NCBI GenBank assembly: GCA_038496445.1 | Contig: JALMLS010000122.1 | Span: 1-64,000, forward strand | Reading direction: 5' to 3' | Length of the DNA stretch: 64,000 nucleotides | Source: Trichosphaerium sp. ATCC 40318 | Taxonomy: Eukaryota; Protista; Tubulinea | Shown: positions 1-64,000 of the stretch, piece after piece | Position numbering within the stretch: position 1 is the first letter of the stretch | How the letters are laid out: the number at the start of each line of letters is the position of its first letter | Translations under genes and position numbers: made by a program | Notes under the pieces: generated by a model | Told to the model about the DNA's origin: nothing | Databases searched by the model: none | Seen by the model: only the letters and a program-made list of their open reading frames with translations

Positions 1-3000
1 CATAGCTTTATCAACATCTAGTTTTAGTATTGGTAAACTCAACATTGCACTGGTCAAAGGCCCAGTAATAGGCGTTGTAACAGCTGTTCCATGTGCAGCT
101 GATTGTACATCTTCTTCTTGTTGCTGTTGCACGTCCTTCTGATGAGTATCTGGTGTCTCAGCTTGTATCTGTTGGGTTGGTTTTGTGTGTAGGCAAACCG
201 GGCGTTGTAGGAGCTGTTCCGTGTGCAGCTGATTGTACATCTTCTTCTTGTTGCTGTTGCACGTCCTTCTGATGAGTATCTGGTGTCTCAGCTTATCTGT
301 TGGGTTGGTTTTTGTGTGGTAGGCAAACCTGACATTGTAGGAGCTGTTCCGTGTGCAGCTGATTGTACATCTTCTTCTTGTTGCACGTTACTGAGCAAGA
401 TTTATCTCTATGGTCGGTTCTTGCGAAGCCGTTAAATCAGGCGTTGTAGGAGCTGCACCATGTGCAGCTGATTGTCTTCTTCTTGTTGTTGCACGCTATC
501 CTGAGCATCTGTATCAAGATTTATCTCTCGGGTTGGTTCTCGTGAAACTGTTGTAGCAGCTGGTGAAGATGGCACATTTGTTGTCCTACGATGTTGTTCT
601 GGATTTTGAGCTCTGTCTTCATCTTGTTCTTTTTGTTGGTTTTCTTGTGTTGGAGCAGGTGCATTTGTAGGAGTGGTAGCATTGTTACCTTTAGTGGTGG
701 CAGCGGCAATGGCTTGAGCAGCGGCGAGCTTCAGCAGCAGCAGCAGCGACACGAGCTTCGGCAGCGGCAATGGCTTGAGCAGCGGCACGAGCTTCAGCAG
801 CGGCAGCAGCAGCACAGCGAGAATTGACATCTGTTGGTGGAGGATCAGCAGCGGCATCTGGTTGAGGGTTGGGCTCATGTGGTGGAAGATTAGTAGTGGC
901 ATCTGGTTGAGGGTTGGGTTCATGAGGAGGATTAGCAGTGGCATCTGGTTGAGGTTGGGTTCATGAGGAGGATTAGCAGTGGCATCTGGTTGAGGGTTGG
1001 GCTCATGAGGAGGATTAGCAGTGGCATCTGGTTGAGGGTTGGGTTCATGAGGAGGATTAGCAGCGGCATCTGGTTGAGGATTGGGTTCATGTGGTGGACC
1101 ATGTGCATCACGCTGACGACGAAGACGATGACGATGATTAGGAGGGGGTTGGTTATTGTCGATAATAGTGAAACGAAAGTCAGGATTGCTCAGCCTAAAA
1201 CGTGCAAGAGCAGCATTGAATGAAGCATTCATATGCCGAGTATCACGAGACCCATCAGGCATAATCCGTTGCTTGTGAATAACATCTAGATCATCAGCCA
1301 TCATATGTTTCTCATCGCTATCAGGTGTACTATAGTCCTCTGAACTGTCGGAACTGTCGTCACTGCCTCCCTCGATGATAGGTGGGTCAACATAGCCTGA
1401 AGGCATGTCTCCATCCCACTGTGGGTATTCATCAATGTGTTTTGTTGACTCTACCATCCTTTTAATGGTGGCTGCCATCGTTTTTGATGTGGGGAGTTTA
1501 TCACGGTATCGTTCTCTTCTTCGTTTCCCAAAAAAATCAACTACAAAAAAAAAAAAGAGAGTTAGTTACAAAGTTTCAAACAGTATTTTGTGGTGACGTA
1601 CGCATATTATTCTTGCCTCCCAAAGGATAAAATACATGATCTACAAAGCGAGCTACACTCACTAGGCTTACATTAGTGAAACTAGCCTCAAATCTTCCAC
1701 TCCATATGCCCGTTGCAAACAACAAGTCCAAATTAAAGCTTGCAGCATCTCGATACGCCCGTGAGCGAATTATTTCCATGCCTTGGTACGTCTCACCCAA
1801 ACGAAACTCTTCCATAATGTTGTGTATCTGCGTGTACAGTTAGGCCAAAAGAGAAAGATCGGTTTTGGGTTTGTTTAATCTACGTACATTGTCCAGTATG
1901 TGGTCACAACAGATAAATTTTCGTACAACAGCCCCTGCGTTTGACTTAACACGTCCTTGTCTAATTGCAAGCAACAGCTATAACCTTTATGAGTCCAACA
2001 AAGGGTGCAAAGGTTAAATAGAAACATACTTGGCTTGCAGCAATTGTGTTGTGACAGAACACTCTATTGGCAAATATCTTGTAGGGAAAGCCTGCCACCT
2101 TTACACCGTTTTCGAAAAGCTAAAAGAATGTCAGTCAATGTCAATGAACGTCCATAACGTACAATGTCCAACTTTGCTTCATGCTCTTTAAACAAGGTGA
2201 GGTTTTGTATCACAAAAAAACACGATTTCATAAACAGCTTTATTCCCTGTGGTTTAAAGATCTTGGATGCCTGTGAAATACACACAACATGTTTCTTTAG
2301 CTATAAACATTTAAAAGACTAAAAATACCTAGAGTGAAACACTGTACATACCTCGTGCCAGCGTTTATCATCAAGCAGATATTTTGGCTTCCAGTCTCTC
2401 CAACGTGGACGTGGTACTGTTTTGCCTTCTGCTTGTTGCTCTTTGGTGTAGTCTGCATGTAACCTTCTGAACTTCTTCCACAGCCTTTGTACCTTAATGC
2501 TGTATGTGTAGGGAACTACACACAAATTAGCTTTGTATAAAAGGGCAGCTCTTGTTAGTTCACCATACCGACTTGTTGCTGTATGTCGTTATCGTGTATA
2601 ATCTTGTCTAGCGCATTATGGTAGCCAGTGTACGGATTCAAGAAGGTGATGTTTTTTCAGTACCACACCGTACGCTTTGCATTTAAGGCTAATACATCTT
2701 GTTTAGTAGGTATTTGAGAAGAAGGCTACGCACGCAAAGTCAGCCAAACAGCAGTGTGCCCCATCTCCCAGTATGAGTGCGTCTGTACCTTTAACTTTCA
2801 CCCACATTGCCTTTGTCAATGAACGTGGAGTCTAATAAGCAAGTGAGTGTACACACTAATTGCAACAAACGTACCTGAATTACGAACAAAATTAACTTTC
2901 TGCAGAAAGTTTTTCAACGTGTAGTCTCTCACAGACAAAAAGCCAACCACATCAAAGAGATACCAAATCATATGCCGCATATATCTTTTGAGTTTTGGGG

Positions 3001-4033
3001 TTCTTGTTTTGTGTAAGGCGTAGTGTCTAATTTTTTTCAACTCTTCAAAGCTTAATAAAGATGTTAGAACTAATTTTTATCTTTCAAATTAAAAACAATA
3101 TGTTGTACGCCGGTATAATGGCCTTGTAATTCTGTAATGATTCCAATATCAGAGACATTTTATAATACTTTGTGGCAGCATATTGGTGTACAGGAGGAGT
3201 CAGTTGTTTGAGACAAAAGGCTCTAGCCAAGCGCCCTTTTTCAGCCAATATTCTGTATGTAAAAAACTTGGTGGTGCGCTCGTGAATGAAGGTCTCTGTC
3301 AAAACAGAAAGTTCGTCGTCCTTAACACGTTTCAAATTGATAACCTTGAACCAGTCGCGGTTGGGGTCTTGCAAAATGGTCAATGCATCGCTAAGAGTGG
3401 TTTGTTCCTAACATTAAATTAAAAACAATAGCAATCAAAAAAATGTAGTGTAGAAATGAGAAATATTACTTATGTACGTACTGCTGTGCCAGCGTCATGG
3501 CCACGTAGCTCTTCCTGTACCTCTTCTGTCAAACGGTTACGTAATATTTCTTTTATCTCCACTGGGTCGCGCAATTTGCCGTATGCACCGTGCTGTGTAA
3601 GTTTTAGCTCTCTAAAGGTGAGTTAACGTTAAAAATACAAAATCGAGGTTTTCAAAGGGCCAAGTTATACAAAACAACCACGTACTTGTAGAGCAAGTTT
3701 GTTTCTCCCTTCTTTGTTATCAAACTGTTCAAGTTTTCTGCATTCCAATGATTTAGCGTGTCCCCAGCCACAAACCTGCGTATGCGATAGTGGGTTTCCA
3801 AACAAGCTAATACAGGTAAAATACGTTAGTTTGTTAAAAAAAATAGACAAAACTAGACAACAGTGCAGTTTTTACGCCTGGCACGTTGTAAAAAGTTAAA
3901 GTAGTGAAAAAAACGCACGTGCGTTGCTGTCTATAATCCTCTCCTTATCTTGTTTGTACCAACTTGCTTCCAATGCAAGCCTACTAGCAAAGCACGGTAC
4001 ATCCATAGCATCTAGATTAACAACCGTTGACAT
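1..4033 (-). CDS. Large multi-exon orphan protein (gene A), 3'-partial, with low-complexity Pro/Gln/Ala repeat C-terminus; some apparent frameshifts
   Basis: ATG at 4033 (MSTVVNLDAMDVPCF...). GT-AG introns join ORF fragments 3665-3850, 3084-3383, 2816-3040, 2319-2525, 2064-2285, 1576-1815 and 432-1478. A frame is still open at the window edge. Frameshifts near 2650-2800 and ~955 (decay or assembly indels). Confidence 0.6.
60..500. repeat. Degenerate ~130 bp tandem repeats (about 4 units) in the coding tail of gene A
   Basis: Recurrent GTGCAGCTGATTGTACATCTTCTTCTTGTTG units near 93, 224, 354 and 463. Confidence 0.85.
835..1097. repeat. 42-bp coding tandem repeat (PPHEPNPQPDATAN, about 6 units)
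   Basis: Repeated GGCATCTGGTTGAGGGTTGGG(C/T)TCATGAGGAGGATTAGCAG. Confidence 0.9.
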
Positions 4034-5270
4034 ATACCTCTTTATTTTTGAGTTAAGTCACCCTAGCACTCAGTACAAGAAGCAAAATTCCACATTTACC
4101 ATTTCCTACCAATAAAAGCGCTTACATGTACCTTTAGCGCTGAAACCGAAAAAAGTGCTCACGTGAATTCACTTCAGTGAATACTAGCCTCGAAAACCGA
4201 ACTTTTGCTAGCAGCGCTGAATCTTTCTCAGGTACTTTGTTTTAGTCTTACGAACGTTTTTTAACCAGGTATACCATTCATAGAAAGTTAAAACGGTTAC
4301 CATGCCCTAAACACACTGCTTCCGTGCAAAACGGTGTGAACATGTGGAGACAAAAATACTTCGCTTTGTAAAGTGGCTGCCAACACACAAGCCCATACTT
4401 TACGCCTGCCATCAGCAAATGCAAGCTTACCCAACGACACCCAAGTATTTACAGCGATGTATACACTACTGTCGTTGCCCAGCAAACAACGCATCATGTT
4501 GCATGGCACGTGGAAAATGTTTTTCACTGAACAAGATTCTCGCTGGAGACGTGTTCAGTGAAACTGATATTAAACTTGTGCTGCACAAAATTGCGTGGTT
4601 GATGAGCGTGGTGCTACAAAACTGTTTTTGTTGTAACGCCACGCTCACCAACCATGTTTTATTTTGTTTTTCAAGCTCATAAAGCTTGGTCAACAATATT
4701 AAGCACTACGTTGGACCTTAAAACAACTATGAAGTGTGGTGAGCATGATTTACAAGCAATTACAGCTTGTACCGCATATTTGCGGCGAAATGCGAAAAAA
4801 CAGGTACAAACAAAGCTGAAACATCACGCAATGAGATGAAATCAACGCAAAGTGGTGAACCGGTACGTTGTAGCGCAATCCATCTTTTGTTGTCACTTGT
4901 GGTGGCAGTTTTGTACGTAACTAACCTTAGAATAGGCGCAGAAGCGCAAGGAGCAACAAACGGTACGTACTTTGTGCTAACAAGCAAATTTGTTTTTTTT
5001 TTGCTGATCTGCATTCGTTTGCATTGTATCCATCCTCTAATCACTAAATAGAAGCGTTTGCGATCATTGTGTTTAAGTTGATACCATCTTAACACAAACT
5101 TCATTACAAACACGGAGAACGCAACCACACACACTTGGGGCTTAATCGAACAAGTACGTTGTTTTTGAGCGCGGCGCAAATAGCGTATTGCAGCTCTAAA
5201 CGCTCAACTTTAGCTAGAAAAAAGTGCTGTGACCTCGTCTTTGCATATTCCGACGAGTTTGCGTTTAAAG

Positions 5271-7962
5271 ATGGCTGAAAACCCACCTGTACGATCAACG
5301 CGTTAGAAACCATCTCCTATCATTCTTAACTCTTTTTTAGGCATGCAAACGCCAAATGGGACTACAAAACTGTACGTAATTCTCTTTTCCGTTTTTATCG
5401 CTTTTACGGCGTCTACAACTCTAAAAAAGCAACAGCGCGAAAAAACCAACGGTTAGTTTTTTTTATGTGTTCGAAACAAACTGTACACCATTTCTTCTAC
5501 TTTTTCATTTCAGCGCCTTCTTGGCCGTTTTCAACGCCTTTTTCATCAAATTTTAGGCTAAAAACGCTTATTTCTTTTTAGATTTTACAGGTGTGAGCCT
5601 AATCGCTACACAAGACCCTGTAATCAACAGCGCCAACTCAATAGCAGAAAAAGATGCTTTGCTGTTGCCCATGGACATTGTACGATTAGAGGGCTTCATA
5701 ACGTCCAGAGATGTCCTGTCCCCTGAAGAAAAACAGTAATACCTTTGCTACTGCCTTCACTCACTTGTTTAGGTTAATTGGCCCTTTTCATGGCAGTTCA
5801 GACCTAGTACTAGCTCACGAAGGTTCAAAGTTGTACGTACAGAGTTTTATTTTCCTTCTTCTTTTCTTGTTTACATGCGTTATTACAATTACACATTTCT
5901 GCTGTGCTTGCAGCTGTAGTTAGCGTGACATTGATTATCTCTCTGTTGCACGTTGCCTCACTGATTATTCTTTGGGGTTGAATCTACGCTGTGTTGCTTG
6001 TAATGGCTTGAGTGTTTTGTTTTCTCTCTTTTCTGCTTTTGAATTGCCTTTTGGATGTCACCCAACTACATTGAGCAGGACATTGATCATCTCTGTCCTG
6101 TGTTGTGCCCATTGATCATCCTCTGGGACTGAACGTGTTCGTTGTGGTGCCGTTGTAGAGTATTTTTCACGTTGGCAACATCATTTCTTGTTTTATTTTG
6201 CGTTTTTCTTCTATTGTATTTCACCTACCGCTTTCTTATTTACTTTATAGTCCTCTGCAACAATTTAAAGACCAATTGGAAGCTATAAACCCCTCATCAC
6301 CGACCTCACTGTTGAAAGCCATAAGCGACGTGTTTGATATGTTTGATGACACACGAGATATGCCTTTGAAAGTGCAGTAATAGAAGAGTTGATGATACCG
6401 ATGAAAGCAGAGCAAAAACAGTTAATACACCAAACATTGGTACGGTAGATGTATCTCCTGTAGCCACGGTGCTTATTGTTTGAGGTAGAGCCAACATTTG
6501 GACTTTTTATATGCCAATTACAACGCTTGCTACTACTCTCCTAGCCAACGTAAGCGCATGTTGGCGGCCTGTTTTCTTTTTTATCGGTATTGTTTCGATT
6601 TCTAAAGTGAATAGATAGATACTTACTGTATTTTTAGCTTGTTGTATAAACCTGGCCTGACATCTAGACACAGAAGAAGTAGAAAAGTGAGAGAGAAAAA
6701 GAAGCAGCTTGCAGCTTGGGTACTGACAAACAGTGCATTCTATTCTTTATTAGGACTTTTTGTGATAACACTACGCTTTAGAGCCATTTCCAAGCGGTGT
6801 ATTTTTTACGTGTCAACTGCAGTTTGTGCAACGATTCCGCCAAAACGGTTCCCTTTGGCAACAAGGTGGCCGATAGCGTCTTTTTTAACAACCACTATCC
6901 CATATGCACTTACGGTTATGGCGATGAGGACAGTTACAGGCAAGCACCACGCCATTCGTCAAACAGATGCTTACTTTTGGTAGCAAGTCCAAGTTGAAGA
7001 TAATCACCGTTGGTTACAATGGCTCTCTAAGAGATAATCGCCTCAAAGGTGATTTAAAAAAGTTGCACAAAGGTTACGTGGACGACTCTAATGGCATCTC
7101 ACTGGCAGCTGCTGCGGAGCTGAAGCGATTGGCCAACCACTACTTCGATGAGGTACTAAAGAGATGCTGCAACACAACGCGTATACTAACACCTGTTACA
7201 AGCCATCACCGCCAAGTATGTATGGAAGGGAAAAACCCAAAAGGTACAGCACTTTGGGTCACTCCTATTACCGCCTTTACACCTTGGGTTTGGATCTGCT
7301 GAATTGCAGTTATGACACTGAGAAGGAAAACAGAGCGTTACACTTGGATTTGCTGTGTGCATACGCTACCAATCCTCACTGGGGCAAGGTCTCGGACGCT
7401 TGGAAGATGAGCGACAAATCCACGAAAGCCTGCAAAGCATTTCTTCAGAACAAAGGTGTGCTTGCTTTTCTTTTTTTTTTTGTTTTGTTTTATTTACCAT
7501 TTCAATCACCAACCCCTCTTCAAGGAGCAAGAGAGTACCTGGCGCAGAGATTTCACCCATTGGCAGTCAACAGGTTACGTCAATTGAACCCTCACGTAAT
7601 GTTCACTGGCCTTCATGAACAATGGCTTAAATTATTGCCAGGCACTCCTGTCTACAAATGGAAGCATTTGATCATGGTACTTGCACATTTTTGTGGCTTT
7701 AAACTGCGTGTATACCCAAAAAACTCATTCCATTTAGATCCAAAAAGAAGTGAAATCTATACAAGTGCTTTGTACAGTGTTGCGCTGGCCCGTGCTTAGC
7801 GATCCCAACCAAAAGAAACAACACCACTGCATAGTGTTCAACATAGCGCCTTGTCAACAACCTTTTGGATGCATGAAGTACGAGCAAATACCTTTTCTAG
7901 TGCGAACATACTACAAGCCAGAGATTGAAAAGTTTTTAAAAGAGTACAACTATACTAAATAA
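5271..7962 (+). CDS. Multi-exon protein with a C-terminal domain resembling bacterial UDG-superfamily proteins
   Basis: Spliced model MAENPP|ACKRQMGLQN|...|...YPICTYGYGDEDSYSKSKLKIITVGYNGS...NHYFDE|...NCSYDTEKENRALHLDLLCAYATNPHW...LRQLNPHVMF...YNYTK*. Introns include 6940-6983 (GC-AG) and 7153-7202 (TACTAAC branch point). One apparent frameshift near 6350. Confidence 0.6.
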
Positions 7963-8468
7963 ATACATTTCCCCAAAAAAAGTGCTACTTTAGTTTTTTT
8001 AGCCTACAAAAGCTGCATAAGAGACGATCTATGACTTGAACACATTTATTTACTACAGGTGACTATTTTACAGAGGCTACACCACGACACACAACTATTA
8101 TGGAGCGTACGTATAACGATCAGCAAAAAAATTAACGGTTTTTTTTAAAATTATTTTCAAAAAACGATAAAACGCAATAATACCGTTTCGTACCGTATTA
8201 GCGCTACAAACCTTCTTTTTACCTTTTAAAATTATTAGTTTTTTGCCCCTTTTTTCTAAAAACATGTTTTTCTTTTCATTGTCCTGTTAAAAAGTGCACT
8301 TACTGGTGTTTACCTACAAGAGCGTGCTTAAGAGTCGTATGTACATACTAACAACTTCTCCTTGTAGGTGATCCCCCACCAAATGTAAATTTCTCAAATC
8401 CTGGATCTTTGAGACTCGTCTTCAAAGTAATAGATGGTCATGTTACTGTATCCTTAGTAAAACACAAC

Positions 8469-9432
8469 ATGGCACAATTTTCCTATAGCGAATCTGGTAT
8501 AGACGATTCACAAATGGACATAGATGACCCTGGCTCAGACTCAGACTCAGACTTTCGCTCAGACTCAGACTCAGACTTTCACTTTGACTCTGACTCAGAC
8601 TCTGACTCAGACTCAGACTCAGAATCAGACTCAGACTCTGACTCAGACTTTCACTTTGACTCTGACTCAGACTCTGACTCTGATTCTGACCGTGACTCTG
8701 ACTCTGACTACGTACCGTCAGGTTCTACAACTTCGGACTATAGCCAACTTCATGGAGATGACTCCGACTCTGATGACACACCGTCAAGTTTTACAACGGT
8801 TTCGCCTATGTCTACAGCTACACCAAGTACTACGTACGTTTGGTAAGACAGAACACTGTTCTTACTTTCTTGTCAGCACAGAAGATGCCAGCACAGAAGA
8901 TATACAAGAACACCTGCGGAAAAAATTTGCAAATGCTCCAGAAGCGTACATCAAAGTTGACCCAGTGTTCCCTGGGTTTTATGAATTAATAGCTCATCTA
9001 ACAAACGCTACCCCTACACCTACACCTATAACAGATACTGCGCACGTTTGGTAAGACAGAACAATGTTCTTACTTTCTTGTAGTGGATCTGACAGTGCAG
9101 AAGATTCAGATGAACAGCAACTTTCAAATGCTCCAGAAGCCTACATCCAAGTTGATTCTGACTCTGACGCCAATAAGACACCCTCAGGTGCTACAACGGT
9201 TTCACCACCTAGACAAAACACTACGCACGTTTGGTAAAACGGAACAATGTTCTCATTTTCTTGTAGTGGATCTGACGACGCTTCAAGCTTTGAAATTACA
9301 ATTCTTCACTCAGGTGACGAAGCAGAACCAATGCAGGGACAAGACCATAGCCCTGACATTCAGTCACAGGAGGAGGAGGAGGAAGAAAAAGTAGTTGACT
9401 TCTCTGTATTTTTATATTCACAATCAGAATAG
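8469..9432 (+). CDS. Ser/Asp-rich acidic low-complexity protein, 4 exons built by exon+intron duplication
   Basis: [13 protein letters not shown]..., (SD)n tract at 8535-8710, three near-identical phase-2 introns, NAPEAYI(K/Q)VD repeated in exons 2 and 3, stop at 9430-9432. Confidence 0.7.
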
Positions 9433-9561
9433 AAGAAAAAAAAAAAAGCTACACAACAATAAACTTTTTTTTAAAAATTAATTAGCTTTACTTTTTATTG
9501 GCATAGATTTACACTTATCACATTGACCAACAGGTGAAGCTACCACAATCTATCACTCACT

Positions 9562-10509
9562 TTAAGCCCTATCATCTTCCTCCCAACACCTCTTACTCTT
9601 CCGTGCGCCTTTCTCGTACTCGTCCTGCCTCTTTAAACGCCCACTTTCATACCACTCGGTGTACTTGCCATGTGGTCTACCGTAAGCGTACGCACACTGT
9701 GAAACCAGGTTGCCACCCTCATAACAAAATGACCATCCATGTCGCTTGTTGTACCGGTACTGTTTTATATATCGCAGCGTTTGGTCGTTGTTCCACTTTG
9801 TGACCAATCCGTGTTTGCAATCGGTAGAATGTTGCACAGACCTTGCACCTATTTTATTGATACAACCGTAGCATTTGGGTGAAATGGCATTTTCTAGCAA
9901 ACTGGAGATCATCTTTCTGTTCATTGGGTGTGGAACAACAACTTCGCTATCTGTTGGACGATTGTATATCAGCTCTTCGCGCCCACCAAGATGGTTGAAC
10001 AGGTGCAAAACCTTCACATACATCTTACCACCATCTACACAGATTTTGTACGCGCAAGTGACTTCTTGTGACTTTATCTCATACATCTCTAGTTCAATGA
10101 GATAGCTGGTATCGTTCATTGTTTCTGTTGGATACGTTACTCGGAAAGCGCTCAGCATTCGCCCTTTGTAGTAACTCACAGCCAGGTCCACACGCTTGAA
10201 TCCATCGTAAGTTATACAATCTCCATGCATTTGCCCATTTACAAAGTTGAATAGCCTACTCTCAGATCTCCACATGCCGTGCTTATTCCAGTTTTCGTCA
10301 AAGCGTAAAAAGGAAAGCTGGCTATCCAAAAGCGGCCACACTTCGTTCACTTTCAAGTCCAATTCCATTATCATCATCTTTAATTCTGTTGGCAAAGTCA
10401 GCAGTGTTCGAGCCTACAAAAGACGAAAAAACAAGGTAAGGATTCATAGCAAGCCAAAATCTCTCCATCTCACCTTGGTGTTGCCGCTAAACCTCTTTTT
10501 AGCTGCCAT
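9562..10509 (-). CDS. F-box-like + MORN-variant repeat protein
   Basis: Exon 1 10474-10509 (MAAKKRFSGNTK), intron 10414-10473, then LLTLPTELKMMI (F-box-like) and MORN_2-like repeats (HGKYTEWYESGRLKRQDEYEKG). Confidence 0.8.
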
Positions 10510-10833
10510 CTGTGATGTTCAGTGTTATAGATGGGTGTTTATTAATTATAAACAATTGCTGCAACTAAGAATGATGTAATTCTTACATAGTTTTTTTGTA
10601 GATTTTCTGGATTGTACATTGGAGTTTTATAGGAAAAGCCACGTGATAGTATGTTTTTTTTTTTCCTTTTAAGTCAACACTAATTCACCACAGTGTAGTT
10701 TTATTAACATATAATCGATCGATTCTTGCGCTAGAAGGCTTCAGGTATGTAGTACTGGTATCTCCCTTCTTTTCTTTTACCTTTGCGCTTAATACCAGTA
10801 AATTAGACTTATATGTCGTTCTTTAGTTACATT

Positions 10834-13800
10834 ATGAGCAAAAAAGTATATCCCACAAGGCTGTGCCCCATGTGCCACAAAGAATTTTCAACACACAACT
10901 TTTCAGCACACTTGCATACAAAAAGTCACCAGGCAAACGTTTTGGCGAAGCTGTGGGAAGTGCGCTCATCCAATAGAGAGCCACCGAACAAAAAAGCACG
11001 CACCAGCGATGATGTTGCTTACGATGAAGTGCTACATGCCAGTGAACAAGTTCAACAACAACAATTGATGCAAAATACCACAGAACCAGAACCTCAACCA
11101 GAACCTCAACCAGAACCTCAACCAGAACCTCAACCACAACCTCAACCACCGCTGCCATTAATGGAGCAAACATTCGTACAGTCAGACATGCTTTACGAAG
11201 CTGGTGATCTACTAATGGAAACGGAGACACAGTGTGTAGATAGGTGTTTAGCCGTTGGCAGGCCATTTCTCTCTATTAGCACTGCTTCATCAGAAGAGAA
11301 GGTCTTGTACCTTGCTAAAAAACTCCAATTGGAACAACAGCTGTCTAATGAAAACATGCAACTCTGGTTCAAATTTATATCGTCCGTGTCAACGCTTGTG
11401 GGAAACGCAGAAAACACAGAAGGTGAAAAGGCCTTCAATTATGAGCATTTGACAAACGACCGAGCCAACAAAGCCTTCAATCTGGTACTTCTCATGACCT
11501 CTTTTCCTCTTTTAGCTCACTTGCTTTACCAGTACACTCCTACGATAGAGCTCAGCACCATGCACGTAAGGACCAGTGCCACAAAAACCAAAGAACTCTT
11601 ATATGTGCAGCCGTCCCAGTATGTCAAGCTGCTCATGTCTCACCTGGTAGACAGAAATGCTATAAACGACACATCCAAGTATGGCTGCACTATACCTAGA
11701 GTGAATATGGACGGTGAGGAAGAGCAAATCCACGTGGTGGCCGGTCCAGAAACGGGAAAGCGCTACAAAGAACTTTTTGATGACGTTGAGAAGATAGAGG
11801 AAAACATCAGACTTGCAGGTACAACTTTTGTTGCAGTTTTTTTGTTCCCCTCCTCAAGCCAATGACCGTTGTGTAGCCTACCTGTGTCACGACAACTTCA
11901 CTTACGATAAGAGAGACAGTCTAGGACCCTTGTATTTTGTTATATGGAACTTGCCTAACAGTGAAACAATGCAAGGGATAATGCCTTTGATGGTATTGCC
12001 GGCACAAGTGAACATGGAAGACGCTGCAAAGTATGTCGTTGACGATTTGAAATCGCTGTACAACGGCATAGAGTGTTACTCACAACCCTTGGAAAAGGTG
12101 AAAAGCACGTTTATTTCTTTCTTTTAACGACAAAATAGACTTTCAAAGTGTACGTCAGGTTGGAGAAGATATTGGGGGACATACCTGGAATATGCAAACT
12201 CTTGAGTACGGTCTTGTTATTGTGTACTTTGCGTGCCATTCACCTCATTTTCTCAAAGGTATAAAGAACCACGCTTCGAAGATGCCTTGTAGAGTTTGCA
12301 AAGTATCCAGCAAGAACATCAAACTAGGTATCATGGATGTTTGCGAGGATAGAAATATGACGGACACCAGAGTGTTGAAAGCTAGACTGAGTCAGGCGGA
12401 AGAGGAAAAGCTCAACATCCTCTGTTTGAGAGCTTGGGTAATGGAACTTGTTTTTTGCCTCTGCAATTTATGCCCGTTTTCTTCTAAAGCTTGCATTTTA
12501 GAGTCCATTTTTGGATTTACCTGGCTTTGACATCTACCATCACACCCCTTATTGTCCTTTTCACAATATCATTCTGGGAGTGTCTAAAGCTATGATCAGC
12601 GCCACTGTAGAACTGCTGCAACAGCGTATGGTAGATTACAAGAAAAAGTTGAGAGAAAAAGTAGCCTGGTACTTGCACCAAAAGCACGTGCACGTCATCA
12701 AGTAATGCAAACGGTTTGGTTGCTTTGCGCTCATGCGACTGTAGAACTAAGGACCTTTGGGACAGCCATGGAGAGCTTGATACTGAGCGTGGCTGGGATG
12801 GTACTGACTTCAAATCCTTTCTGCAGATGGCTTTGTTCGTTTTAAAACCGTATTGTACCAAGGACGAGATGTCCGTGTGGTGAGTGTAGTTTTTTGGGTT
12901 TTTTTGGCTGGAATGTTTGTGACCTTCTATTGAAGGAAAGTTTTCTTGGGTTATGTGGCCCTGATTTCTAAGGACTTTTTGCGTACAACGAGGTTGAACG
13001 AGTTCACGACCGAGGCTGCGAGGTTGTTGAACCTGATGCAAAAGCATTTGCCAGGTACCTGTCATTATTGTGGTGATTGGCTGCTATCTAACTCTATCTT
13101 CCATAGGAGCAAAAACCTCTATACCCAACTTTCACGCGCTGTTTCACCACTCGAAACACGTCGAGATGTTTGGCATGCCCAAACACTACAGGTAACGGCA
13201 TTCTGTTTGTTGGGTGCTGACTGGGTTTTTTTAAAGCACTTACGCTTGTGAATCCAGGCACAAAAGGATAAAGAACTGGAAGAACTCCACCAATGGCTTG
13301 CACAAAGAAAAGTGAGAAATATTAGGTCCGTGTTGAGCTGACGCCGATTGCTAGTGACATCATGAAGCGTGAGGCGGCTTTGTTTGCCTCTAATGTGGCT
13401 GCGGATCTGGCCACCTCATTGGTGAGTGTAGGAAAGCCACCTGCTGGTAGAAAAACGTACTTTGGACACGAGGTGACCGTGCCCAAGTTTTACAACATCC
13501 CACAGGCGTCTTGGACTTTGCGTGAGCGCCCTCTTCTCTCATTCTTTTGTTTGCTGATCTGTTTCGCGCAGATAACGCTAAAAAAGTGCAACTCACAAAG
13601 CGACTGAGAGACATCTGGTTGAGGGACATTGCCCAGGAGCATCACAGACAACTGGATAGCAGTGTGGTGATGTATAAATCGGCCAAGTGCGAATCTAGAG
13701 AGATTGCTCTGTTTACAAACACTGAGACTTGTTTCAAATCCTGGAGACCTATTCATGGTGAGGACAGAAGTAACTGCATTTATTTGGAGACGACCAACAT

Positions 13801-14129
13801 TATAAGGATGAAAGAGGAAATTTACGTGTTTGGCAGGTAAAGTTGCTGTGCTTTTATTATAATCACATTGCTGCTGATAAATCTCTTTACAATGTAGGTT
13901 GTATAAACTGGTAAATCAGATAGATAGGTATGACAAACTCACTGACTTGGTTATGTGCGTTGAGTGGTGTTTTCTTGGTTTTGTTGACATCAGTTGCAGG
14001 TTGGAGAGAGCTGGCGACCTTGCTTGTGTACCTTTGAGCATGGTGTTTAGGCTTGCTTGTGTTGTGCCTGATCCTTGTGAACCTGAGCACTATTTGGATA
14101 ACTACTATCAGCGTGCAATACCAAATTGA
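10834..14129 (+). CDS. CACTA/CMC (EnSpm/Plavaka-like) DDE transposase with N-terminal C2H2 zinc finger, multi-exon
   Basis: CPMC..HLHTKSH zinc finger, then HDNF..SLGPLYFVIWNLP (first D), LGDIPG (second D), PCRVC, PFHNIILG, FHALFHH and STYACESRHK (E). This is the D-D-C2C-xH-H(3-4)H-E order known for CMC transposases. Confidence 0.85.
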
Positions 14130-14205
14130 TGGCGATAGCTTTGTACATGATTACATGTAAGTTTAGAATAAAATTTCATGAGGCATGTTTTGTTTGCCAA
14201 AAGTC

Positions 14206-14347
14206 GAATTCCATATGAATTTATATTTTGAGTTGGGGTTTTGTAAATGACCTATATTCTGATTCGATATGAAATCCACTAATCTGTGTATTTCCACAAG
14301 ATTTCAGATAGAATTCATCATGAATTCCATATTTGAAATTGGTACTG
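14206..14347. repeat. Subterminal short repeats at the putative right end of the CMC element
   Basis: GAATTCCATAT at 14206 and 14322, with variants GATTCGATATGAAAT (14261) and GATTTCAGATAGAATT (14300), ending in ...AATTGGTACTG. Confidence 0.5.
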
Positions 14348-14926
14348 AAGGCACCTGTTGTAGCATCATACCGTACTAATTCAAACACACAATATGATTG
14401 GGCGACCTTTGTTGTGTACCTTTTAGAACACAATCATTTGGTTGCTGGAGATTATTTTGTGGTGGACAATGCTCGTGTCCACAGTGCCAAAGAAACTTTT
14501 TCAGAGATATATGAAGCTTGTGCTTTACGAGGAGTACACTACATATTTCTGCCAAAGTATTCTCCGGAACTCAACCCATGTGAACTTGTTTTCGCTCACA
14601 TAAAGAACCATTTGCGTTACAGACGCCGAAATGATACTTTTTGGTATGAAATAGCCAAAACAATGGCTACTGTAACTAGAGAGCTTGTAGAAAGTTTCTA
14701 TGATCATTGTGTACACATGCGTTTTTAAAATAAATAAAATTTGTTATTTTGTACACGTGGGTTTTTTTTTTTTCTTGGAAGTGTTCTCTGGCTTCCGCAT
14801 CACCTTGAAATTTGAATATTTTTGTCAGTTAACCGGTTAGCATAGAAATTTAGAAATTTTCACCAGATAACTAATTTTCGTGCACAACCAGTTAAATTTT
14901 GACCAACTTGACTGAAACGGACAATA
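14348..14926 (+). mobile_element. 5'-truncated IS630/Tc1-mariner transposase (DDE_3 C-terminal part) with possible right terminus
   Basis: ORF 14333-14728 contains VVDNARVH...FLPKYSPELNPCE (38 residues between D and E). The first D and the HTH are missing. Downstream sequence ends ...GAAACGGACAATA just before a poly-A tract. Confidence 0.8.
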
Positions 14927-14927
14927 C

Positions 14928-14928
<1 letters not shown>

Positions 14929-14982
<54 letters not shown>
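14929..14982. repeat. Poly-A tract (~54 nt)
   Basis: Direct reading. Confidence 0.95.
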
Positions 14983-14987
<5 letters not shown>

Positions 14988-15384
14988 AAAAAAAAATTTG
15001 TAGCTATCTTCATTGACATCTAGTTTCATTACCTGCTAATAATGTTTGAGTTACAAGCATGTTAAATGGCCGTAGACGTAGAAATAGTGAGGTGTTCCTT
15101 TAGGAAGTTAGTTTGTTGCTAAAAAGCGGTGAGAAAGTAAAATCGAGTTAGTGTAGTTGATTTTAGCGTGTAAAAGCAGAATAGAGAATTAAATCAGATT
15201 ACCAACGAAATACAAAAGAAAGGCCAGCGGTGTGACTAAAAGTACTTTAGCATGTCAAACAAAGCTATAGCATTAAACTGTGTGTGCTTTGGGCCCATTA
15301 TGGGCGTAAAGGGCTCTGGAGAGTGTAGAGATAACCTAAAGGTGTAAAATAAAAGATATACTGAAGAGAAGCTGCATTCACTGG

Positions 15385-15462
15385 GCAGTTAAGCCGGCCT
15401 CCGAGTTGGTTGAGCTAATGTGTTAGTTGTTATAGCGTGGCATCCAATAATGTCATGAACAT
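15385..15462 (-). pseudogene. Relic of an F-box/LRR gene N-terminal linker
   Basis: Minus strand reads VHDIIGCHAITTNTLAQ, matching IHDIIGYHAITIKTPTQ of the adjacent gene. Confidence 0.55.
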
Positions 15463-15572
15463 TGTCTACAGTCGGTTAGTTGATAGAAAAGAGGAGACAA
15501 AGTGCAATAACTCTAACTAGTGTTTATTAAATACACAAACTTGCCCCATTTACTGTAACTTTACATTTGTAG

Positions 15573-17150
15573 TTAAAAACTATGTATTTTTGCCCCGATA
15601 AGTGCTTTAATACCTTCATCAGTAACTGAAGTGTTTGTGAGGTGAATCTTATGAACTCCAACAAGTGCTTTAATGCCTTCGTCAGTTACTGAAGTGTTAT
15701 TGAGGTTAATAGTATGAACTCCAGCAAGTGCTTTAATACCTTCATCAGTCACTGAAGTATTTTTGAGGTTAATCTTATGAACTCCAGCGAGTGCTCTAGC
15801 GCCTTCATCAGTTGTTAAAGTGTTATCAAGGTCAATTGTATGAACTCCAGCAAGTGCTTTAATGCCTTCATCAGTAACTAAAGTGTTTGTGAGGAAAATA
15901 GTATGAACTCCAGCAAGCGCTTTAATACCTTTATCAGTAACTGAAGTGCGACAAAGGCCAATAGTATGAACTCCACCAAGTGCTTTAATACCTTCATCAG
16001 TTACTGAAGTGCCATTGAGGCGAATGGTATGAACTCCAGCGAGTGCTTTAACGCCTTCATCAGTTACTGAAGTGCTTATGAGGGAAATAGTATGAACTAC
16101 CTTTAGTGCTTTAATACCTTCATCAGTCACTGAAGTGTTAGCAACGTGAATAGTATGAACACCAACAAGTGCTTTAATACCTTCATCAGTTACTGAAGTG
16201 CTATAGAGGGATATAGTATGAACTCCCTTCAGAGCTTTAATACCTTTATCAGTAACCGAAGTGCGAGCTAGGTCAATGGTATGAACTCCACCAAGTGCTT
16301 TAATGCCTTCATCAGTTACTGAAGTGTTATAGAGGGATATAGTATGAACTCCAGCAAGTGCTTTAATACCTTCATCAGTTACTGAAGTGCCATTGAGGCG
16401 AATGGTATGAACTCCAGCAAGTGCTTTAACACCTTCATCAGTTACTGAAGTGTGACAAAGGTCAATAGTATGAACTCCCTTCAGTGCTTTAATACCTTCA
16501 TTAGTTACTGAAGTGAAATTGAGGCAAATGGTATGAACTCCAGCGAGTGCTTTAACGCCTTCATCAGTTACTGAAGTGTGACAAAGGTCAATAGTATGGA
16601 CACCAGCAAGTGCTTTAACGCCTTCGTCAGTTGCTGAAGTGCGACAAAGGTCAATAGTATGGACACCCTTCAGTGCTATAACGCCTTCGTCAGTTACTGA
16701 AGTGCGACAAAGGTCAATAGCATGGACACCCTTCAGTGCTTTAACGCCTTCATCAGTTACTGAAGTACGACAAAGGTCAATAGTATGGACACCCTTGAGT
16801 GCTTTAACGCCTTCGTCAGTTACTGAAGTGTTATTGAGGGAAATAGTATGAACTCCAGCAAGTGCTTTGACAGTGTTGTCATAAAAATAAGGTACTGAGA
16901 TTTTTGTGTATTTAAGAATCCCAGGATGTTTTACAGCTGATTTTGCTTGAGTTGGCGTTTTAATCGTAATAGCGTGGTATCCAATAATATCGTGAATAAT
17001 AGAAGCAAGCAAATGACATGTCTGACAAGCTGCAAATCGCGATTTGGTCGTTTGGCGTAAGATATGCGCTAATATCTCGGTCGGTAGCTGTAGCAAACTT
17101 GTGCTGGTGGTACTGTCAATTCTACAACCCTTTGAGGTAGAAAGCATCAT
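15573..17150 (-). CDS. F-box + 20 x 21-aa leucine-rich repeat protein (intronless)
   Basis: LLQLPTEILAHIL F-box and GVHTIxLxxTSVTDEG(V/I)KALx repeats. Confidence 0.92.
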   Translation of the reverse strand: MMLSTSKGCRIDSTTSTSLLQLPTEILAHILRQTTKSRFAACQTCHLLASIIHDIIGYHAITIKTPTQAKSAVKHPGILKYTKISVPYFYDNTVKALAGVHTISLNNTSVTDEGVKALKGVHTIDLCRTSVTDEGVKALKGVHAIDLCRTSVTDEGVIALKGVHTIDLCRTSATDEGVKALAGVHTIDLCHTSVTDEGVKALAGVHTICLNFTSVTNEGIKALKGVHTIDLCHTSVTDEGVKALAGVHTIRLNGTSVTDEGIKALAGVHTISLYNTSVTDEGIKALGGVHTIDLARTSVTDKGIKALKGVHTISLYSTSVTDEGIKALVGVHTIHVANTSVTDEGIKALKVVHTISLISTSVTDEGVKALAGVHTIRLNGTSVTDEGIKALGGVHTIGLCRTSVTDKGIKALAGVHTIFLTNTLVTDEGIKALAGVHTIDLDNTLTTDEGARALAGVHKINLKNTSVTDEGIKALAGVHTINLNNTSVTDEGIKALVGVHKIHLTNTSVTDEGIKALIGAKIHSF

Positions 17151-17923
17151 ATCGTCTATATTTGTCTAATTACTAACAGCTAGCTGTGATAGAGGAACCC
17201 ACAACGTTGAAAGTAAGTATAACAGCTGTTTTATTACGAATTTAAGTCACGTGATACTGCGGTCAAAAATAACAAACGGTGTACTAAAATGTCGAAAAAA
17301 AGTAGAACAAAAGTGATATGAACTGTTCGCCACAAAGGGAGCAACTGGGTTATGGCGCTCAGTCGCCGGTAGACTCTGCCCCACCCCACAACCCCCTAAA
17401 AGGGGGCTTTCTAAATAGTTCCTGTCTATTACGCCTTTCTACAATCACGTGATTGCATGTTTGCCTTGCATTACATGAGAATACAAGACACGGCATTACA
17501 GTAATTTGTCAATGCAATGTCATGATGTAAATGGTAGAACTGGAGGCCAATTGTGTGAAGTGTAGCTTCAATGACAAAAGGGAAGGAGAGTAAGGTTTGG
17601 TATGAAAATGGTGGATTCTTTATGGAGTGCTTGAAGGAACACAACACATATAACATAGCAAATATGTACATGGTTTAATAGAATGAAGGCACGAAGAATT
17701 CTAGCATTCATTTGGTAGACGTTTGCAGTCTCCAACGAAACAAGATGGTTTCATTATTATTGATGAGGTACTATTCAATTGAGTTTGTTCTAGGTCAAGG
17801 CCTCAAAATAATTACAACCATTGTTTGTAATGCTAGGTACTCAAACTAATGTAGGTGCCTTTACAGGCAGTTTCGGTAGTTTTTGTTTTTATTTTTTATT
17901 ATGGTCATGTTAACAACCCGATC

Positions 17924-20279
17924 CTAAGCTGTTGGAGGTTTCTCAAATTTCCATTGTTGATTGTGGTTATTTGTTCCATACGTATACAAATACACATTCC
18001 TGTAAAATACACAGTTAACAACTGAAAGTCATTATAGGAATTAAAAAAAGTTGGGCGTACTGGTTGTTTGATCCTCCATTATTACCATCAATAGAGTAAC
18101 GAAGGTCACGCTTTTTTAATCTATACGTAAATGCTTTACCAGATACTAAGGACCTCTCCCAATGTTGGTTTCCGTTATCTTGATCACACTCAATAAGCTT
18201 CAAGTTCCTGGAAAAAAATGTAAAAATAAGCATTGTTTTCTTTCGATAAGAGCCCTTACTGTTTATTTGCTGCGCCGGTTCCTCCATCGAGACAATATTT
18301 TGTATATCGCTTGCGGTACATGTAATATTTTTCATGTTTTGTTTCAACCCAGTGCTGATTTTCGTTTTCATCATTGTATTTGTACAGATACACATTATTG
18401 TTGTTTGCATTTGGCTGCTTCTGTGCTGTCAAAGCATACCCAAGTGCATTCTCCTTTCTCATGGTATATACCTTTTCTGTGTGTGTATAGGAAAGACAAG
18501 AGTCAATTCCGCTAAGCTTACCACATCCCTGGGCTTGACTGTGCCTCGAAAACCTGAGCCATTTGTTTAAACTGGAAAAAAAATGATAAGTCAAATAGAA
18601 GGTCCATCTGAGACATTACTTGTTTGTAGGTATGGTTGATTTCATTATACCAGATTTATCTGGGTCGTGTTCCATATTCAGAAGATGCCCAATTTCATGT
18701 GCAGTCAAAATAACTCTTTTACGAGTGTCACTTCGTTGAGTGACTTCTGCTCCAAAATCGACTTGGGAACACATACGACCTAGTGTGGCTGATCCTAATG
18801 CCTTTCCCGGATCGCAGTTGTGATAAAGTAACACGAACGCTTCTTCGCGACCATCGTCACCATATGGATATCTATTGTATACCCACGAATTAAGATTATC
18901 GAGTATTTGACCTCTGTTCTTGCAAGTCCAATTAGCAGCTAAAAAAAAAAAGGTTACAACAGATATTTTCTTGCAGTATGAAATTGTTCTTCCACGTACA
19001 ATAGTCATCACGGTCTTCCATTATTAATAGTTCTGAAACGACAAGTTTTACATTCTTTGAAATGAGAATAAGTACACTGCACACTCATAAAGTTTTTGAT
19101 TACAAAAAATACACTTACAAGTTCTTCATTGTATATTGCATTTACGCCATGAATGTCTAACAAAAAACACTGATTTAGAACACATTTAAAATAGCACTGA
19201 TTGACGTACTATTTGTAACATAGTCAACTGAACCGTCAACACCTCTATCATCGAAAAGACTTTCATCAACAACTGCAACCTTTTGGGACTTTTAATGATA
19301 CAGTATTTAATAAATATTTATTGTACCATACGGAGAACCCTTAATGAAGATGGACAATTATCAGGCGGAGGCACTAGTGGTGTTCTATCTCCCATAGGGT
19401 AAGATCTTTACAAAGTTAGTAGAGGTCGAGTGCGAAAAGAAACAAATGTCCAAACCTTCTTGAACGCTTGTGTTGATGCTTGTTAAAACGAATTCTTTCG
19501 TTACATAAATCACAACCGATTGACTCTTTGCGTTTTAAATTGTTCGGCCTGTTAATTAAAGAAGAAAATTAGAAATGCTTTAAAGTAAAAGAAAAAACAA
19601 AGAAAAACAGAAAATTGACTTTTCGTACGTGAGAATCACGTGAGTGGCTGAACCAAGTTTTTGTAAATGATGTGGTGACATGTATTCAATGTGTCTAAAT
19701 AGCAAACGGTTGTTAGTATGAGACTACGCACAACAAGTACGTTGAACGAGAACTTACTTTTTCGCTGGTTCAATGACAAGCATTTCATCATCAACAAATA
19801 GAATACCTTCTATTGTTCCATCTTTATGAGCCATAAACCGGAATCTGTAATTGTCATTGATAGATTTGAAGGTCTTTGAAGGAACAGGAATATACTTCGT
19901 GCTGTTTCCTGTACCCAAGATAATCTTAAAAGTCTCATGAGAAAAAAAAAAGATAAAAAAAAAGTACCCTAGAATCAACACTGAACGGCGAATCTTTGAT
20001 GCATTCAACTGTCATGTTACCACTACTTTTGTTCACTTTTAAGATATGAACTCCTTCAGCGCTTCGTTTTGTTGAAAGTGATAAATCAACTACCAAAAAT
20101 TAGGTCTTGAGATACAAATACACCGTAGTGTTCGCACTCGAAGTGACGACTTCAAACTCATGTACGTTATCCCAGTACTGTTTATCATAGCAGAAAACGG
20201 CATTAACTAGTAGAACTATCGAAAATAAGTTGTTAATATAACCCTTTTGTATCTTACCAATGAGTGCGAGCTTCCACAT
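17924..20279 (-). CDS. Secreted M12B/reprolysin-like zinc metalloprotease with C-terminal ricin-type (QxW) repeats, multi-exon
   Basis: Signal-like start MWKLALI, HEIGHLLNMEHD...GIM (Met-turn), and NQHW/NQHW/NQQW repeats. Confidence 0.85.
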
Positions 20280-20835
20280 TGTTGTTGTATTTGTTTTGAA
20301 CTTTTCTACTCAAAAAATAACGGCTTAATGTTTTAAGTGTATATCACGTCATAGCTCACCACGTGTGTTGTTGTTTGGTTTATGTGATACCCAAACAAAA
20401 TAATACGGCTGTTGCAAAATTATCTGCGATATCGGGGAAACTCGGACAATCTACAAGATTTGCTTTGTTTTTTCTCTGAATCATGGTTGCACCAAAAAAA
20501 CTGCAGCTTTTGATTTTGTAATGAATGAAGATGTGGAACATTTCAAGCGTTTGGTTGGACTGAACAAGACTGTCAATATCGAAGGACACAATAGGCAACA
20601 ACGCCAATGGCGAGTAGCAATCAAAACATCCCCTCACCCTCCCTACAATCCTTTTTCTTTTTTATGTACAACATTATTTTTATTTTTTCCTTCAAACACA
20701 TTTGCAATCATACGAGTGTTCTTAAATGTAGAATAAATCTGCTCGCTACACTAAAGCCACCAAAAAGTGAGCGTCTTTCCTCCCAAGCGCGTCTCCCTTA
20801 TATTGACAATTGGCAATCTAACGTCAAATGATATC

Positions 20836-21330
20836 TCACCCGATAGAATCAACTTGCGACTTGTCACGTTCTAAGTTTTTCAAATATTCTTCACTCTTTA
20901 CAGTCACGTGACTAAGTAATGACCAAGTAATGATGAGGAGCTCTTCTCGTTGAGGATAATAAGCATATGACAGCGGTATACAGGCCTTCATTTCAACATT
21001 GTACATAGTTGATGGCATCATTTGATTACCTACTAGCATGTAACTGGGCACAATGGACTTTTGATATTGGAAATCTCTCACTACGTGTTGGTGGACAGTA
21101 GGCTCTATTTCTTCGGCATCAATTCCCCATTTCTGTACAATTGTCGATAAATGTAATCTGAGTCGTTTCGTATCATATCATCCATAAAATGGTTTGATAA
21201 TTGTAGAGAAGCTAAATCTTGCCATGAAAGGCCGTATTGACGATAATATTCTGTAGTATCTCTATGGGCAGCGAAAACAACTCTGTGGCTTCCGCAATTA
21301 AAGTATTAACACGTGTGATGCTTAGTTGTC
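20836..21330 (-). pseudogene. Decayed F-box gene
   Basis: Minus strand ELFSLPIEILQNII followed by stops and frameshifts, then the ORF 20836-21081 remnant. Confidence 0.5.
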
Positions 21331-22048
21331 ATTTTACCTGTTTGAAAACAGTTTAATGAAACTAGTTTTGTGACCCAAAAAAACTTGGATTGCAGTTTCA
21401 CATTGACACATTTATAGCTGCGTCACGTGCTTAAAATACGTTTACATACTTATTCTGCGTAGTATGTAGGATATTGTCGTTTATTGCATTTTTCCGTCTT
21501 CTGGGTTTAGCACACTATTGCACGGGACCCATATCAGTTGAAGGCTTAGGTTCGCCAAAAAAGAGTTTAGTACCTGACAAGGAGGCTTCAACAGCCACCA
21601 TTGGTTCTTCGAACACTAAGTGAATGTAACATTGGAGTTGCATGTTGATTTTAAAAAAGTTTGTTACGGAAAGAAATACAAGTGCCAATTTCTACAATGC
21701 ATTGAGGAACTCTGAATATCGTTACATAGAAGGTAGTTATTATTTGAGCAATTTACTTGTTTCTTTTCTCATGGTAAATTCAACCAAAGTCAAATACGCC
21801 TAAATGATTGACAACATGATTGATTTTTCCTAATTGTCGTAGCTAGGTGCTATGAAGCATAATATTACAATACTACACATTGATTGAAATCGTAAGGTGT
21901 AATTTCTGTCTTGATAGAAATTCTTCCTAATTAGGTTGATTTTCCTATCAAACCCTGATTGATATTTCGAGAGAAAACTCAAAAAAAACCATATTTTAAT
22001 CATCACACGAGCATCACAACAAATCTCAACCCTTACAAATCAATAAAC

Positions 22049-23418
22049 ATGTATACGTCATCACCCCTCAAAAAGGTACAGCTTACGAAACACTACTGTT
22101 AACTAATGATTGGTAAAAATAGCAAAAAACTACAAATTCTGATTGTGTTTTCAATCTACTACTCAATCTTCCTCTTGAACTTCAACTTGATATTATCGAT
22201 CAAGATCCAGAAGTTTACTCTAAATGGCCTCTCCTTTCTAAGTATACAGCCATTACAACAAGATTTGACGAGAATTTCGAAAAACATGGAAAATGGCGTA
22301 GTTTTACTTCAACTCAACAGCCAGATGATGTTGCCATCTCAACTCTTCTACTTAACCATCAACAATACTTTGTTCATGGTCAAGAACACGGCGAGTACAA
22401 GAAATGGCATGAAAACGGTCAACTTGAAGCTCAGTGGACTATTATCGATGAACACATCGAAGGAGAGTACAAGGAGTGGCATGAAAACGGACAATTAAGG
22501 GAACACTGTTGCTGTATCAATGATTTAATCCAAGGAGAATCAAAACAATGGTTCGAAAATGGTCAACTCCAAAGTCAAAGGTTTTTCTTGAATGAAAAAC
22601 GTAATGGAGAGATGAAGGTTTGGTATGAGAATGGACAAATATTCGCACACTCTAATCACGTTGACGATAAAATGAACGGAGAGTTTAAGATGTGGATCGA
22701 GAGTGGACAGTTAAAGGAGCACTGTTACTATGTTGATGACCTGAAAGAAGGAGACTATAAGGCTTTTCATGACAATAACAGTCTATGGATAAAGTGCTTT
22801 TATGTCAACGATAAAAAACAAGGAGAGTACCAGTCATGGTACGACAATGGTCAACTAAAAGAACACTATAATTGTGAGGATGGAAAGTACATAGGAGAGT
22901 ACAATCGTTGGCATCAAAATGGTCGGCTGGCAATGAGATGTCATTACGTCAATGGCAAGCCAGAAGGAGAACTCAAACAATGGCATGATAACGGCCAATT
23001 GAAGGAAGAAACTATGTATATCAACAACAAAAAAGAAGGTGTCTTCAAGAAATGGTGTGCGCATGGTCAACAGAAAGCCGAATGCACGTTTATCAATGAC
23101 AAAAAAGGAGGAGAGCTCAAGACATGGTTTGAAAACGGTCAATTAGAATTTCTGAATACATACTCAAACGACGAGCTTGACGGTCCTTACAATCACTGGG
23201 ATGAAGATGGAAGAATACTCCTTGAAACTCACTATGTCAAAGGAAAACTACACGGAGAGTACAAGGAGTGGAATAGGTTTGGCGAGTTTCTTGCTCACTT
23301 GACTTACGAGAATGGAGAGAAGACGACGATACATAGTGCTTCGATTAAGGTTCAAAATTGTACTCGTATTTGTCTTTGTGAGAATTGTGTTGTAAGCAGA
23401 CTTAAGATGCTATCATAA
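22049..23418 (+). CDS. F-box-like + MORN-variant (MORN_2) repeat protein
   Basis: Exon 1 22049-22075, intron 22076-22122, then LLNLPLELQLDII, in frame with ORF 22588-23418 carrying many GEYKxWxENGQL repeats. Confidence 0.88.
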
Positions 23419-23649
23419 ATAAAACTCTTTGAAAGCAATTACAGCCCGTATAAGGTATTACTAACTAGTACAATATACCTATCGTAATAGCACCATATGT
23501 TCCAGGCTAGAGGTACTGTTTAAGATTTAGAATAGAAAGTAAAATCATCCTTGTTCAATTCGTTTTCTTAGGTGGTAGCAGATGTACAGGCATTTCAATA
23601 TTGCTAACGAAGAACTACTTGGACAAGTCTTTTATTGGCAAAACTTGTA

Positions 23650-26301
23650 TCAGTAACCGTGGTGATACCCTATTTTATCAAAGAGATCTTTGCACGTTCC
23701 ACTCTTCCAGTCTGAACGGAAACAAATTAGAAAGGAAATGAATGTTTTACTAAAGCTTACTTGTTGTAACAGTTACTTCTGGTGCTTCGAATACTATAGC
23801 TGGTCTCTGACCTTCATTGAATAAAGGCCATTCTGCCTTGACAGGCATGGGTTTGTTTGGGTTACCAGTCCTTATGAAATTGCCCAAATATGTAACCATG
23901 TTCCTACGTAAAATCAATCAACAATTGGTTCTCCATAACAAGAAATTACTCTGTTCGTACTTTGAAAGGGCATCCTCTTCCTTTGTGAATTTAAATCCAG
24001 CGGATGGAATAAGCTCAGCACTATGCTATAGAAACACATAAGAATAGTCAACTATATGAATACGTACAAATAGAATAGGGAGCTCTGCTCCATGACAAAC
24101 GTGACCTCTACAATGAGCATACCTACAAACGCTTACTTTATATTTCAATCAAAAAGATTGCTTTTTAGATTGATAAACAACGATGTCTATCCGTATTTCA
24201 ATCAATAAAAAAAAAGTGCGGATTGATCAACAATATCTAGTAAATGAACGATTTTTGATTGATCCAAAAGCTACAGCATACCGATTGTAAAAAAAATAAA
24301 CACAAAATACAAAAACAAACGTTCAAAACAAAAGAGAAACAGAAATCACGTGTTCTCAAAAGTTCAAATCCAGTTTTATCTGTTTTTCAAGAAAAAAACA
24401 GTGCACGCACCTTGGACCCCACGCGTCGAATGACAGAGCATGATTATACTAAAACACGCTGTTAAGAGTATGTTTTTCAAACTAATTATTACCTCGTAGA
24501 AGTATACTTGACCAGGAGAGCGAGAAGCCAATGTACTTGTTACACTTTGTTGCGAACAAGCAAAAATATAATCAGTACCAAGATTAATAAGTTGTGGTCT
24601 CTTATCTCCTACAACAGGTTCTGGAGGGAAGTACTCTAAAACTCTTAAAGCATCTGATCCAAATATTGCTGTCAAACCACCGACATACTTACAAAGGTAA
24701 GACTTTAACTTTAAGAAAGATAGACGTACATCAACATCACTAACAGAAAAATTCAGAGCCTAATTCTTGTGTTAAAAGGAAAGTTCAAAACGCGCTAGTT
24801 AAACACAACGTAGTACTAGATGTGAGTTGTCTTTGATAAAAATTGATGGGTTGTAGAATACGCGAGGTTCAAAATAAACAAAAGTTAAATGAAAACTGCA
24901 TTACCAAGTAAATAAAAGGAACTGCTTCTTCGCTAACATCACCAATAATAGTTGGAATCTTATGATATTTTCCTGATTGAAACGCATAGTAAGGATCTTC
25001 TGGTAACTCATCCCCATCAACTGAAAGTAAAGTCAGACATGACTTGAAAGAAAAAACCCTTACCGGCAACTGTCCAAGGTAAAAACAACTCAAGAATGTG
25101 AGTCAAGTCATGGTAAACATCCTTTTGAAATTTTACTTCAGCTGCGACAATATCATCAACATGCTTTCCACGCAAACATTCAATATCATCACTACACTTT
25201 AGGTAGTCTAGAAAAGTTACTCCATCCTCCTGAATGCGAGATAATGGCCTTCAACAAAATGTCAGTTCTCATTTAATTCTTAATTGTAAAACTACGACTA
25301 ATCGTACTTCATAGGTAAAGTAGCAGGGTTACTCATGACAATAGCTTTCTGAAATAGTCCTCTAGAGTAAGGGGATACTAAATGGGCAGCTGTTGACGCA
25401 GCACCTGATAGTTAAAGTGAATAAAAAATCAAGAAAGATAAATCATACCTGCACTCTGTCCAGCGAGTGTAATGTCTTGTGGGTTCCCGCCAAACGCTTC
25501 GATATTCTTTGGTTTGATTAAAACAGGATACTAGCATATAAGTGTTACCTTTATAACCCACTGTATCGCAAGTCTTTGATCACGAAATCCGTAATTTCCC
25601 TAATTCTTCTTAATTTTTTTGCACCAACTACAATTATTTTCCATACCTTGAGCGCTTTCTTAGTTGCTATCCATCCTAACGCGCCCAATCTATAATTGGA
25701 GGTCACTACAATAACTCCAGTAGTATTTACAATAAATCTACCATCATAAAGTGCCGACCCAGCTGTGCCCTGATCAAAAAGAACATTACCAAAAACCGCA
25801 AATCAGAGTTCTAAATAAAGCAAAACTCACTTGTTTAAAATCGCCACCAGGTAGCCATATCATCACAGAAGCTTTCTCTTGGATATTCAAAGGTGTATAG
25901 ATGTTTAAATAAAGACAATCTTCGCTCGTAACCTGAGGGCACGTGTCTGTTTGAAGTATTAAAACAAATACGCTTAGAACTAACGCACGTGGAGGTAATA
26001 CACAAGATTGAGGACAACCTGGCCTAAAATACGACGCGTTCCATATTTTTGGTTGCCACGCTATACCAGGTTCTGGATCAGCCCATCTTAGGTCTCCTAC
26101 AGGTGGCTCCGCGAAAGGAATGCCCTAGAAGTGAAATTAAAACAAAACATTCTAATTTGCTTAAAAGCGTACTTTGAACGCTCTATGGGTATCATCGGAC
26201 GTTCCTTCTACTATACCTAACCCTGGTATATTGACGATGTTTGTTGCGTATGATAGAGCAAGAAGTAGCGTAAAGACTACGCTTGATGTTGCCAAACTCA
26301 T
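23650..26301 (-). CDS. Secreted type-B carboxylesterase, multi-exon
   Basis: GIPFAEPPVGDLRW, EDCLYLNI, YRLGALGW, GQSAGA nucleophile elbow and CHGAELP catalytic His. Confidence 0.92.
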
Positions 26302-26816
26302 GTGTGCTCAAGTTTGTTTGTAATATCGAAGGAAATTTCAATCACGTGCCAACTTTGCTCAAACAGTCAACGAGTAAAAGTCTCTATGACCTCTCCTAAA
26401 TAGTCTTAACAACTTGATTAGCTACCACAATGCTAGCATCAATGAAGAAGAACACAGAACAACTGAGTGTCATTGACACGCATTTTGAATATTGTATCAT
26501 TGGACTTTAATTCAGTGTATTTTATGTTTGTACTGAGGAATAGAAAAAGTACAACTTTTTGGTCTTCTTATAAGTCAAGAAGAATGCTTGAAGAGTTTTT
26601 TAGGCTTGGTAATCCAAGGGAAGTCAAACTCAAGCACCACGGCAGCTTACCTAAATAGGAGGTCATCCCCAGTACACAGGTAAAGGCAACAGAACTTCCT
26701 ATTTAATATATCTTGTATTGTACACCTTTTGTCCATAAAAACCCCTTACTCCTCTATTATGCAATCTTTATACTAAGTATCAGTATATTTCGTTTTTTAT
26801 ATGTCTAAGACGATGC

Positions 26817-29106
26817 TTATGTATTCATAGATCGATCCAAAACCTTAAGCATAGCCTCTGTTGTTGTAAACTTTTCTCTCTCTTTTCCTAGTAATTTACC
26901 AGCTTCGATCTCCGCTTCGTCTATTTTCTTCCACTCTTCGAAAGTAACATGATCTTTAGGCAATGTAACGTCACTCTCTTCAGTAGGTTTCTTTATACTA
27001 CCATTGCTTAAGTCTTCAAATATTGATTCAACAGTTCTATCAGCATCAGGAATGTTTGTACCTACAATAGTTAACAAAGGCTAATTCAAGTTACTTCAGA
27101 AATACGACAACACCAACAAGTATCAAATTGAATATGTAATTAACGAACATCAAAGTGGTGTAATGCGATGTAAGGTGTTGAAGAAGTGTACAAGCAAAAA
27201 CAATAATAAACAGGAAACAAAAAGTCTTTCTGAAAAAAACAATAACTTTTCATGTACCTATGATACCGGATGGTCCACGTTTTACCCACCCAGCACAGTA
27301 AAGATTACGTATAGCTTCTTCATTAACATCACCAGTCATACTAGCTTTTACACGACCATAAATATTAGGAATAACGCCTTGTTGTTCGCTGAACGGTACT
27401 CCTTCAATAGGTGTTGACTTATACCTAAAACAGGAAAAAATACAATGTCAATAATGAACCGACTAACTTATATCTCTTAGTCGTACCCAATACTAGTAAA
27501 TATCATATCACATTTGATTTCTTCTTGTTCATCTGTTGCAACAGCTTTTTGGTTTTTTGATGCGCCTTTGACAGGCTCTTTAAATAATGGAAGATTGTTC
27601 ATAATAGGCTTCTCCAGTTTGTTCTTTACTAGTCTAATACCACACACTTTTCCTTCTCTTCCCATAAACTCTAATGGACCTGTTTATGTATAAGTTATAG
27701 ATATAATAGTAAGGTAATAGTGACAAGGAAAGAGAGTCAACGCACTCTTCAAGAAATGTAAATAAAGAGTTTTTTCTGATGGTTTGTTCGAAAGTTGCTT
27801 CTCCAGAACTTTAAACTTTCTCTTTGCGACACGTTCTTCCAAATCCACTTCATCAACGTCTGTTAGAGGTAAAACACCACCATCAATCACTAACATTTGT
27901 GAGACTCCAAACACGTGATAAAACAGAGCACAATACGTAAAAAAAGAAGAAATGAAAAAAATTCTCAAATAATTTACCTGTCGTAACACCCTCAAGACGT
28001 GTCAGTTCACGTAACTCTGCTGTTGTAAATGCAGCCTGCACTGGACCTACAAGGTATGATTAGAACAAACGATACATAGTTGCGATAGTATTGCCAAATC
28101 CAAGTACCCCTACGACCAATCATGTGAATTTCTTTAACATTACTGCTCTTTAGCAACTTTAAAACGTTTGAAGAAATATCAGTTTCTTCTAATTCACTTG
28201 GTTTACGCAATATTATACGTGCTACATCAACAGCAACATTACCGTTTCCAATAATGGCAACAGATTTACCTAGAAGGTTTTTAAGTACCACAACAGAAAA
28301 AAAAAGAAGAAAAAGCCTCAACGCACAATTACTAAGATCGTATGCGTCGGATGCTTCCGGCTGTACATCGAGCAATGCATTGTAATGCTCAACAAAACTC
28401 CTAGCTGAGTGAACCTACAGAAAGATGAGAGTAAGCCAATAATTCCAACTTTTGTTTCAAAAAAAAATCCTAAACAGCCAGAAAAAAAAAGCCTTACACC
28501 GTTTAACTCTTTACCAGGTACATTGAGCACCTTATTGGATGCAGCTCCTGGAGACAGAACGTTAACAGATACATCTAAAACAATAAGAAAGGTACCATAA
28601 GCAAGTACAACGCCATGGTAACGTTTTTGAAGTTCGCTAATTGGCACATCTGTTCCAACACTAACGTTGCCAAAGAACTATTGAAGCCACTAAGAAAATA
28701 GCTTATAAACCCTCTATCGAACGTACTCTTACTCTTGGATTACTGCAAATGGAATCAAACTTGTTTTGAACTGATTTCACTTCAGGGTGATCTGGTGCGA
28801 CACCTGAATATTGTTTTTACAATACCGACGCGTGTGTAAGTACCTGAGCGTACTAAGCCGTAAGGGTTAACGCATTTTTCGTAGATGTCAACTACAGCAT
28901 CTTTATTACGCAAAATACCATCTGCAGTATAAAATCCAGCTGGTCCAGCGCCTGTTAATGAAGTTTTATTAAATAGGCTTCATTGATACTCTCTACGCAC
29001 CTACAATAGCGAATTTGAGCTTTTCTTTACTATTGGTACAATACTGTCGTCTATTACATGCCAGAGATGTATTTACTACCCTGGAGCCTCTCAGTGCGTA
29101 TATCAT
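26817..29106 (-). CDS. FDXR: NADPH:adrenodoxin oxidoreductase (mitochondrial ferredoxin reductase), multi-exon
   Basis: [50 protein letters not shown] and GKEREKF, with an Arg-rich N-terminal presequence. Confidence 0.92.
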
Positions 29107-29324
29107 AATGTAGAGCGAACTAGTAACCGCTGAAACTCATTAATAAGTTCGAAATACTTGAAATTAAATTTTGTTTAAGCCGTTGCAAGTGCATATGACC
29201 GCCAGAAATGCAAATAGCAAGGAAATACAGTTAAAGACGACAGTGAAATCATCTTTGGAAACGCCGAGGGTTCTTGTTGTACAGTTTTGTTTATTTTATT
29301 TCCAGTTTTGCGCAAAAACCAATT

Positions 29325-31216
29325 CTATGCGTGTAGGTACTTCCAAACATCCGTGTCAGAATTAATCAGAGCCACATCTAGTAATTTAGAACCCTATGGA
29401 ACCATTAGAGACAAAATCAGTGCAAAAAACGAGCGTTTAAAAAAAAACAAGAAGAAATTGTGAAAAAAAACTTGTCTGCGTTTCGAACAAGTCTGCACGT
29501 ACAGATAGTGCTAGTTCCTCGTCATGAGGTAAGTTAACCTCTTTATAAAAAGCATTTACAGCTTTTTGAAATGAAGGAGCATTTGTAATAGCTGAATGAC
29601 TTGCTGTATTATCCTCATCTTTATCAACAACCCAAAAATAAACCTTATTATTTTTCGAAAGAGTAGAAACAATTGTAGCCATAGCATCAGCAGAAATAAG
29701 TAAATCATCCTGTCTATGTCCAATAAATATATTCTTATCTTTTATCCTCGACAAGAGCTCCTTTGGATCCTAAAAAACAAGCTTGTAAATACTCAATATT
29801 ATCTCAAGCAAAAACTGAAATGAAACAAGAAAAAAAAAGGAATGTGAAGCTCTTACCTGACAGAGTGATTTATAATTAGGGAACCAAAAAACAAATACGT
29901 TGTATAATATTCTACCACCATAAGGGATCCACGGCAATGAAATTTCAGCCATACTAAGCACGTAAGAAGGAAGAAAAAATTAAAAAAAAAGAAAGATACA
30001 ATCAGACTAAATTAAGTTGCCGTACCGATCCGTCATCTTCTTAGCTGATACAAATGGACATTCAAGAACAAGTGTATCAACAAACTTTGGATTATTCTCA
30101 CCAACAAATCGGAGAATATTCAAGGCACCTCTACAATCACCAGCGAAAACAATACGCGGATCTTTTGCATTATTTGTTTTTGCATTATTTGCTTCTGTAT
30201 CTACTGCAGGTAATATTTGGTCAACGACGTCATTATATACTTTCTTAATAATAGCTTGATCAGGCGCTTGAGCGAAATTAAAGAACCTAAGACCGATAAG
30301 AACAAAACTAAACGAAAAAAGTCCGAAACAAAAAAAAGAAATTGTAAAACGTGTCAATCTCGCTACAACCACGCTTTACGAACCAAATTGAGCGAATAAA
30401 GCAGCTTTAACAGATACACAAAATGTCACTCAAAAAAAAAAACGTGTAACGTGTTAAAAAAACGCGATGATCTCGTAAATGCGTACCTTCGGTGATCTGG
30501 ATAGTCAAATGTGATTACAGATGCAGGGAAGTTGATCACACTATTTCTTATGTACGTATATGCAGCGAATAGTCCGCCACCAATACGAGGCATCGAGCGT
30601 AGGGGATTGTAGTCGTTTCTTGCGTATCCTCTTGAAAAAATGGTGATAACTTTTTCGTTGCTGTCATCACTAAATAAAGTGTAAGAAACGATTATTTGAG
30701 CGTAGAAAATGGCTAGAGAATGTGTGAATTGCTGATTTGATTAAAAAAAGTCGTCAGGTCTTAGTTGCTTACGAAGAAGATATGTTTATGCCTTTATGCA
30801 GTTGCAGTGTTGCTTTTGTTGCTTCCTTGTCGTTCTTGGGGCGTACAAGTAGCTGTGAGGAGCGTTGTAAGTTACCTTGCTGTAGCGCTGTTATAACGTC
30901 GCGAAGCGTATTAGATGATGTTCTAATGTGTCCTTTAACCTCTTGCTGTGTATAAAGTGAGTATTTTGTAAAGAACGTTAAATTATTGCCTTACAATTTT
31001 AGTTTCAGCTTTCTGAGCCGCAAGCGTTATCGCTGGCAAGATTGTAAACGCATTAATGCTATCTTCGTTTATTACAAACCCGTCATCTGGAATACGCCAT
31101 AACTTGGCCGCAGCTAACAGTGCAAACGAATACGTAATAGTCTGAGGTCGCTGAACTGCAAAATGCCTAAACCCTGCAACTAATCTAAAAGATTGTCTGT
31201 GTAGGGCAGATAGCAT
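29325..31216 (-). CDS. Alpha/beta-hydrolase-fold protein with GxCxG elbow, multi-exon
   Basis: VITFDYPD...FNFAQAPD...IVFAGDCRGA...LVLECPF...RQDDLLI...ASHS, with a presequence-like N-terminus. Confidence 0.7.
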
Positions 31217-32748
31217 CGATTACACTCGTAGAGCACTTCTACACTTCTTTTGTAAGTGCGGAGAATTTGTTAACGCTCTATAAGTACCTTTGCAAAACAG
31301 CTGGGTATGTACAACGCTGAGCTCAGCGTTTCAGTGCGAAGCCACTTAACATTGACCTGTTGTGAACTAATTTTCCGTACCACGGAAACTATTACACAAA
31401 CGCGCCAATACAAGATTTGTTCGTTCAGATGCGCTTGTTATACTACATGTCAGGTCTAACTTAACAAGGCGTATCACGTTTTAATTTAACAGACAATAAA
31501 ACGCCAAAAGAAAACTCAACATGCGTAGCCCTCCTTGGAAATGGAGACTTTGTGTCGTTCGCCATATCTCCTTGATTAGGTTTGTGCTAGAACTCGCTGC
31601 TACAGTTTATTGGGATCAATTGGTGTTGTAAGAAGAGAAAGTGAAAAAAAAGGAAAAAAAAAGAAAAAAATTGAAAGAAGAACAAAACGTGATGGCTTGG
31701 AAGAACTGTTTATTAAACAAGAGTCAGAGTTGATTACAAGTGTTGGATCCAGAATATTGTCGAATTTATATTAAAGGTTGTCTGCAATTGGTTTTGAAGC
31801 GAGATGATGATTGTTTGTTGTTTGAGAATATAATGAGAAATTGATTGTATGTATTATTTTGGTTGTCTGAGTATTGTAGTGGCTATTTATGGTGTCTATT
31901 GTATTTTTACAGTTGTTTATTAATGACAAGCTTTCGTATAACCGAGAAACTTGTTCGAGAAAAGATTTCAGAGAAGAAAACATTTTGAAACGCTGTTAAC
32001 ATCTCAAACTCACAATTCAACTCAACAATTACGTGTAACTACATATTTCGTTTTTGATAACGTACACCACCTATTTGACTAGGATTTCTTTCTCAGAAAG
32101 GCATAGACTACTTTCTGAATACCCTGCCAAAAGCAGAACTAGAAACATGCCACGAAGAGTATACTCTTCTAATTAATTATGATACACGTTTCAACCTAGT
32201 TGAATACGTGAAAGCGTTTGTGGTTCTTATAAAGAAGCTGCAAAGCGGCCAGCAGTCAAGTGTAATAGAGAAAACGGATTGAGAGCTAATTATGACGCAC
32301 GCTTCAACATAGTTAGAACGTAGTTTTGTAGTCACCTGTAGCGTGTCTAATTGCCTCAAATATAGCTCAGCTTTGAGTAGGTATGACAGCTTCATACCCA
32401 AGCGTACGTGCTCTTCTTGTAGACGCCGTACCTTACTTTGTCCTATCCTAAGCGAAGTAATAACCTGGAAGCCGTACAAACTGGAACCTGCTATGGTGCT
32501 AGGCACCCAAAGACAATATAAAAGAAAGAAGGAAACTGGCACGAGGTTGATATACTGCCTTTATGATCATCATTTGAAGTCCAGACAAGGCCTACGGTAA
32601 TGTAACTCTTGCTCGTAAAACCGAGTTAGCAGATAGTACAAGTAATCGTTCACGTACACTCCATAGAACGAACTCTTCAGCAGCACAGCTGAATATCATG
32701 ACATGATTGACTGAGTTTGTATTGATGGACGTTGTGTAGTAATAGTAC

Positions 32749-33380
32749 ATAAATAAATGGGTTGCTTAAACCAATGGAAATAACACGCTTCACGTGTTTT
32801 TTTGCAGTATTTGGCAGTCAATATATAATTTACAATCCTTGTGCCGTACAAGCAAATGATTTACGTTGTGAACAAGTATAAAAATAGGTTGCTTAAGCCA
32901 TTGGAAATAAACACGATTCACATGTTTTTTTGTAGTTTTGTAGTTGAACTGAAAAGAAAGAGGAATAGGGTTTAGTTTTACCTCGGTGTTTATTTTTCTA
33001 TGCAGTATTTGGTTTTTCAAATAAAAAAGTGCAACTACTTGGTCGTACAAGTTAATGAACTTACAAGTTTTAGTATACAAAGAATGGTTTATCATTGTGT
33101 TATTTTTCACGTGTAGAAATTTTCTATTAATTCTTTCCGGCTTGATACTGCATAGGTTTTTTATTTACGTGCTGCTCACGCCCTCAGTTTGTACCTTGAT
33201 AGGCTTACCATTTATCACATAAGGGAGCAAGTGTAAAAAAGAACGTGTCAAAAGTTAGCCATCAATGCACATAAGATGACAATCTTGTTTTAATCATCAC
33301 TGTCTGTAATTATACAAGGGTAAGAACAAATTAATCGTACTTTGTAAATTGAGAACCAAATACTGCAAAAAAAAAACGTG
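32749..33380. repeat. Degenerate direct repeats plus an inverted copy
   Basis: GGTTGCTTAA..CCA.TGGAAATAA.CACG at ~32760 and ~32887. CACGTGTTTTTTTGCAGTATTTGG (32791) is mirrored by CCAAATACTGCAAAAAAAAAACGTG (33356). Confidence 0.55.
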
Positions 33381-33546
33381 TTATACTGCAGACGATTTAG
33401 ATTGATTTTAAGTCCTCACGTTACACGTGAATCAGCTACTCAATACTCACTACACAAGACTCAAATAGTAGTAGAATTCTCGTCAGTTTCCATTGAACTT
33501 GTAGTCAAATCACTTTAGTTCTGTAGAAGACGACGAATAGATAAAT

Positions 33547-34548
33547 ATGACTTCCACATCAAAGCTTTGTAGAACTCGAACTGACAGCGCAGCCAGTACG
33601 TTCTCACTGATATGGCTTCCTGTAGAGATAATAGCGCACATCTTACGCCATACCAAATCACGAGCTGCAGCTTGTCAGACATGTCATTTACTTGCTTCTA
33701 TCGTCCATGACATTGTTGGATACTACGCTATTACAATTAGTACTGATGCTCAAGCAAAATTTGCTATAGAGCATCCGGCGATATTAAAAAACACTAAAAT
33801 CACCCTGGCAAGTCGAAGCTTTGATAAACAATTTGCTAGAGTTCGTTCTTTTGGTCGCAGATGTATTTCAGTAACAGATGAAGAGGTTAAAACACTTGCC
33901 GGTGTTCATACTATTGACCTTGCAGATACTAGCGTATCTGATGACGGCATTAAAGCGCTTGCTGGTGTTCATACTATCTTCCTTTCTCGCACTAATGTAA
34001 CAGATGAAGGCGTCAAGGCACTTGAGGGAGTGTATACTATTCACCTAGATAACACCAGAGTAACTGATGAAGGCATTAGCGCACTAGCTGGCGTTCATAC
34101 TATTTACCTAAGAAACACTTCGGTGACTGACGAAGGAGTCAAAGCACTTGCTGGAGTTCATACCATTCAGCTTAGTAACACTTATGTAACTGATGTCGGT
34201 GTTAAAGCGTTGAAAGGCGTTCATACTATTTTCCTTGATAACACTGATGTAACAGACGAAGGCGTGAAAGAACTCGCTGGCGTTCATACCATTAACCTTG
34301 GTTACACTGCTGTAACAGATGAAGGGCTCAGAGCACTTGCTGGCGTCCATAGTATTAACGTCAGTTTCACGAAGGTAACTGATGAAGGTGTTAAGGCACT
34401 AGTCGGAGTTCACACCATTGAGCTTGAAGACACTTACGTAACTGATGAAGGTGTCAAAGCGCTCGTTGGTGTACATAGTATTAAAATTAGTAACACTGAT
34501 GTAACTGTTGCATGTGTTAGAGCGCTGGGAGCGAAATATATATGTTGA
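33547..34548 (+). CDS. F-box + ~10 x 21-aa LRR protein (intronless)
   Basis: LIWLPVEIIAHIL and GVHTIxLxxTxVTDEGVKAL repeats; paralog of 15573-17150. Confidence 0.92.
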   Translation: MTSTSKLCRTRTDSAASTFSLIWLPVEIIAHILRHTKSRAAACQTCHLLASIVHDIVGYYAITISTDAQAKFAIEHPAILKNTKITLASRSFDKQFARVRSFGRRCISVTDEEVKTLAGVHTIDLADTSVSDDGIKALAGVHTIFLSRTNVTDEGVKALEGVYTIHLDNTRVTDEGISALAGVHTIYLRNTSVTDEGVKALAGVHTIQLSNTYVTDVGVKALKGVHTIFLDNTDVTDEGVKELAGVHTINLGYTAVTDEGLRALAGVHSINVSFTKVTDEGVKALVGVHTIELEDTYVTDEGVKALVGVHSIKISNTDVTVACVRALGAKYIC

Positions 34549-36482
34549 TTAAAATAGTTCGTGTTGTTTATTGTTTGTTAGCACTACTTTAATGTATCAA
34601 ATAAATCTTTAATAATTATACAAGCGTGTATCTTCATCCTTGTAAAAAGTGCACGTGTCACGCGTACCTTTCCTTGAACATCTTCAGCGTAATATCTAAA
34701 ATGGTCTAGGTTTATTTGGTCGCTCTTAAATGTACAACGTTCAACCTGTTATGGCTGTCTTGGCTCTACATCAATAAGTTAGTATATGTGAGAAAGGTGG
34801 CCTCTGCGCACTAATACCACGTACTCTGTAGATACCTTCTGGAATACATGAAGGTTAAGAGGTTGAGGGTCACATTGTACGAATTCAAGACGAAAGATCG
34901 CCAAAACTGAAAAATAAGTAAAGTTTGTAGTTTGAAGCAGCGCCTAGAAAATTGTTTTTTATCGAACACGAAGCGTTAAAAAAATACCGTACCTGAAGGA
35001 ACATTATAGCCGTATCGTTATAGTTTCCATCAGTACTGACATGCTCTTTCAATCACTTGGACCGCATAGTTGCTTATCAGGCACCCAAAGCTCGTTGAAA
35101 TTCTTGTTTCAAAATGATAAACAAAATTACTCGTACAAGTTTTTATGCTATGCGGATACTCCCCATCTCTATCGCTGTGAGCCACTCTGTTTTAGTACAA
35201 CATATTATGTCTCTTTGAGTTGTTCACCATCTTCTTACAGTACACATCAACCTACCAGAATATTAATTTTATTTTCTTATTTCACGTAGCAAACAAGCCT
35301 TGCGATTATTGCTTGCCTTGGATTGTTTCTTTAATCTTCCGCCCAATTTGAATTTGAATAACCTCATTGACACGTAAAATTCAGGGTTGTACGCGCAGAG
35401 AATCAGAACTATTGCGCATTTTGGAAGCGTTTCTCGCTTGATTTGTTCTATTGATGTCTGATCTTTAATTCTCCAATCAGACGTGACTTTAGGTGATGTT
35501 CATGTACTGTTAATCCCGCAGAACTAAAGACTTGTTAGATGTTTTGATAAACCAGTGATCGCAAGGAAAACATAGATTGTATATCTCGATTGCGTAGATG
35601 CGTACTTAATAGTTGTTTAAAAAGACGCTACTGTGAGCTTAGAACATACAACTGCAGTACTAGGTTTGAACAGCGCAAAAACCTTCCACCCAGACACTGC
35701 TAAAAAGTATAAAAGGTCAGAGAGTTGTTTGAGCGTAGAAAACGTGAGGGATTGATACTGGAGCAGTGTTTAATTCATACTGTTGTGTTGCTTCTTCGTA
35801 ATTTCGGGCGGTGTGAGTAGATGTTGTCAATTACCGCGCAGTGGTGGTTATCATCACGTTGAGGATACGGTCTATTAACATCGCAATTCAACCTGTAAAA
35901 GTGAACAGCACCAATTTTGTAAAGAAGGATTACAACCTAATTACCTGCTTACAACTTAGTTTGCTGTTTGTGCTGCAGTTATCGTTGGCAAGACTAAAAA
36001 TAATAGCCTTCTTCTTAGTTGACTCGTACATACGAATCATAGTCTACGCCATACTTGCCACCCAATGGAGTATTTAGCTTATCAGTTTTCGTGATCTTGA
36101 CCAGCGCAAACTAACAAATAAACAGCCAAGCTTTAAACCAAAGCAAAAAACTCTCGTTTCATTGTATTGCGACGGTTCAGGATTGGTACGGGGACTGGAA
36201 GAAGCAAGTACGCCATCCACACGTCTAAGCGTTACACGTTTATCTACTTGCAGTTGCTAGGCACAAGAGCTACTGACTGATACTTTTACTGATCAAACGA
36301 GCATTTCCTCGTTACAGGAATTGACTCAGATTATCGACATTTGTAGTTTCTGAATTTGCTGCCGTTTCACAATTTTGATTTGCTAATTCTCCTCAAGTAT
36401 TTTTGAAGAGTAAACACGGTGTATTGGAAAGTTTGGTTGGTCTACGGTGCTGTATAACTGTTTGGAAACCAAAGTATTGCTA

Positions 36483-36721
36483 TTGTGAAGGAAATACTCA
36501 ACAAAAATACGGAAATACTCGCAATCGATACTACTACGCGCGAAGAATCATTATCGGTCATTTATTCAAGTATTCAGTATTTAATCGTCATCAAACAACC
36601 AAATCGCTCGAAGCACTTTGGTACGCTCTCAAATTAGCTCATTTATAACAATCGGATGTATGAAAGGTGAATTTATCCGCAATCCGTATTTTATTTCGTA
36701 TTTTATTTTCCGAAAGTAGAA
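36483..36721. repeat. Dispersed ~235 bp repeat, copy 1
   Basis: Near-identical to 40518-40755. Confidence 0.9.
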
Positions 36722-36907
36722 CTAAATTACTTCACATTTTAATAACACAACCAAAAACTCATGCATTTAATATCGAACGCCCAGAAAGTGTTTAAAATAG
36801 GTTAAAGATGCTGTTTAGATGCATTTGTAAAAAATTAGATAAAACCACAATTATTTTTGATCAAGTATTTGCCAAGTTATAAGAAAATTTGTTGCAATTA
36901 CTAATAG

Positions 36908-37195
36908 ATGAGGACTTGTCCCACAAAAACATCCTCTTATGCTCGGTACTAGACAAACTTGCTCAGCCACCGTCTAGCATTAGTTTGCTAAGAGCCCGAA
37001 TGCAAAGAGTACACGAGCTGGCTAGAGGGCATCGGTATCGCCCTACCAATGCGGTGGGACAAACGGCCAAAGCTTGCTGGTATTAATAACCCAGCTAGCT
37101 TGTGAGTAACTGAGGAACAGTTATCTCAGAAGACGTAGGATGTCGGGGTGGGGTGGCCTGGATCCTGCAGAGCTGAAATGCTCAAACTTTTTTTC
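36908..37195 (+). ncRNA. Candidate structured non-coding RNA (unidentified)
   Basis: GC-rich island with many complementary stems, ending in a T-run. Strand assumed from the T-run. Confidence 0.4.
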
Positions 37196-38181
37196 TTTTT
37201 ATCTTGTGAAATTTCTCCTACAAAATCATCAATTCTCCAAGAAAACCTACTTGCACGGTTCCTTGCATTTACGCTGTTTACATATTTAGAGCTCGTAAAT
37301 GCGCAACCATTAACCACTTTTAAATAAAAACAAGTTTATTAACGACCGTTTTGCGTACTTCGTTTACTTTTCTCGAATTCAGTGTACAAGGCATATGGGG
37401 CTCTTTTCGTACCCTACGGACCGTAGTAAGTACTCATGTGGATCTTTTGCAGCATTATCATCTAATGCGTACTGGAACGATTTAAAAACAGTCGGAAATG
37501 CGCACCGACGCCATTACATACCCTCAGTTGATGTTTATAAGCATTGCAATGAATTTGAGAGTATCTTTAGCAAAGAGAATTTTAACGTGCAATACGTACA
37601 ACAATGTTATCAACAGTTTTGGTAGTTTCACGAGTTTTCTAACTCAGGCCCATCCTGCAACAGAATTTTTGAAGAACGTCTGTGAAGAAATCTACTATGT
37701 GATCAAATTCTACCTTTGATATCCCCACGTTGAAAATACTCATTTTTTCCAAGCGAAATAAAAAGTAAGGTCATTCTGTGGTGGCAAACATCGATTTGAA
37801 TGCATAGACCGTCTGTTGCTGATTTTGGTTTTTTAGTTAAACAATTGCTAAAAAAACGTGTAGGCAAATGCGTACAGCGCCAGCACTTACATGTTTACAC
37901 TTTGAGGTAATCTACAATATAAATGCCTGTGTACAAGCACCAAGGCATTTATAACATTGCAGGTTCGCCAACAACTTCATGCAAATAAGTACATCATAGC
38001 GAGAAGGTTTCATTGTAACTGATACCAGAAACAAAGAGCACCAAACGGTACCAGCGTCAACAGATAGATACCATTCCAAGTAGATCACGCGTCTTCTTTG
38101 TTGTAACGAAAAAAAAAACTGAGAAAAGGCGTGAAAGAAAAAGTCTATTTTTACAAAGTTGGTTTTTATACAATTATTAAG

Positions 38182-39330
38182 TCAGTCGTCGTCTATTATT
38201 TCTAAAAATAATCGACAATTGCTTATCAACTCTGTCAAGGTTGATTTAGACATGTGTTGTCTCTCAAAAATGTGATTTAGCTCAAGTAATGAACCAAAAA
38301 CTGTTTTCGCACGCTCGAAAGTGTGCGCTCGAGCATTCGCTTTCAAATACTCTGAAACCACGAGCCACAGCCCCGACTCTAGTAACTTGTGCCATGCGCA
38401 CAAGTCACACTCTGCTACTATAGGCAGAAAAAAATTATTTACAATGTCTTGCTTGCCAGCAAGAACAATGCCTCGTAAGCTGAAGCATACTTTCTCCATC
38501 AATGATAGAGCCTCGCTGATTTCGTCAGCTTTGTATCCGCAAGAAGCAGGTAGAGTAATCTTCTCCATCACTTCCTCGACGCGTATACTAAAGAAAGTTA
38601 GAAATCGAGGAAACTACAAAAAAATAAATAGTGAAGCTAGTACGTACTCGGTCCTTACTGAAATCACCACAGGTGCTATAAATAAGAAATTAATCACAAA
38701 CGTTTTAGAACGAGTAGTGGTGAACGAACCTCGATAAGAAGGGCCGTTACAGAAAGGTTTTAGGAGCCCGACAAGTGCTTCTGCAGCTCGTATTAGGTGT
38801 CGAGGAGTTTGTCCCACAGCAAAAAGCTGTAGTTGCCTCTCTACCTCAGGGGAAAATATGAGGCTATAGTGCGCCCACTCGTCACGTAAGTGTGGCGACC
38901 ACTGGTGAAAAGAATACTCGCGCAGCCGTTCTGCTAGATGCGGGCATGCGACAGCATACAATCTTACGGAAAGATGCACCAGAATATGTGTAATCTTGTT
39001 TTGAAGGCGATCTACCTTATGAGCAAGCCGTTCGTCCTCTTCGCTAGGAGCAGAAATAAGTAATACACTTTAGACAATGCAGTGTGGTGGTAAAGCTTAC
39101 ACGCGTACCTGACAAAATATTCCCATGGGTATCTAAAACTTAGCCTTCGTGTGTTCTTCTTTAACGAAGGGTTCTTCTTTGACGAAGGGCTGCCAGATGG
39201 CTTTTTCTCTTGCCACTTGCGTCTCATTTCTGAATTATGGCATAATGCGGCTTAAGAACAAATACCAAAAATACCGCCGTACACCTGATTGTATCTCTTT
39301 GCTTAGTTTAAAAGTACAAAGCGCCACTAC
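38182..39330 (-). CDS. Hypothetical multi-exon protein (5' end uncertain)
   Basis: ORFs 39012-39227, 38614-38979 and 38182-38571 are flanked by GTACG donors and AG acceptors. Confidence 0.5.
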
Positions 39331-39597
39331 ATGCTGTTGAGTTTACAAAAAACCATTGTAGAGTATAACACCCGCGTCAAAGATTCGTTGCAAGCATATA
39401 GTAGTGTTTTCATCACTTTAAAACACTTTTGCCGGAAGTCGTTACAATTTTCACGTGCACTTTTAACAACATGCTAGCGGTGCTTTCAACCCATTTTAAT
39501 AGAAAGAAACGAGAGATAAATTTGAAAATGATTCTTTTTTCAACCGAGCGTTGAACTTAAAGTCAAATTAGCAACGCAACAGAGAAAACAACAAATC

Positions 39598-40240
39598 ATG
39601 TCTGAAAACAAAGTAAATACAAAAACCGCAACAACCAAGGCATACGGTATGCTTTACCCATTCACTCACTCTTTTAATACTTGTAGTCAAGCCTTTTTAC
39701 GTACACGTTTTGTCTTCGTTTAACCCGTCAGCAGAGACAGTCGGGTACGTTCCTTGTTTCAAGATACAACTCAAAACTAAACGTCTTTTTTTAGGAAGTG
39801 GGTACTACAAAAGCCATGGGAAATGGCACCAGGGCAACCATCATTGGTATGTTAACAATTACCCAACAAAACAAGAATCTCTTGACAGGTCAGTTTAACT
39901 TGTTTATTTTTAGCTTCTCAACCAGCGAACTAGACACGCTGGAATAAAGCTGTCATTTTGGATGAAAGCTGAAATTAACCGAGCGGTTAAAAAAGTTTTG
40001 TTCCAGTCATACAACTATGGCACGCCATACTGGATAAACTTCTTGGTAGACCATAAGCACGTATTGGACCATTACACGTTCAAAGAGATTATTTATATAA
40101 AGCAACAATTGAGATTTTTGCAAAGATCATCTCGAAAATTCAACTTAGTTGAATTTGATAACTCCGTAACCTATATTGTTCGGAAAGCGCGAAGAGGCGG
40201 GTTAAATTCAATTTTTTGTAAATTAGAGAAAAGGGAATGA
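39598..40240 (+). CDS. Hypothetical protein, 3 exons
   Basis: MSENKVNTKTATTKAY is joined by GT-AG introns to ORFs 39710-39898 and 39962-40240. Confidence 0.6.
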
Positions 40241-40289
40241 ATAAAAACTTAAGATTCCGTTATCGAATCAAGAACGATTTTATGTTGCA

Positions 40290-40490
40290 AAATTTCTGCT
40301 AATGTGTTTCTCTACGAGTACGTCTTTGATTCCTGAAGGAATGACACATTCAACAACTTGACAGGTGACCTCAAGGCGTGATACACTCTGACTGAGCTTG
40401 GTGCAGGTAGTCACATGAATACAGTGCGACTAAAAAACCGCTACCTACCATGAAAGGCACAGATTCCTAAAGGAAGATTAAAAAGGAACT
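40290..40490 (-). pseudogene. Decayed duplicate of the bZIP gene's last exon and acceptor
   Basis: Aligns with 41540-41725 (ESVPFMV...LEVTCQVV..VIPSG) but is frameshifted. Confidence 0.8.
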
Positions 40491-40517
40491 TAATAAATTA
40501 TGATCGAAATCAAATTG

Positions 40518-40755
40518 TTGTGAAAAAATACTCAACAAAAGTACGGAAATATTCGCAATCGATACTACTACGCGCGGAGAATCATTATCAGACATTTATT
40601 CAAGTATTCAGTATTTAATCGTCATCAAACAACCAAATCACTCTAAGCACTTTGGTACGCTCTCAAATTAGCTCATTTATAACAATCGGATGTATGAAAG
40701 GTGAATTTATCCGCAATCCGTGTTTTATTTCGTATTTTATTTTCCGAAAGTAGAA
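40518..40755. repeat. Dispersed ~235 bp repeat, copy 2
   Basis: Near-identical to 36483-36721. Confidence 0.9.
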
Positions 40756-40892
40756 GGTGGTACAAGGCTTTGGTGCTTAGCAGCATGTGTGCTTGCGGCC
40801 AGTCCCGCATAACCAGCTTCCCTAGAGCTTATCACCCAGCGAAGTGTGATAGTGGTGAACCTATCTCAGTACCGGGAGGGTAACTTTTTTTT
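40756..40892 (+). ncRNA. Candidate small structured RNA
   Basis: GC-rich, multi-stem, closed by GGTAC/GTACC and followed by T8. Confidence 0.3.
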
Positions 40893-41487
40893 CAATCAAA
40901 GTGGTTGTAAAAAGTGTGCCTTGTAGTGCTATCAACAAATAAATAAGTACTCCACTCTAACCCACAGATATGACGGTACCATTATTTAAGGCCATGGAAC
41001 TTTTATACGGGCACTAATCCGAGAAAACTGTTGTAGTACTAACTAACTCGTAGCAATACCACTCTTAATTAGTAGGACAGCACATTGATACACATTGACA
41101 CTGTCAATAGTTTATGCTCGCATTTACAACAAGCTCTCAGGGTTTTAAGATAATTATGCGTAGCTTTCTTAGCCTAACACATTGTACATACTCGGTGTCA
41201 TTTGTTGTACGACGGCACAACGGAAATAGTCACCATCGATCCTAACGTGCTTAGAACAACTAAACGACTAGTTATTTAAGTAGTTTACTCAGTCACCGAA
41301 CGGCAAACAAATTTTTTTTTTGAGAAACGTTTGTCCAACTACACGTTGTTCTAACCTTAAAAAACTAGATAGGTAATAAACAGTCAGAATATGGTAAGGT
41401 AATTTATTTTTGTACAATTAAAAGCCGCACGAAGAAAGGGGCTTTAAAAAAAAGAAGCGCTGATCGATTTTCTGATTTAAAATCGTG

Positions 41488-44274
41488 TTAAGATATTTTC
41501 TTAACAACGCCAGCGGCATTTGCGTTCCTACTACGAGTAGATGTTGTGCGTCTTTGGGAGTTTCCTGAAGGAATAACAGATACATCAACGACTTGACAGG
41601 TGACTTCAAGTAGTGATTCGCTCTCTGATTGAGCGTTTGGTGCAGGTGATCCGAATGAATCTGGTGGGATCAAAAACGCGACCATGAAAGGCGCAGATTC
41701 CTAAAGAAAAGATTAAATAAGTAACAAAGAAAATTAAATAAAATATATCATCAACGTACGTCAACTTCGACAGTAGGTGGTGGTGTGATTTGTTGAACAT
41801 CAGCGCACATAAGATACGTTGTGTTTGGTTTCCAATGTTGTATTTGAGGTTGTGCGTTTGGTGAGGAACTCAATACTTGTACAGGGGATGCATCAGCCAT
41901 ATGAGATGGTTTGGTGAGTGGACGAGTCTATAAGACGTAACGTAAGCAAGGTGACAACAAATGAAACAAAATATTTTTGTTCGACTATTCCTTTACGTAC
42001 GTCATGATCTACAATATTCATGGCGCTTGCGTCACGCTTTATCTTTGGCTTGGTGGTTACGCTTTCGAGTTTTACTTTCGAGAGGTCTACGTGATGATCA
42101 ATCTCCATAAAGTCGACATTTGTGTTTTCTTCTGAAGGCCTAGACCGATGTATCGCTTTCATCCGACGCGCTGTTTCCTCACGGTCAGGCTCTGTTAATT
42201 GAGTAATAGAGTCTTTTTTGGCTCTCTTCTCGTTGATGGAGAGGATATGGCGCGAGCCAGTCGACGCAGGGAGGATCTAGATACATTTTTAGACGATTTG
42301 TGATAGAATAGGAAGTAAAAAACTTCGCGTAGTGGCAAGAAAAAGAATTCCAGCAGGCGAACCAATTAAAACGAATACATACCTGAGGGACCTGTTCACG
42401 ATGAACATGATTCGACAACTGGCCATTCGACCAAAAGAGCCCAAAGGAAAAGAGCACTAACATGAGACATACGCTTGCTGCTTTTATGTTTCCAGAGGTT
42501 AGGTTTTCCTTTGCAGTTCCTTGAAGGTAATTTATACCTGGAGACACGTCAGCACTTATGAAAAAAATGAATATTCACCAAAAAAAAAAAACCGCCTGTT
42601 TGAACTGTAGTTCTCTTGAGATAAAGAAAATAAAACCCAAAACCATCTATTATTGTTTTAAAACGTACCAGTGTACACGGCATTCAATCCGCGGTTCTTT
42701 TTAATGACGCCTTGCAAATAGGCGACTTCTTGACGTAATTGACCACTTTGCTCGCGTACTGTAAATAACTCTGTCTTTAAAGCCTACAATAATTATTTTA
42801 GTACCAACAGGGCCAAGGTCACGTAAAAAAAAATAGATTCTCCGACGATGTGCACGAAAAACCTGAAAAAAAAAAACTAAAGACATCACTTCGTTTTTGT
42901 GTCGTTCCAATACGATTGTTTCAATCAACATACCTGATTATCAGACGTTAGTTGTGCTACTTTCTCTTCCAATTGCTCGATATAATCTTTTCGGCGTTGA
43001 CGTGACTGTTGGGCCGACTCACGGTTTTTAATCAAACGCCGTTGACGTTTTAATTCCCGTTGTTCATCAGATGTAAGGTCTCGCTTCTCCTATTGGGTAA
43101 CAATAAGCAAAAAAAATAAAAACACGAGAAAGAAACGTTTTATAAAGCATCACTACGCTTGATACATTAAAAATAATAATATTAGGCGATGTGTTGGAAA
43201 AAGCGAAAAAACTTCGGAAAAAACGAACACCAACCCGGTAGTTATCAAAAAACACCTTAGAGAAATAAAAGGTGCTAATTATAAAGAGTACAATGAAGTT
43301 GAGCAAATGATAAAAACGATTCAGTTTAGCGCTATTAGTACAAAAACAAAAAACACATTCTTTCACAAAACCACTTTACGAGTTGCTAGCGCGCGATATA
43401 AAATAATAAAAACACCAAAAGATGGCCACCCAATTAAGAAGACGGGTTTTTTTTAGTTTTTTTTTTTTGGAGCGTAAAAAAAATGTAGCCAGTAAAAATG
43501 GCTTTTGTTGTACGTACTTGTACTTTAGATATATATTGATCAAATTCATTGCTCCGTAGAGCCAATAGTGCCTGTCTTGAAAGGATAACAGATTTATTAT
43601 CCGCTGGTTCTGGTAAGGATATTTGGCTTGCTTTGCGCTTGCGTTTATTTGGTTTACGTTTTGCTCTGAAATAAAAATAAGTTTATTATTTGCTTGATTT
43701 GTAAAAGCGACTCCAAGTCTACTTTGAACTGATATTTATGTACCTGATAACTGTTTTTGTAGTTTTTGCAACTTTAGCTACGGGTTTAGGCGTGGGTGTT
43801 GGTGCTGGTTTACGTTCTACCTTAATTACGGCTGCTGGAACAGCTACAGGTATTGGTGCTGTTACTGGAATGCCTAGGCAATGAGTTTAATGAAAACCCA
43901 CTATGGGAAAGGGACTTTTCGGTTGAGGTATAGAGTGGCGTACCTTGCACTACTATTGGTGCTCTAGGCGGTGGTTCATCGGTTGTAACATCCATGCAGT
44001 TAAAGTCGAAGCTTTCGTCGTTTGGGTTAAAATCACTCATCATGTTATCCAAAGCTGGTGCATTGAGAGGGTCGATCGTTTCATCAAAGCATGAAGTAGC
44101 GTCTTCAGATAAAACGTCATAGTATGAAAAGGAGCCATCTGGCGAGAGAGGTGGCGTCTCGGTTGCTGTTGTGCTACTTTCAGGCGAAGAAGGCACAGCC
44201 AATTGGTTTGGAAATTGTAGACCTGAGTTCTGGTACTCAGGCGTGAGAAACTGGTTTATTAAATCCACGTTCAT
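41488..44274 (-). CDS. Membrane-tethered bZIP transcription factor (ATF6/bZIP28-like), multi-exon
   Basis: KRQRRLIKNRESAQQSRQRRKDYIEQLEEKV bZIP, TM segment AASVCLMLVLFSFGLFW, luminal RHIL and C-terminal LLEVTCQVVD. Confidence 0.85.
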
Positions 44275-44729
44275 TTGTTACGTAGAATTTTGCTTTTAGA
44301 ACTTTCTTGCCCTTCACTTCCTTTTAAATTTTTTTGTGTTTTGGTAAAAATCACTTAAATTAAGAAATTCATGCTTACTTATCACGCGTAGAGATACATC
44401 TTTCATCTTTATCCTTTCCGGTCTCGATTAGTTGTATCTAACGGCAAGCAAATATTTGGGGAAAAACGGTTCGTTGGATTTTTCATCCAGTTGTCTCGTA
44501 GTGCTTGCTTTAGCGTCGTGTATCTTTTTTTGATCATACAAGAAGATACGTTGTCAAGCATAATTTTCCGGTGTGTATGGAGTGGAGCGAATGGTGGTTA
44601 CTGTTCCTCGAGAGGATGTTTGGCGCTTTGCAGCCGCGTTTAAGCGAAATACCCGTGTGCAGCAAAGGTCAACGTAATTTTCGGGTTGAAGATTTTTTTA
44701 TTCAACGATCCAAAAGCAGTTAAACCACT

Positions 44730-46705
44730 ATGCGATCACTAGTACAGCGATACAGTCACAATCGGAGCCAGGAAGGCAATAGCAGATACAACAAGCGCCG
44801 TTACCAAGCTAAAACGCAGAGAAGGACTGCATACACTAATTTTGTACCCAGCAAGGAGACTGTTGGTCCTATAGGGCCTTATTTAATTGGTATGAGCGAA
44901 TTTCTCTTATACTCGCTTATCCTCCCCCATAGCGATGGCTGGCGCTGCCACAGCTTATTGGGCGTACCAACAATGGGCACACAACACAAATTTGCTGCGT
45001 AGAAAGAGTAAAGAGTTTGTAATGGCTCGTGCGGTCGATAAAATGATAGAGGTGCGTAGTTAGCGTTTATTTTTAGCTCTAACGTTAACGCTTATTTTTT
45101 GTTCAGCCATACATTCCCTGGGCCAAGTTTTCAGGAGAGTTTGCAGAGCACGTATACGTGAAGCGTAGAGATGTCGATAGTCAACTTATACAGGCAATTG
45201 ATTGTCAAAGTGAAGCATACACTATTGTACTAGGCCCACGTAACGCTGGTAAAACGTACGTATCTTGAAGGTGTCAAAAACAACTTTTTTTTGATCTTCT
45301 TACTTGCCTTCTTTCCTCACCGCGCTGCGAGCTTTGCGCTCTTATGTAATCCTTGCTCTTCTCTTTGTTTTGTCAGTTTGTAATACTAATGTGTCACGTG
45401 TTTAGAACAGCACTCAATGAGCTCCTTGATTCTCGAAAAGGTGTTGTTGTAGTAGATGTCAAAACTGGAAGAAATCCAACTCCTGTAGAGTGGCTAGTGC
45501 TTGATAAACTTGGTGTATCCCAAGTACATATTAATAATGGTAAGCGCTACTTTTCATGACATGTTAGTAAGTGCTGATGAACCCCTTTATTTAGAGCACG
45601 CTGATCCTGATGCTTATTTTATTGAAATTTGTCAAAAAGTAATAGAAGGTCTTCAACAACAGCATGAAGAGGACCCAAATGACCCAGGAATAACAGGTTA
45701 GTGTAATGGGATGTTGTATTATTATCTTTCGTACTTATTTCTTTACAGGCGCTCATCAGAGACCAGTTGTTTGGCTTGAAGTACACCAAGATATTCAAGA
45801 AGATTATTTTGTTTCAATTATGGACTGGGCTAAAACTGTTGGATGTGATGCTGGTATAGCTAATGTAATAATTAACGTTGGTTCTCGTAAGATGGCTGGT
45901 ATATTATCACATAATCATGGTACATTAAAATCCCGTGCTGTTTATCTGACTAACTTGCTTTGAAGACTCACGAAGAAGATTTATTTATGTCGAACCATTT
46001 ACAATAGAAGATGCAGAAATATATCTTGATAATCTAGAGAAGCGTGGACATCGTACTCTTCATCGTGATGGGGTTTTCTCTAAACTTGGAACATTGCCAG
46101 GTACACCGCATCAACGAGTAATGAAATGGAGTTTAATAATTGTAATTTTAGGTGATTTATATGCTGTTGTTGCTGGTAGTGCAGCACCTCTTGATGAGAC
46201 AGAATATATTGAAGGTAACGTTGTAGAGAGAGTGGATATAATAATAATCATTTTTTAGGTGAACTTAATGATGCTTGTGCGGCAGTATCCGATTCATTGA
46301 GATCAGAACCAAGACTTCTCACAGTCTATCAGTACGAAAAAGTTCTTTGTTTTTTTCTATTGTTGGTTACCAACGCTTTTTAATTATAGAGCGCTCTTGC
46401 ATCAAGAAGAAAAATATCTTGTTTCAAAGCACGGTATAGATGGTCACTTGATCAGTGGTAAAGAACCACCATGTAAAGGACTGAAAACGAAGTTTGCTTC
46501 AGATATTTCTGGACTTATGACTGAACAAATTGCCGTTGCCATTCAACATTATGAGACGCTCACTTTTGATCCTCAAAAACCGCGTCATGTTCGCTTCCCT
46601 TCTCAAAAACAACGCTTAGCTACTTATATGGTATTAAAAGAGGATTGGGTGCAAGCATTAGCAGAAGAAAAAGATGTTAATGTCTTTGAATTTACTCATC
46701 ATTAA
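44730..46705 (+). CDS. P-loop ATPase with N-terminal hydrophobic segment, multi-exon
   Basis: Spliced model gives YTIVLGPRNAGKT (Walker A), preceded by YVKRRDVDSQL, with later RRRFIYVEPFTIEDAEIYL. Start uncertain. Confidence 0.7.
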
Positions 46706-48095
46706 TTGTATTACATCTAAATAAATTCAATGCTGTACTACTTTGACTTTATCTTGCTCACAAGGGATATAGTGGTTTCACCAACTGCGTTTAGTATACA
46801 GACATTACTTTATGAGAATACAAGTATGTCTGAACATAGCGGTTTACCCTTTGCTAATATTCAACTTTTGCAATGATGACTTTATTGTTGCCTGTGTTAA
46901 CACAACAATTGTCTATTGCTGTCGACAATGATCAGTTTACATAGTGTTTGAGTTGAATTGATTGTATGCAGCGGATAATTTGAGACAATCTGAAGTAATA
47001 GGCGGAGATACCAAGAAAGAGTGTATGAATTAAAAGAATGAATATGTGATGTGAATTCAAAGTTGGTTCAGTACACGTTGTCTTTAGGGTTTGTTAAATG
47101 AACCGGCTTACTTTATTGTAGACAAGGAACAGAAGCTTTTGCTATCCTCCTACAGCCAATTACTTAAAAGTAACTCCTGCTTGCTAGTTTTGAAATGTAT
47201 AATAAAAGCATGTACAGTTGTTCCCCTTGTAAATACTTTAGTTTTTTTTGTCTACTACTTTCCTTCTTATATTTTTCTGTGCTATCTACTACCATAGTCA
47301 CGTTTAACTTTACGTATTGTTTCGTACATTGTACAAGCAAGAAAAAAGGTTGGTAAGGAATAACAGTTAGGAAATACCATACGGGAGTAGTTACAGAGTA
47401 TCACATAACGAAATATTACTAGAATAAGTTGACAGGTACGTCTCCATTGTTGGTTCCGCTGCCTATCGAGAGTAACGTGCAGATGTACCTAAAAGCACAA
47501 AGAACTAGCAACGGATAAAATCACAGTTGGCGAGATAACTATGGGGTTTATCCTTGTCCGAAAACCGAAATGGTTGCGAATCAAGCAATTCTATCTTTGA
47601 CAAGTGCTATCAATTGCTTACCTATTCAATACGATTAGGCTACAGATATATGTACTTTCGGTTTTGTGTTATAAAACCGACGTTGTATATTTTGCCATCC
47701 TACCAAGCACTATGAATGTGGCTAGTTGATATTCAGAGATGCAAATATGATGATTATTTTTAAAGTGAACTCATCCGAGACCGAAAACCATTATCTACTT
47801 GTATCTGGATTTGATGGGCAAGGAAATACTAACAGACTAGTTCATCTCATATTTACGTGACAAACTTGGCACATGACTGAAACTCATTTCATAACCGAGA
47901 AGATAACTGAAGAAGTACTTATGCTAGTAGTTATAGTTGTGTCTCACATGGCATACCAATACCTAACAGGTGAGCATCGTATGAGCAAAAGTGTATGTAC
48001 AGGAAAACTCTGTTTCCCACAAGAACATGCGTAAACTTTTGAGAAAATATGTGAATCAGTTCAAACGCATTGTACATAATTACTAAAACCAAACC

Positions 48096-50252
48096 ATGAA
48101 GCTCGTACTTGTAATTTTATTCGCCGTAGCTGCAACCAGCGTTCTGGCTATAAACTTACAAATCCCTATCACGTGTAATTTCTTCATCGCTACAACAGGA
48201 AATGACACTCTAGTACGTCTCCATGCACTACATGCATCCTTACAGTATTAATAAAGGGAAATGGAACAAAACAAGCACCTTACCTTACTATGGAACCAAT
48301 ATCAAATAAAACAAGCGATATAAGATGTCAAGGAGGCGCTCAGTCCGCTTGTAACGTTTGTTACCAAGGTATTCTCTTTCCTACTCAAAACGTTGTTTTC
48401 GAAGTTTTTTCGATGCCTTTTAACAGTTTACCAAGGTGGTACTTATCCAGAAGTGTCTAGTCCCACCATGTGGAACACTACGGCAAGAGGTATCTTACAC
48501 GTGCTCAGAAACGATTGGGACAATGTAACACGATCCAAACCTAATTGTGGCTCTATTTGTGTGGTACGGCACTAAACGAAGTACAGCACACTAAAATTAC
48601 ATAGATTATTTTTGGCAAACCTTCTGCAACTGTCGTCATTGACGGATTTGCCGGAGGTATTGTATTACAACATACTGAAGCATATATAAGCAATAGTGAC
48701 TTTACAGATGTCGGTTCAAAAGAACGCACGTGATGAAAAAACAGTTTTAGTTTTCGGGTATTTTACACGTTCGCTTACGCTTACGTCGCTGTAGTGACTT
48801 CATTTTCAAGTTCTGTCACTATTGATGAAAGTACTTTTGAAGGTGATTCTTTAACCTCTGCAAGCGGACACTCGCTTATGATAAAAAACGTCAAATGGAC
48901 CAATGTGGCTCCATCACAGATAATAGGTACTTAATTGCACTGAAACAAAAACTTATTCATTGCAACCTAACTAGTTTTTAGCAACCTCTATCACACTGGC
49001 GAATAGTACACTTTCTGTTAACGGAGTGAACAACTCTTTAGTATTGGGTTCTACAAATGTCCTCGATATTGTAGTACAAAATAACACGTTTTCTGGATGT
49101 GACATTTACAAAAAAGATGCTGTACTGTGAATTTTGTATCATTATACCATACACTCTTACTGACTGTTTGAAGGGATGTTTATCACTCATTACATACAGT
49201 GCAGGCTTTAACTTTCGAATAAGTGATAATGAGTTTTCTGGAACAGGATCGTATATTCACACTTCCTGGAACTACGACAGTGGAAGCATTGAAGTTTCTC
49301 GAAACACTTTCGGAGAAACAGTACTAACAAAGTTACACTGACGTATTTATTTAACAGTATACTACAGAAACGTGATATCATCACTACAAAAGCAACACTG
49401 TATAACGACTTGAAGAATGTGATGAACATATTTAATATTCATGACAACACAATGAAGGGGTCTCCACGTACGACACCAAATGCTTTTTTTTCCAAGTCCT
49501 TTTTGACATTTTGTTTAAGAGGAATGTGAACCTGGAAATGTAGCTTACAAAAATATCATCAATTGCTTGCCTTGCTTTAACGGAACATATGCAAATGATA
49601 CAACACAGCCTGAATGTACACTATGCCCAAGAGGAAGTGCGAATAATAAACAAGGACAAAGTCAGTGTCCACTTTGTCAAGCTGGCTATTTTACAAACTC
49701 AACGTAAGTTTGATTCTTGATGTCAAGATCATCTAATGAACTCCTAGAGGTCAAGACTTTTGTGAATCTTGCCCTTACGCTCTTTATTCGCTTCCAGGAT
49801 CAGCAAAGTGCTCTGCATGCGATCCAGGCTCTATCAGAACAGTAAACAAGGATGGCTGCATTTTGGTAAACCAATTCTTTAACTGAACTATCAGCGCTAA
49901 TTGAAACACCCTAGTGCTCAGCAGGAACTTACCAAACTGGAGGAATATGCTTTTCGTGTACTATTTTAACATCTAGAGAAGGATCTACAACATGTCAAAT
50001 TGGTATGTGATAATTCTCAAAAAATTCTAATAGTGTGCTAACTTTGTTCTTCAAGTACCTTGGTATCTATATGTCGCTGGTGGTGCTTTCATAGGGCTAA
50101 TCATTCTCCTTATAGGTAGGTTTTAGCTTATCAAAAACTAAAACAAAGCGAAATGTTAACTTGTGTACTAATTTTTTTCTGAAACAACAGTAATTGTCAT
50201 TATCATTCGTTGTGTTCGGGGAAAGAAGAGTAGGTATCAAGAAGTAAACTGA
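48096..50252 (+). CDS. Type-I membrane protein: signal peptide, beta-helix-like region, Cys-rich (CxxCxxG) repeats, TM; copy 1
   Basis: MKLVLVILFAVAATSVLA, CLPCFNGTY, CTLCPRGS, CPLCQAGYF, then a TM segment followed by a basic tail. Confidence 0.8.
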
Positions 50253-50849
50253 TCAGTTCTTTTTGCTTAAGATATCAAGTGAATAACGTTTCGATGTTGT
50301 TTTGTGTTTACATTAATAAAAGAATGTTCTCGACATTGTCATTTGAATAGAAATTTTGTTACATCAATACTTACTCAAATTGAATGATATTTGGTCCATT
50401 TTTCCCAGTACTAAGGTAATACTATAAGTTCTTGCAATAGGGTAAATGGTCAAGGCTAAAGTACTTTACCCACGTGAACAGTCACTCTAGATAATATAAA
50501 CTATTTACAAATCAGTTCACCCGTAAATGGACTGACGAAACAAAAGAGCTGCTACAGTCGACAATGTCAAAATAGCACATAGCAGAATATTGTTAAAACG
50601 TGTTAGAGTTGTTACACTTAGTCTATCAGCGACAACCGTATCGGGAACTATGGGAGGAACTTACAATGGTAGTGGTGAAACTGCCCAATTTGCAACACAA
50701 TCAAGGTATTGATTTGCGGCATAACAGGTGCAGGAGTGGTTAACTCATGATGCCAGAAGTAAAATGAATCATTCTAAGTTCGTTTTGAATTTGTTCTTGC
50801 ATTGTACACCGTCAAGTGCAGATATAAACTAGATATCAAAAAAGTAAGA

Positions 50850-51040
50850 AACTATGCTTCTTTTTTCTTTGTTTGACACTTCAGTAACAGTGAAGGTGAT
50901 ATAGCGCGGAAAGGAGTTCATACTATTTACCTCAATTCCACTCCACCTCAATTACTGATAATGGTGTTAACATGCTTATTGGAGATCATATTGGCCTAAA
51001 TGGCACCTCAGTGACTGATGAATGAGTCAAGGCACACAAT
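50850..51040 (+). pseudogene. Decayed LRR-family fragment
   Basis: Degenerate KGVHTIYLNST, SITDNGV and LNGTSVTDE* units. Confidence 0.7.
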
Positions 51041-51320
51041 AAACCTTAGCACTTTGTATATAATACCTGTATGCAATCTCTTCGAGGTGTTCTTGATTTG
51101 TGTGATCATCCTGCTATACATAGTGTTCGATCTGAAGAAACTGGATTTTTTATAAAAGTCAGTCTGGCTGAAAAATTGAATGAAACAGACAATCTTGCCC
51201 ACTCATTAGCTTATAATAATTACTAACGAACATACTAAGTATTAAACAACTGATTCTTGTATTATTACGACCGCGTATGTTGTATTTGACACGTGTTCTA
51301 GCACAAGAAATACAGAGTGT

Positions 51321-53190
51321 CTACTTCTTTTGGTTCAGCAATACAACAATAAGAATAACTATACCAACCACAAGCACAACACCAATAACGCTTCCAATAA
51401 TAACAGCAGATTTGTTGCTACTGAACCTAGTACCATCAGAGCAACCATCTGATATTATGACAAGATTTACAGTGTTGCCACTTACTTGAACAATACATGA
51501 ATACCAAAACTATGATCGTATGTATACCTGAAGTAAGACTTGCTTCTCGGCAGTCGTCTTTTTTGAACTCAACTTTAGGCACTTCGTCGATAACACAGTT
51601 CATTGCTTGTATCTCAATAAATGTAGAAATGTCCGTAATGTCTAAATCATTATCGAGAGATATAGTACCGCCTACTCACAAAGAATGTTAGTATGTGGGT
51701 GAAATATCCTGTCTTTTTCTTACCATTCAAAGTAGGACACTGAGTGACTGTAAATTTGACTTCACCGTTAACTACAAGTGTACTGTTTTCGTTAAAAATA
51801 ACACTGCCTGTAATACAAAGGTTATTTAATATGATGATAAAGGTTGTATTTGGTACCATTGATGAATACATTAGAAGTATCTAATACCAACTCTTGAGGT
51901 ACAACAAGGTCACCAACAAGATTACAAATATTAACGCTAAAGATAGCTTCACAAGAACAATTTTGGAATAAACCGGGAACTATTGCAAACAATTTTAAAC
52001 ATATTTCATCTAAAGGTGGAAGCGGTGGTATTGGAGGAAGCGGTGATGTAATTGAAGGAAGCGGCGGTGTTGAAAAAGGCGGTAGCGGCGGTATCGTAAA
52101 TGGTGAGAAAGGTGAAAAAGACGGAAGCGCCGATGTGTTTCTAGCGTATAAATCAGGACCAGAAGAATACCATATTGTGTCATTGGGACCATAGTCAGCA
52201 GTAGGTAGATTGAAAAAACTGCCGGCAGAAAAAAAATTGAACAAACCACCTAAAAGCTAGTTAAGATGATAATGTTTTTTTCGATCAATGAGTTACCTGA
52301 GGTATTAAAAAGCAATATTGCTGGTATTGGACCATTGAAATGTCTGATTACAAATATCGTATCACTGCTGTATCTTATCTTAACTACCAATCCTTGTATT
52401 TGACTGTCTTGTAACATTGTGGTGGACTGATTCCCATCTTAGGCAGCATATGGTTAAAAAAAGTATTTGAAATAATGTGTACTTCGCTTTATGACTTGGC
52501 CTCTGCTTCCATACAATAATTCTTCTTCTGACAAGTAAGAGCAACCCTACATCCATATTAATTTAAATATTAGAAAAAGAACATTACCTGTGAAGAACCT
52601 GTACCATTCTTGGAAATTGAAGAGTTAAAAGTTGGGATTGTTTGGTTGCCAATAAAATTCAAAATGACAATATTTGTGTTTGTTGAAACGGCCATACTTT
52701 GTTTAGAAGGACTCATACACAAGTGTTTACCACGAACCAGTGGCTTAGACATGGTATTATTAGGATTGTCGGTTACGTTAAACCCTTGTAAGTAAACAAA
52801 GGAACGGTCATTGACTATCTCAAATACTTGCTAATGAAGAAATTAGTACTTACATTACTAGATAAGGCGTACAATGTCATTGCTACCACAACTTGTCAAA
52901 TATACAAAATCGTTTCGAAAAGCTAAAGCTATCGGGGTGTTATGGAGAGCAAGAATGTAAACTAGAAAAGACTCACAATGTTGTGTGCTTGCGCACTCAG
53001 TAATATTTGTGTAAAACAATATTACACCTACAAGGTTGTAAGTTCGGGTTCACAAAGTTTGTTAACAATGTTACATTACCTTCTGTAGTTGTGGAAAACA
53101 GTTTATCCGACGCTACAACAAGCAAATTGCCATTTTCGAGCCATAAAAAATCATCTATGTCTCCATACGGGAGCGAAATTCTTCGTTCTA
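51321..53190 (-). CDS. Type-I membrane protein with Pro-rich linker, tandem copy A (5' end unresolved)
   Basis: Multi-exon, with PPLPP linker, CNLVGDLVVPQELVLD and C-terminal TM AVIIGSVIGVVLVVGIVILIVV. Confidence 0.7.
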
Positions 53191-54171
53191 GGTGCAAGGT
53201 AAATACAAAATACAAAATTATCACGTGACAAAATAAAAACTCATGATTGGTTCGCCAGTAAAGATCATTTATCGTCTCAAGAAGATCTTACATCAACGCT
53301 TTATGTTGAAGTGAAAAAAGGCTGTTAAAAAGATAATAGACGAAAATAGTGTATGGGCATTCGTTGTACTACTTTTAGAAGTGTATCCTCAACAAATAGT
53401 ATTAACATTGTATCTTACCCAAAATTGACAATGCTATGCATAGCATGACCACCAATAAGATGTACTTGAAAATCATTATCGCTTAGGGCTTTCTATTGCT
53501 GTTATTTAGCAAAACAATTACTATTGTAGGGAACATTCGCAATTTCTAATTGGACTATCACGGGTTTTGTATCTGTAGTACCAGTTGCTATCAAACTTCA
53601 ATGCCAATATGAAGGAGTATTATTGTAATGTTTACACTACTGGGTTTTTGTTTGGGTCAGTTCACTCCAGATATCAGTACATATAGCGTGTGTTGGAGAA
53701 GTTGAGAGAATTTTATTATGTAGTTCCCATTTGGAAAAAAATCCAAGTCCGGAGCAGCAAACTTTTTTTACTCAAAATCGGATCGGGTTGTTCAAAGTCA
53801 AAAAAACACAATAAAAACAGTTAAACCATGTTTCCCACGCCTCTGTGGTTGTATACGGAACTGCTTAATAAAATCTCTTGTTACGAACAAGCATTTCAAC
53901 ACGTGCTATTTACTTACATTTTTTTGCTGACATTTTGGTACAGTGACATTACCCGTTGTTTAAACTTTCTATGTTCCTACGTTGGTGTATAAAATAATAC
54001 TAATATGCTAGTATTAGCATGTGTAGTGTTTGGACAACTTACTTTTTTTCTGCAACATTAGATTTAGCTAACGCCCTTCCGTTATGAATACAAGCAATAT
54101 TCATATTCATTGTCCCGTAAAGTATGTTGAGTGTATTTGCACGTGTCTAACAAGGTTTATTTCTTTTATCT

Positions 54172-55990
54172 TTATTTAGTTGTATACAATACCACAGCAA
54201 TAAGAATAACGGCAACCACAAGCACCACAGCAGTAACGCTTCCAATAATAACTCCAGTTTTGTTGCTACTGAAGCTTGTACCATCAGAACAACCATCTGA
54301 CTCTATGACAAGATTTAACGTGTTTCCGCTGTTATCTTGAACAAATGCATGTGAATACCAAAAAGCAAACTACCATCATGTGTACCTGAAACGAGACTTG
54401 CTTCTCGGCAATCGTCTTTTTTGAACTCAACTTTAGGCACTTCGTTGATAATACAGTTCATTGCTTGTATCTCAATAAATGTAGAAATGTCCATAATGTC
54501 TAAATCATTATCGAGAGATATGGTACCGCCTACTCACAAAGAATGTTAGTATATGGGTGAAATATCCTGTCTTTTTCTTACCATTCAAAGTAGGACACTG
54601 AGTGACTGTAAATTTGACTTCACCGTTAACTACAAGTGTACTGTTTTCGTTAAAAATAACACTACCTGTAATACAAAGGTTGTTTAATCTGATGATAAAG
54701 GTCGTATTTGGTACCATTGATGAATACATTAGAAGTATCTAATACCAACTCTTGAGGTACAACAAGGTCACCAACAAGACTACAAAAACTAACACCTCCA
54801 ATATCTTCACAAGAGCATAGAAAACGAGATAAATTGGGGATAGTTCCAAAGAAGGAACACACAGCGTCCAAAAATTGAGGTGGATGAGGTGGTAGTGGCG
54901 GTAGCGGCGGTATCGTAAATGGTGAGAAAGGTGAAAATAACTCAAGTGTGTTGTTTCTAGCGTATAAATCGGGGCCAGAAGAATACCATATTGTGTCAAT
55001 GGGACCATAGTCAGCTGTAGGTGAATGAGCACTACCAGCAGCACTAAAAAAATCTAGCAAACCACCTGAAAGCTAGTTTAGATGATAGTTTTTTTTCGAT
55101 CAATGAGTTACCTGAGGTATTAAAAAGCAATATTGCTGGTATTGGACCATTGAAATATCTGATTACAAATATCGCGCCACTATTGCATCTTACGCTGCTC
55201 ACTAATCCCTGAAGTCCATAGTCTTCTATAAATATAGTGCTTTGATTCCCAACTAACAAAGTAAATGGCTAAAACAAAGAACTTTGAAATTATGTGTACT
55301 TCGCTTTATGACTTGGCCTCTGCTTCCATACAATAATTCTTCTTCTGACAAGTAAGAGCAACCCTATTAAATATTAACGCAAATCGTAGATAATAGGACA
55401 ATACCTGTGAAGAATTTGTACCAGTGGAAATCGAAGAGTCAAAAGTTGGGATTGTTTGGTTGCCAATAAAATTCAAAATGACAATATTTGTGTTTGTTGA
55501 AACGGCCATACTTTGTTTAGAAGGACTCATACACAAGTGTTTAGCATGGCCCAGTGACGTAGACATGGTATTATTAGGATTGTCGGTTACGTTAAACCCT
55601 TGTAAGTAAACAAAGGAACGGTCATTGACTATCTCAAATACTTGCTAATGAAGAAATTAGTACTTACATTACTAGATAAGTCGTACAATGTCATTGCTAG
55701 CACAACTTGTCAAATATACAAAATCGTTTCGAAAAGCTAAAGCTATCGGGGTGTTATGGAGAACAAGAATGTAAACTAGAAAAGACTCACAATGTTGTGC
55801 TGTTTTGCACTCAGGAATAGTTGTGTAGAACAGTACTTGACCTACAATATAGTTTAGGATAATTTTAACAAGGCTACGTTACCTTTTGTGGTTGTGGAAA
55901 ACAGTCTATCCGACGCTACAACAAGCAAATTGCCATTTTCAAGCCATAAAAAGTCATCTATGTCTCCATACGGGAGCGAAATTCTTCGTT
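54172..55990 (-). CDS. Type-I membrane protein, tandem copy B (5' end unresolved)
   Basis: Collinear paralog of 51321-53190 with the same exon structure. Confidence 0.7.
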
Positions 55991-56950
55991 CTAGGTGCAA
56001 GGTAAATACAAAATTATCACGTGACAAAATAAAAACTCATGATTGCTTCGTTCTAAGAATTGTAAAAATAAATCTGTCACGTGACAAAAATAAAAATAAA
56101 CCCAGGCGGGTTGCTACTACACTAAATGATATCATTTAACTAGTATCAATAAGAGAGCCTTTGAATCAACAGGTTTACGTTGATGTTAAACAACGCTTGA
56201 TGTTCAGTATCAGCAAGCGTTGTTTGCGTCAACGGTCTCGATTACACGACATATATAGGTCTTGTTTTTAAATTCTATTGTCAAAGAAAAAGCAGTTAAT
56301 GCAGTACCTGAAAGAGACAGCGCTACGCATAGCATGAATACCCATAAGATGTGCTTCAAAATCATTGTCGCTTAGGTTTGTATCACGTTTGTTTAGGCTA
56401 ATAATAAACTGTGTTCGGAACAACAAGAGGGAAATTGTTTTTTCCCGTTTATGGGTGTAGTCAGAACATGCAGTTTAGGTATCAAAAATGACTATTGTAC
56501 AACTCATCAATACCAATATATTGAAGATTTCTCCGCTTTGTATAATTGTGTACCGGATTTTATTTGGACAAGATATAAGTGCACATAACATATTGGTAAC
56601 TTGTGGATATACAACTTTAATTTTATCAAGACTCTACAGGTAGTTATTGGTCGGAGAAATTGTTACGAAGCCAAGCGTTTCAACCCACGTGATATTAAAA
56701 CAACGAACGTACATAGGTTTTTTTATTTATATTTTGGTTCTGTAGTGGTATTACAACCCATTGGTTGTAGTTGGTTGTTTGAACTTTCTATGTTGTTATT
56801 ACGATATTGTTTACGGTGATATTATAAGAGCGATAGCATTAGCATAGGTAACGCCATTACTATATATGTACCAGTGTTTTCTTTTCCAGCAACTGATCAA
56901 CCAAATTTAGCTTATTCACAATAAACTGATCTAAGTGGTGTTCTTGTTTA

Positions 56951-58440
56951 TTAATAGTTATACTTTGTTTGTAAGTTCTTGCAAATGTTTTGCCAATAAT
57001 CAAATTGTAGCTGGTTTTCGTCAGTTCTAATAAAAACAACATTAGATAGCTTGCTTTGTATATTTGTTATTGAACTATCAACTTCAATGGCATGAAGGCC
57101 TTTCAGTTCTAGTATTGATTCACCGCTTATTTGATTACACCCACGAACCCCAAGTGTATGAACACCAGAAAGAGCTTTAATACCGTCGTCTGAAACTTCA
57201 GTGTTTGCGAGGTTTATATGGTGAACTCCTGCCAATGCTTTGACACCTTCATCTGTCACTGCTGTTTGATGAAGATCAACAGTATGAACTCCCGCCAAAG
57301 CCTTTATGCCCTCATCTGTTACTGAAGTTTCTCCAAGGTGGATTGTATGTACACCTGCAAGTGCTTTGATGCCAACATCTGTAACTGAAGTGCAGTCAAG
57401 GCTAATTGCATGAACACCTGCCAAAGCTTGCACACCTTTATCAGTAACTGATGTACTAAAAAGATTAATGTTATATACGCCTTGTAGTGCTTTAACACCC
57501 TCATCTGTCACAGATGTGAAACGAAGGTCAATGGTATGAACTCCGGCGAGTGCTTTGATACCTTTGTCTGTTACAGCCGTGTGGCCGAGGTGTATTGAAT
57601 GAACACCTCTTAAAGCTTGTATACCTTCATCTGTGACTGAAGTACCATATAGATTTATTGTATGAACTCCAGCTAATGCTTTGATACCTTCGTCTGTAAT
57701 TGAAGTATCAGAAAGATCAATCGCATGTATACCTCTCAATGCAACTAAGCCTCTATCTGTTATTTTTGTACAGTTTTCAAGCTGAATAGTATGAACACCA
57801 GATAACTCTTCTAGATCATAGTCGTTTATGGTACTACTATAAGACGTATGAATATTACGACACCCAGACAACAATGAAAACATTGTATTGTTTCTCATCT
57901 TTAGAACCAAAATGAGACTGTTATTCATGATGCCTTTGTACTGTCTAATCCTTAAAATATCTGGAAAACTCTTCAAATAAACTTTTTCATATCCAACAAT
58001 GTCATGGATGATATCAGCCATCAATTGACATGATTGAGCAACACTAAACCTTGATTGAGCTTCTGTATAATGTAAGATATTCGAAATAACCTCTGGTGGA
58101 AAATCAACAATGCTTGTTGATGTCACGTTCTGTTTTTTCTGGAAATTGATAAGGAAAGACTTGGTATTTACTAGGAACGCACTCTTTGTTCGAGTTTTGG
58201 CTTCTGAACGGCCCCAGGGACTATCACACATTCACTTCTTTTATTGTTAATAGGTTTCACGTGTTGTAACAGAAGCTCATCAAGTTGTTGAAGAATGGAA
58301 CTGTTGGTTGCGTTTACGATACTTTCAAGCTGTTTTATGAATATTTCGCGTCGTTTCGCTTGTACTTTACTAAATTCGTGCGTGTGCTGTTTACTATAGT
58401 ATGCGATAGCGTCCTCTACAGATATGCCTGGAATATTCAT
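56951..58440 (-). CDS. F-box + ~11 LRR protein with an extra N-terminal exon
   Basis: Exon 58183-58440, intron 58139-58182, then IVDFPPEVISNIL F-box and GVHTIxL..TSVTDEG repeats. Confidence 0.88.
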
Positions 58441-59252
58441 TATCTATCTCACGAGTGGTGTTTGTTGTTGGGTACTAAGTGACTTAATAATATTTTGTTT
58501 TTGCGCCTTTCCTTCGGCCATAAAATTGATGCTTAAAATGGTTGCACGGTTTGCAACTGGATTGTTTGCTGGTAGCACGCATCTAAAGCAAGCTAAGATA
58601 TAGTCACAAAAAAGTGCCTACGAACATTGTAATTGGATGTCAAGCTTAGTGAGCAAAAAGAATCGTATGAGAATGGAAAACCGGCAGAAGAACCTCATAG
58701 TGAGCTACAAAGATGGCTCAGCATGCGAAAAACAAGAAGAATAAAGCAGGAATTTTGGAACCAAAAAAATGATGCTCAAAGCAATGATTGGTAAGATCAG
58801 TGCTCAAAATCATTTTTCCTTTAAAGGCATTTCACAACTTTACGGTTGGTTTAGGTACTTTGCAAAACACTTCTTATTGGTCAATATTGTATCGGTATGG
58901 AATTGAATAAATACAAAGAGCCTGTAATTAGTTAGAAAATAAAACAAGTGTAGCAGGTTCATGTTCTAATTCCCTTACAAAATGTACAAAAGCTCCATTT
59001 CAAATGAGTTGACAGTTGTCCATGTAGAGCAAGGTTATGAAGAAAACACATCTCGTAAGTATACAAGATGGTTTGGGTAAAATACAGACTACTATCTTGG
59101 ATAAGGATATTGATGTAACCGTGATGTGTAAAACTATACCTCTATTTCAAATGGTATAATCAAATGTGTAAAACAAAAATTGATCACTCATTACTTTATT
59201 AACGTAAACACAACATGCACGTTATTCAATTAATGTCTTAAACAGGTCAGTA

Positions 59253-61380
59253 TCAGTTTAATTGTTGATACCTATTCTTCTTTTTTTGAACACATCGAAT
59301 GATAAAGACAATTACTGTTTAAGAAACGAATTAGTACTTGTGGAAACATATTTGTTTTTGTCTTTGATAAGCTAAAACGTACCTATGAGGAGAATAACTA
59401 CTCCTATGACAGCACCTCCAGCAACATATAGATACCAAGGTACTTGAAGAACAAAGTTAGTACACTATTAGAATTTTTTGAGAATCATCACATACCAATT
59501 TGACATGTTGTAGAACCTTCTCTAGATGTTAAAATAGTACACGAAAAGCATATTCCTCCAGTTTGGTAAGTTCCTGCTGAGCACTAGGGTGTTTCAATTA
59601 GCGCTAATAGTTCAGTTAAAGAATTGGTTTACCAAAATGCAGCCATCCTTGTTTACTGTTATGATCGAGCCTGGATCGCATGCAGAGCACTTTGCTGATC
59701 CTGGAAGCGAATAAAGAGCGTAAGGACAAGATTTACAAAAGTCTTGGCCTCTAGGAGTTCATTAGATGATCTTGACATCAAGAATCAAACTTACGTTGAG
59801 TTTGTAAAATAGCCAGCTTGGCAAAGTGGACACTGACTTTGTCCTTGTTTAATATTTGCAGTTCCTTTTGGGCATAGTGTACATTCAGGTTGTGTTGTAT
59901 CATTTGCATATGTTCCATTAAAGCAAGGCAAGCAATTGATGATATTTTTGTAAGCTACATTTCCAGGTTCACATTCCTCTTAAACAAAATGTCAAAAAGG
60001 ACTTGGAAAAAAAAAGCATTTGGTGTCGTACGTGGAGACCCCTTCATTGTGTTGTCATGAATATCAAATATGTTCATCACATTCTTCAAGTCGTTATACA
60101 GTGTTGCTTTTGTAGTGATGATATCACGTTTCTGTAGTATACTGTTAAATAAATACGTCAGTGTAACTTTGTCAGTACTGTTTCTCCGAAAGTGTTTCGA
60201 GAAACTTCAATGCTTCCACTGTCGTAGTTCCAGGAAGTGTGAATATATGATCCTGTTCCAGAAAACTCATTATCACTTATTCGAAAGTTAAAGCCTGCAC
60301 TGTATGTAATGAGTGATAAACATCCCTTCAAACAATTAGTGAGGTGTATGGTACAATGATACAAAATTCACAGTACAGCATCTTTTTTGTAAATGTCACA
60401 TCCAGAAAACGTGTTATTTTGTACTACAATATCGAGGACATTTGTAGAACCCAATACTAAAGAGTTGTTCACTCCGTTAACAGAAAGTGTGCTATTCGCC
60501 AGTGTGATAGAGGTTGCTAAAAACTAGTTAGGCTGTAATGAATTAGTTTGTTCAATGCAATTACCTATTATTTGTGATGGAGCCACATTGGTCCATTTGA
60601 CGTTTTTTATCATAAGAGAGTGTCCGCTTGCAGAGGTTAAAGAATCACCTTCAAAAGTACTTTCGTCAATAGTGACAGAACTTGAAAATGAAGTCACTAC
60701 AGTGACGTAAGCGAATGAGTAATATACAAAACGAAAACAATGCAATCACGTGCGTTCTTTTGAACCGACATCTGTAAAGTCACTATTGCTTATGTACGCT
60801 TCAGTATCTTTTAATACAATACCCCCAGCAAATCCGTCAATGACAACAGTTGCAGAAGGGCTACCATGAATAAACTTGTAACTTTTAGTGGGCTGTACTT
60901 CGCTTAGTGCCGTACCATACAAATAGAGCTGCAATTAGGTTTGGATCGTGTTACGTTGTCCCAATCGTTTCTGAGCACGTGTAAGATACCTCTTGCCGTA
61001 GTGTTCCACATGGTGGGACTAGACACTTCTGGATAAGTACCACCTTGGTAAACTGTTAAAAGGCATCGAATAAACCGAAAACAACGTTTTGAGTAGGAAA
61101 AAGAGAATACCTTGGTAACAAACGTTACAAGCGGACTGAGCGCCTCCTTGACATCTTATATCGCTTGTTTTATTTGATATTGGTTCCATAGTAAGGTAAG
61201 GTGCTTGTTTTGTTCCATTTCCCTTTATTAATACTGTAAGGATGTATGTAGTGCGTGGGGACGTACTAGAGTGTCATTTCCTGTTGTAGCGATAAAGAAA
61301 TTACACGTGATAGGGATTGATAAATCTTTGGAGAAAACGCTAGCTACTACGGCGAATAAAATTACGAAGACAAGCTTCAT
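59253..61380 (-). CDS. Inverted paralog (copy 2) of the Cys-rich membrane protein
   Basis: Reverse-complement match to 48096-50252; starts MKLVFVILFAVVASVFS. Confidence 0.8.
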
Positions 61381-61563
61381 TGGTGCTAGTTTTGATAAGA
61401 ATGTGTTCTTGAGTGTTTGGGCACTGATTCACAATATTCTCAAACGTTTACGTGCGTTCTTGTGTTAGCAAAGATTTCCCAAAAATACACTTTAAACACA
61501 CGATGTAACATTGCAGACGGGAAAGTATTAGCACATTTGTTGCGCTTCATTAATTTCTCGTTT

Positions 61564-61649
61564 ATGAATATGAATTTACGCTCTCATGCCAAGGGTAGGT
61601 ACTGATATTGTGCACAGTATTAACAGTACCTACCCTTGATTCATATCAT
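61564..61649. repeat. Fold-back palindrome
   Basis: CAAGGGTAGGTACTG (61590) / CAGTACCTACCCTTG (61624) form a perfect 15-bp inverted repeat, with additional inner and outer arms. Confidence 0.9.
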
Positions 61650-61734
61650 TACTGAAGCCGACCTGGAGTCTCAAAGGCTTGACCATATAGCATCCACATA
61701 AAACACGTGTAGTCGCAATCATTGTAAACATGCC

Positions 61735-62209
61735 TTTGTTAATAGTATGTACTCCAATAAGTGCTTTAATGCCTTCATCAGTTACCGAAATGTGACTGAC
61801 GTCAATGGTGTGAACACCAGCAAGTGCTTTTAAACCTTCATTTGCTACTGAAGTCCCATCGAGGTGAATAGTATGAACACCAACAAATGCTTTAATGCCT
61901 TCATCAATTACCTCAGTGTAACTGAGGTCAATGGTGTGAACGCCAGCAAGCAATTTGACCTTCATCAGTTACCGAAGTGCAGCTGATGTCAATAGTATGA
62001 ACTCCTTGAGTGGTATGACACCTTCATCAGTTACTGAAGTGCCACAGAGGTGGATATTATGAACGCCATGTAATAAGAGAAAGACAGGTTTGACAAGCGT
62101 TAAACCGCGATTTGGTTGTTTGACGTAAGATGTGCGTTATTATCTCTGTAGGTAGCCGCAGTAGACGTGTACTGGTGGCGATTTTACAACGTTTTGAGGA
62201 AGAAAGCAT
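61735..62209 (-). pseudogene. F-box/LRR pseudogene
   Basis: MLSSSKRCK...LLRLPTEIITHILRQTTKSRF, then a deletion of the linker and frameshifted, truncated LRRs. Confidence 0.85.
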
Positions 62210-62435
62210 ACTGCTATTTGTCTTAAACCGGCTGTGATGGACTAGCAACGTATATAGCTTAAACACTGTGAATTAAGATCAAGGATTTACGTCACGTGAT
62301 ATAGCGTAATACAAAGAAAAGTAGTTTAAGAACATAGAAACTGTTTTGCTAATTAATTCAACAAAAGTTTTATTTGAAGAACTTCACTAGCAACCTTTCT
62401 TTCTACGCTCTATTTTTTTGCAATACCTCCCTTTT

Positions 62436-64000
62436 TCATTGGCATGTATCTAAATAATCGTAAGTACAAAATAATGGCAAGAAATTTTAAGGCCAAAGCA
62501 AACAAGTTTTTTTCTTTCAAAAAAGTAAGTACTTTTTGGCTTCGTGGAGTTGTCTTTCCAACCTAAAACAATGTAACGTAAGAACCAGTCACTAACGGAA
62601 AAAAAGGCAAATAACGTACCACCACACATTTCCTTTGCCAGGACCAGCATGTTTCTTCGCTTCTTCCAAAGCAGCCTTGAAAAACGATTAGAATTTACCT
62701 TCGATTATCTGCATCTTACCTCAGCTTCGGCATATTTTCTTTGACATTCGTCAAGAGACGAGTCAGCGGCCTCACGTGCTACAGCGGCGGCCTCAGCAGC
62801 AGCTTCAGCCTCAGCACGGGCAGAAGCAGCATCTGCTGCATCTTTCACAGCGGCAGCATGGTCTTTGTCAGCTTCTTCACGTTGACATTTTGCAGCAGCG
62901 TGAGACTCGTCTGCTTCCTTTTGTGCCTTTTCTACGGAATGTTATTTAGAAAAAAAAAAGACAAACTCTTTGCGGGTACCTGCTTTACGGGTTGCTGCTT
63001 CAGTGGTGATTTTAGCAGTGCGAAGAGGAAGTGGATCCTCTGAAATAAAAAGTAAGAATTGTTGAAGAAAAGCAAATTTTTTGGGTTTTATGTTCACGTG
63101 CTAACCTGCAAGATGTTGAGCGAGTTCAGCCTTTGCTTTGTTTCGTGTAACTACACCTCCTTCTTCACTCTGAAATTATTAATATTGGTACAGAGGGATA
63201 AAACGACGTGGTACCTTTTTCTTCAAAAGCTCAGTTTTGTCACTGTATGCCTTTTCTAGTGCGTGGAGATCAGCAAGGGCTGCTCTGAGTTCATCAGCAG
63301 CAGCTTTAGCTTCTGCGGCCTTTGACGACGCAACGTCTTCCTTTGCCTACCACGTTGTCAATAAAAAGGATGTCACTCTCTTTTTTCGAAGTACCTTTGC
63401 TTCAATGGCTGACTTTTCAGCAGCTTCTTTCGATATCTTAGCAGCTTCATCTCTTGCTTTTGCTTCTCTAGCAGTTGAAGAAGCTTCATTATCAGCCTTG
63501 CGAGCTGAATCAGCGGCAGAAATGGCCTCTTTAAGAGCGGCTTGAACGCTTTCCAACAACTCTGCGCATTTCTTGACTTCTTCCGCATCACCCTTATAAA
63601 TGATTAATTCATAACGCCTCTTTACGCTAAAGCGAAGATATCTAAATAATCTCACCTGAGGTTTGGACAAGAAGTCGTTAATACGCTTTCCAAATTTCCA
63701 TAAGCAATACTCTAATAGAGCGATACGCTTATTGAAATCAAGATCAGTTTCCTTAAGTTGAACTCTAAAGACACGTGATTAAATAAAAAAAAAACAACCG
63801 TAAAGAAAAAGTAAAAAACATACCTCATTTCTTTCACTGTTTTTGTTTCAGCAATAGCCTCCAAGAAGCGATGAGCTCCAAACTATTTTGAGAAATCAAA
63901 AAAAACAAGCTATAAACAACTGTAGATGCTAGTACTTCATCAAGATCGCATCCTTCTTCTGCTTTATCCAAATCCAACTCAACGAACTAATAGTTACTAT
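62436..64000 (-). CDS. Ala/Glu/Lys-rich coiled-coil protein, multi-exon, 5'-partial
   Basis: Exons read AALKEAISAADSARKADNEASSTAREAKARDEAAK and similar, with GT-AG introns. Confidence 0.65.

Follow-up and report, generated by a model that had tools for sequence, protein, structure and literature searches.

The first 14,347 nucleotides of the window, the 64,000-nt stretch of DNA analysed here, which begins at the start of its contig (C165), are probably the right part of a ~17.7-kb, recently active DNA transposon with a CACTA/Plavaka-type transposase. The full element measures ~17,683 bp, with its left 3,336 bp off the window. A 12-exon transposase gene lies beside its right end, and the ~14 kb from there to the left end hold further genes, which are orphans (Table 1). 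Giant elements of such type are already known, so that what is new here is the lineage and not the kind of element. The CpG observed/expected ratio is unremarkable, at 0.70 for the element and 0.87 for the remainder of the window.

Table 1 Features of the element and of its right flank in the window.
Feature	Position	Strand	Basis and remarks
Element, right-hand 14.3 kb	1..14347	+	C448 copy ends at the same base; left arm in C560, C184 and C412
Tandem arrays: 130-nt unit (71-384), 42-nt unit (839-1098)	71..1098	.	Just inside the C165 start; at the C448 start; ~1.1 kb more of the 130-nt array in C184
"Gene A", 348-codon ORF with Pro-rich 42-nt repeats	432..1478	-	ORF list
Segment absent from the C560 copy (internal-deletion derivative)	1553..3342	.	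Copy comparison
"UDG-like" gene region, ORF pieces only	5271..7962	+	Label unsupported
Ser/Asp-rich repeat gene	8352..9391	+	Three similar exon-plus-intron units, each ending ...TTTGG/GTAAGA; repeat families D2, D9, D16, D19
Orphan accessory ORF ("F-box/MORN"), 283 codons	9565..10413	-	ORF list; identical in C448
Spliced transposase gene	10813..14129	+	12 exons, 11 GT-AG introns of 38-61 nt, 935 codons; boundaries in the 3' half uncertain
First catalytic Asp motif CHDNFTY (11885-11905), then WNLP, exon 2	11885..11965	+	Motif reading
Second catalytic Asp motif LGDIPG (12172-12204) and C(2)C motif MPCRVC (12282-12305)	12172..12305	+	Motif reading
H(3)H motif NFHALFHH (13127-13150) and putative catalytic Glu ACESRH..K..TN (13244-13294)	13127..13294	+	Motif reading against PMC12730594
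Right subterminal region, three GAATTC-containing repeats	14206..14347	.	GAATTC word count
Right terminal inverted repeat, 22 nt, 5'-CAGTACCAATTTCAAATATGGA	14326..14347	-	Identical to the left tip (22/22)
Target: final 579 bp of a Tc1/IS630-like (DDE_3) element, outside the transposon	14348..14926	+	Pfam; intact copies

Ends, copies and target sites

A sequence-only reading of the window had proposed one large element that ends at position 14347 and continues leftward past base 1. A search for other copies bore out that right boundary. Positions 1–13731 of contig C448 align to window positions 839–14347, including the upstream genes, and the alignment halts exactly at ...GGTACTG in both, with unrelated sequence beyond. 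The two copies differ by 64 substitutions over 13.5 kb (~0.5%), about 13 of them between 6500 and 14347. Only these two genomic places share the right-end sequence, and each copy interrupts a sequence that is intact elsewhere. In the window, the break falls 2 bp before the 3' end of an apparent intron of a Tc1/IS630-like element. The ORF at 14333–14728 matches positions 60–139 of the 146-position Pfam DDE_3 profile, and intact 3.2-kb copies of the Tc1/IS630-like element (C374:22776–25984 and C537:5469–8676) read straight across the breakpoint, confirming the suspected junction into the middle of another transposase. The C448 copy interrupts a Ras-family GTPase gene (Pfam Ras above cut-off) that has nine intact paralogues. 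Uninterrupted paralogous sites exist for both right junctions. As candidates for empty alleles of the window locus, C374 and C537 were ruled out because their flanks beyond the Tc1 element differ. Pfam LRR and F-box matches fall on a neighbouring host gene and not on the element.

The tips of the element, 5'-CAGTACC...GGTACTG-3' (CAG...CTG), form a perfect 22-nt inverted repeat, with 84% identity across a 44-column tip alignment. The left terminus, which had been predicted to lie upstream of base 1, was found 3,336 bp to the left of it: there the right tip recurs in inverted form with all 22 nt identical, once in C560 and twice in C184. From there the left arm runs unbroken into window positions 1–1553 (C560) and 1–1478 (C184), and the same 3,336-bp arm is held by C412 (25,601 bp, read to position 12443). 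The left tip has four different flanks, one each in C560 and C412 and two in C184. Genome-wide, the 26-nt tip at ≤3 mismatches occurred eight times in 70 Mb, each time at a boundary, and a control pattern did not occur at all. No further tip was found in the window with 26-nt and 16-nt queries at ≤3 mismatches, in agreement with the earlier observation that the window holds no left terminus. The subterminal repeats described at the right end were also recovered: GAATTC words number three in the right 140 bp and 11 in the left 450 bp, with two elsewhere in the ~17-kb interior, and a 23-nt subterminal unit is present in 14.5 copies in the left arm.

These ends bear on the alternative that only ~3.7 kb (roughly 10.6–14.35 kb) is transposon, the upstream genes being host DNA and C448 a haplotig or segmental duplicate. 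The two copies are indeed near-identical, like alleles, and many small contigs in the assembly resemble alternative copies. However, neither a terminal motif nor a GAATTC cluster was found near 10.6 kb or anywhere in 1–14321, the matching inverted tip lies 3.3 kb to the left of base 1, and the right flanks of the two copies are unrelated, each copy interrupting a different known sequence. This explanation is highly improbable and has largely been refuted already. The 13.5 kb common to C165 and C448 (about 99.5% identical) has different flanks in each, and the upstream genes thus moved along with the transposase, probably as part of the single large element that had been proposed.

For the 17.7-kb transposon, we envisage that the transposase would bind the tips and subterminal repeats, cut out the whole unit and reinsert it, with the extra genes moving as part of the element and a target duplication of probably 2 bp. 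A length of 2 bp is in line with a different, 930-bp CAG...CTG miniature element that is nested in the C184 copy and has a clean 2-bp duplication (TT), and with the mirror pair in C184, which has AT on either side. Shorter derivatives probably exist too, namely the C560 copy with its internal deletion and, in C184, the mirror pair that consists of left arms only. The dinucleotides next to the tips are AT, GA, AT and AT at left ends and AA and TT at right ends; none of the four left flanks matches either right flank, so the expected target-site duplication of 2–3 bp was not recovered. Likewise, the 5' half of the Tc1/IS630 ORF, which had been proposed as a search target, is missing from the assembly together with the left half of the interrupted Ras gene, both of which would be expected to adjoin a left tip, and only intact copies were found.

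The unpaired flanks and missing partner junctions could also be accounted for if the arms belong to one family of which no intact 17.7-kb unit moves. The right and left-arm blocks would then be rearranged or one-ended fragments, spread by segmental duplication, ectopic recombination or aberrant transposition, or would partly be assembly errors in a repeat-rich region. Among the contig sequence read, no contig carries both ends, and the assembly holds five left-type tips vs only two right-type tips. C184 has a tandem duplication of flank and left arm plus a mirror-image copy; the terminal part of C560 is scrambled; and in C9 the C560 site has a remnant of a left end, truncated and decayed. We nevertheless consider this alternative rather unlikely. 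The right blocks stop exactly at the tip in two unrelated targets, which is predicted by transposition and not by segmental duplication, and no internal tip lies between the arms. The contig breaks coincide with tandem arrays and with repeats to either side of the missing junctions, so that no rearrangement is needed to explain the gaps, and C412 has room for 14.7 kb of the element and may be one of three unscored candidates from the copy search. A mobile 17.7-kb unit is the reading that we favour.

A putative CMCT transposase

The sequence-only reading had described an apparently complete CMC transposase. This was borne out in part: a GT-AG spliced frame of 935 codons joins every motif-bearing piece and is intact in the window and C448 copies, which differ by three synonymous and three conservative changes and by a 2-bp indel in an intron. 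The family name found no match among Pfam families, PDB entries or database proteins. Gene models that maximised ORF length were discarded, as they skipped conserved motifs. The predicted protein has a C2H2-like zinc finger at its N-terminus, and a 53-nt intron separates the LGDIPG and MPCRVC motifs.

The CMCT clade comprises EnSpm/CACTA, Mirage, Chapaev, Transib, Plavaka, ESTA as well as Lanisha, and its traits are the motifs D, D, C(2)C, H(3)H and E in that sequence, 5'-CA...TG-3' termini with inverted repeats, and a 2–5 bp target-site duplication (PMC12730594, Kojima 2025). The motif order in the window fits this definition by motif reading and not by a statistical test, and the tips of the element have the 5'-CA...TG-3' form with terminal inverted repeats. 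In the ESM Atlas, the look-alikes of catalytic exon 2 were Transposase_21 clusters (0.92; 156 shared features) and the RAG1 RNase-H (0.89); a second query, a 67-residue exon, gave a weak Transposase_mut lead (0.86). The motif reading and one language-model lead suggest that the protein is a CMCT transposase.

Sequence searches used single exon pieces as queries. With these pieces, Pfam returned neither a Transposase_21 (PF02992) match at E ≤ 1 nor a Plavaka (PF18759) match, and PDB sequence searches, made with five pieces of the element including "UDG-like" ones, returned nothing. A six-frame search of the whole genome with PF02992 found no match, and as 14 control genomes were silent too, this is weak evidence of absence; the same applies to the whole-genome search with the PF18759 Plavaka model, for which the controls were also silent. 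Searching the catalytic exon against 1.84 billion representative proteins with phmmer gave no informative match; it returned a spurious repeat protein and, from an ENA metagenome contig, a fragment of 76 residues. Within the genome, exon 2 has at least 22 paralogues with 39–66% amino-acid identity. The transposase is very divergent, and standard profiles miss it.

Accessory genes

The block had been called cargo-carrying. Extra genes do lie inside the element, and "cargo" overstates the case: the genes are orphans with no detectable host paralogue and may be the element's own accessory genes, which is more likely than that they are newly captured host genes. A Pfam search with 40 ORF or stop-to-stop pieces, taken from the element including its left arm, gave only sub-threshold zinc-finger and MORN_2 matches inside the element, and no dioxygenase or other recognisable accessory enzyme was found there.

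Two of the functional labels given earlier found no support, and the ORFs that carried them are present. The "UDG-like" pieces had no Pfam or PDB match, and a word-index search with the 215-residue piece found no homologue. For the 283-codon ORF labelled "F-box/MORN", the MORN_2 match is sub-threshold (17.6 bits vs a Pfam cut-off of 29.6), Pfam gave no F-box match, and a word-index search found no homologues; its single-sequence AlphaFold model (pLDDT 33.7) was unusable. The Ser/Asp-rich gene had no Pfam match and has diverged paralogues in C595 and C87. From gene A, more minus-strand ORF pieces extend into the off-window left arm, and extra partial copies with only the left arm are found in C184 and C560.

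It is conceivable, and in our judgement quite doubtful, that the orphan genes serve a deep and so far undescribed CMCT lineage as a dedicated accessory module, perhaps an anti-silencing or DNA-modification system that includes a glycosylase-fold protein, in keeping with the earlier "UDG-like" label. Its counterparts would be the TET/JBP genes in fungal transposons and the PAG genes in red-algal Plavaka elements, although its own protein families would all be new.

Significance and comparison with known giant transposons

With this element, the few giant multi-gene DNA transposons of CACTA/Plavaka type on record gain a recently active protist example of ~17.7 kb. For annotators, roughly six "genes" in the block belong to the transposon and not to the host, and two sequences, the Tc1 element and the Ras GTPase gene, have been freshly interrupted by insertion. 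The movement and decay of very large cut-and-paste elements could be studied on the near-identical copies, on the derivative with the internal deletion and on the left arms in mirror image, and the orphan accessory genes may supply functions that aid the persistence of such elements.

EnSpm/CACTA elements are characterised by the Pfam Transposase_21 domain, 5'-CAC(TA) tips, a 3-bp target duplication and subterminal repeats. Those of plants and fungi resemble the present element in several ways: the tips are CA..TG and form an inverted repeat that is short and perfect, short subterminal repeats are densely arrayed at either end, the motifs D, D, C(2)C, H(3)H and E come in that order, and the elements are large and carry extra genes. 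In contrast, their tips read CACTA and not CAGTAC, no significant Transposase_21 match was obtained here, and the duplication of the present element is more likely 2 bp than 3 bp.

The ESTA and Plavaka lineages likewise have divergent CMCT transposases that are barely linked to EnSpm by sequence search, and their 2-bp-class duplications can be likened to that presumed for the present element (PMC12730594), whereas no TA duplication is seen at its ends. Plavaka tips, TGT..ACA or CATCA..TGATG (PMC12730594), are unlike the CAGTAC tips found here. Fungal transposons that have genes for TET/JBP dioxygenases carry an extra gene thought to counter silencing (PMC12730594), and share with the present element the carriage of extra genes, whereas no dioxygenase was detected in it.

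Giant Plavaka elements (EnSpm/CACTA superfamily) of 17.4–19.1 kb have been described in the red algae Bostrychia moritziana and Chondrus crispus (bioRxiv 10.1101/2025.02.11.637652). The present element, at about 17.7 kb, is in the same size class, and also has one DDE transposase gene with several accessory genes between the ends, and internal tandem or inverted repeat arrays. It differs in its host and in a transposase that does not reach the Pfam Plavaka model. The red-algal PAG1–3 include recognisable DNA methylase/SET and 2OG-oxygenase-like proteins, whereas the accessory ORFs here matched no Pfam family. The red-algal elements make up a third of the genome, compared to a handful of copies here. 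With comparable elements already published, the present one opens no new category.

Boundaries of the element

From sequence alone, the right terminus of a putative giant transposon had been placed near 14347, with an immediate junction into the middle of a different transposase. Both points were borne out by a second copy. In BLAST searches, the first 13,731 bp of C448 (23,145 bp), another contig of the assembly, matched window positions 839–14347 with identities of 97.7–99.3% (gaps counted) and 64 substitutions in total, of which ~13 fell within 6500–14347. The alignment ended at the identical base in both contigs, after ...AATTGGTACTG, and the flanks beyond it were different. To the right of 14347, the window contains the terminal 579 bp of a Tc1/IS630-like element, and the ORF at 14333–14728 matched only profile positions 60–139 of 146 of Pfam DDE_3 (53 bits). 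In C448 the block is followed by the 5' portion of a gene for a Ras-family small GTPase, broken within its P-loop codons; two exons of the Ras-family gene exceeded the Pfam Ras cut-off. Uninterrupted relatives of both targets were found. The 3.2-kb Tc1/IS630-like element is intact in contigs C374 and C537, across the breakpoint ...TTAAAAC/AAGGCACC, and nine intact Ras-family paralogues run through ...CAGTACAAAG/TTTGTC. The same block ending at the same base, in two sequences that are unrelated and elsewhere uninterrupted, is the hallmark of insertion. The right boundary at 14347 is real.

The Tc1/IS630-like (DDE_3) copies in C374 and C537 have inverted ends of ~200 bp each and an apparent intron of ~51 nt, and the breakpoint lies 2 bp short of the 3' end of this apparent intron. 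Both copies are at other loci and were rejected as empty alleles of the window locus. The Ras-family genes form a group of at least nine copies with 80–98% identity, several of them paired on one contig (C271, C181, C379, C201 and C160 among the relatives), and the transposon-split gene in C448 is one further copy.

The element was also predicted to extend to the left of base 1, and its left end was located on other contigs. With up to three mismatches allowed, the 26-nt tip occurred eight times genome-wide, compared to zero for a control pattern. These were two right ends, five tips of a left-end type and one tip of another family (C286). The left-type tips matched the first 22 nt of the right tip exactly and diverged thereafter. 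In contig C560 (window orientation), the tip is followed without a break by 3,336 bp and then by window 1–1553; window 1553–3342 is internally deleted, and the copy continues to 4357 at the contig end. Contig C184 carries the tip, the same 3,336 bp and window 1–1478 at 6791–12788 (97–99% identity), and a mirror-image copy (19938 down to ~14643) has the same layout up to a 130-nt repeat array. The full 3,336-bp arm is also present in C412 at ~100% identity. Since the sequences outside the left tip are unlike among C560, C412, and C184, this tip is a true boundary. The inverted tip thus lies 3,336 bp to the left of base 1, contiguous in C560 and C184, and the composite is 17,683 bp long. Within the window, the tip had no second match besides the right end.

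Coordinates of features of the element, its copies and its interrupted Tc1/IS630-like target
Feature	Location	Strand	Remark
CHDNFTY then WNLP	11885–11965		transposase motif, by reading
LGDIPG	12172–12204		transposase motif, by reading
MPCRVC	12282–12305		transposase motif, by reading
NFHALFHH	13127–13150		transposase motif, by reading
ACESRH..K..TN	13244–13294		transposase motif, by reading
Pro-rich repeat ORF	432–1478	minus	348 codons; further minus-strand pieces in left arm
Ser/Asp-rich gene	8352–9391		three repeated exon-intron units
Open frame	9565–10413	minus	283 codons
Left-type tip	C560:5952	minus	
Left-type tip	C412:10918		
Left-type tip	C184:6791		
Left-type tip	C184:14488		164-bp fragment
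Left-type tip	C184:19938	minus	
Intact Tc1/IS630-like copies	C374:22776–25984; C537:5469–8676		99% identity
Truncated Tc1/IS630-like copy	14348–14926		then 57-nt poly(A) run, 14927–14983

Unit size and related copies

The two tips were identical at 22 of 22 nt and 84% identical over a 44-column alignment. Of the GAATTC words, 11 lie in the leftmost 450 bp, three in the rightmost 140 bp and only two in the remaining 17 kb; in the left arm, a subterminal unit of 23 nt is repeated 14.5 times. Judged by these sequences, the two ends look like the ends of one element. A left terminus near 10.6 kb, which would refute the single large block proposed earlier, was looked for. Neither a tip nor a GAATTC repeat cluster was found near that position, so the proposed block stood on this point.

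Among the contigs read, none carried both tips, and the assembly contains five left-type tips versus two right-type tips. The assembly (70.3 Mb in 642 contigs, from an intron-containing eukaryote) lacks the left halves of both interrupted targets, the Tc1 copy and the Ras gene, and the dinucleotides beside four left tips (AT, GA, AT, AT) and the right tips (AA, TT) showed no left-right pairing. Contig C165 is 142 kb long, with the window as its first 64 kb, and both C165 and C448 start in or beside the tandem arrays of the element. With repeats on both sides of the missing junctions, assembly breakage is a sufficient, albeit not proven, explanation for them. The 25,601-bp C412 may carry ~11 kb of the window block. 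Two observations hint at a 2-bp target duplication: the C184 mirror pair has AT on either side, and a 930-bp CAG...CTG miniature element is bracketed by a clean duplication of TT. The predicted left junctions would be ...AAAACAA(G) for the Tc1-like left half and ...ACAAAGTT(T) for the Ras-gene half, each abutting CAGTACC. We consider it probable that the element is a single 17.7-kb unit. The element is recently active.

Several nested, rearranged or decayed sequences were observed. The miniature element, with CAGGGCTGAAAC... inverted ends, is inserted among one copy's left subterminal repeats at C184:18739–19667, and C374 has its first 60 nt as well. In the complex at C184:5039–19940, a 1.75-kb flank and a 6-kb left arm are tandemly duplicated; the second duplicate is broken at 164 bp and joined to the mirror-image left arm, with AT beside both outer tips. 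Either aberrant transposition or an error of assembly could account for this arrangement. In contig C9, the homologue of the C560 insertion site (C9:723043–726781) has only a decayed left-end remnant (element positions 49–422, 88% identity, tip replaced), which adjoins a duplicated segment of the flank. An older fragment of element positions 5294–6536 (90–96% identity) was found at a contig end, C398:25268–26628, and C398 also has repeated flank sequences common to C560 and C9. Between copies, differences were concentrated at window 4000–4499 (96 of 389 differing alignment columns), and 121 nt at the end of C560 are a scrambled form of this stretch, which may be hypervariable or hairpin-prone, or may represent read-end noise.

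Transposase and other genes

A GT-AG spliced frame through all transposase motifs was obtained by dynamic programming, with 12 exons, 11 introns of 38–61 nt and 935 codons from an ATG at 10813 to a stop at 14129. In the C448 copy, three synonymous and three conservative changes were seen, along with an indel of 2 bp within an intron. By reading, the motifs follow the order D, D, C(2)C, H(3)H, E, which is the signature of the CMCT clade (EnSpm/CACTA, Mirage, Chapaev, Transib, Plavaka and ESTA, as well as Lanisha), together with CA..TG tips and 2–5-bp duplications (Kojima, PMC12730594). As a lead pointing the same way, the first catalytic exon resembled Transposase_21 clusters (0.92) and RAG1 RNase-H (0.89) in the ESM Atlas, and a second exon gave a weak Mutator-type lead only. 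No stop-to-stop piece at 10.8–14.1 kb matched Pfam, and the transposase pieces had no match in a PDB sequence search. Six-frame searches for Transposase_21 and Plavaka across the entire genome had no match, and control genomes were equally silent. With the best exon as phmmer query, 1.84 billion representative proteins yielded only two hits, a spurious repeat protein and a metagenomic fragment of 76 residues. Exon paralogues at 39–66% identity were present in at least 22 further places in the genome, showing that the exon belongs to a real family. The apparently complete CMC transposase of the sequence-only reading stood as an intact spliced frame with the CMCT motif order, while its family name found no support in Pfam, PDB or database searches. 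The putative CMCT assignment combines the motif reading with one lead, from single exons.

The other genes were nearly unaltered in both right-part copies. None of their open frames had a Pfam family above threshold, word-index searches found no homologues of the 283-residue ORF or of a 215-residue piece of the region earlier called 'UDG-like', and the 'UDG-like' pieces had no PDB relatives; a single-sequence structure model was unusable. The labels 'UDG-like' and, for the 283-residue ORF, 'F-box/MORN' were thus unsupported. Diverged paralogues elsewhere were found for the Ser/Asp-rich gene only, and no indication was seen that any of these genes is a single-copy host gene. The label that fits them is 'orphan'.

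A host gene at window 15475–17150 (minus strand, 525 codons) encodes an N-terminal F-box (Pfam F-box-like, 3e-5) followed by ~20 tandem 63-nt leucine-rich repeats (LRR_6, 1.4e-33), with units of 21 residues at 75–83% identity.

Comparison with known large elements

In the red alga Bostrychia, giant Plavaka elements of 17.4–19.1 kb carry three accessory genes and make up one third of the genome (bioRxiv 10.1101/2025.02.11.637652), and TET/JBP genes are carried by fungal CMCT, KDZ and other transposons (PMC12730594). The element described here works alike. However, its transposase lies beyond current profiles and its gene set is wholly orphan. It is classed as a new lineage of a kind already known.

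Follow-up and report, generated by a model that had tools for sequence, protein, structure and literature searches.

A probable Brig3-type DNA glycosylase gene, likely of bacterial origin, interrupted by introns and lying near a Plavaka/CMC-type transposase gene, in the amoeba Trichosphaerium sp.

We describe a eukaryotic gene of Trichosphaerium sp. ATCC 40318 whose last five exons (6782-7962) probably encode a diverged member of the Brig3-type DNA glycosylases of the uracil-DNA glycosylase (UDG) superfamily, of bacterial origin, with later gain of introns and with a proposed Brig3-like mechanism. Positions are those of the window, that is, the whole stretch of 64,000 nucleotides of contig JALMLS010000122.1 that was analyzed. 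Homology, the fold of the family, the exon-intron arrangement from exon 1 to exon 3, and the neighboring transposase gene are directly supported. A sequence-only reading of this stretch had noticed an intron-bearing gene of bacterial type beside a transposase; the observation was confirmed and its interpretation was partly supported.

The glycosylase-like gene lies on the forward strand and comprises, between 6782 and 7962, five exons and four introns of 44-69 nt, one of the GC-AG type and three of the GT-AG type. The spliced exons encode about 318 amino acids; all 957 nt are open, the splice sites are canonical and the phases fit. Domain exon 1 (6782-6939) contains the N-terminal helix region and the motif YGYGD (WFGD in the family) and aligns from position 22 of the HMM profile, and it is likewise covered by the full-length alignment; since it holds no ATG, at least one upstream exon is required. 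Removal of intron 1 (6940-6983; GC-AG, 44 nt, GCAAGC...GGTAG) restores the exact 14-residue gap that the family shows from the Gly of FG to the Thr preceding NPS. Domain exon 2 (6984-7152), placed by both the HMM and the alignment, encodes KLKIITVGYNGS followed by HYF, and is separated by intron 2 (7153-7202; GT-AG, 50 nt, with TACTAAC at 7184-7190) from domain exon 3 (7203-7455), which carries NRALHLDL and ATNPHWGK and is the best-conserved portion of the gene. Intron 3 (7456-7524; GT-AG, 69 nt, T-rich) can be read through in frame, and therefore this join was selected on intron-like composition and not on homology. Domain exon 4 (7525-7676; ...RLRQLNPHVMF...) is colinear in the MAFFT alignment, with the Pro at 7590-7592 opposite P162 of the family. 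After intron 4 (7677-7737; GT-AG, 61 nt), domain exon 5 (7738-7962) contains CIVFNIAPCQQPFG, aligns weakly and colinearly with profile positions 216-241 and ends in the stop codon TAA (7960-7962). The motif string put forward in the sequence-only reading, PICTYGYGDEDSY-S-KSKLKIITVGYNGS, HYF, LNCSYDTEKENRALHLDLLCAYATNPHW and LNP, was found exactly and in this order, and the GC-AG intron and the TACTAAC-bearing intron that it had described are introns 1 and 2, respectively. The G+C content was 44.7% in the exons versus 38.4% in the introns, and the GC3 of the gene was raised, similar to that of the adjacent coding ORFs. The four short introns and this GC3 speak for a eukaryotic gene with spliceosomal introns and a host-like composition.

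The spliced protein scored 71.8 bits (E 3e-24) against the HMM of a bacterial protein family. When a 68-member profile of this family was applied to all 2,772 stop-to-stop pieces of the window, the unspliced piece 7152-7796 ranked first (E 7.4e-9) and the neighboring colinear piece 6928-7299 ranked second (E 0.054). Among the phmmer matches listed for exon 3, obtained against 1.84 billion protein representatives, were P0001 (2.6e-6) and P0002 (8.7e-5), and no representative in that set was closer than P0001, which is 40% identical in the matched part. The family described in the sequence-only reading does exist, as its members were recovered by profile and database searches. The homology support corresponds to exons 1-3, exons 4-5 by themselves giving a non-significant 0.6 bits against the family profile. 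The alignment runs end to end, and among its 34 columns conserved in at least 80% of the sequences the amoeba protein is identical in 19, conservatively changed in seven and divergent in eight; P51, invariant in the family, and W30, nearly so, are among these eight. In the phylogenetic tree it was located inside a 42-row group (SH-aLRT 96), on a terminal branch about 10 times the family median (2.66 vs. 0.26); with one eukaryotic sequence and no outgroup, the topology carries no information on the direction of transfer. Each exon piece was compared with Pfam, including its UDG entries, and with NCBIfam and gave no match, and an ESM Atlas feature search with exon 3 returned no usable match.

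The family was seen in bacterial contexts only, and it is distributed patchily over at least eight phyla in about 70 sequence clusters. The structure model of the bacterial member P0002 (pLDDT 92, pTM 0.90) displayed the four-stranded parallel beta-sheet and alpha/beta fold of the UDG superfamily, and its top 50 Foldseek matches in the PDB were, without exception, enzymes of this superfamily, so that the UDG fold proposed earlier holds for the bacterial family. In addition, UniRef labels another member, P0035, as 'Uracil-DNA glycosylase-like domain-containing protein'. In these enzymes strand 1 ends in motif A, which bears the catalytic Asn (GINPG in MUG/TDG, GMNPG in SMUG1). The modeled strand 44-48 leads directly into N50-P51-S52, and ITVGYNGS of the amoeba protein keeps the Asn; judging from topology only, motif A of the family would be the equivalent of the MUG/TDG GINPG. 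The alpha/beta fold and the position of motif A are common to the canonical UDGs (family-4 UDG, MUG/TDG, SMUG1, and UdgX), whereas there is no match to them at the sequence level, motif B differs, and the bacterial family has in addition a conserved H-x-D as well as an aromatic cage, but no conserved cysteines able to hold an Fe-S cluster. The family profile retrieved only chance antibody matches from PDB sequences, and neither Pfam nor PADLOC detected anything in the 31 bacterial members. With regard to gene context, an ADP-ribosylglycohydrolase gene was found immediately downstream of the family gene in two bacterial contexts and a DUF2779/Cas4-like nuclease gene beside it in three. An uncharacterized protein of about 380 amino acids is also a recurrent partner; when modeled for a BapA-like ASCH double barrel it yielded a pLDDT of 41, too low for use. 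No homologue of the bacterial partner genes was found in the window by tblastn.

Brig3 is an anti-phage 5-hydroxymethylcytosine (5hmC) DNA glycosylase from a soil-metagenome defence island (GenBank PX942695; Mejia-Pitta et al., bioRxiv 10.64898/2026.02.25.707755). Its active site, as published from crystal structures, includes F31, N50, P51, S52, E55, Y97, W100, F101, H125, D127, and S139-R140, of which F31, W100, F101, and H125 build an aromatic cage together with Y97 and the peptide of P51, while E55 hydrogen-bonds the 5-CH2OH group and confers 5hmC specificity; N225, in an insertion loop, is the wedge Asn and R197 the DNA-backbone Arg (bioRxiv 10.64898/2026.02.25.707755). Mutation of the catalytic N50 and D127 abolishes both defence and excision, and the loss of E55 or W100 also kills the enzyme (bioRxiv 10.64898/2026.02.25.707755). 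The residues that are invariant in the bacterial family (F31, N50-P51-S52, E55, Y94, W97-F98, H123, D125, and W-[GS]-[KR]) agree with those of Brig3 in identity and number at 12 or more positions, a comparison made on published residue numbers and not on an alignment. Given this match to the published active site, we infer that the bacterial family is the Brig3 family. The partner genes agree as well, since the Brig1 and Brig3 loci also contain ADP-ribosylglycohydrolase and DUF2779-type partners.

The amoeba protein retains the catalytic Asn (7018-7020) and Asp (7347-7349), aligned to N50 and D127, together with the cage His (7341-7343; H125) and the backbone Ser (7024-7026; S52), and its bacterial family has the same UDG-superfamily fold and the same residue constellation (Y-x-x-W-F, H-x-D) as Brig3. 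The cage residues F31/W100/F101/H125 correspond to Tyr (6917-6919, in domain exon 1), Tyr-Tyr (7266-7271, in exon 3) and His, all of them aromatic and three of the four changed. The column of Y97 lies opposite a Lys within an amoeba insertion of about 19 residues, and the alignment there is therefore uncertain. P51 has become Gly (7021-7023), which is the change from NPS to NGS already pointed out from the sequence, and the specificity Glu, present at E55 in 68 of the 68 aligned bacterial members, is Asp (7033-7035). In exon 5, CIVFNIAPCQQPFG occupies the site of the family loop GxNxxGxPFG, likely the counterpart of the Brig3 wedge loop; here the amoeba FNIAPCQQPFG has no Asn in the wedge column, in a region without significant similarity by itself, and the wedge loop may not be conserved. 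Other differences from Brig3 are that the amoeba gene is eukaryotic, with at least four spliceosomal introns and a eukaryotic transposase as neighbor, that its product probably has an N-terminal extension bearing a basic patch, and that the window has no BapA or ADP-ribosylglycohydrolase partner.

[quoted passage not shown] Both resemble the present family in belonging to the same superfamily, in having similar partners (ADP-ribosylglycohydrolase, WYL plus DUF2779) and in their patchy, mobile distribution in defence islands. However, the pocket of Brig1 carries N145-x-E147 in place of the H-x-D of the bacterial family and of the amoeba protein, and the substrates differ. A cross-check of the Brig1 homologue table by accession and organism revealed no shared accession. 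The relationship to anti-phage Brig glycosylases suggested in the sequence-only reading is sustained by residues and gene partners, with Brig3, rather than the Brig1 named there, as the nearer relative.

The activity and the substrate of the amoeba protein can be proposed by analogy with Brig3. A modified pyrimidine would be flipped from the duplex into an aromatic pocket formed by the Tyr at 6917-6919, the Tyr-Tyr at 7266-7271 and the His at 7341-7343, and its N-glycosidic bond would be cut by the conserved Asn and Asp, leaving an abasic site. Since Gly and Asp replace the Pro and Glu with which Brig3 reads the 5-hydroxymethyl group, and three cage positions are Tyr, the preferred base is probably not identical to 5hmC, and the specificity would have changed relative to Brig3. 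The roles suggested in the sequence-only reading, stripping of silencing marks or attack on viral DNA, are hypothetical. The most likely history would be horizontal transfer from bacteria, after which introns and a host-like composition were acquired.

The homology support is confined to 6782-7962, with none for 5271-6781. The segment 5271-6250 (forward strand) may contain 5' exons plus a long T-rich intron or promoter. A candidate upstream exon on the same strand (6251-6376) would encode an acidic, helix-like stretch with QQFKDQLEAINPSS and DMFDDTRDMPLKV and is followed by the donor CAG/GTAATA at 6377. Another candidate forward-strand exon (6638-6719), with acceptor tttttag/C at 6637/6638, donor GTACTG at 6720 and a phase matching 6782, would place a basic, NLS-like patch (RHRRSRKVREKKK) directly before the glycosylase domain, and nuclear targeting of the amoeba protein can be predicted, tentatively, from its sequence. 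When the exon chains from an ATG to 6782 were enumerated, 89 models free of frameshift were obtained, with starts at 5271, 5343, 5711 and others. They add only about 65-125 residues, with many alternatives, and the long novel N-terminus announced in the sequence-only reading was not upheld. That reading had also taken a frameshift near 6350 as a possible sign of a dead copy. There is a real frame change at about 6353-6380, but the argument is not compelling, since a candidate 261-nt GT-AG intron (6377-6637), in phase with the next exon, sidesteps it.

Nevertheless, the gene might be a decaying relic, that is, an acquired bacterial glycosylase gene, perhaps the passenger of a dead transposon, now unexpressed or non-catalytic. 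The very long terminal branch, the substitution of P51 and E55, both invariant in the family, and the loss of the conserved W30, F56, Y94, and G212/G217 would be in accordance with decay, and so would the absence of an ATG in the first homologous exon, a C-terminal half without recognizable similarity, a frame change that is avoided only by an intron four times as long as the others, and transposon-rich surroundings that include a truncated Tc1/mariner DDE_3 fragment (14387-14725). Against this, 957 nt have stayed open over five exons with canonical splice sites in the right phases, N50 and D127, essential in Brig3, are kept along with H125, E55 and W100 have been changed conservatively (to Asp and Tyr), and the exon GC3 is raised as in neighboring coding ORFs. 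Decay is considered unlikely, and a diverged Brig3-type glycosylase is the preferred reading.

A transposase gene of the Plavaka/CMC (Transposase_21-like) type, with several exons, begins 2.85 kb downstream of the glycosylase-like gene and has the same forward orientation (10813 to about 13840). At its start it encodes a C2H2-like zinc finger. This transposase gene was recognized by protein-language-model features, by which piece 11813-12124 scored 0.91 to a Transposase_21 cluster and piece 12192-12527 scored 0.97-0.98 to clusters with Plavaka (PF18759) and Transposase_21. The transposase pieces had no Pfam match, and a database search with the first ORF returned only low-complexity matches. 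The CACTA-type neighbor reported earlier was in this way recovered, via language-model features only, as a Plavaka/Transposase_21-like gene. Between the two genes there are Ser/Asp-repeat ORFs with internal repeats and without Pfam match (8409-9432, forward strand) and an ORF of 277 amino acids (9562-10395, reverse strand) with a weak MORN-repeat match (Pfam MORN_2, E 0.0043, below the curated cutoff). Terminal repeats were sought in 1-20000, and in 1-5300 versus 13300-15100, and none were found, the searches for terminal inverted repeats or CACTA ends giving nothing above chance; the left end may be outside the window. Consequently, the claim that the gene is transposon-borne was not substantiated in the stretches searched, and any tie of the gene to a transposon is presumptive. 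Fungal DNA transposons carry TET/JBP dioxygenases, with escape from methylation-based silencing as their proposed role (Kojima, 2025, PMC12730594). There, too, the gene of a modified-cytosine enzyme adjoins a transposase gene, of the Plavaka/EnSpm/KDZ type, whereas in our case the enzyme is a glycosylase and not a dioxygenase, the host group is another one and the relation is one of adjacency of genes only. It is a speculative and rather improbable extension that Plavaka/CMC-type transposons of the amoeba are equipped with an eraser that works by base excision: a glycosylase derived from the bacterial anti-phage enzyme Brig3 would clear the DNA of the element of oxidized methylcytosine, or of a silencing mark related to it, possibly as part of a two-step demethylation kit.

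It is very unlikely that the protein has kept the fold while catalysis became lost or secondary, acting as a reader or binder of modified bases that, for example, targets or shields transposon DNA. The remodeled pocket (Gly for Pro, Asp for Glu, and Tyr at three aromatic positions), a wedge-loop region that departs from the family consensus and the ability of Brig3 to bind non-substrate DNA without excising would suit such a role; however, the catalytic Asn and Asp are both kept, although a protein that only reads bases would have no use for them, and no precedent was found in the Brig3-type family. Finally, a bacterial contaminant or a misassembled piece of bacterial DNA, to which the exclusively bacterial nearest relatives might point, and an ordinary housekeeping UDG are hardly credible and were rejected, as four GT/GC-AG introns break the frame so that no single bacterial-type ORF spans the gene, it sits between multi-exon genes of eukaryotic type, pieces of it are present at about 100% identity in a DNA sequencing run of this organism at low coverage, which gave five short contigs, and the active-site motifs are of the Brig3 type, not of UNG, MUG or SMUG, with no Pfam UDG or NCBIfam match.

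Brig-type glycosylases have been described solely as prokaryotic anti-phage effectors in the papers of 2024-2026, which make no mention of a eukaryotic homologue (PMC11078745; bioRxiv 10.1101/2025.10.29.685425; bioRxiv 10.64898/2026.02.25.707755). The bacterial family, with its clusters, phyla and recurrent partners, stands delimited irrespective of the amoeba. An intron-bearing amoeba copy beside a transposase would show that a defence enzyme of the Brig type has crossed into eukaryotes, where it may have been taken over by the host or by its transposons, and the protein is a candidate modified-cytosine glycosylase other than TDG or DME/ROS1. A genuine link with the transposon would constitute a parallel to the TET/JBP-bearing transposons of fungi and would make anti-silencing by base excision directly testable.

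The reading frame changes four times within 6782–7962 (+), and at each change a short intron with canonical boundaries spans the gap. These introns, all on the + strand, lie at 6940–6983 (GC...AG, 44 nt), 7153–7202 (GT...AG, 50 nt, with TACTAAC at 7184–7190), 7456–7524 (69 nt) and 7677–7737 (61 nt). The spliced exons form a 957-nt open frame with a TAA stop codon at 7960–7962, and all the motifs listed by the sequence-only reading are present in it. The G+C content of the exons was 44.7% (GC3 54%, similar to that of neighbouring ORFs) versus 38.4% in the introns. The window is in keeping with the values published for the Trichosphaerium genome (37.7% GC, mean intron 75 bp, mean exon 154 bp; PMC10521059).

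A profile of 68 bacterial proteins, from which the amoeba sequence was left out, was compared with the full set of 2,772 stop-to-stop pieces in the window. Piece 7152–7796 ranked first (E 7.4e-9) and the adjoining, colinear piece 6928–7299 ranked second, while the spliced protein scored 71.8 bits (E 3e-24) against the family. The GC-AG join was validated by homology, since the spacing after it from Gly to Tyr (+5), Ser (+8) and Thr (+14) is exactly that of the family. For 7152/7203, 7455/7525 and 7676/7738, where the family is variable, the joins were set by splice signals and the open frame only. Exons 4–5 alone showed no significant similarity to the family (0.6 bits); they are colinear with it, with LNP followed by CIVFNIAPCQQPFG in place of the GxNxxGxPFG loop.

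A phmmer search with exon 3 to exon 4 among 1.84 billion representatives returned two matches only, the bacterial proteins P0001 and P0002. From P0002, a word-indexed search yielded 32 and a subsequent profile search 71 cluster representatives, all unnamed or "hypothetical" and none with a Pfam domain; Pfam and PADLOC gave no match in 31 bacterial members. Genome scanning revealed 25 family loci, chiefly in gut and rumen bacteria, the taxa comprising Alphaproteobacteria, Succinimonas, Spirochaetaceae, Kiritimatiellae, many Clostridia, Erysipelotrichales, Melainabacteria and Bacteroidota. The family tree was discordant with taxonomy. One IMG/VR contig with a family gene resembles a defence island more closely than it does a phage. 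Seven members (P0007, P0008, P0011, P0019, P0049, P0050 and P0053) have an extra N-terminal domain of ~60–120 aa (V.H..YG.G.G ... KV.F), and P0058 and P0059 have a C-terminal extension of ~190 aa ending in a motif similar to the N-terminal one; Pfam recognized neither.

The AlphaFold2 model of P0002, based on a 31-sequence alignment, had a pLDDT of 92 and a pTM of 0.90, and its 50 best Foldseek matches in the PDB were all UDG-superfamily enzymes. The ESM Atlas shape search retrieved clusters of bacterial hypothetical proteins (TM 0.8), then a PF03167 UDG cluster (TM 0.60), and no eukaryotic cluster. In addition, UniRef names a Candidatus Borkfalkia member "Uracil-DNA glycosylase-like domain-containing protein". 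On these predicted structures and this label, the UDG fold guessed from sequence is right for the bacterial family.

Brig1 is a UDG-superfamily anti-phage glycosylase whose best structural neighbour, an S. tokodaii enzyme, is shared with the bacterial family; ADP-ribosylglycohydrolase genes recur around brig1 and its homologues, and a distant Clostridium homologue has WYL on one side and DUF2779 on the other (PMC11078745). Brig3, homologous to Brig1, excises 5hmC, and its operon includes BapA and an ADP-ribosylglycohydrolase-like gene. In its crystal structures an aromatic cage (F31, W100, F101, H125) is joined by Y97 and the P51 peptide, N50 lies at the glycosidic bond with a metal and water, the S52 backbone and E55 bind the 5-CH2OH, and D127 is the essential acid; S139, R140, R197 and the wedge N225 are further structure-defined residues (bioRxiv 10.64898/2026.02.25.707755).

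In the bacterial family (P0002 numbering), F31, N50, P51, S52, E55, Y94, W97, F98, H123, D125 and W-[GS]-[KR] at 136–138 are invariant or nearly so. Residue identities agree with Brig3 throughout; the numbers are equal up to E55 and offset by 2–3 beyond a variable loop. Gene partners also agree with those of the Brig loci: directly downstream of the family gene lies an ADP-ribosylglycohydrolase gene in two independent contexts (two others have it nearby), a DUF2779/Cas4-like nuclease gene in three, and a gene for a protein of ~320–385 aa in four. From these residues and partners we infer that this is the Brig3 family, the comparison being through published residue numbers rather than the Brig3 sequence.

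The three alternative direct partners were seen at bacterial loci L001 (6001–7512), L006 (6001–7645), L017, L034, L016 (=L032), L015, L030, L031 and L041. The ~320–385-aa partner could be BapA-like or not; HPG..E, FWGE.E and QNTDP are invariant in it, and its AlphaFold model was poor (pLDDT 41). At L015, NADAR-DarT1 and WYL-regulator genes (1083–2788) lie ~2–4 kb upstream of the Brig3-like gene, and at L006 the family gene immediately follows a type I restriction-modification system; such settings are typical of defence islands.

With respect to the Brig3 active site, the amoeba protein keeps N50 (Asn, 7018–7020), S52 (Ser, 7024–7026), H125 (His, 7341–7343) and D127 (Asp, 7347–7349); ATNPxWGK is retained as well, as are Gly, Thr and Tyr in the N-terminal motifs. 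F31 is changed to Tyr, P51 to Gly, E55 to Asp, and W100 and F101 to a Tyr-Tyr pair preceded by a ~19-residue insertion; the aligned wedge column lacks Asn, exons 4–5 alone scoring just 0.6 bits. Among 34 columns conserved at ≥80%, 19 were identical, 7 conservative and 8 lost. Early decay of the gene is compatible with these changes and with its very long terminal branch (2.66 versus a median of 0.26). Nevertheless, the retention of catalytic residues alongside altered substituent-reading ones favours a putative enzyme of shifted specificity over a ruined gene.

A dead copy had also been suspected from an apparent frameshift near 6350. That frame change does exist, frame 0 staying open to 6380 and frame 2 from 6353, but death of the copy is not required, since an in-phase splice bypasses it: a candidate exon at 6251–6376 (+; donor CAG|GTAATA), a 261-nt candidate intron, and a candidate exon at 6638–6719 (+) followed by a 62-nt intron to 6782. 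The latter exon encodes the basic patch RHRRSRKVREKKK, which could be a nuclear localisation signal. The first homologous exon, starting at 6782, has no ATG. Enumeration gave 89 frameshift-free exon chains to 6782, with assorted start codons; these putative chains add ~65–125 residues, and the proposed long novel N-terminus is unproven.

Downstream are Ser/Asp-repeat ORFs (8409–9432, +), a weakly MORN-like ORF (9562–10395, −) and, from 10813 (+), a multi-exon Plavaka/Transposase_21-like gene, recognized in two pieces by language-model features (0.91 and 0.97–0.98) and without result in Pfam and database searches. Just past it sits a truncated Tc1/mariner DDE_3 fragment (14387–14725, +; Pfam E 7.7e-14, profile positions 63–139 of 146), which shows that transposons have piled up here. 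Neither 1–20000 nor a comparison of 1–5300 with 13300–15100 yielded terminal inverted repeats. Therefore, the glycosylase-like gene is beside a transposase, as had been noticed, but may or may not be carried by a transposon.

Between the DDE_3 fragment and a tandem satellite (15600–16868, period ~63 bp, copies 76–87% alike) there are ~54 uninterrupted A at 14929–14982, A-rich on to 15000, perhaps the tail of a retroelement or a product of the assembly. Related arrays lie at 33864–34526 (−), 50877–51035 (−), 57150–57727 and 61738–62068, two being inverted. An intronless 348-aa ORF at 432–1478 (−) is rich in NPPHEPNPQPDA-type repeats, with ~130-bp direct repeats (71–552) on its 3' side.

The bacterial family is widespread yet patchy, and no other eukaryotic member appeared among the 1.84 billion representatives or in the profile search, genome scan and shape search. 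The parsimonious explanation is that the amoeba received the gene from bacteria; with a single eukaryotic sequence and no outgroup, the direction of transfer is not provable by the tree. Gene acquisition in Trichosphaerium from both bacteria and giant viruses has been published as exceptionally high. The initial observation holds, and its interpretation is partly supported and sharpened: by its sequence, the gene is probably a diverged, intron-bearing eukaryotic member of the Brig3-type modified-cytosine glycosylase family, beside a Plavaka-type transposase. The closest conceptual precedent for its proposed role is found in fungi, where Plavaka, EnSpm and KDZ transposons carry TET/JBP dioxygenases (PMC12730594).
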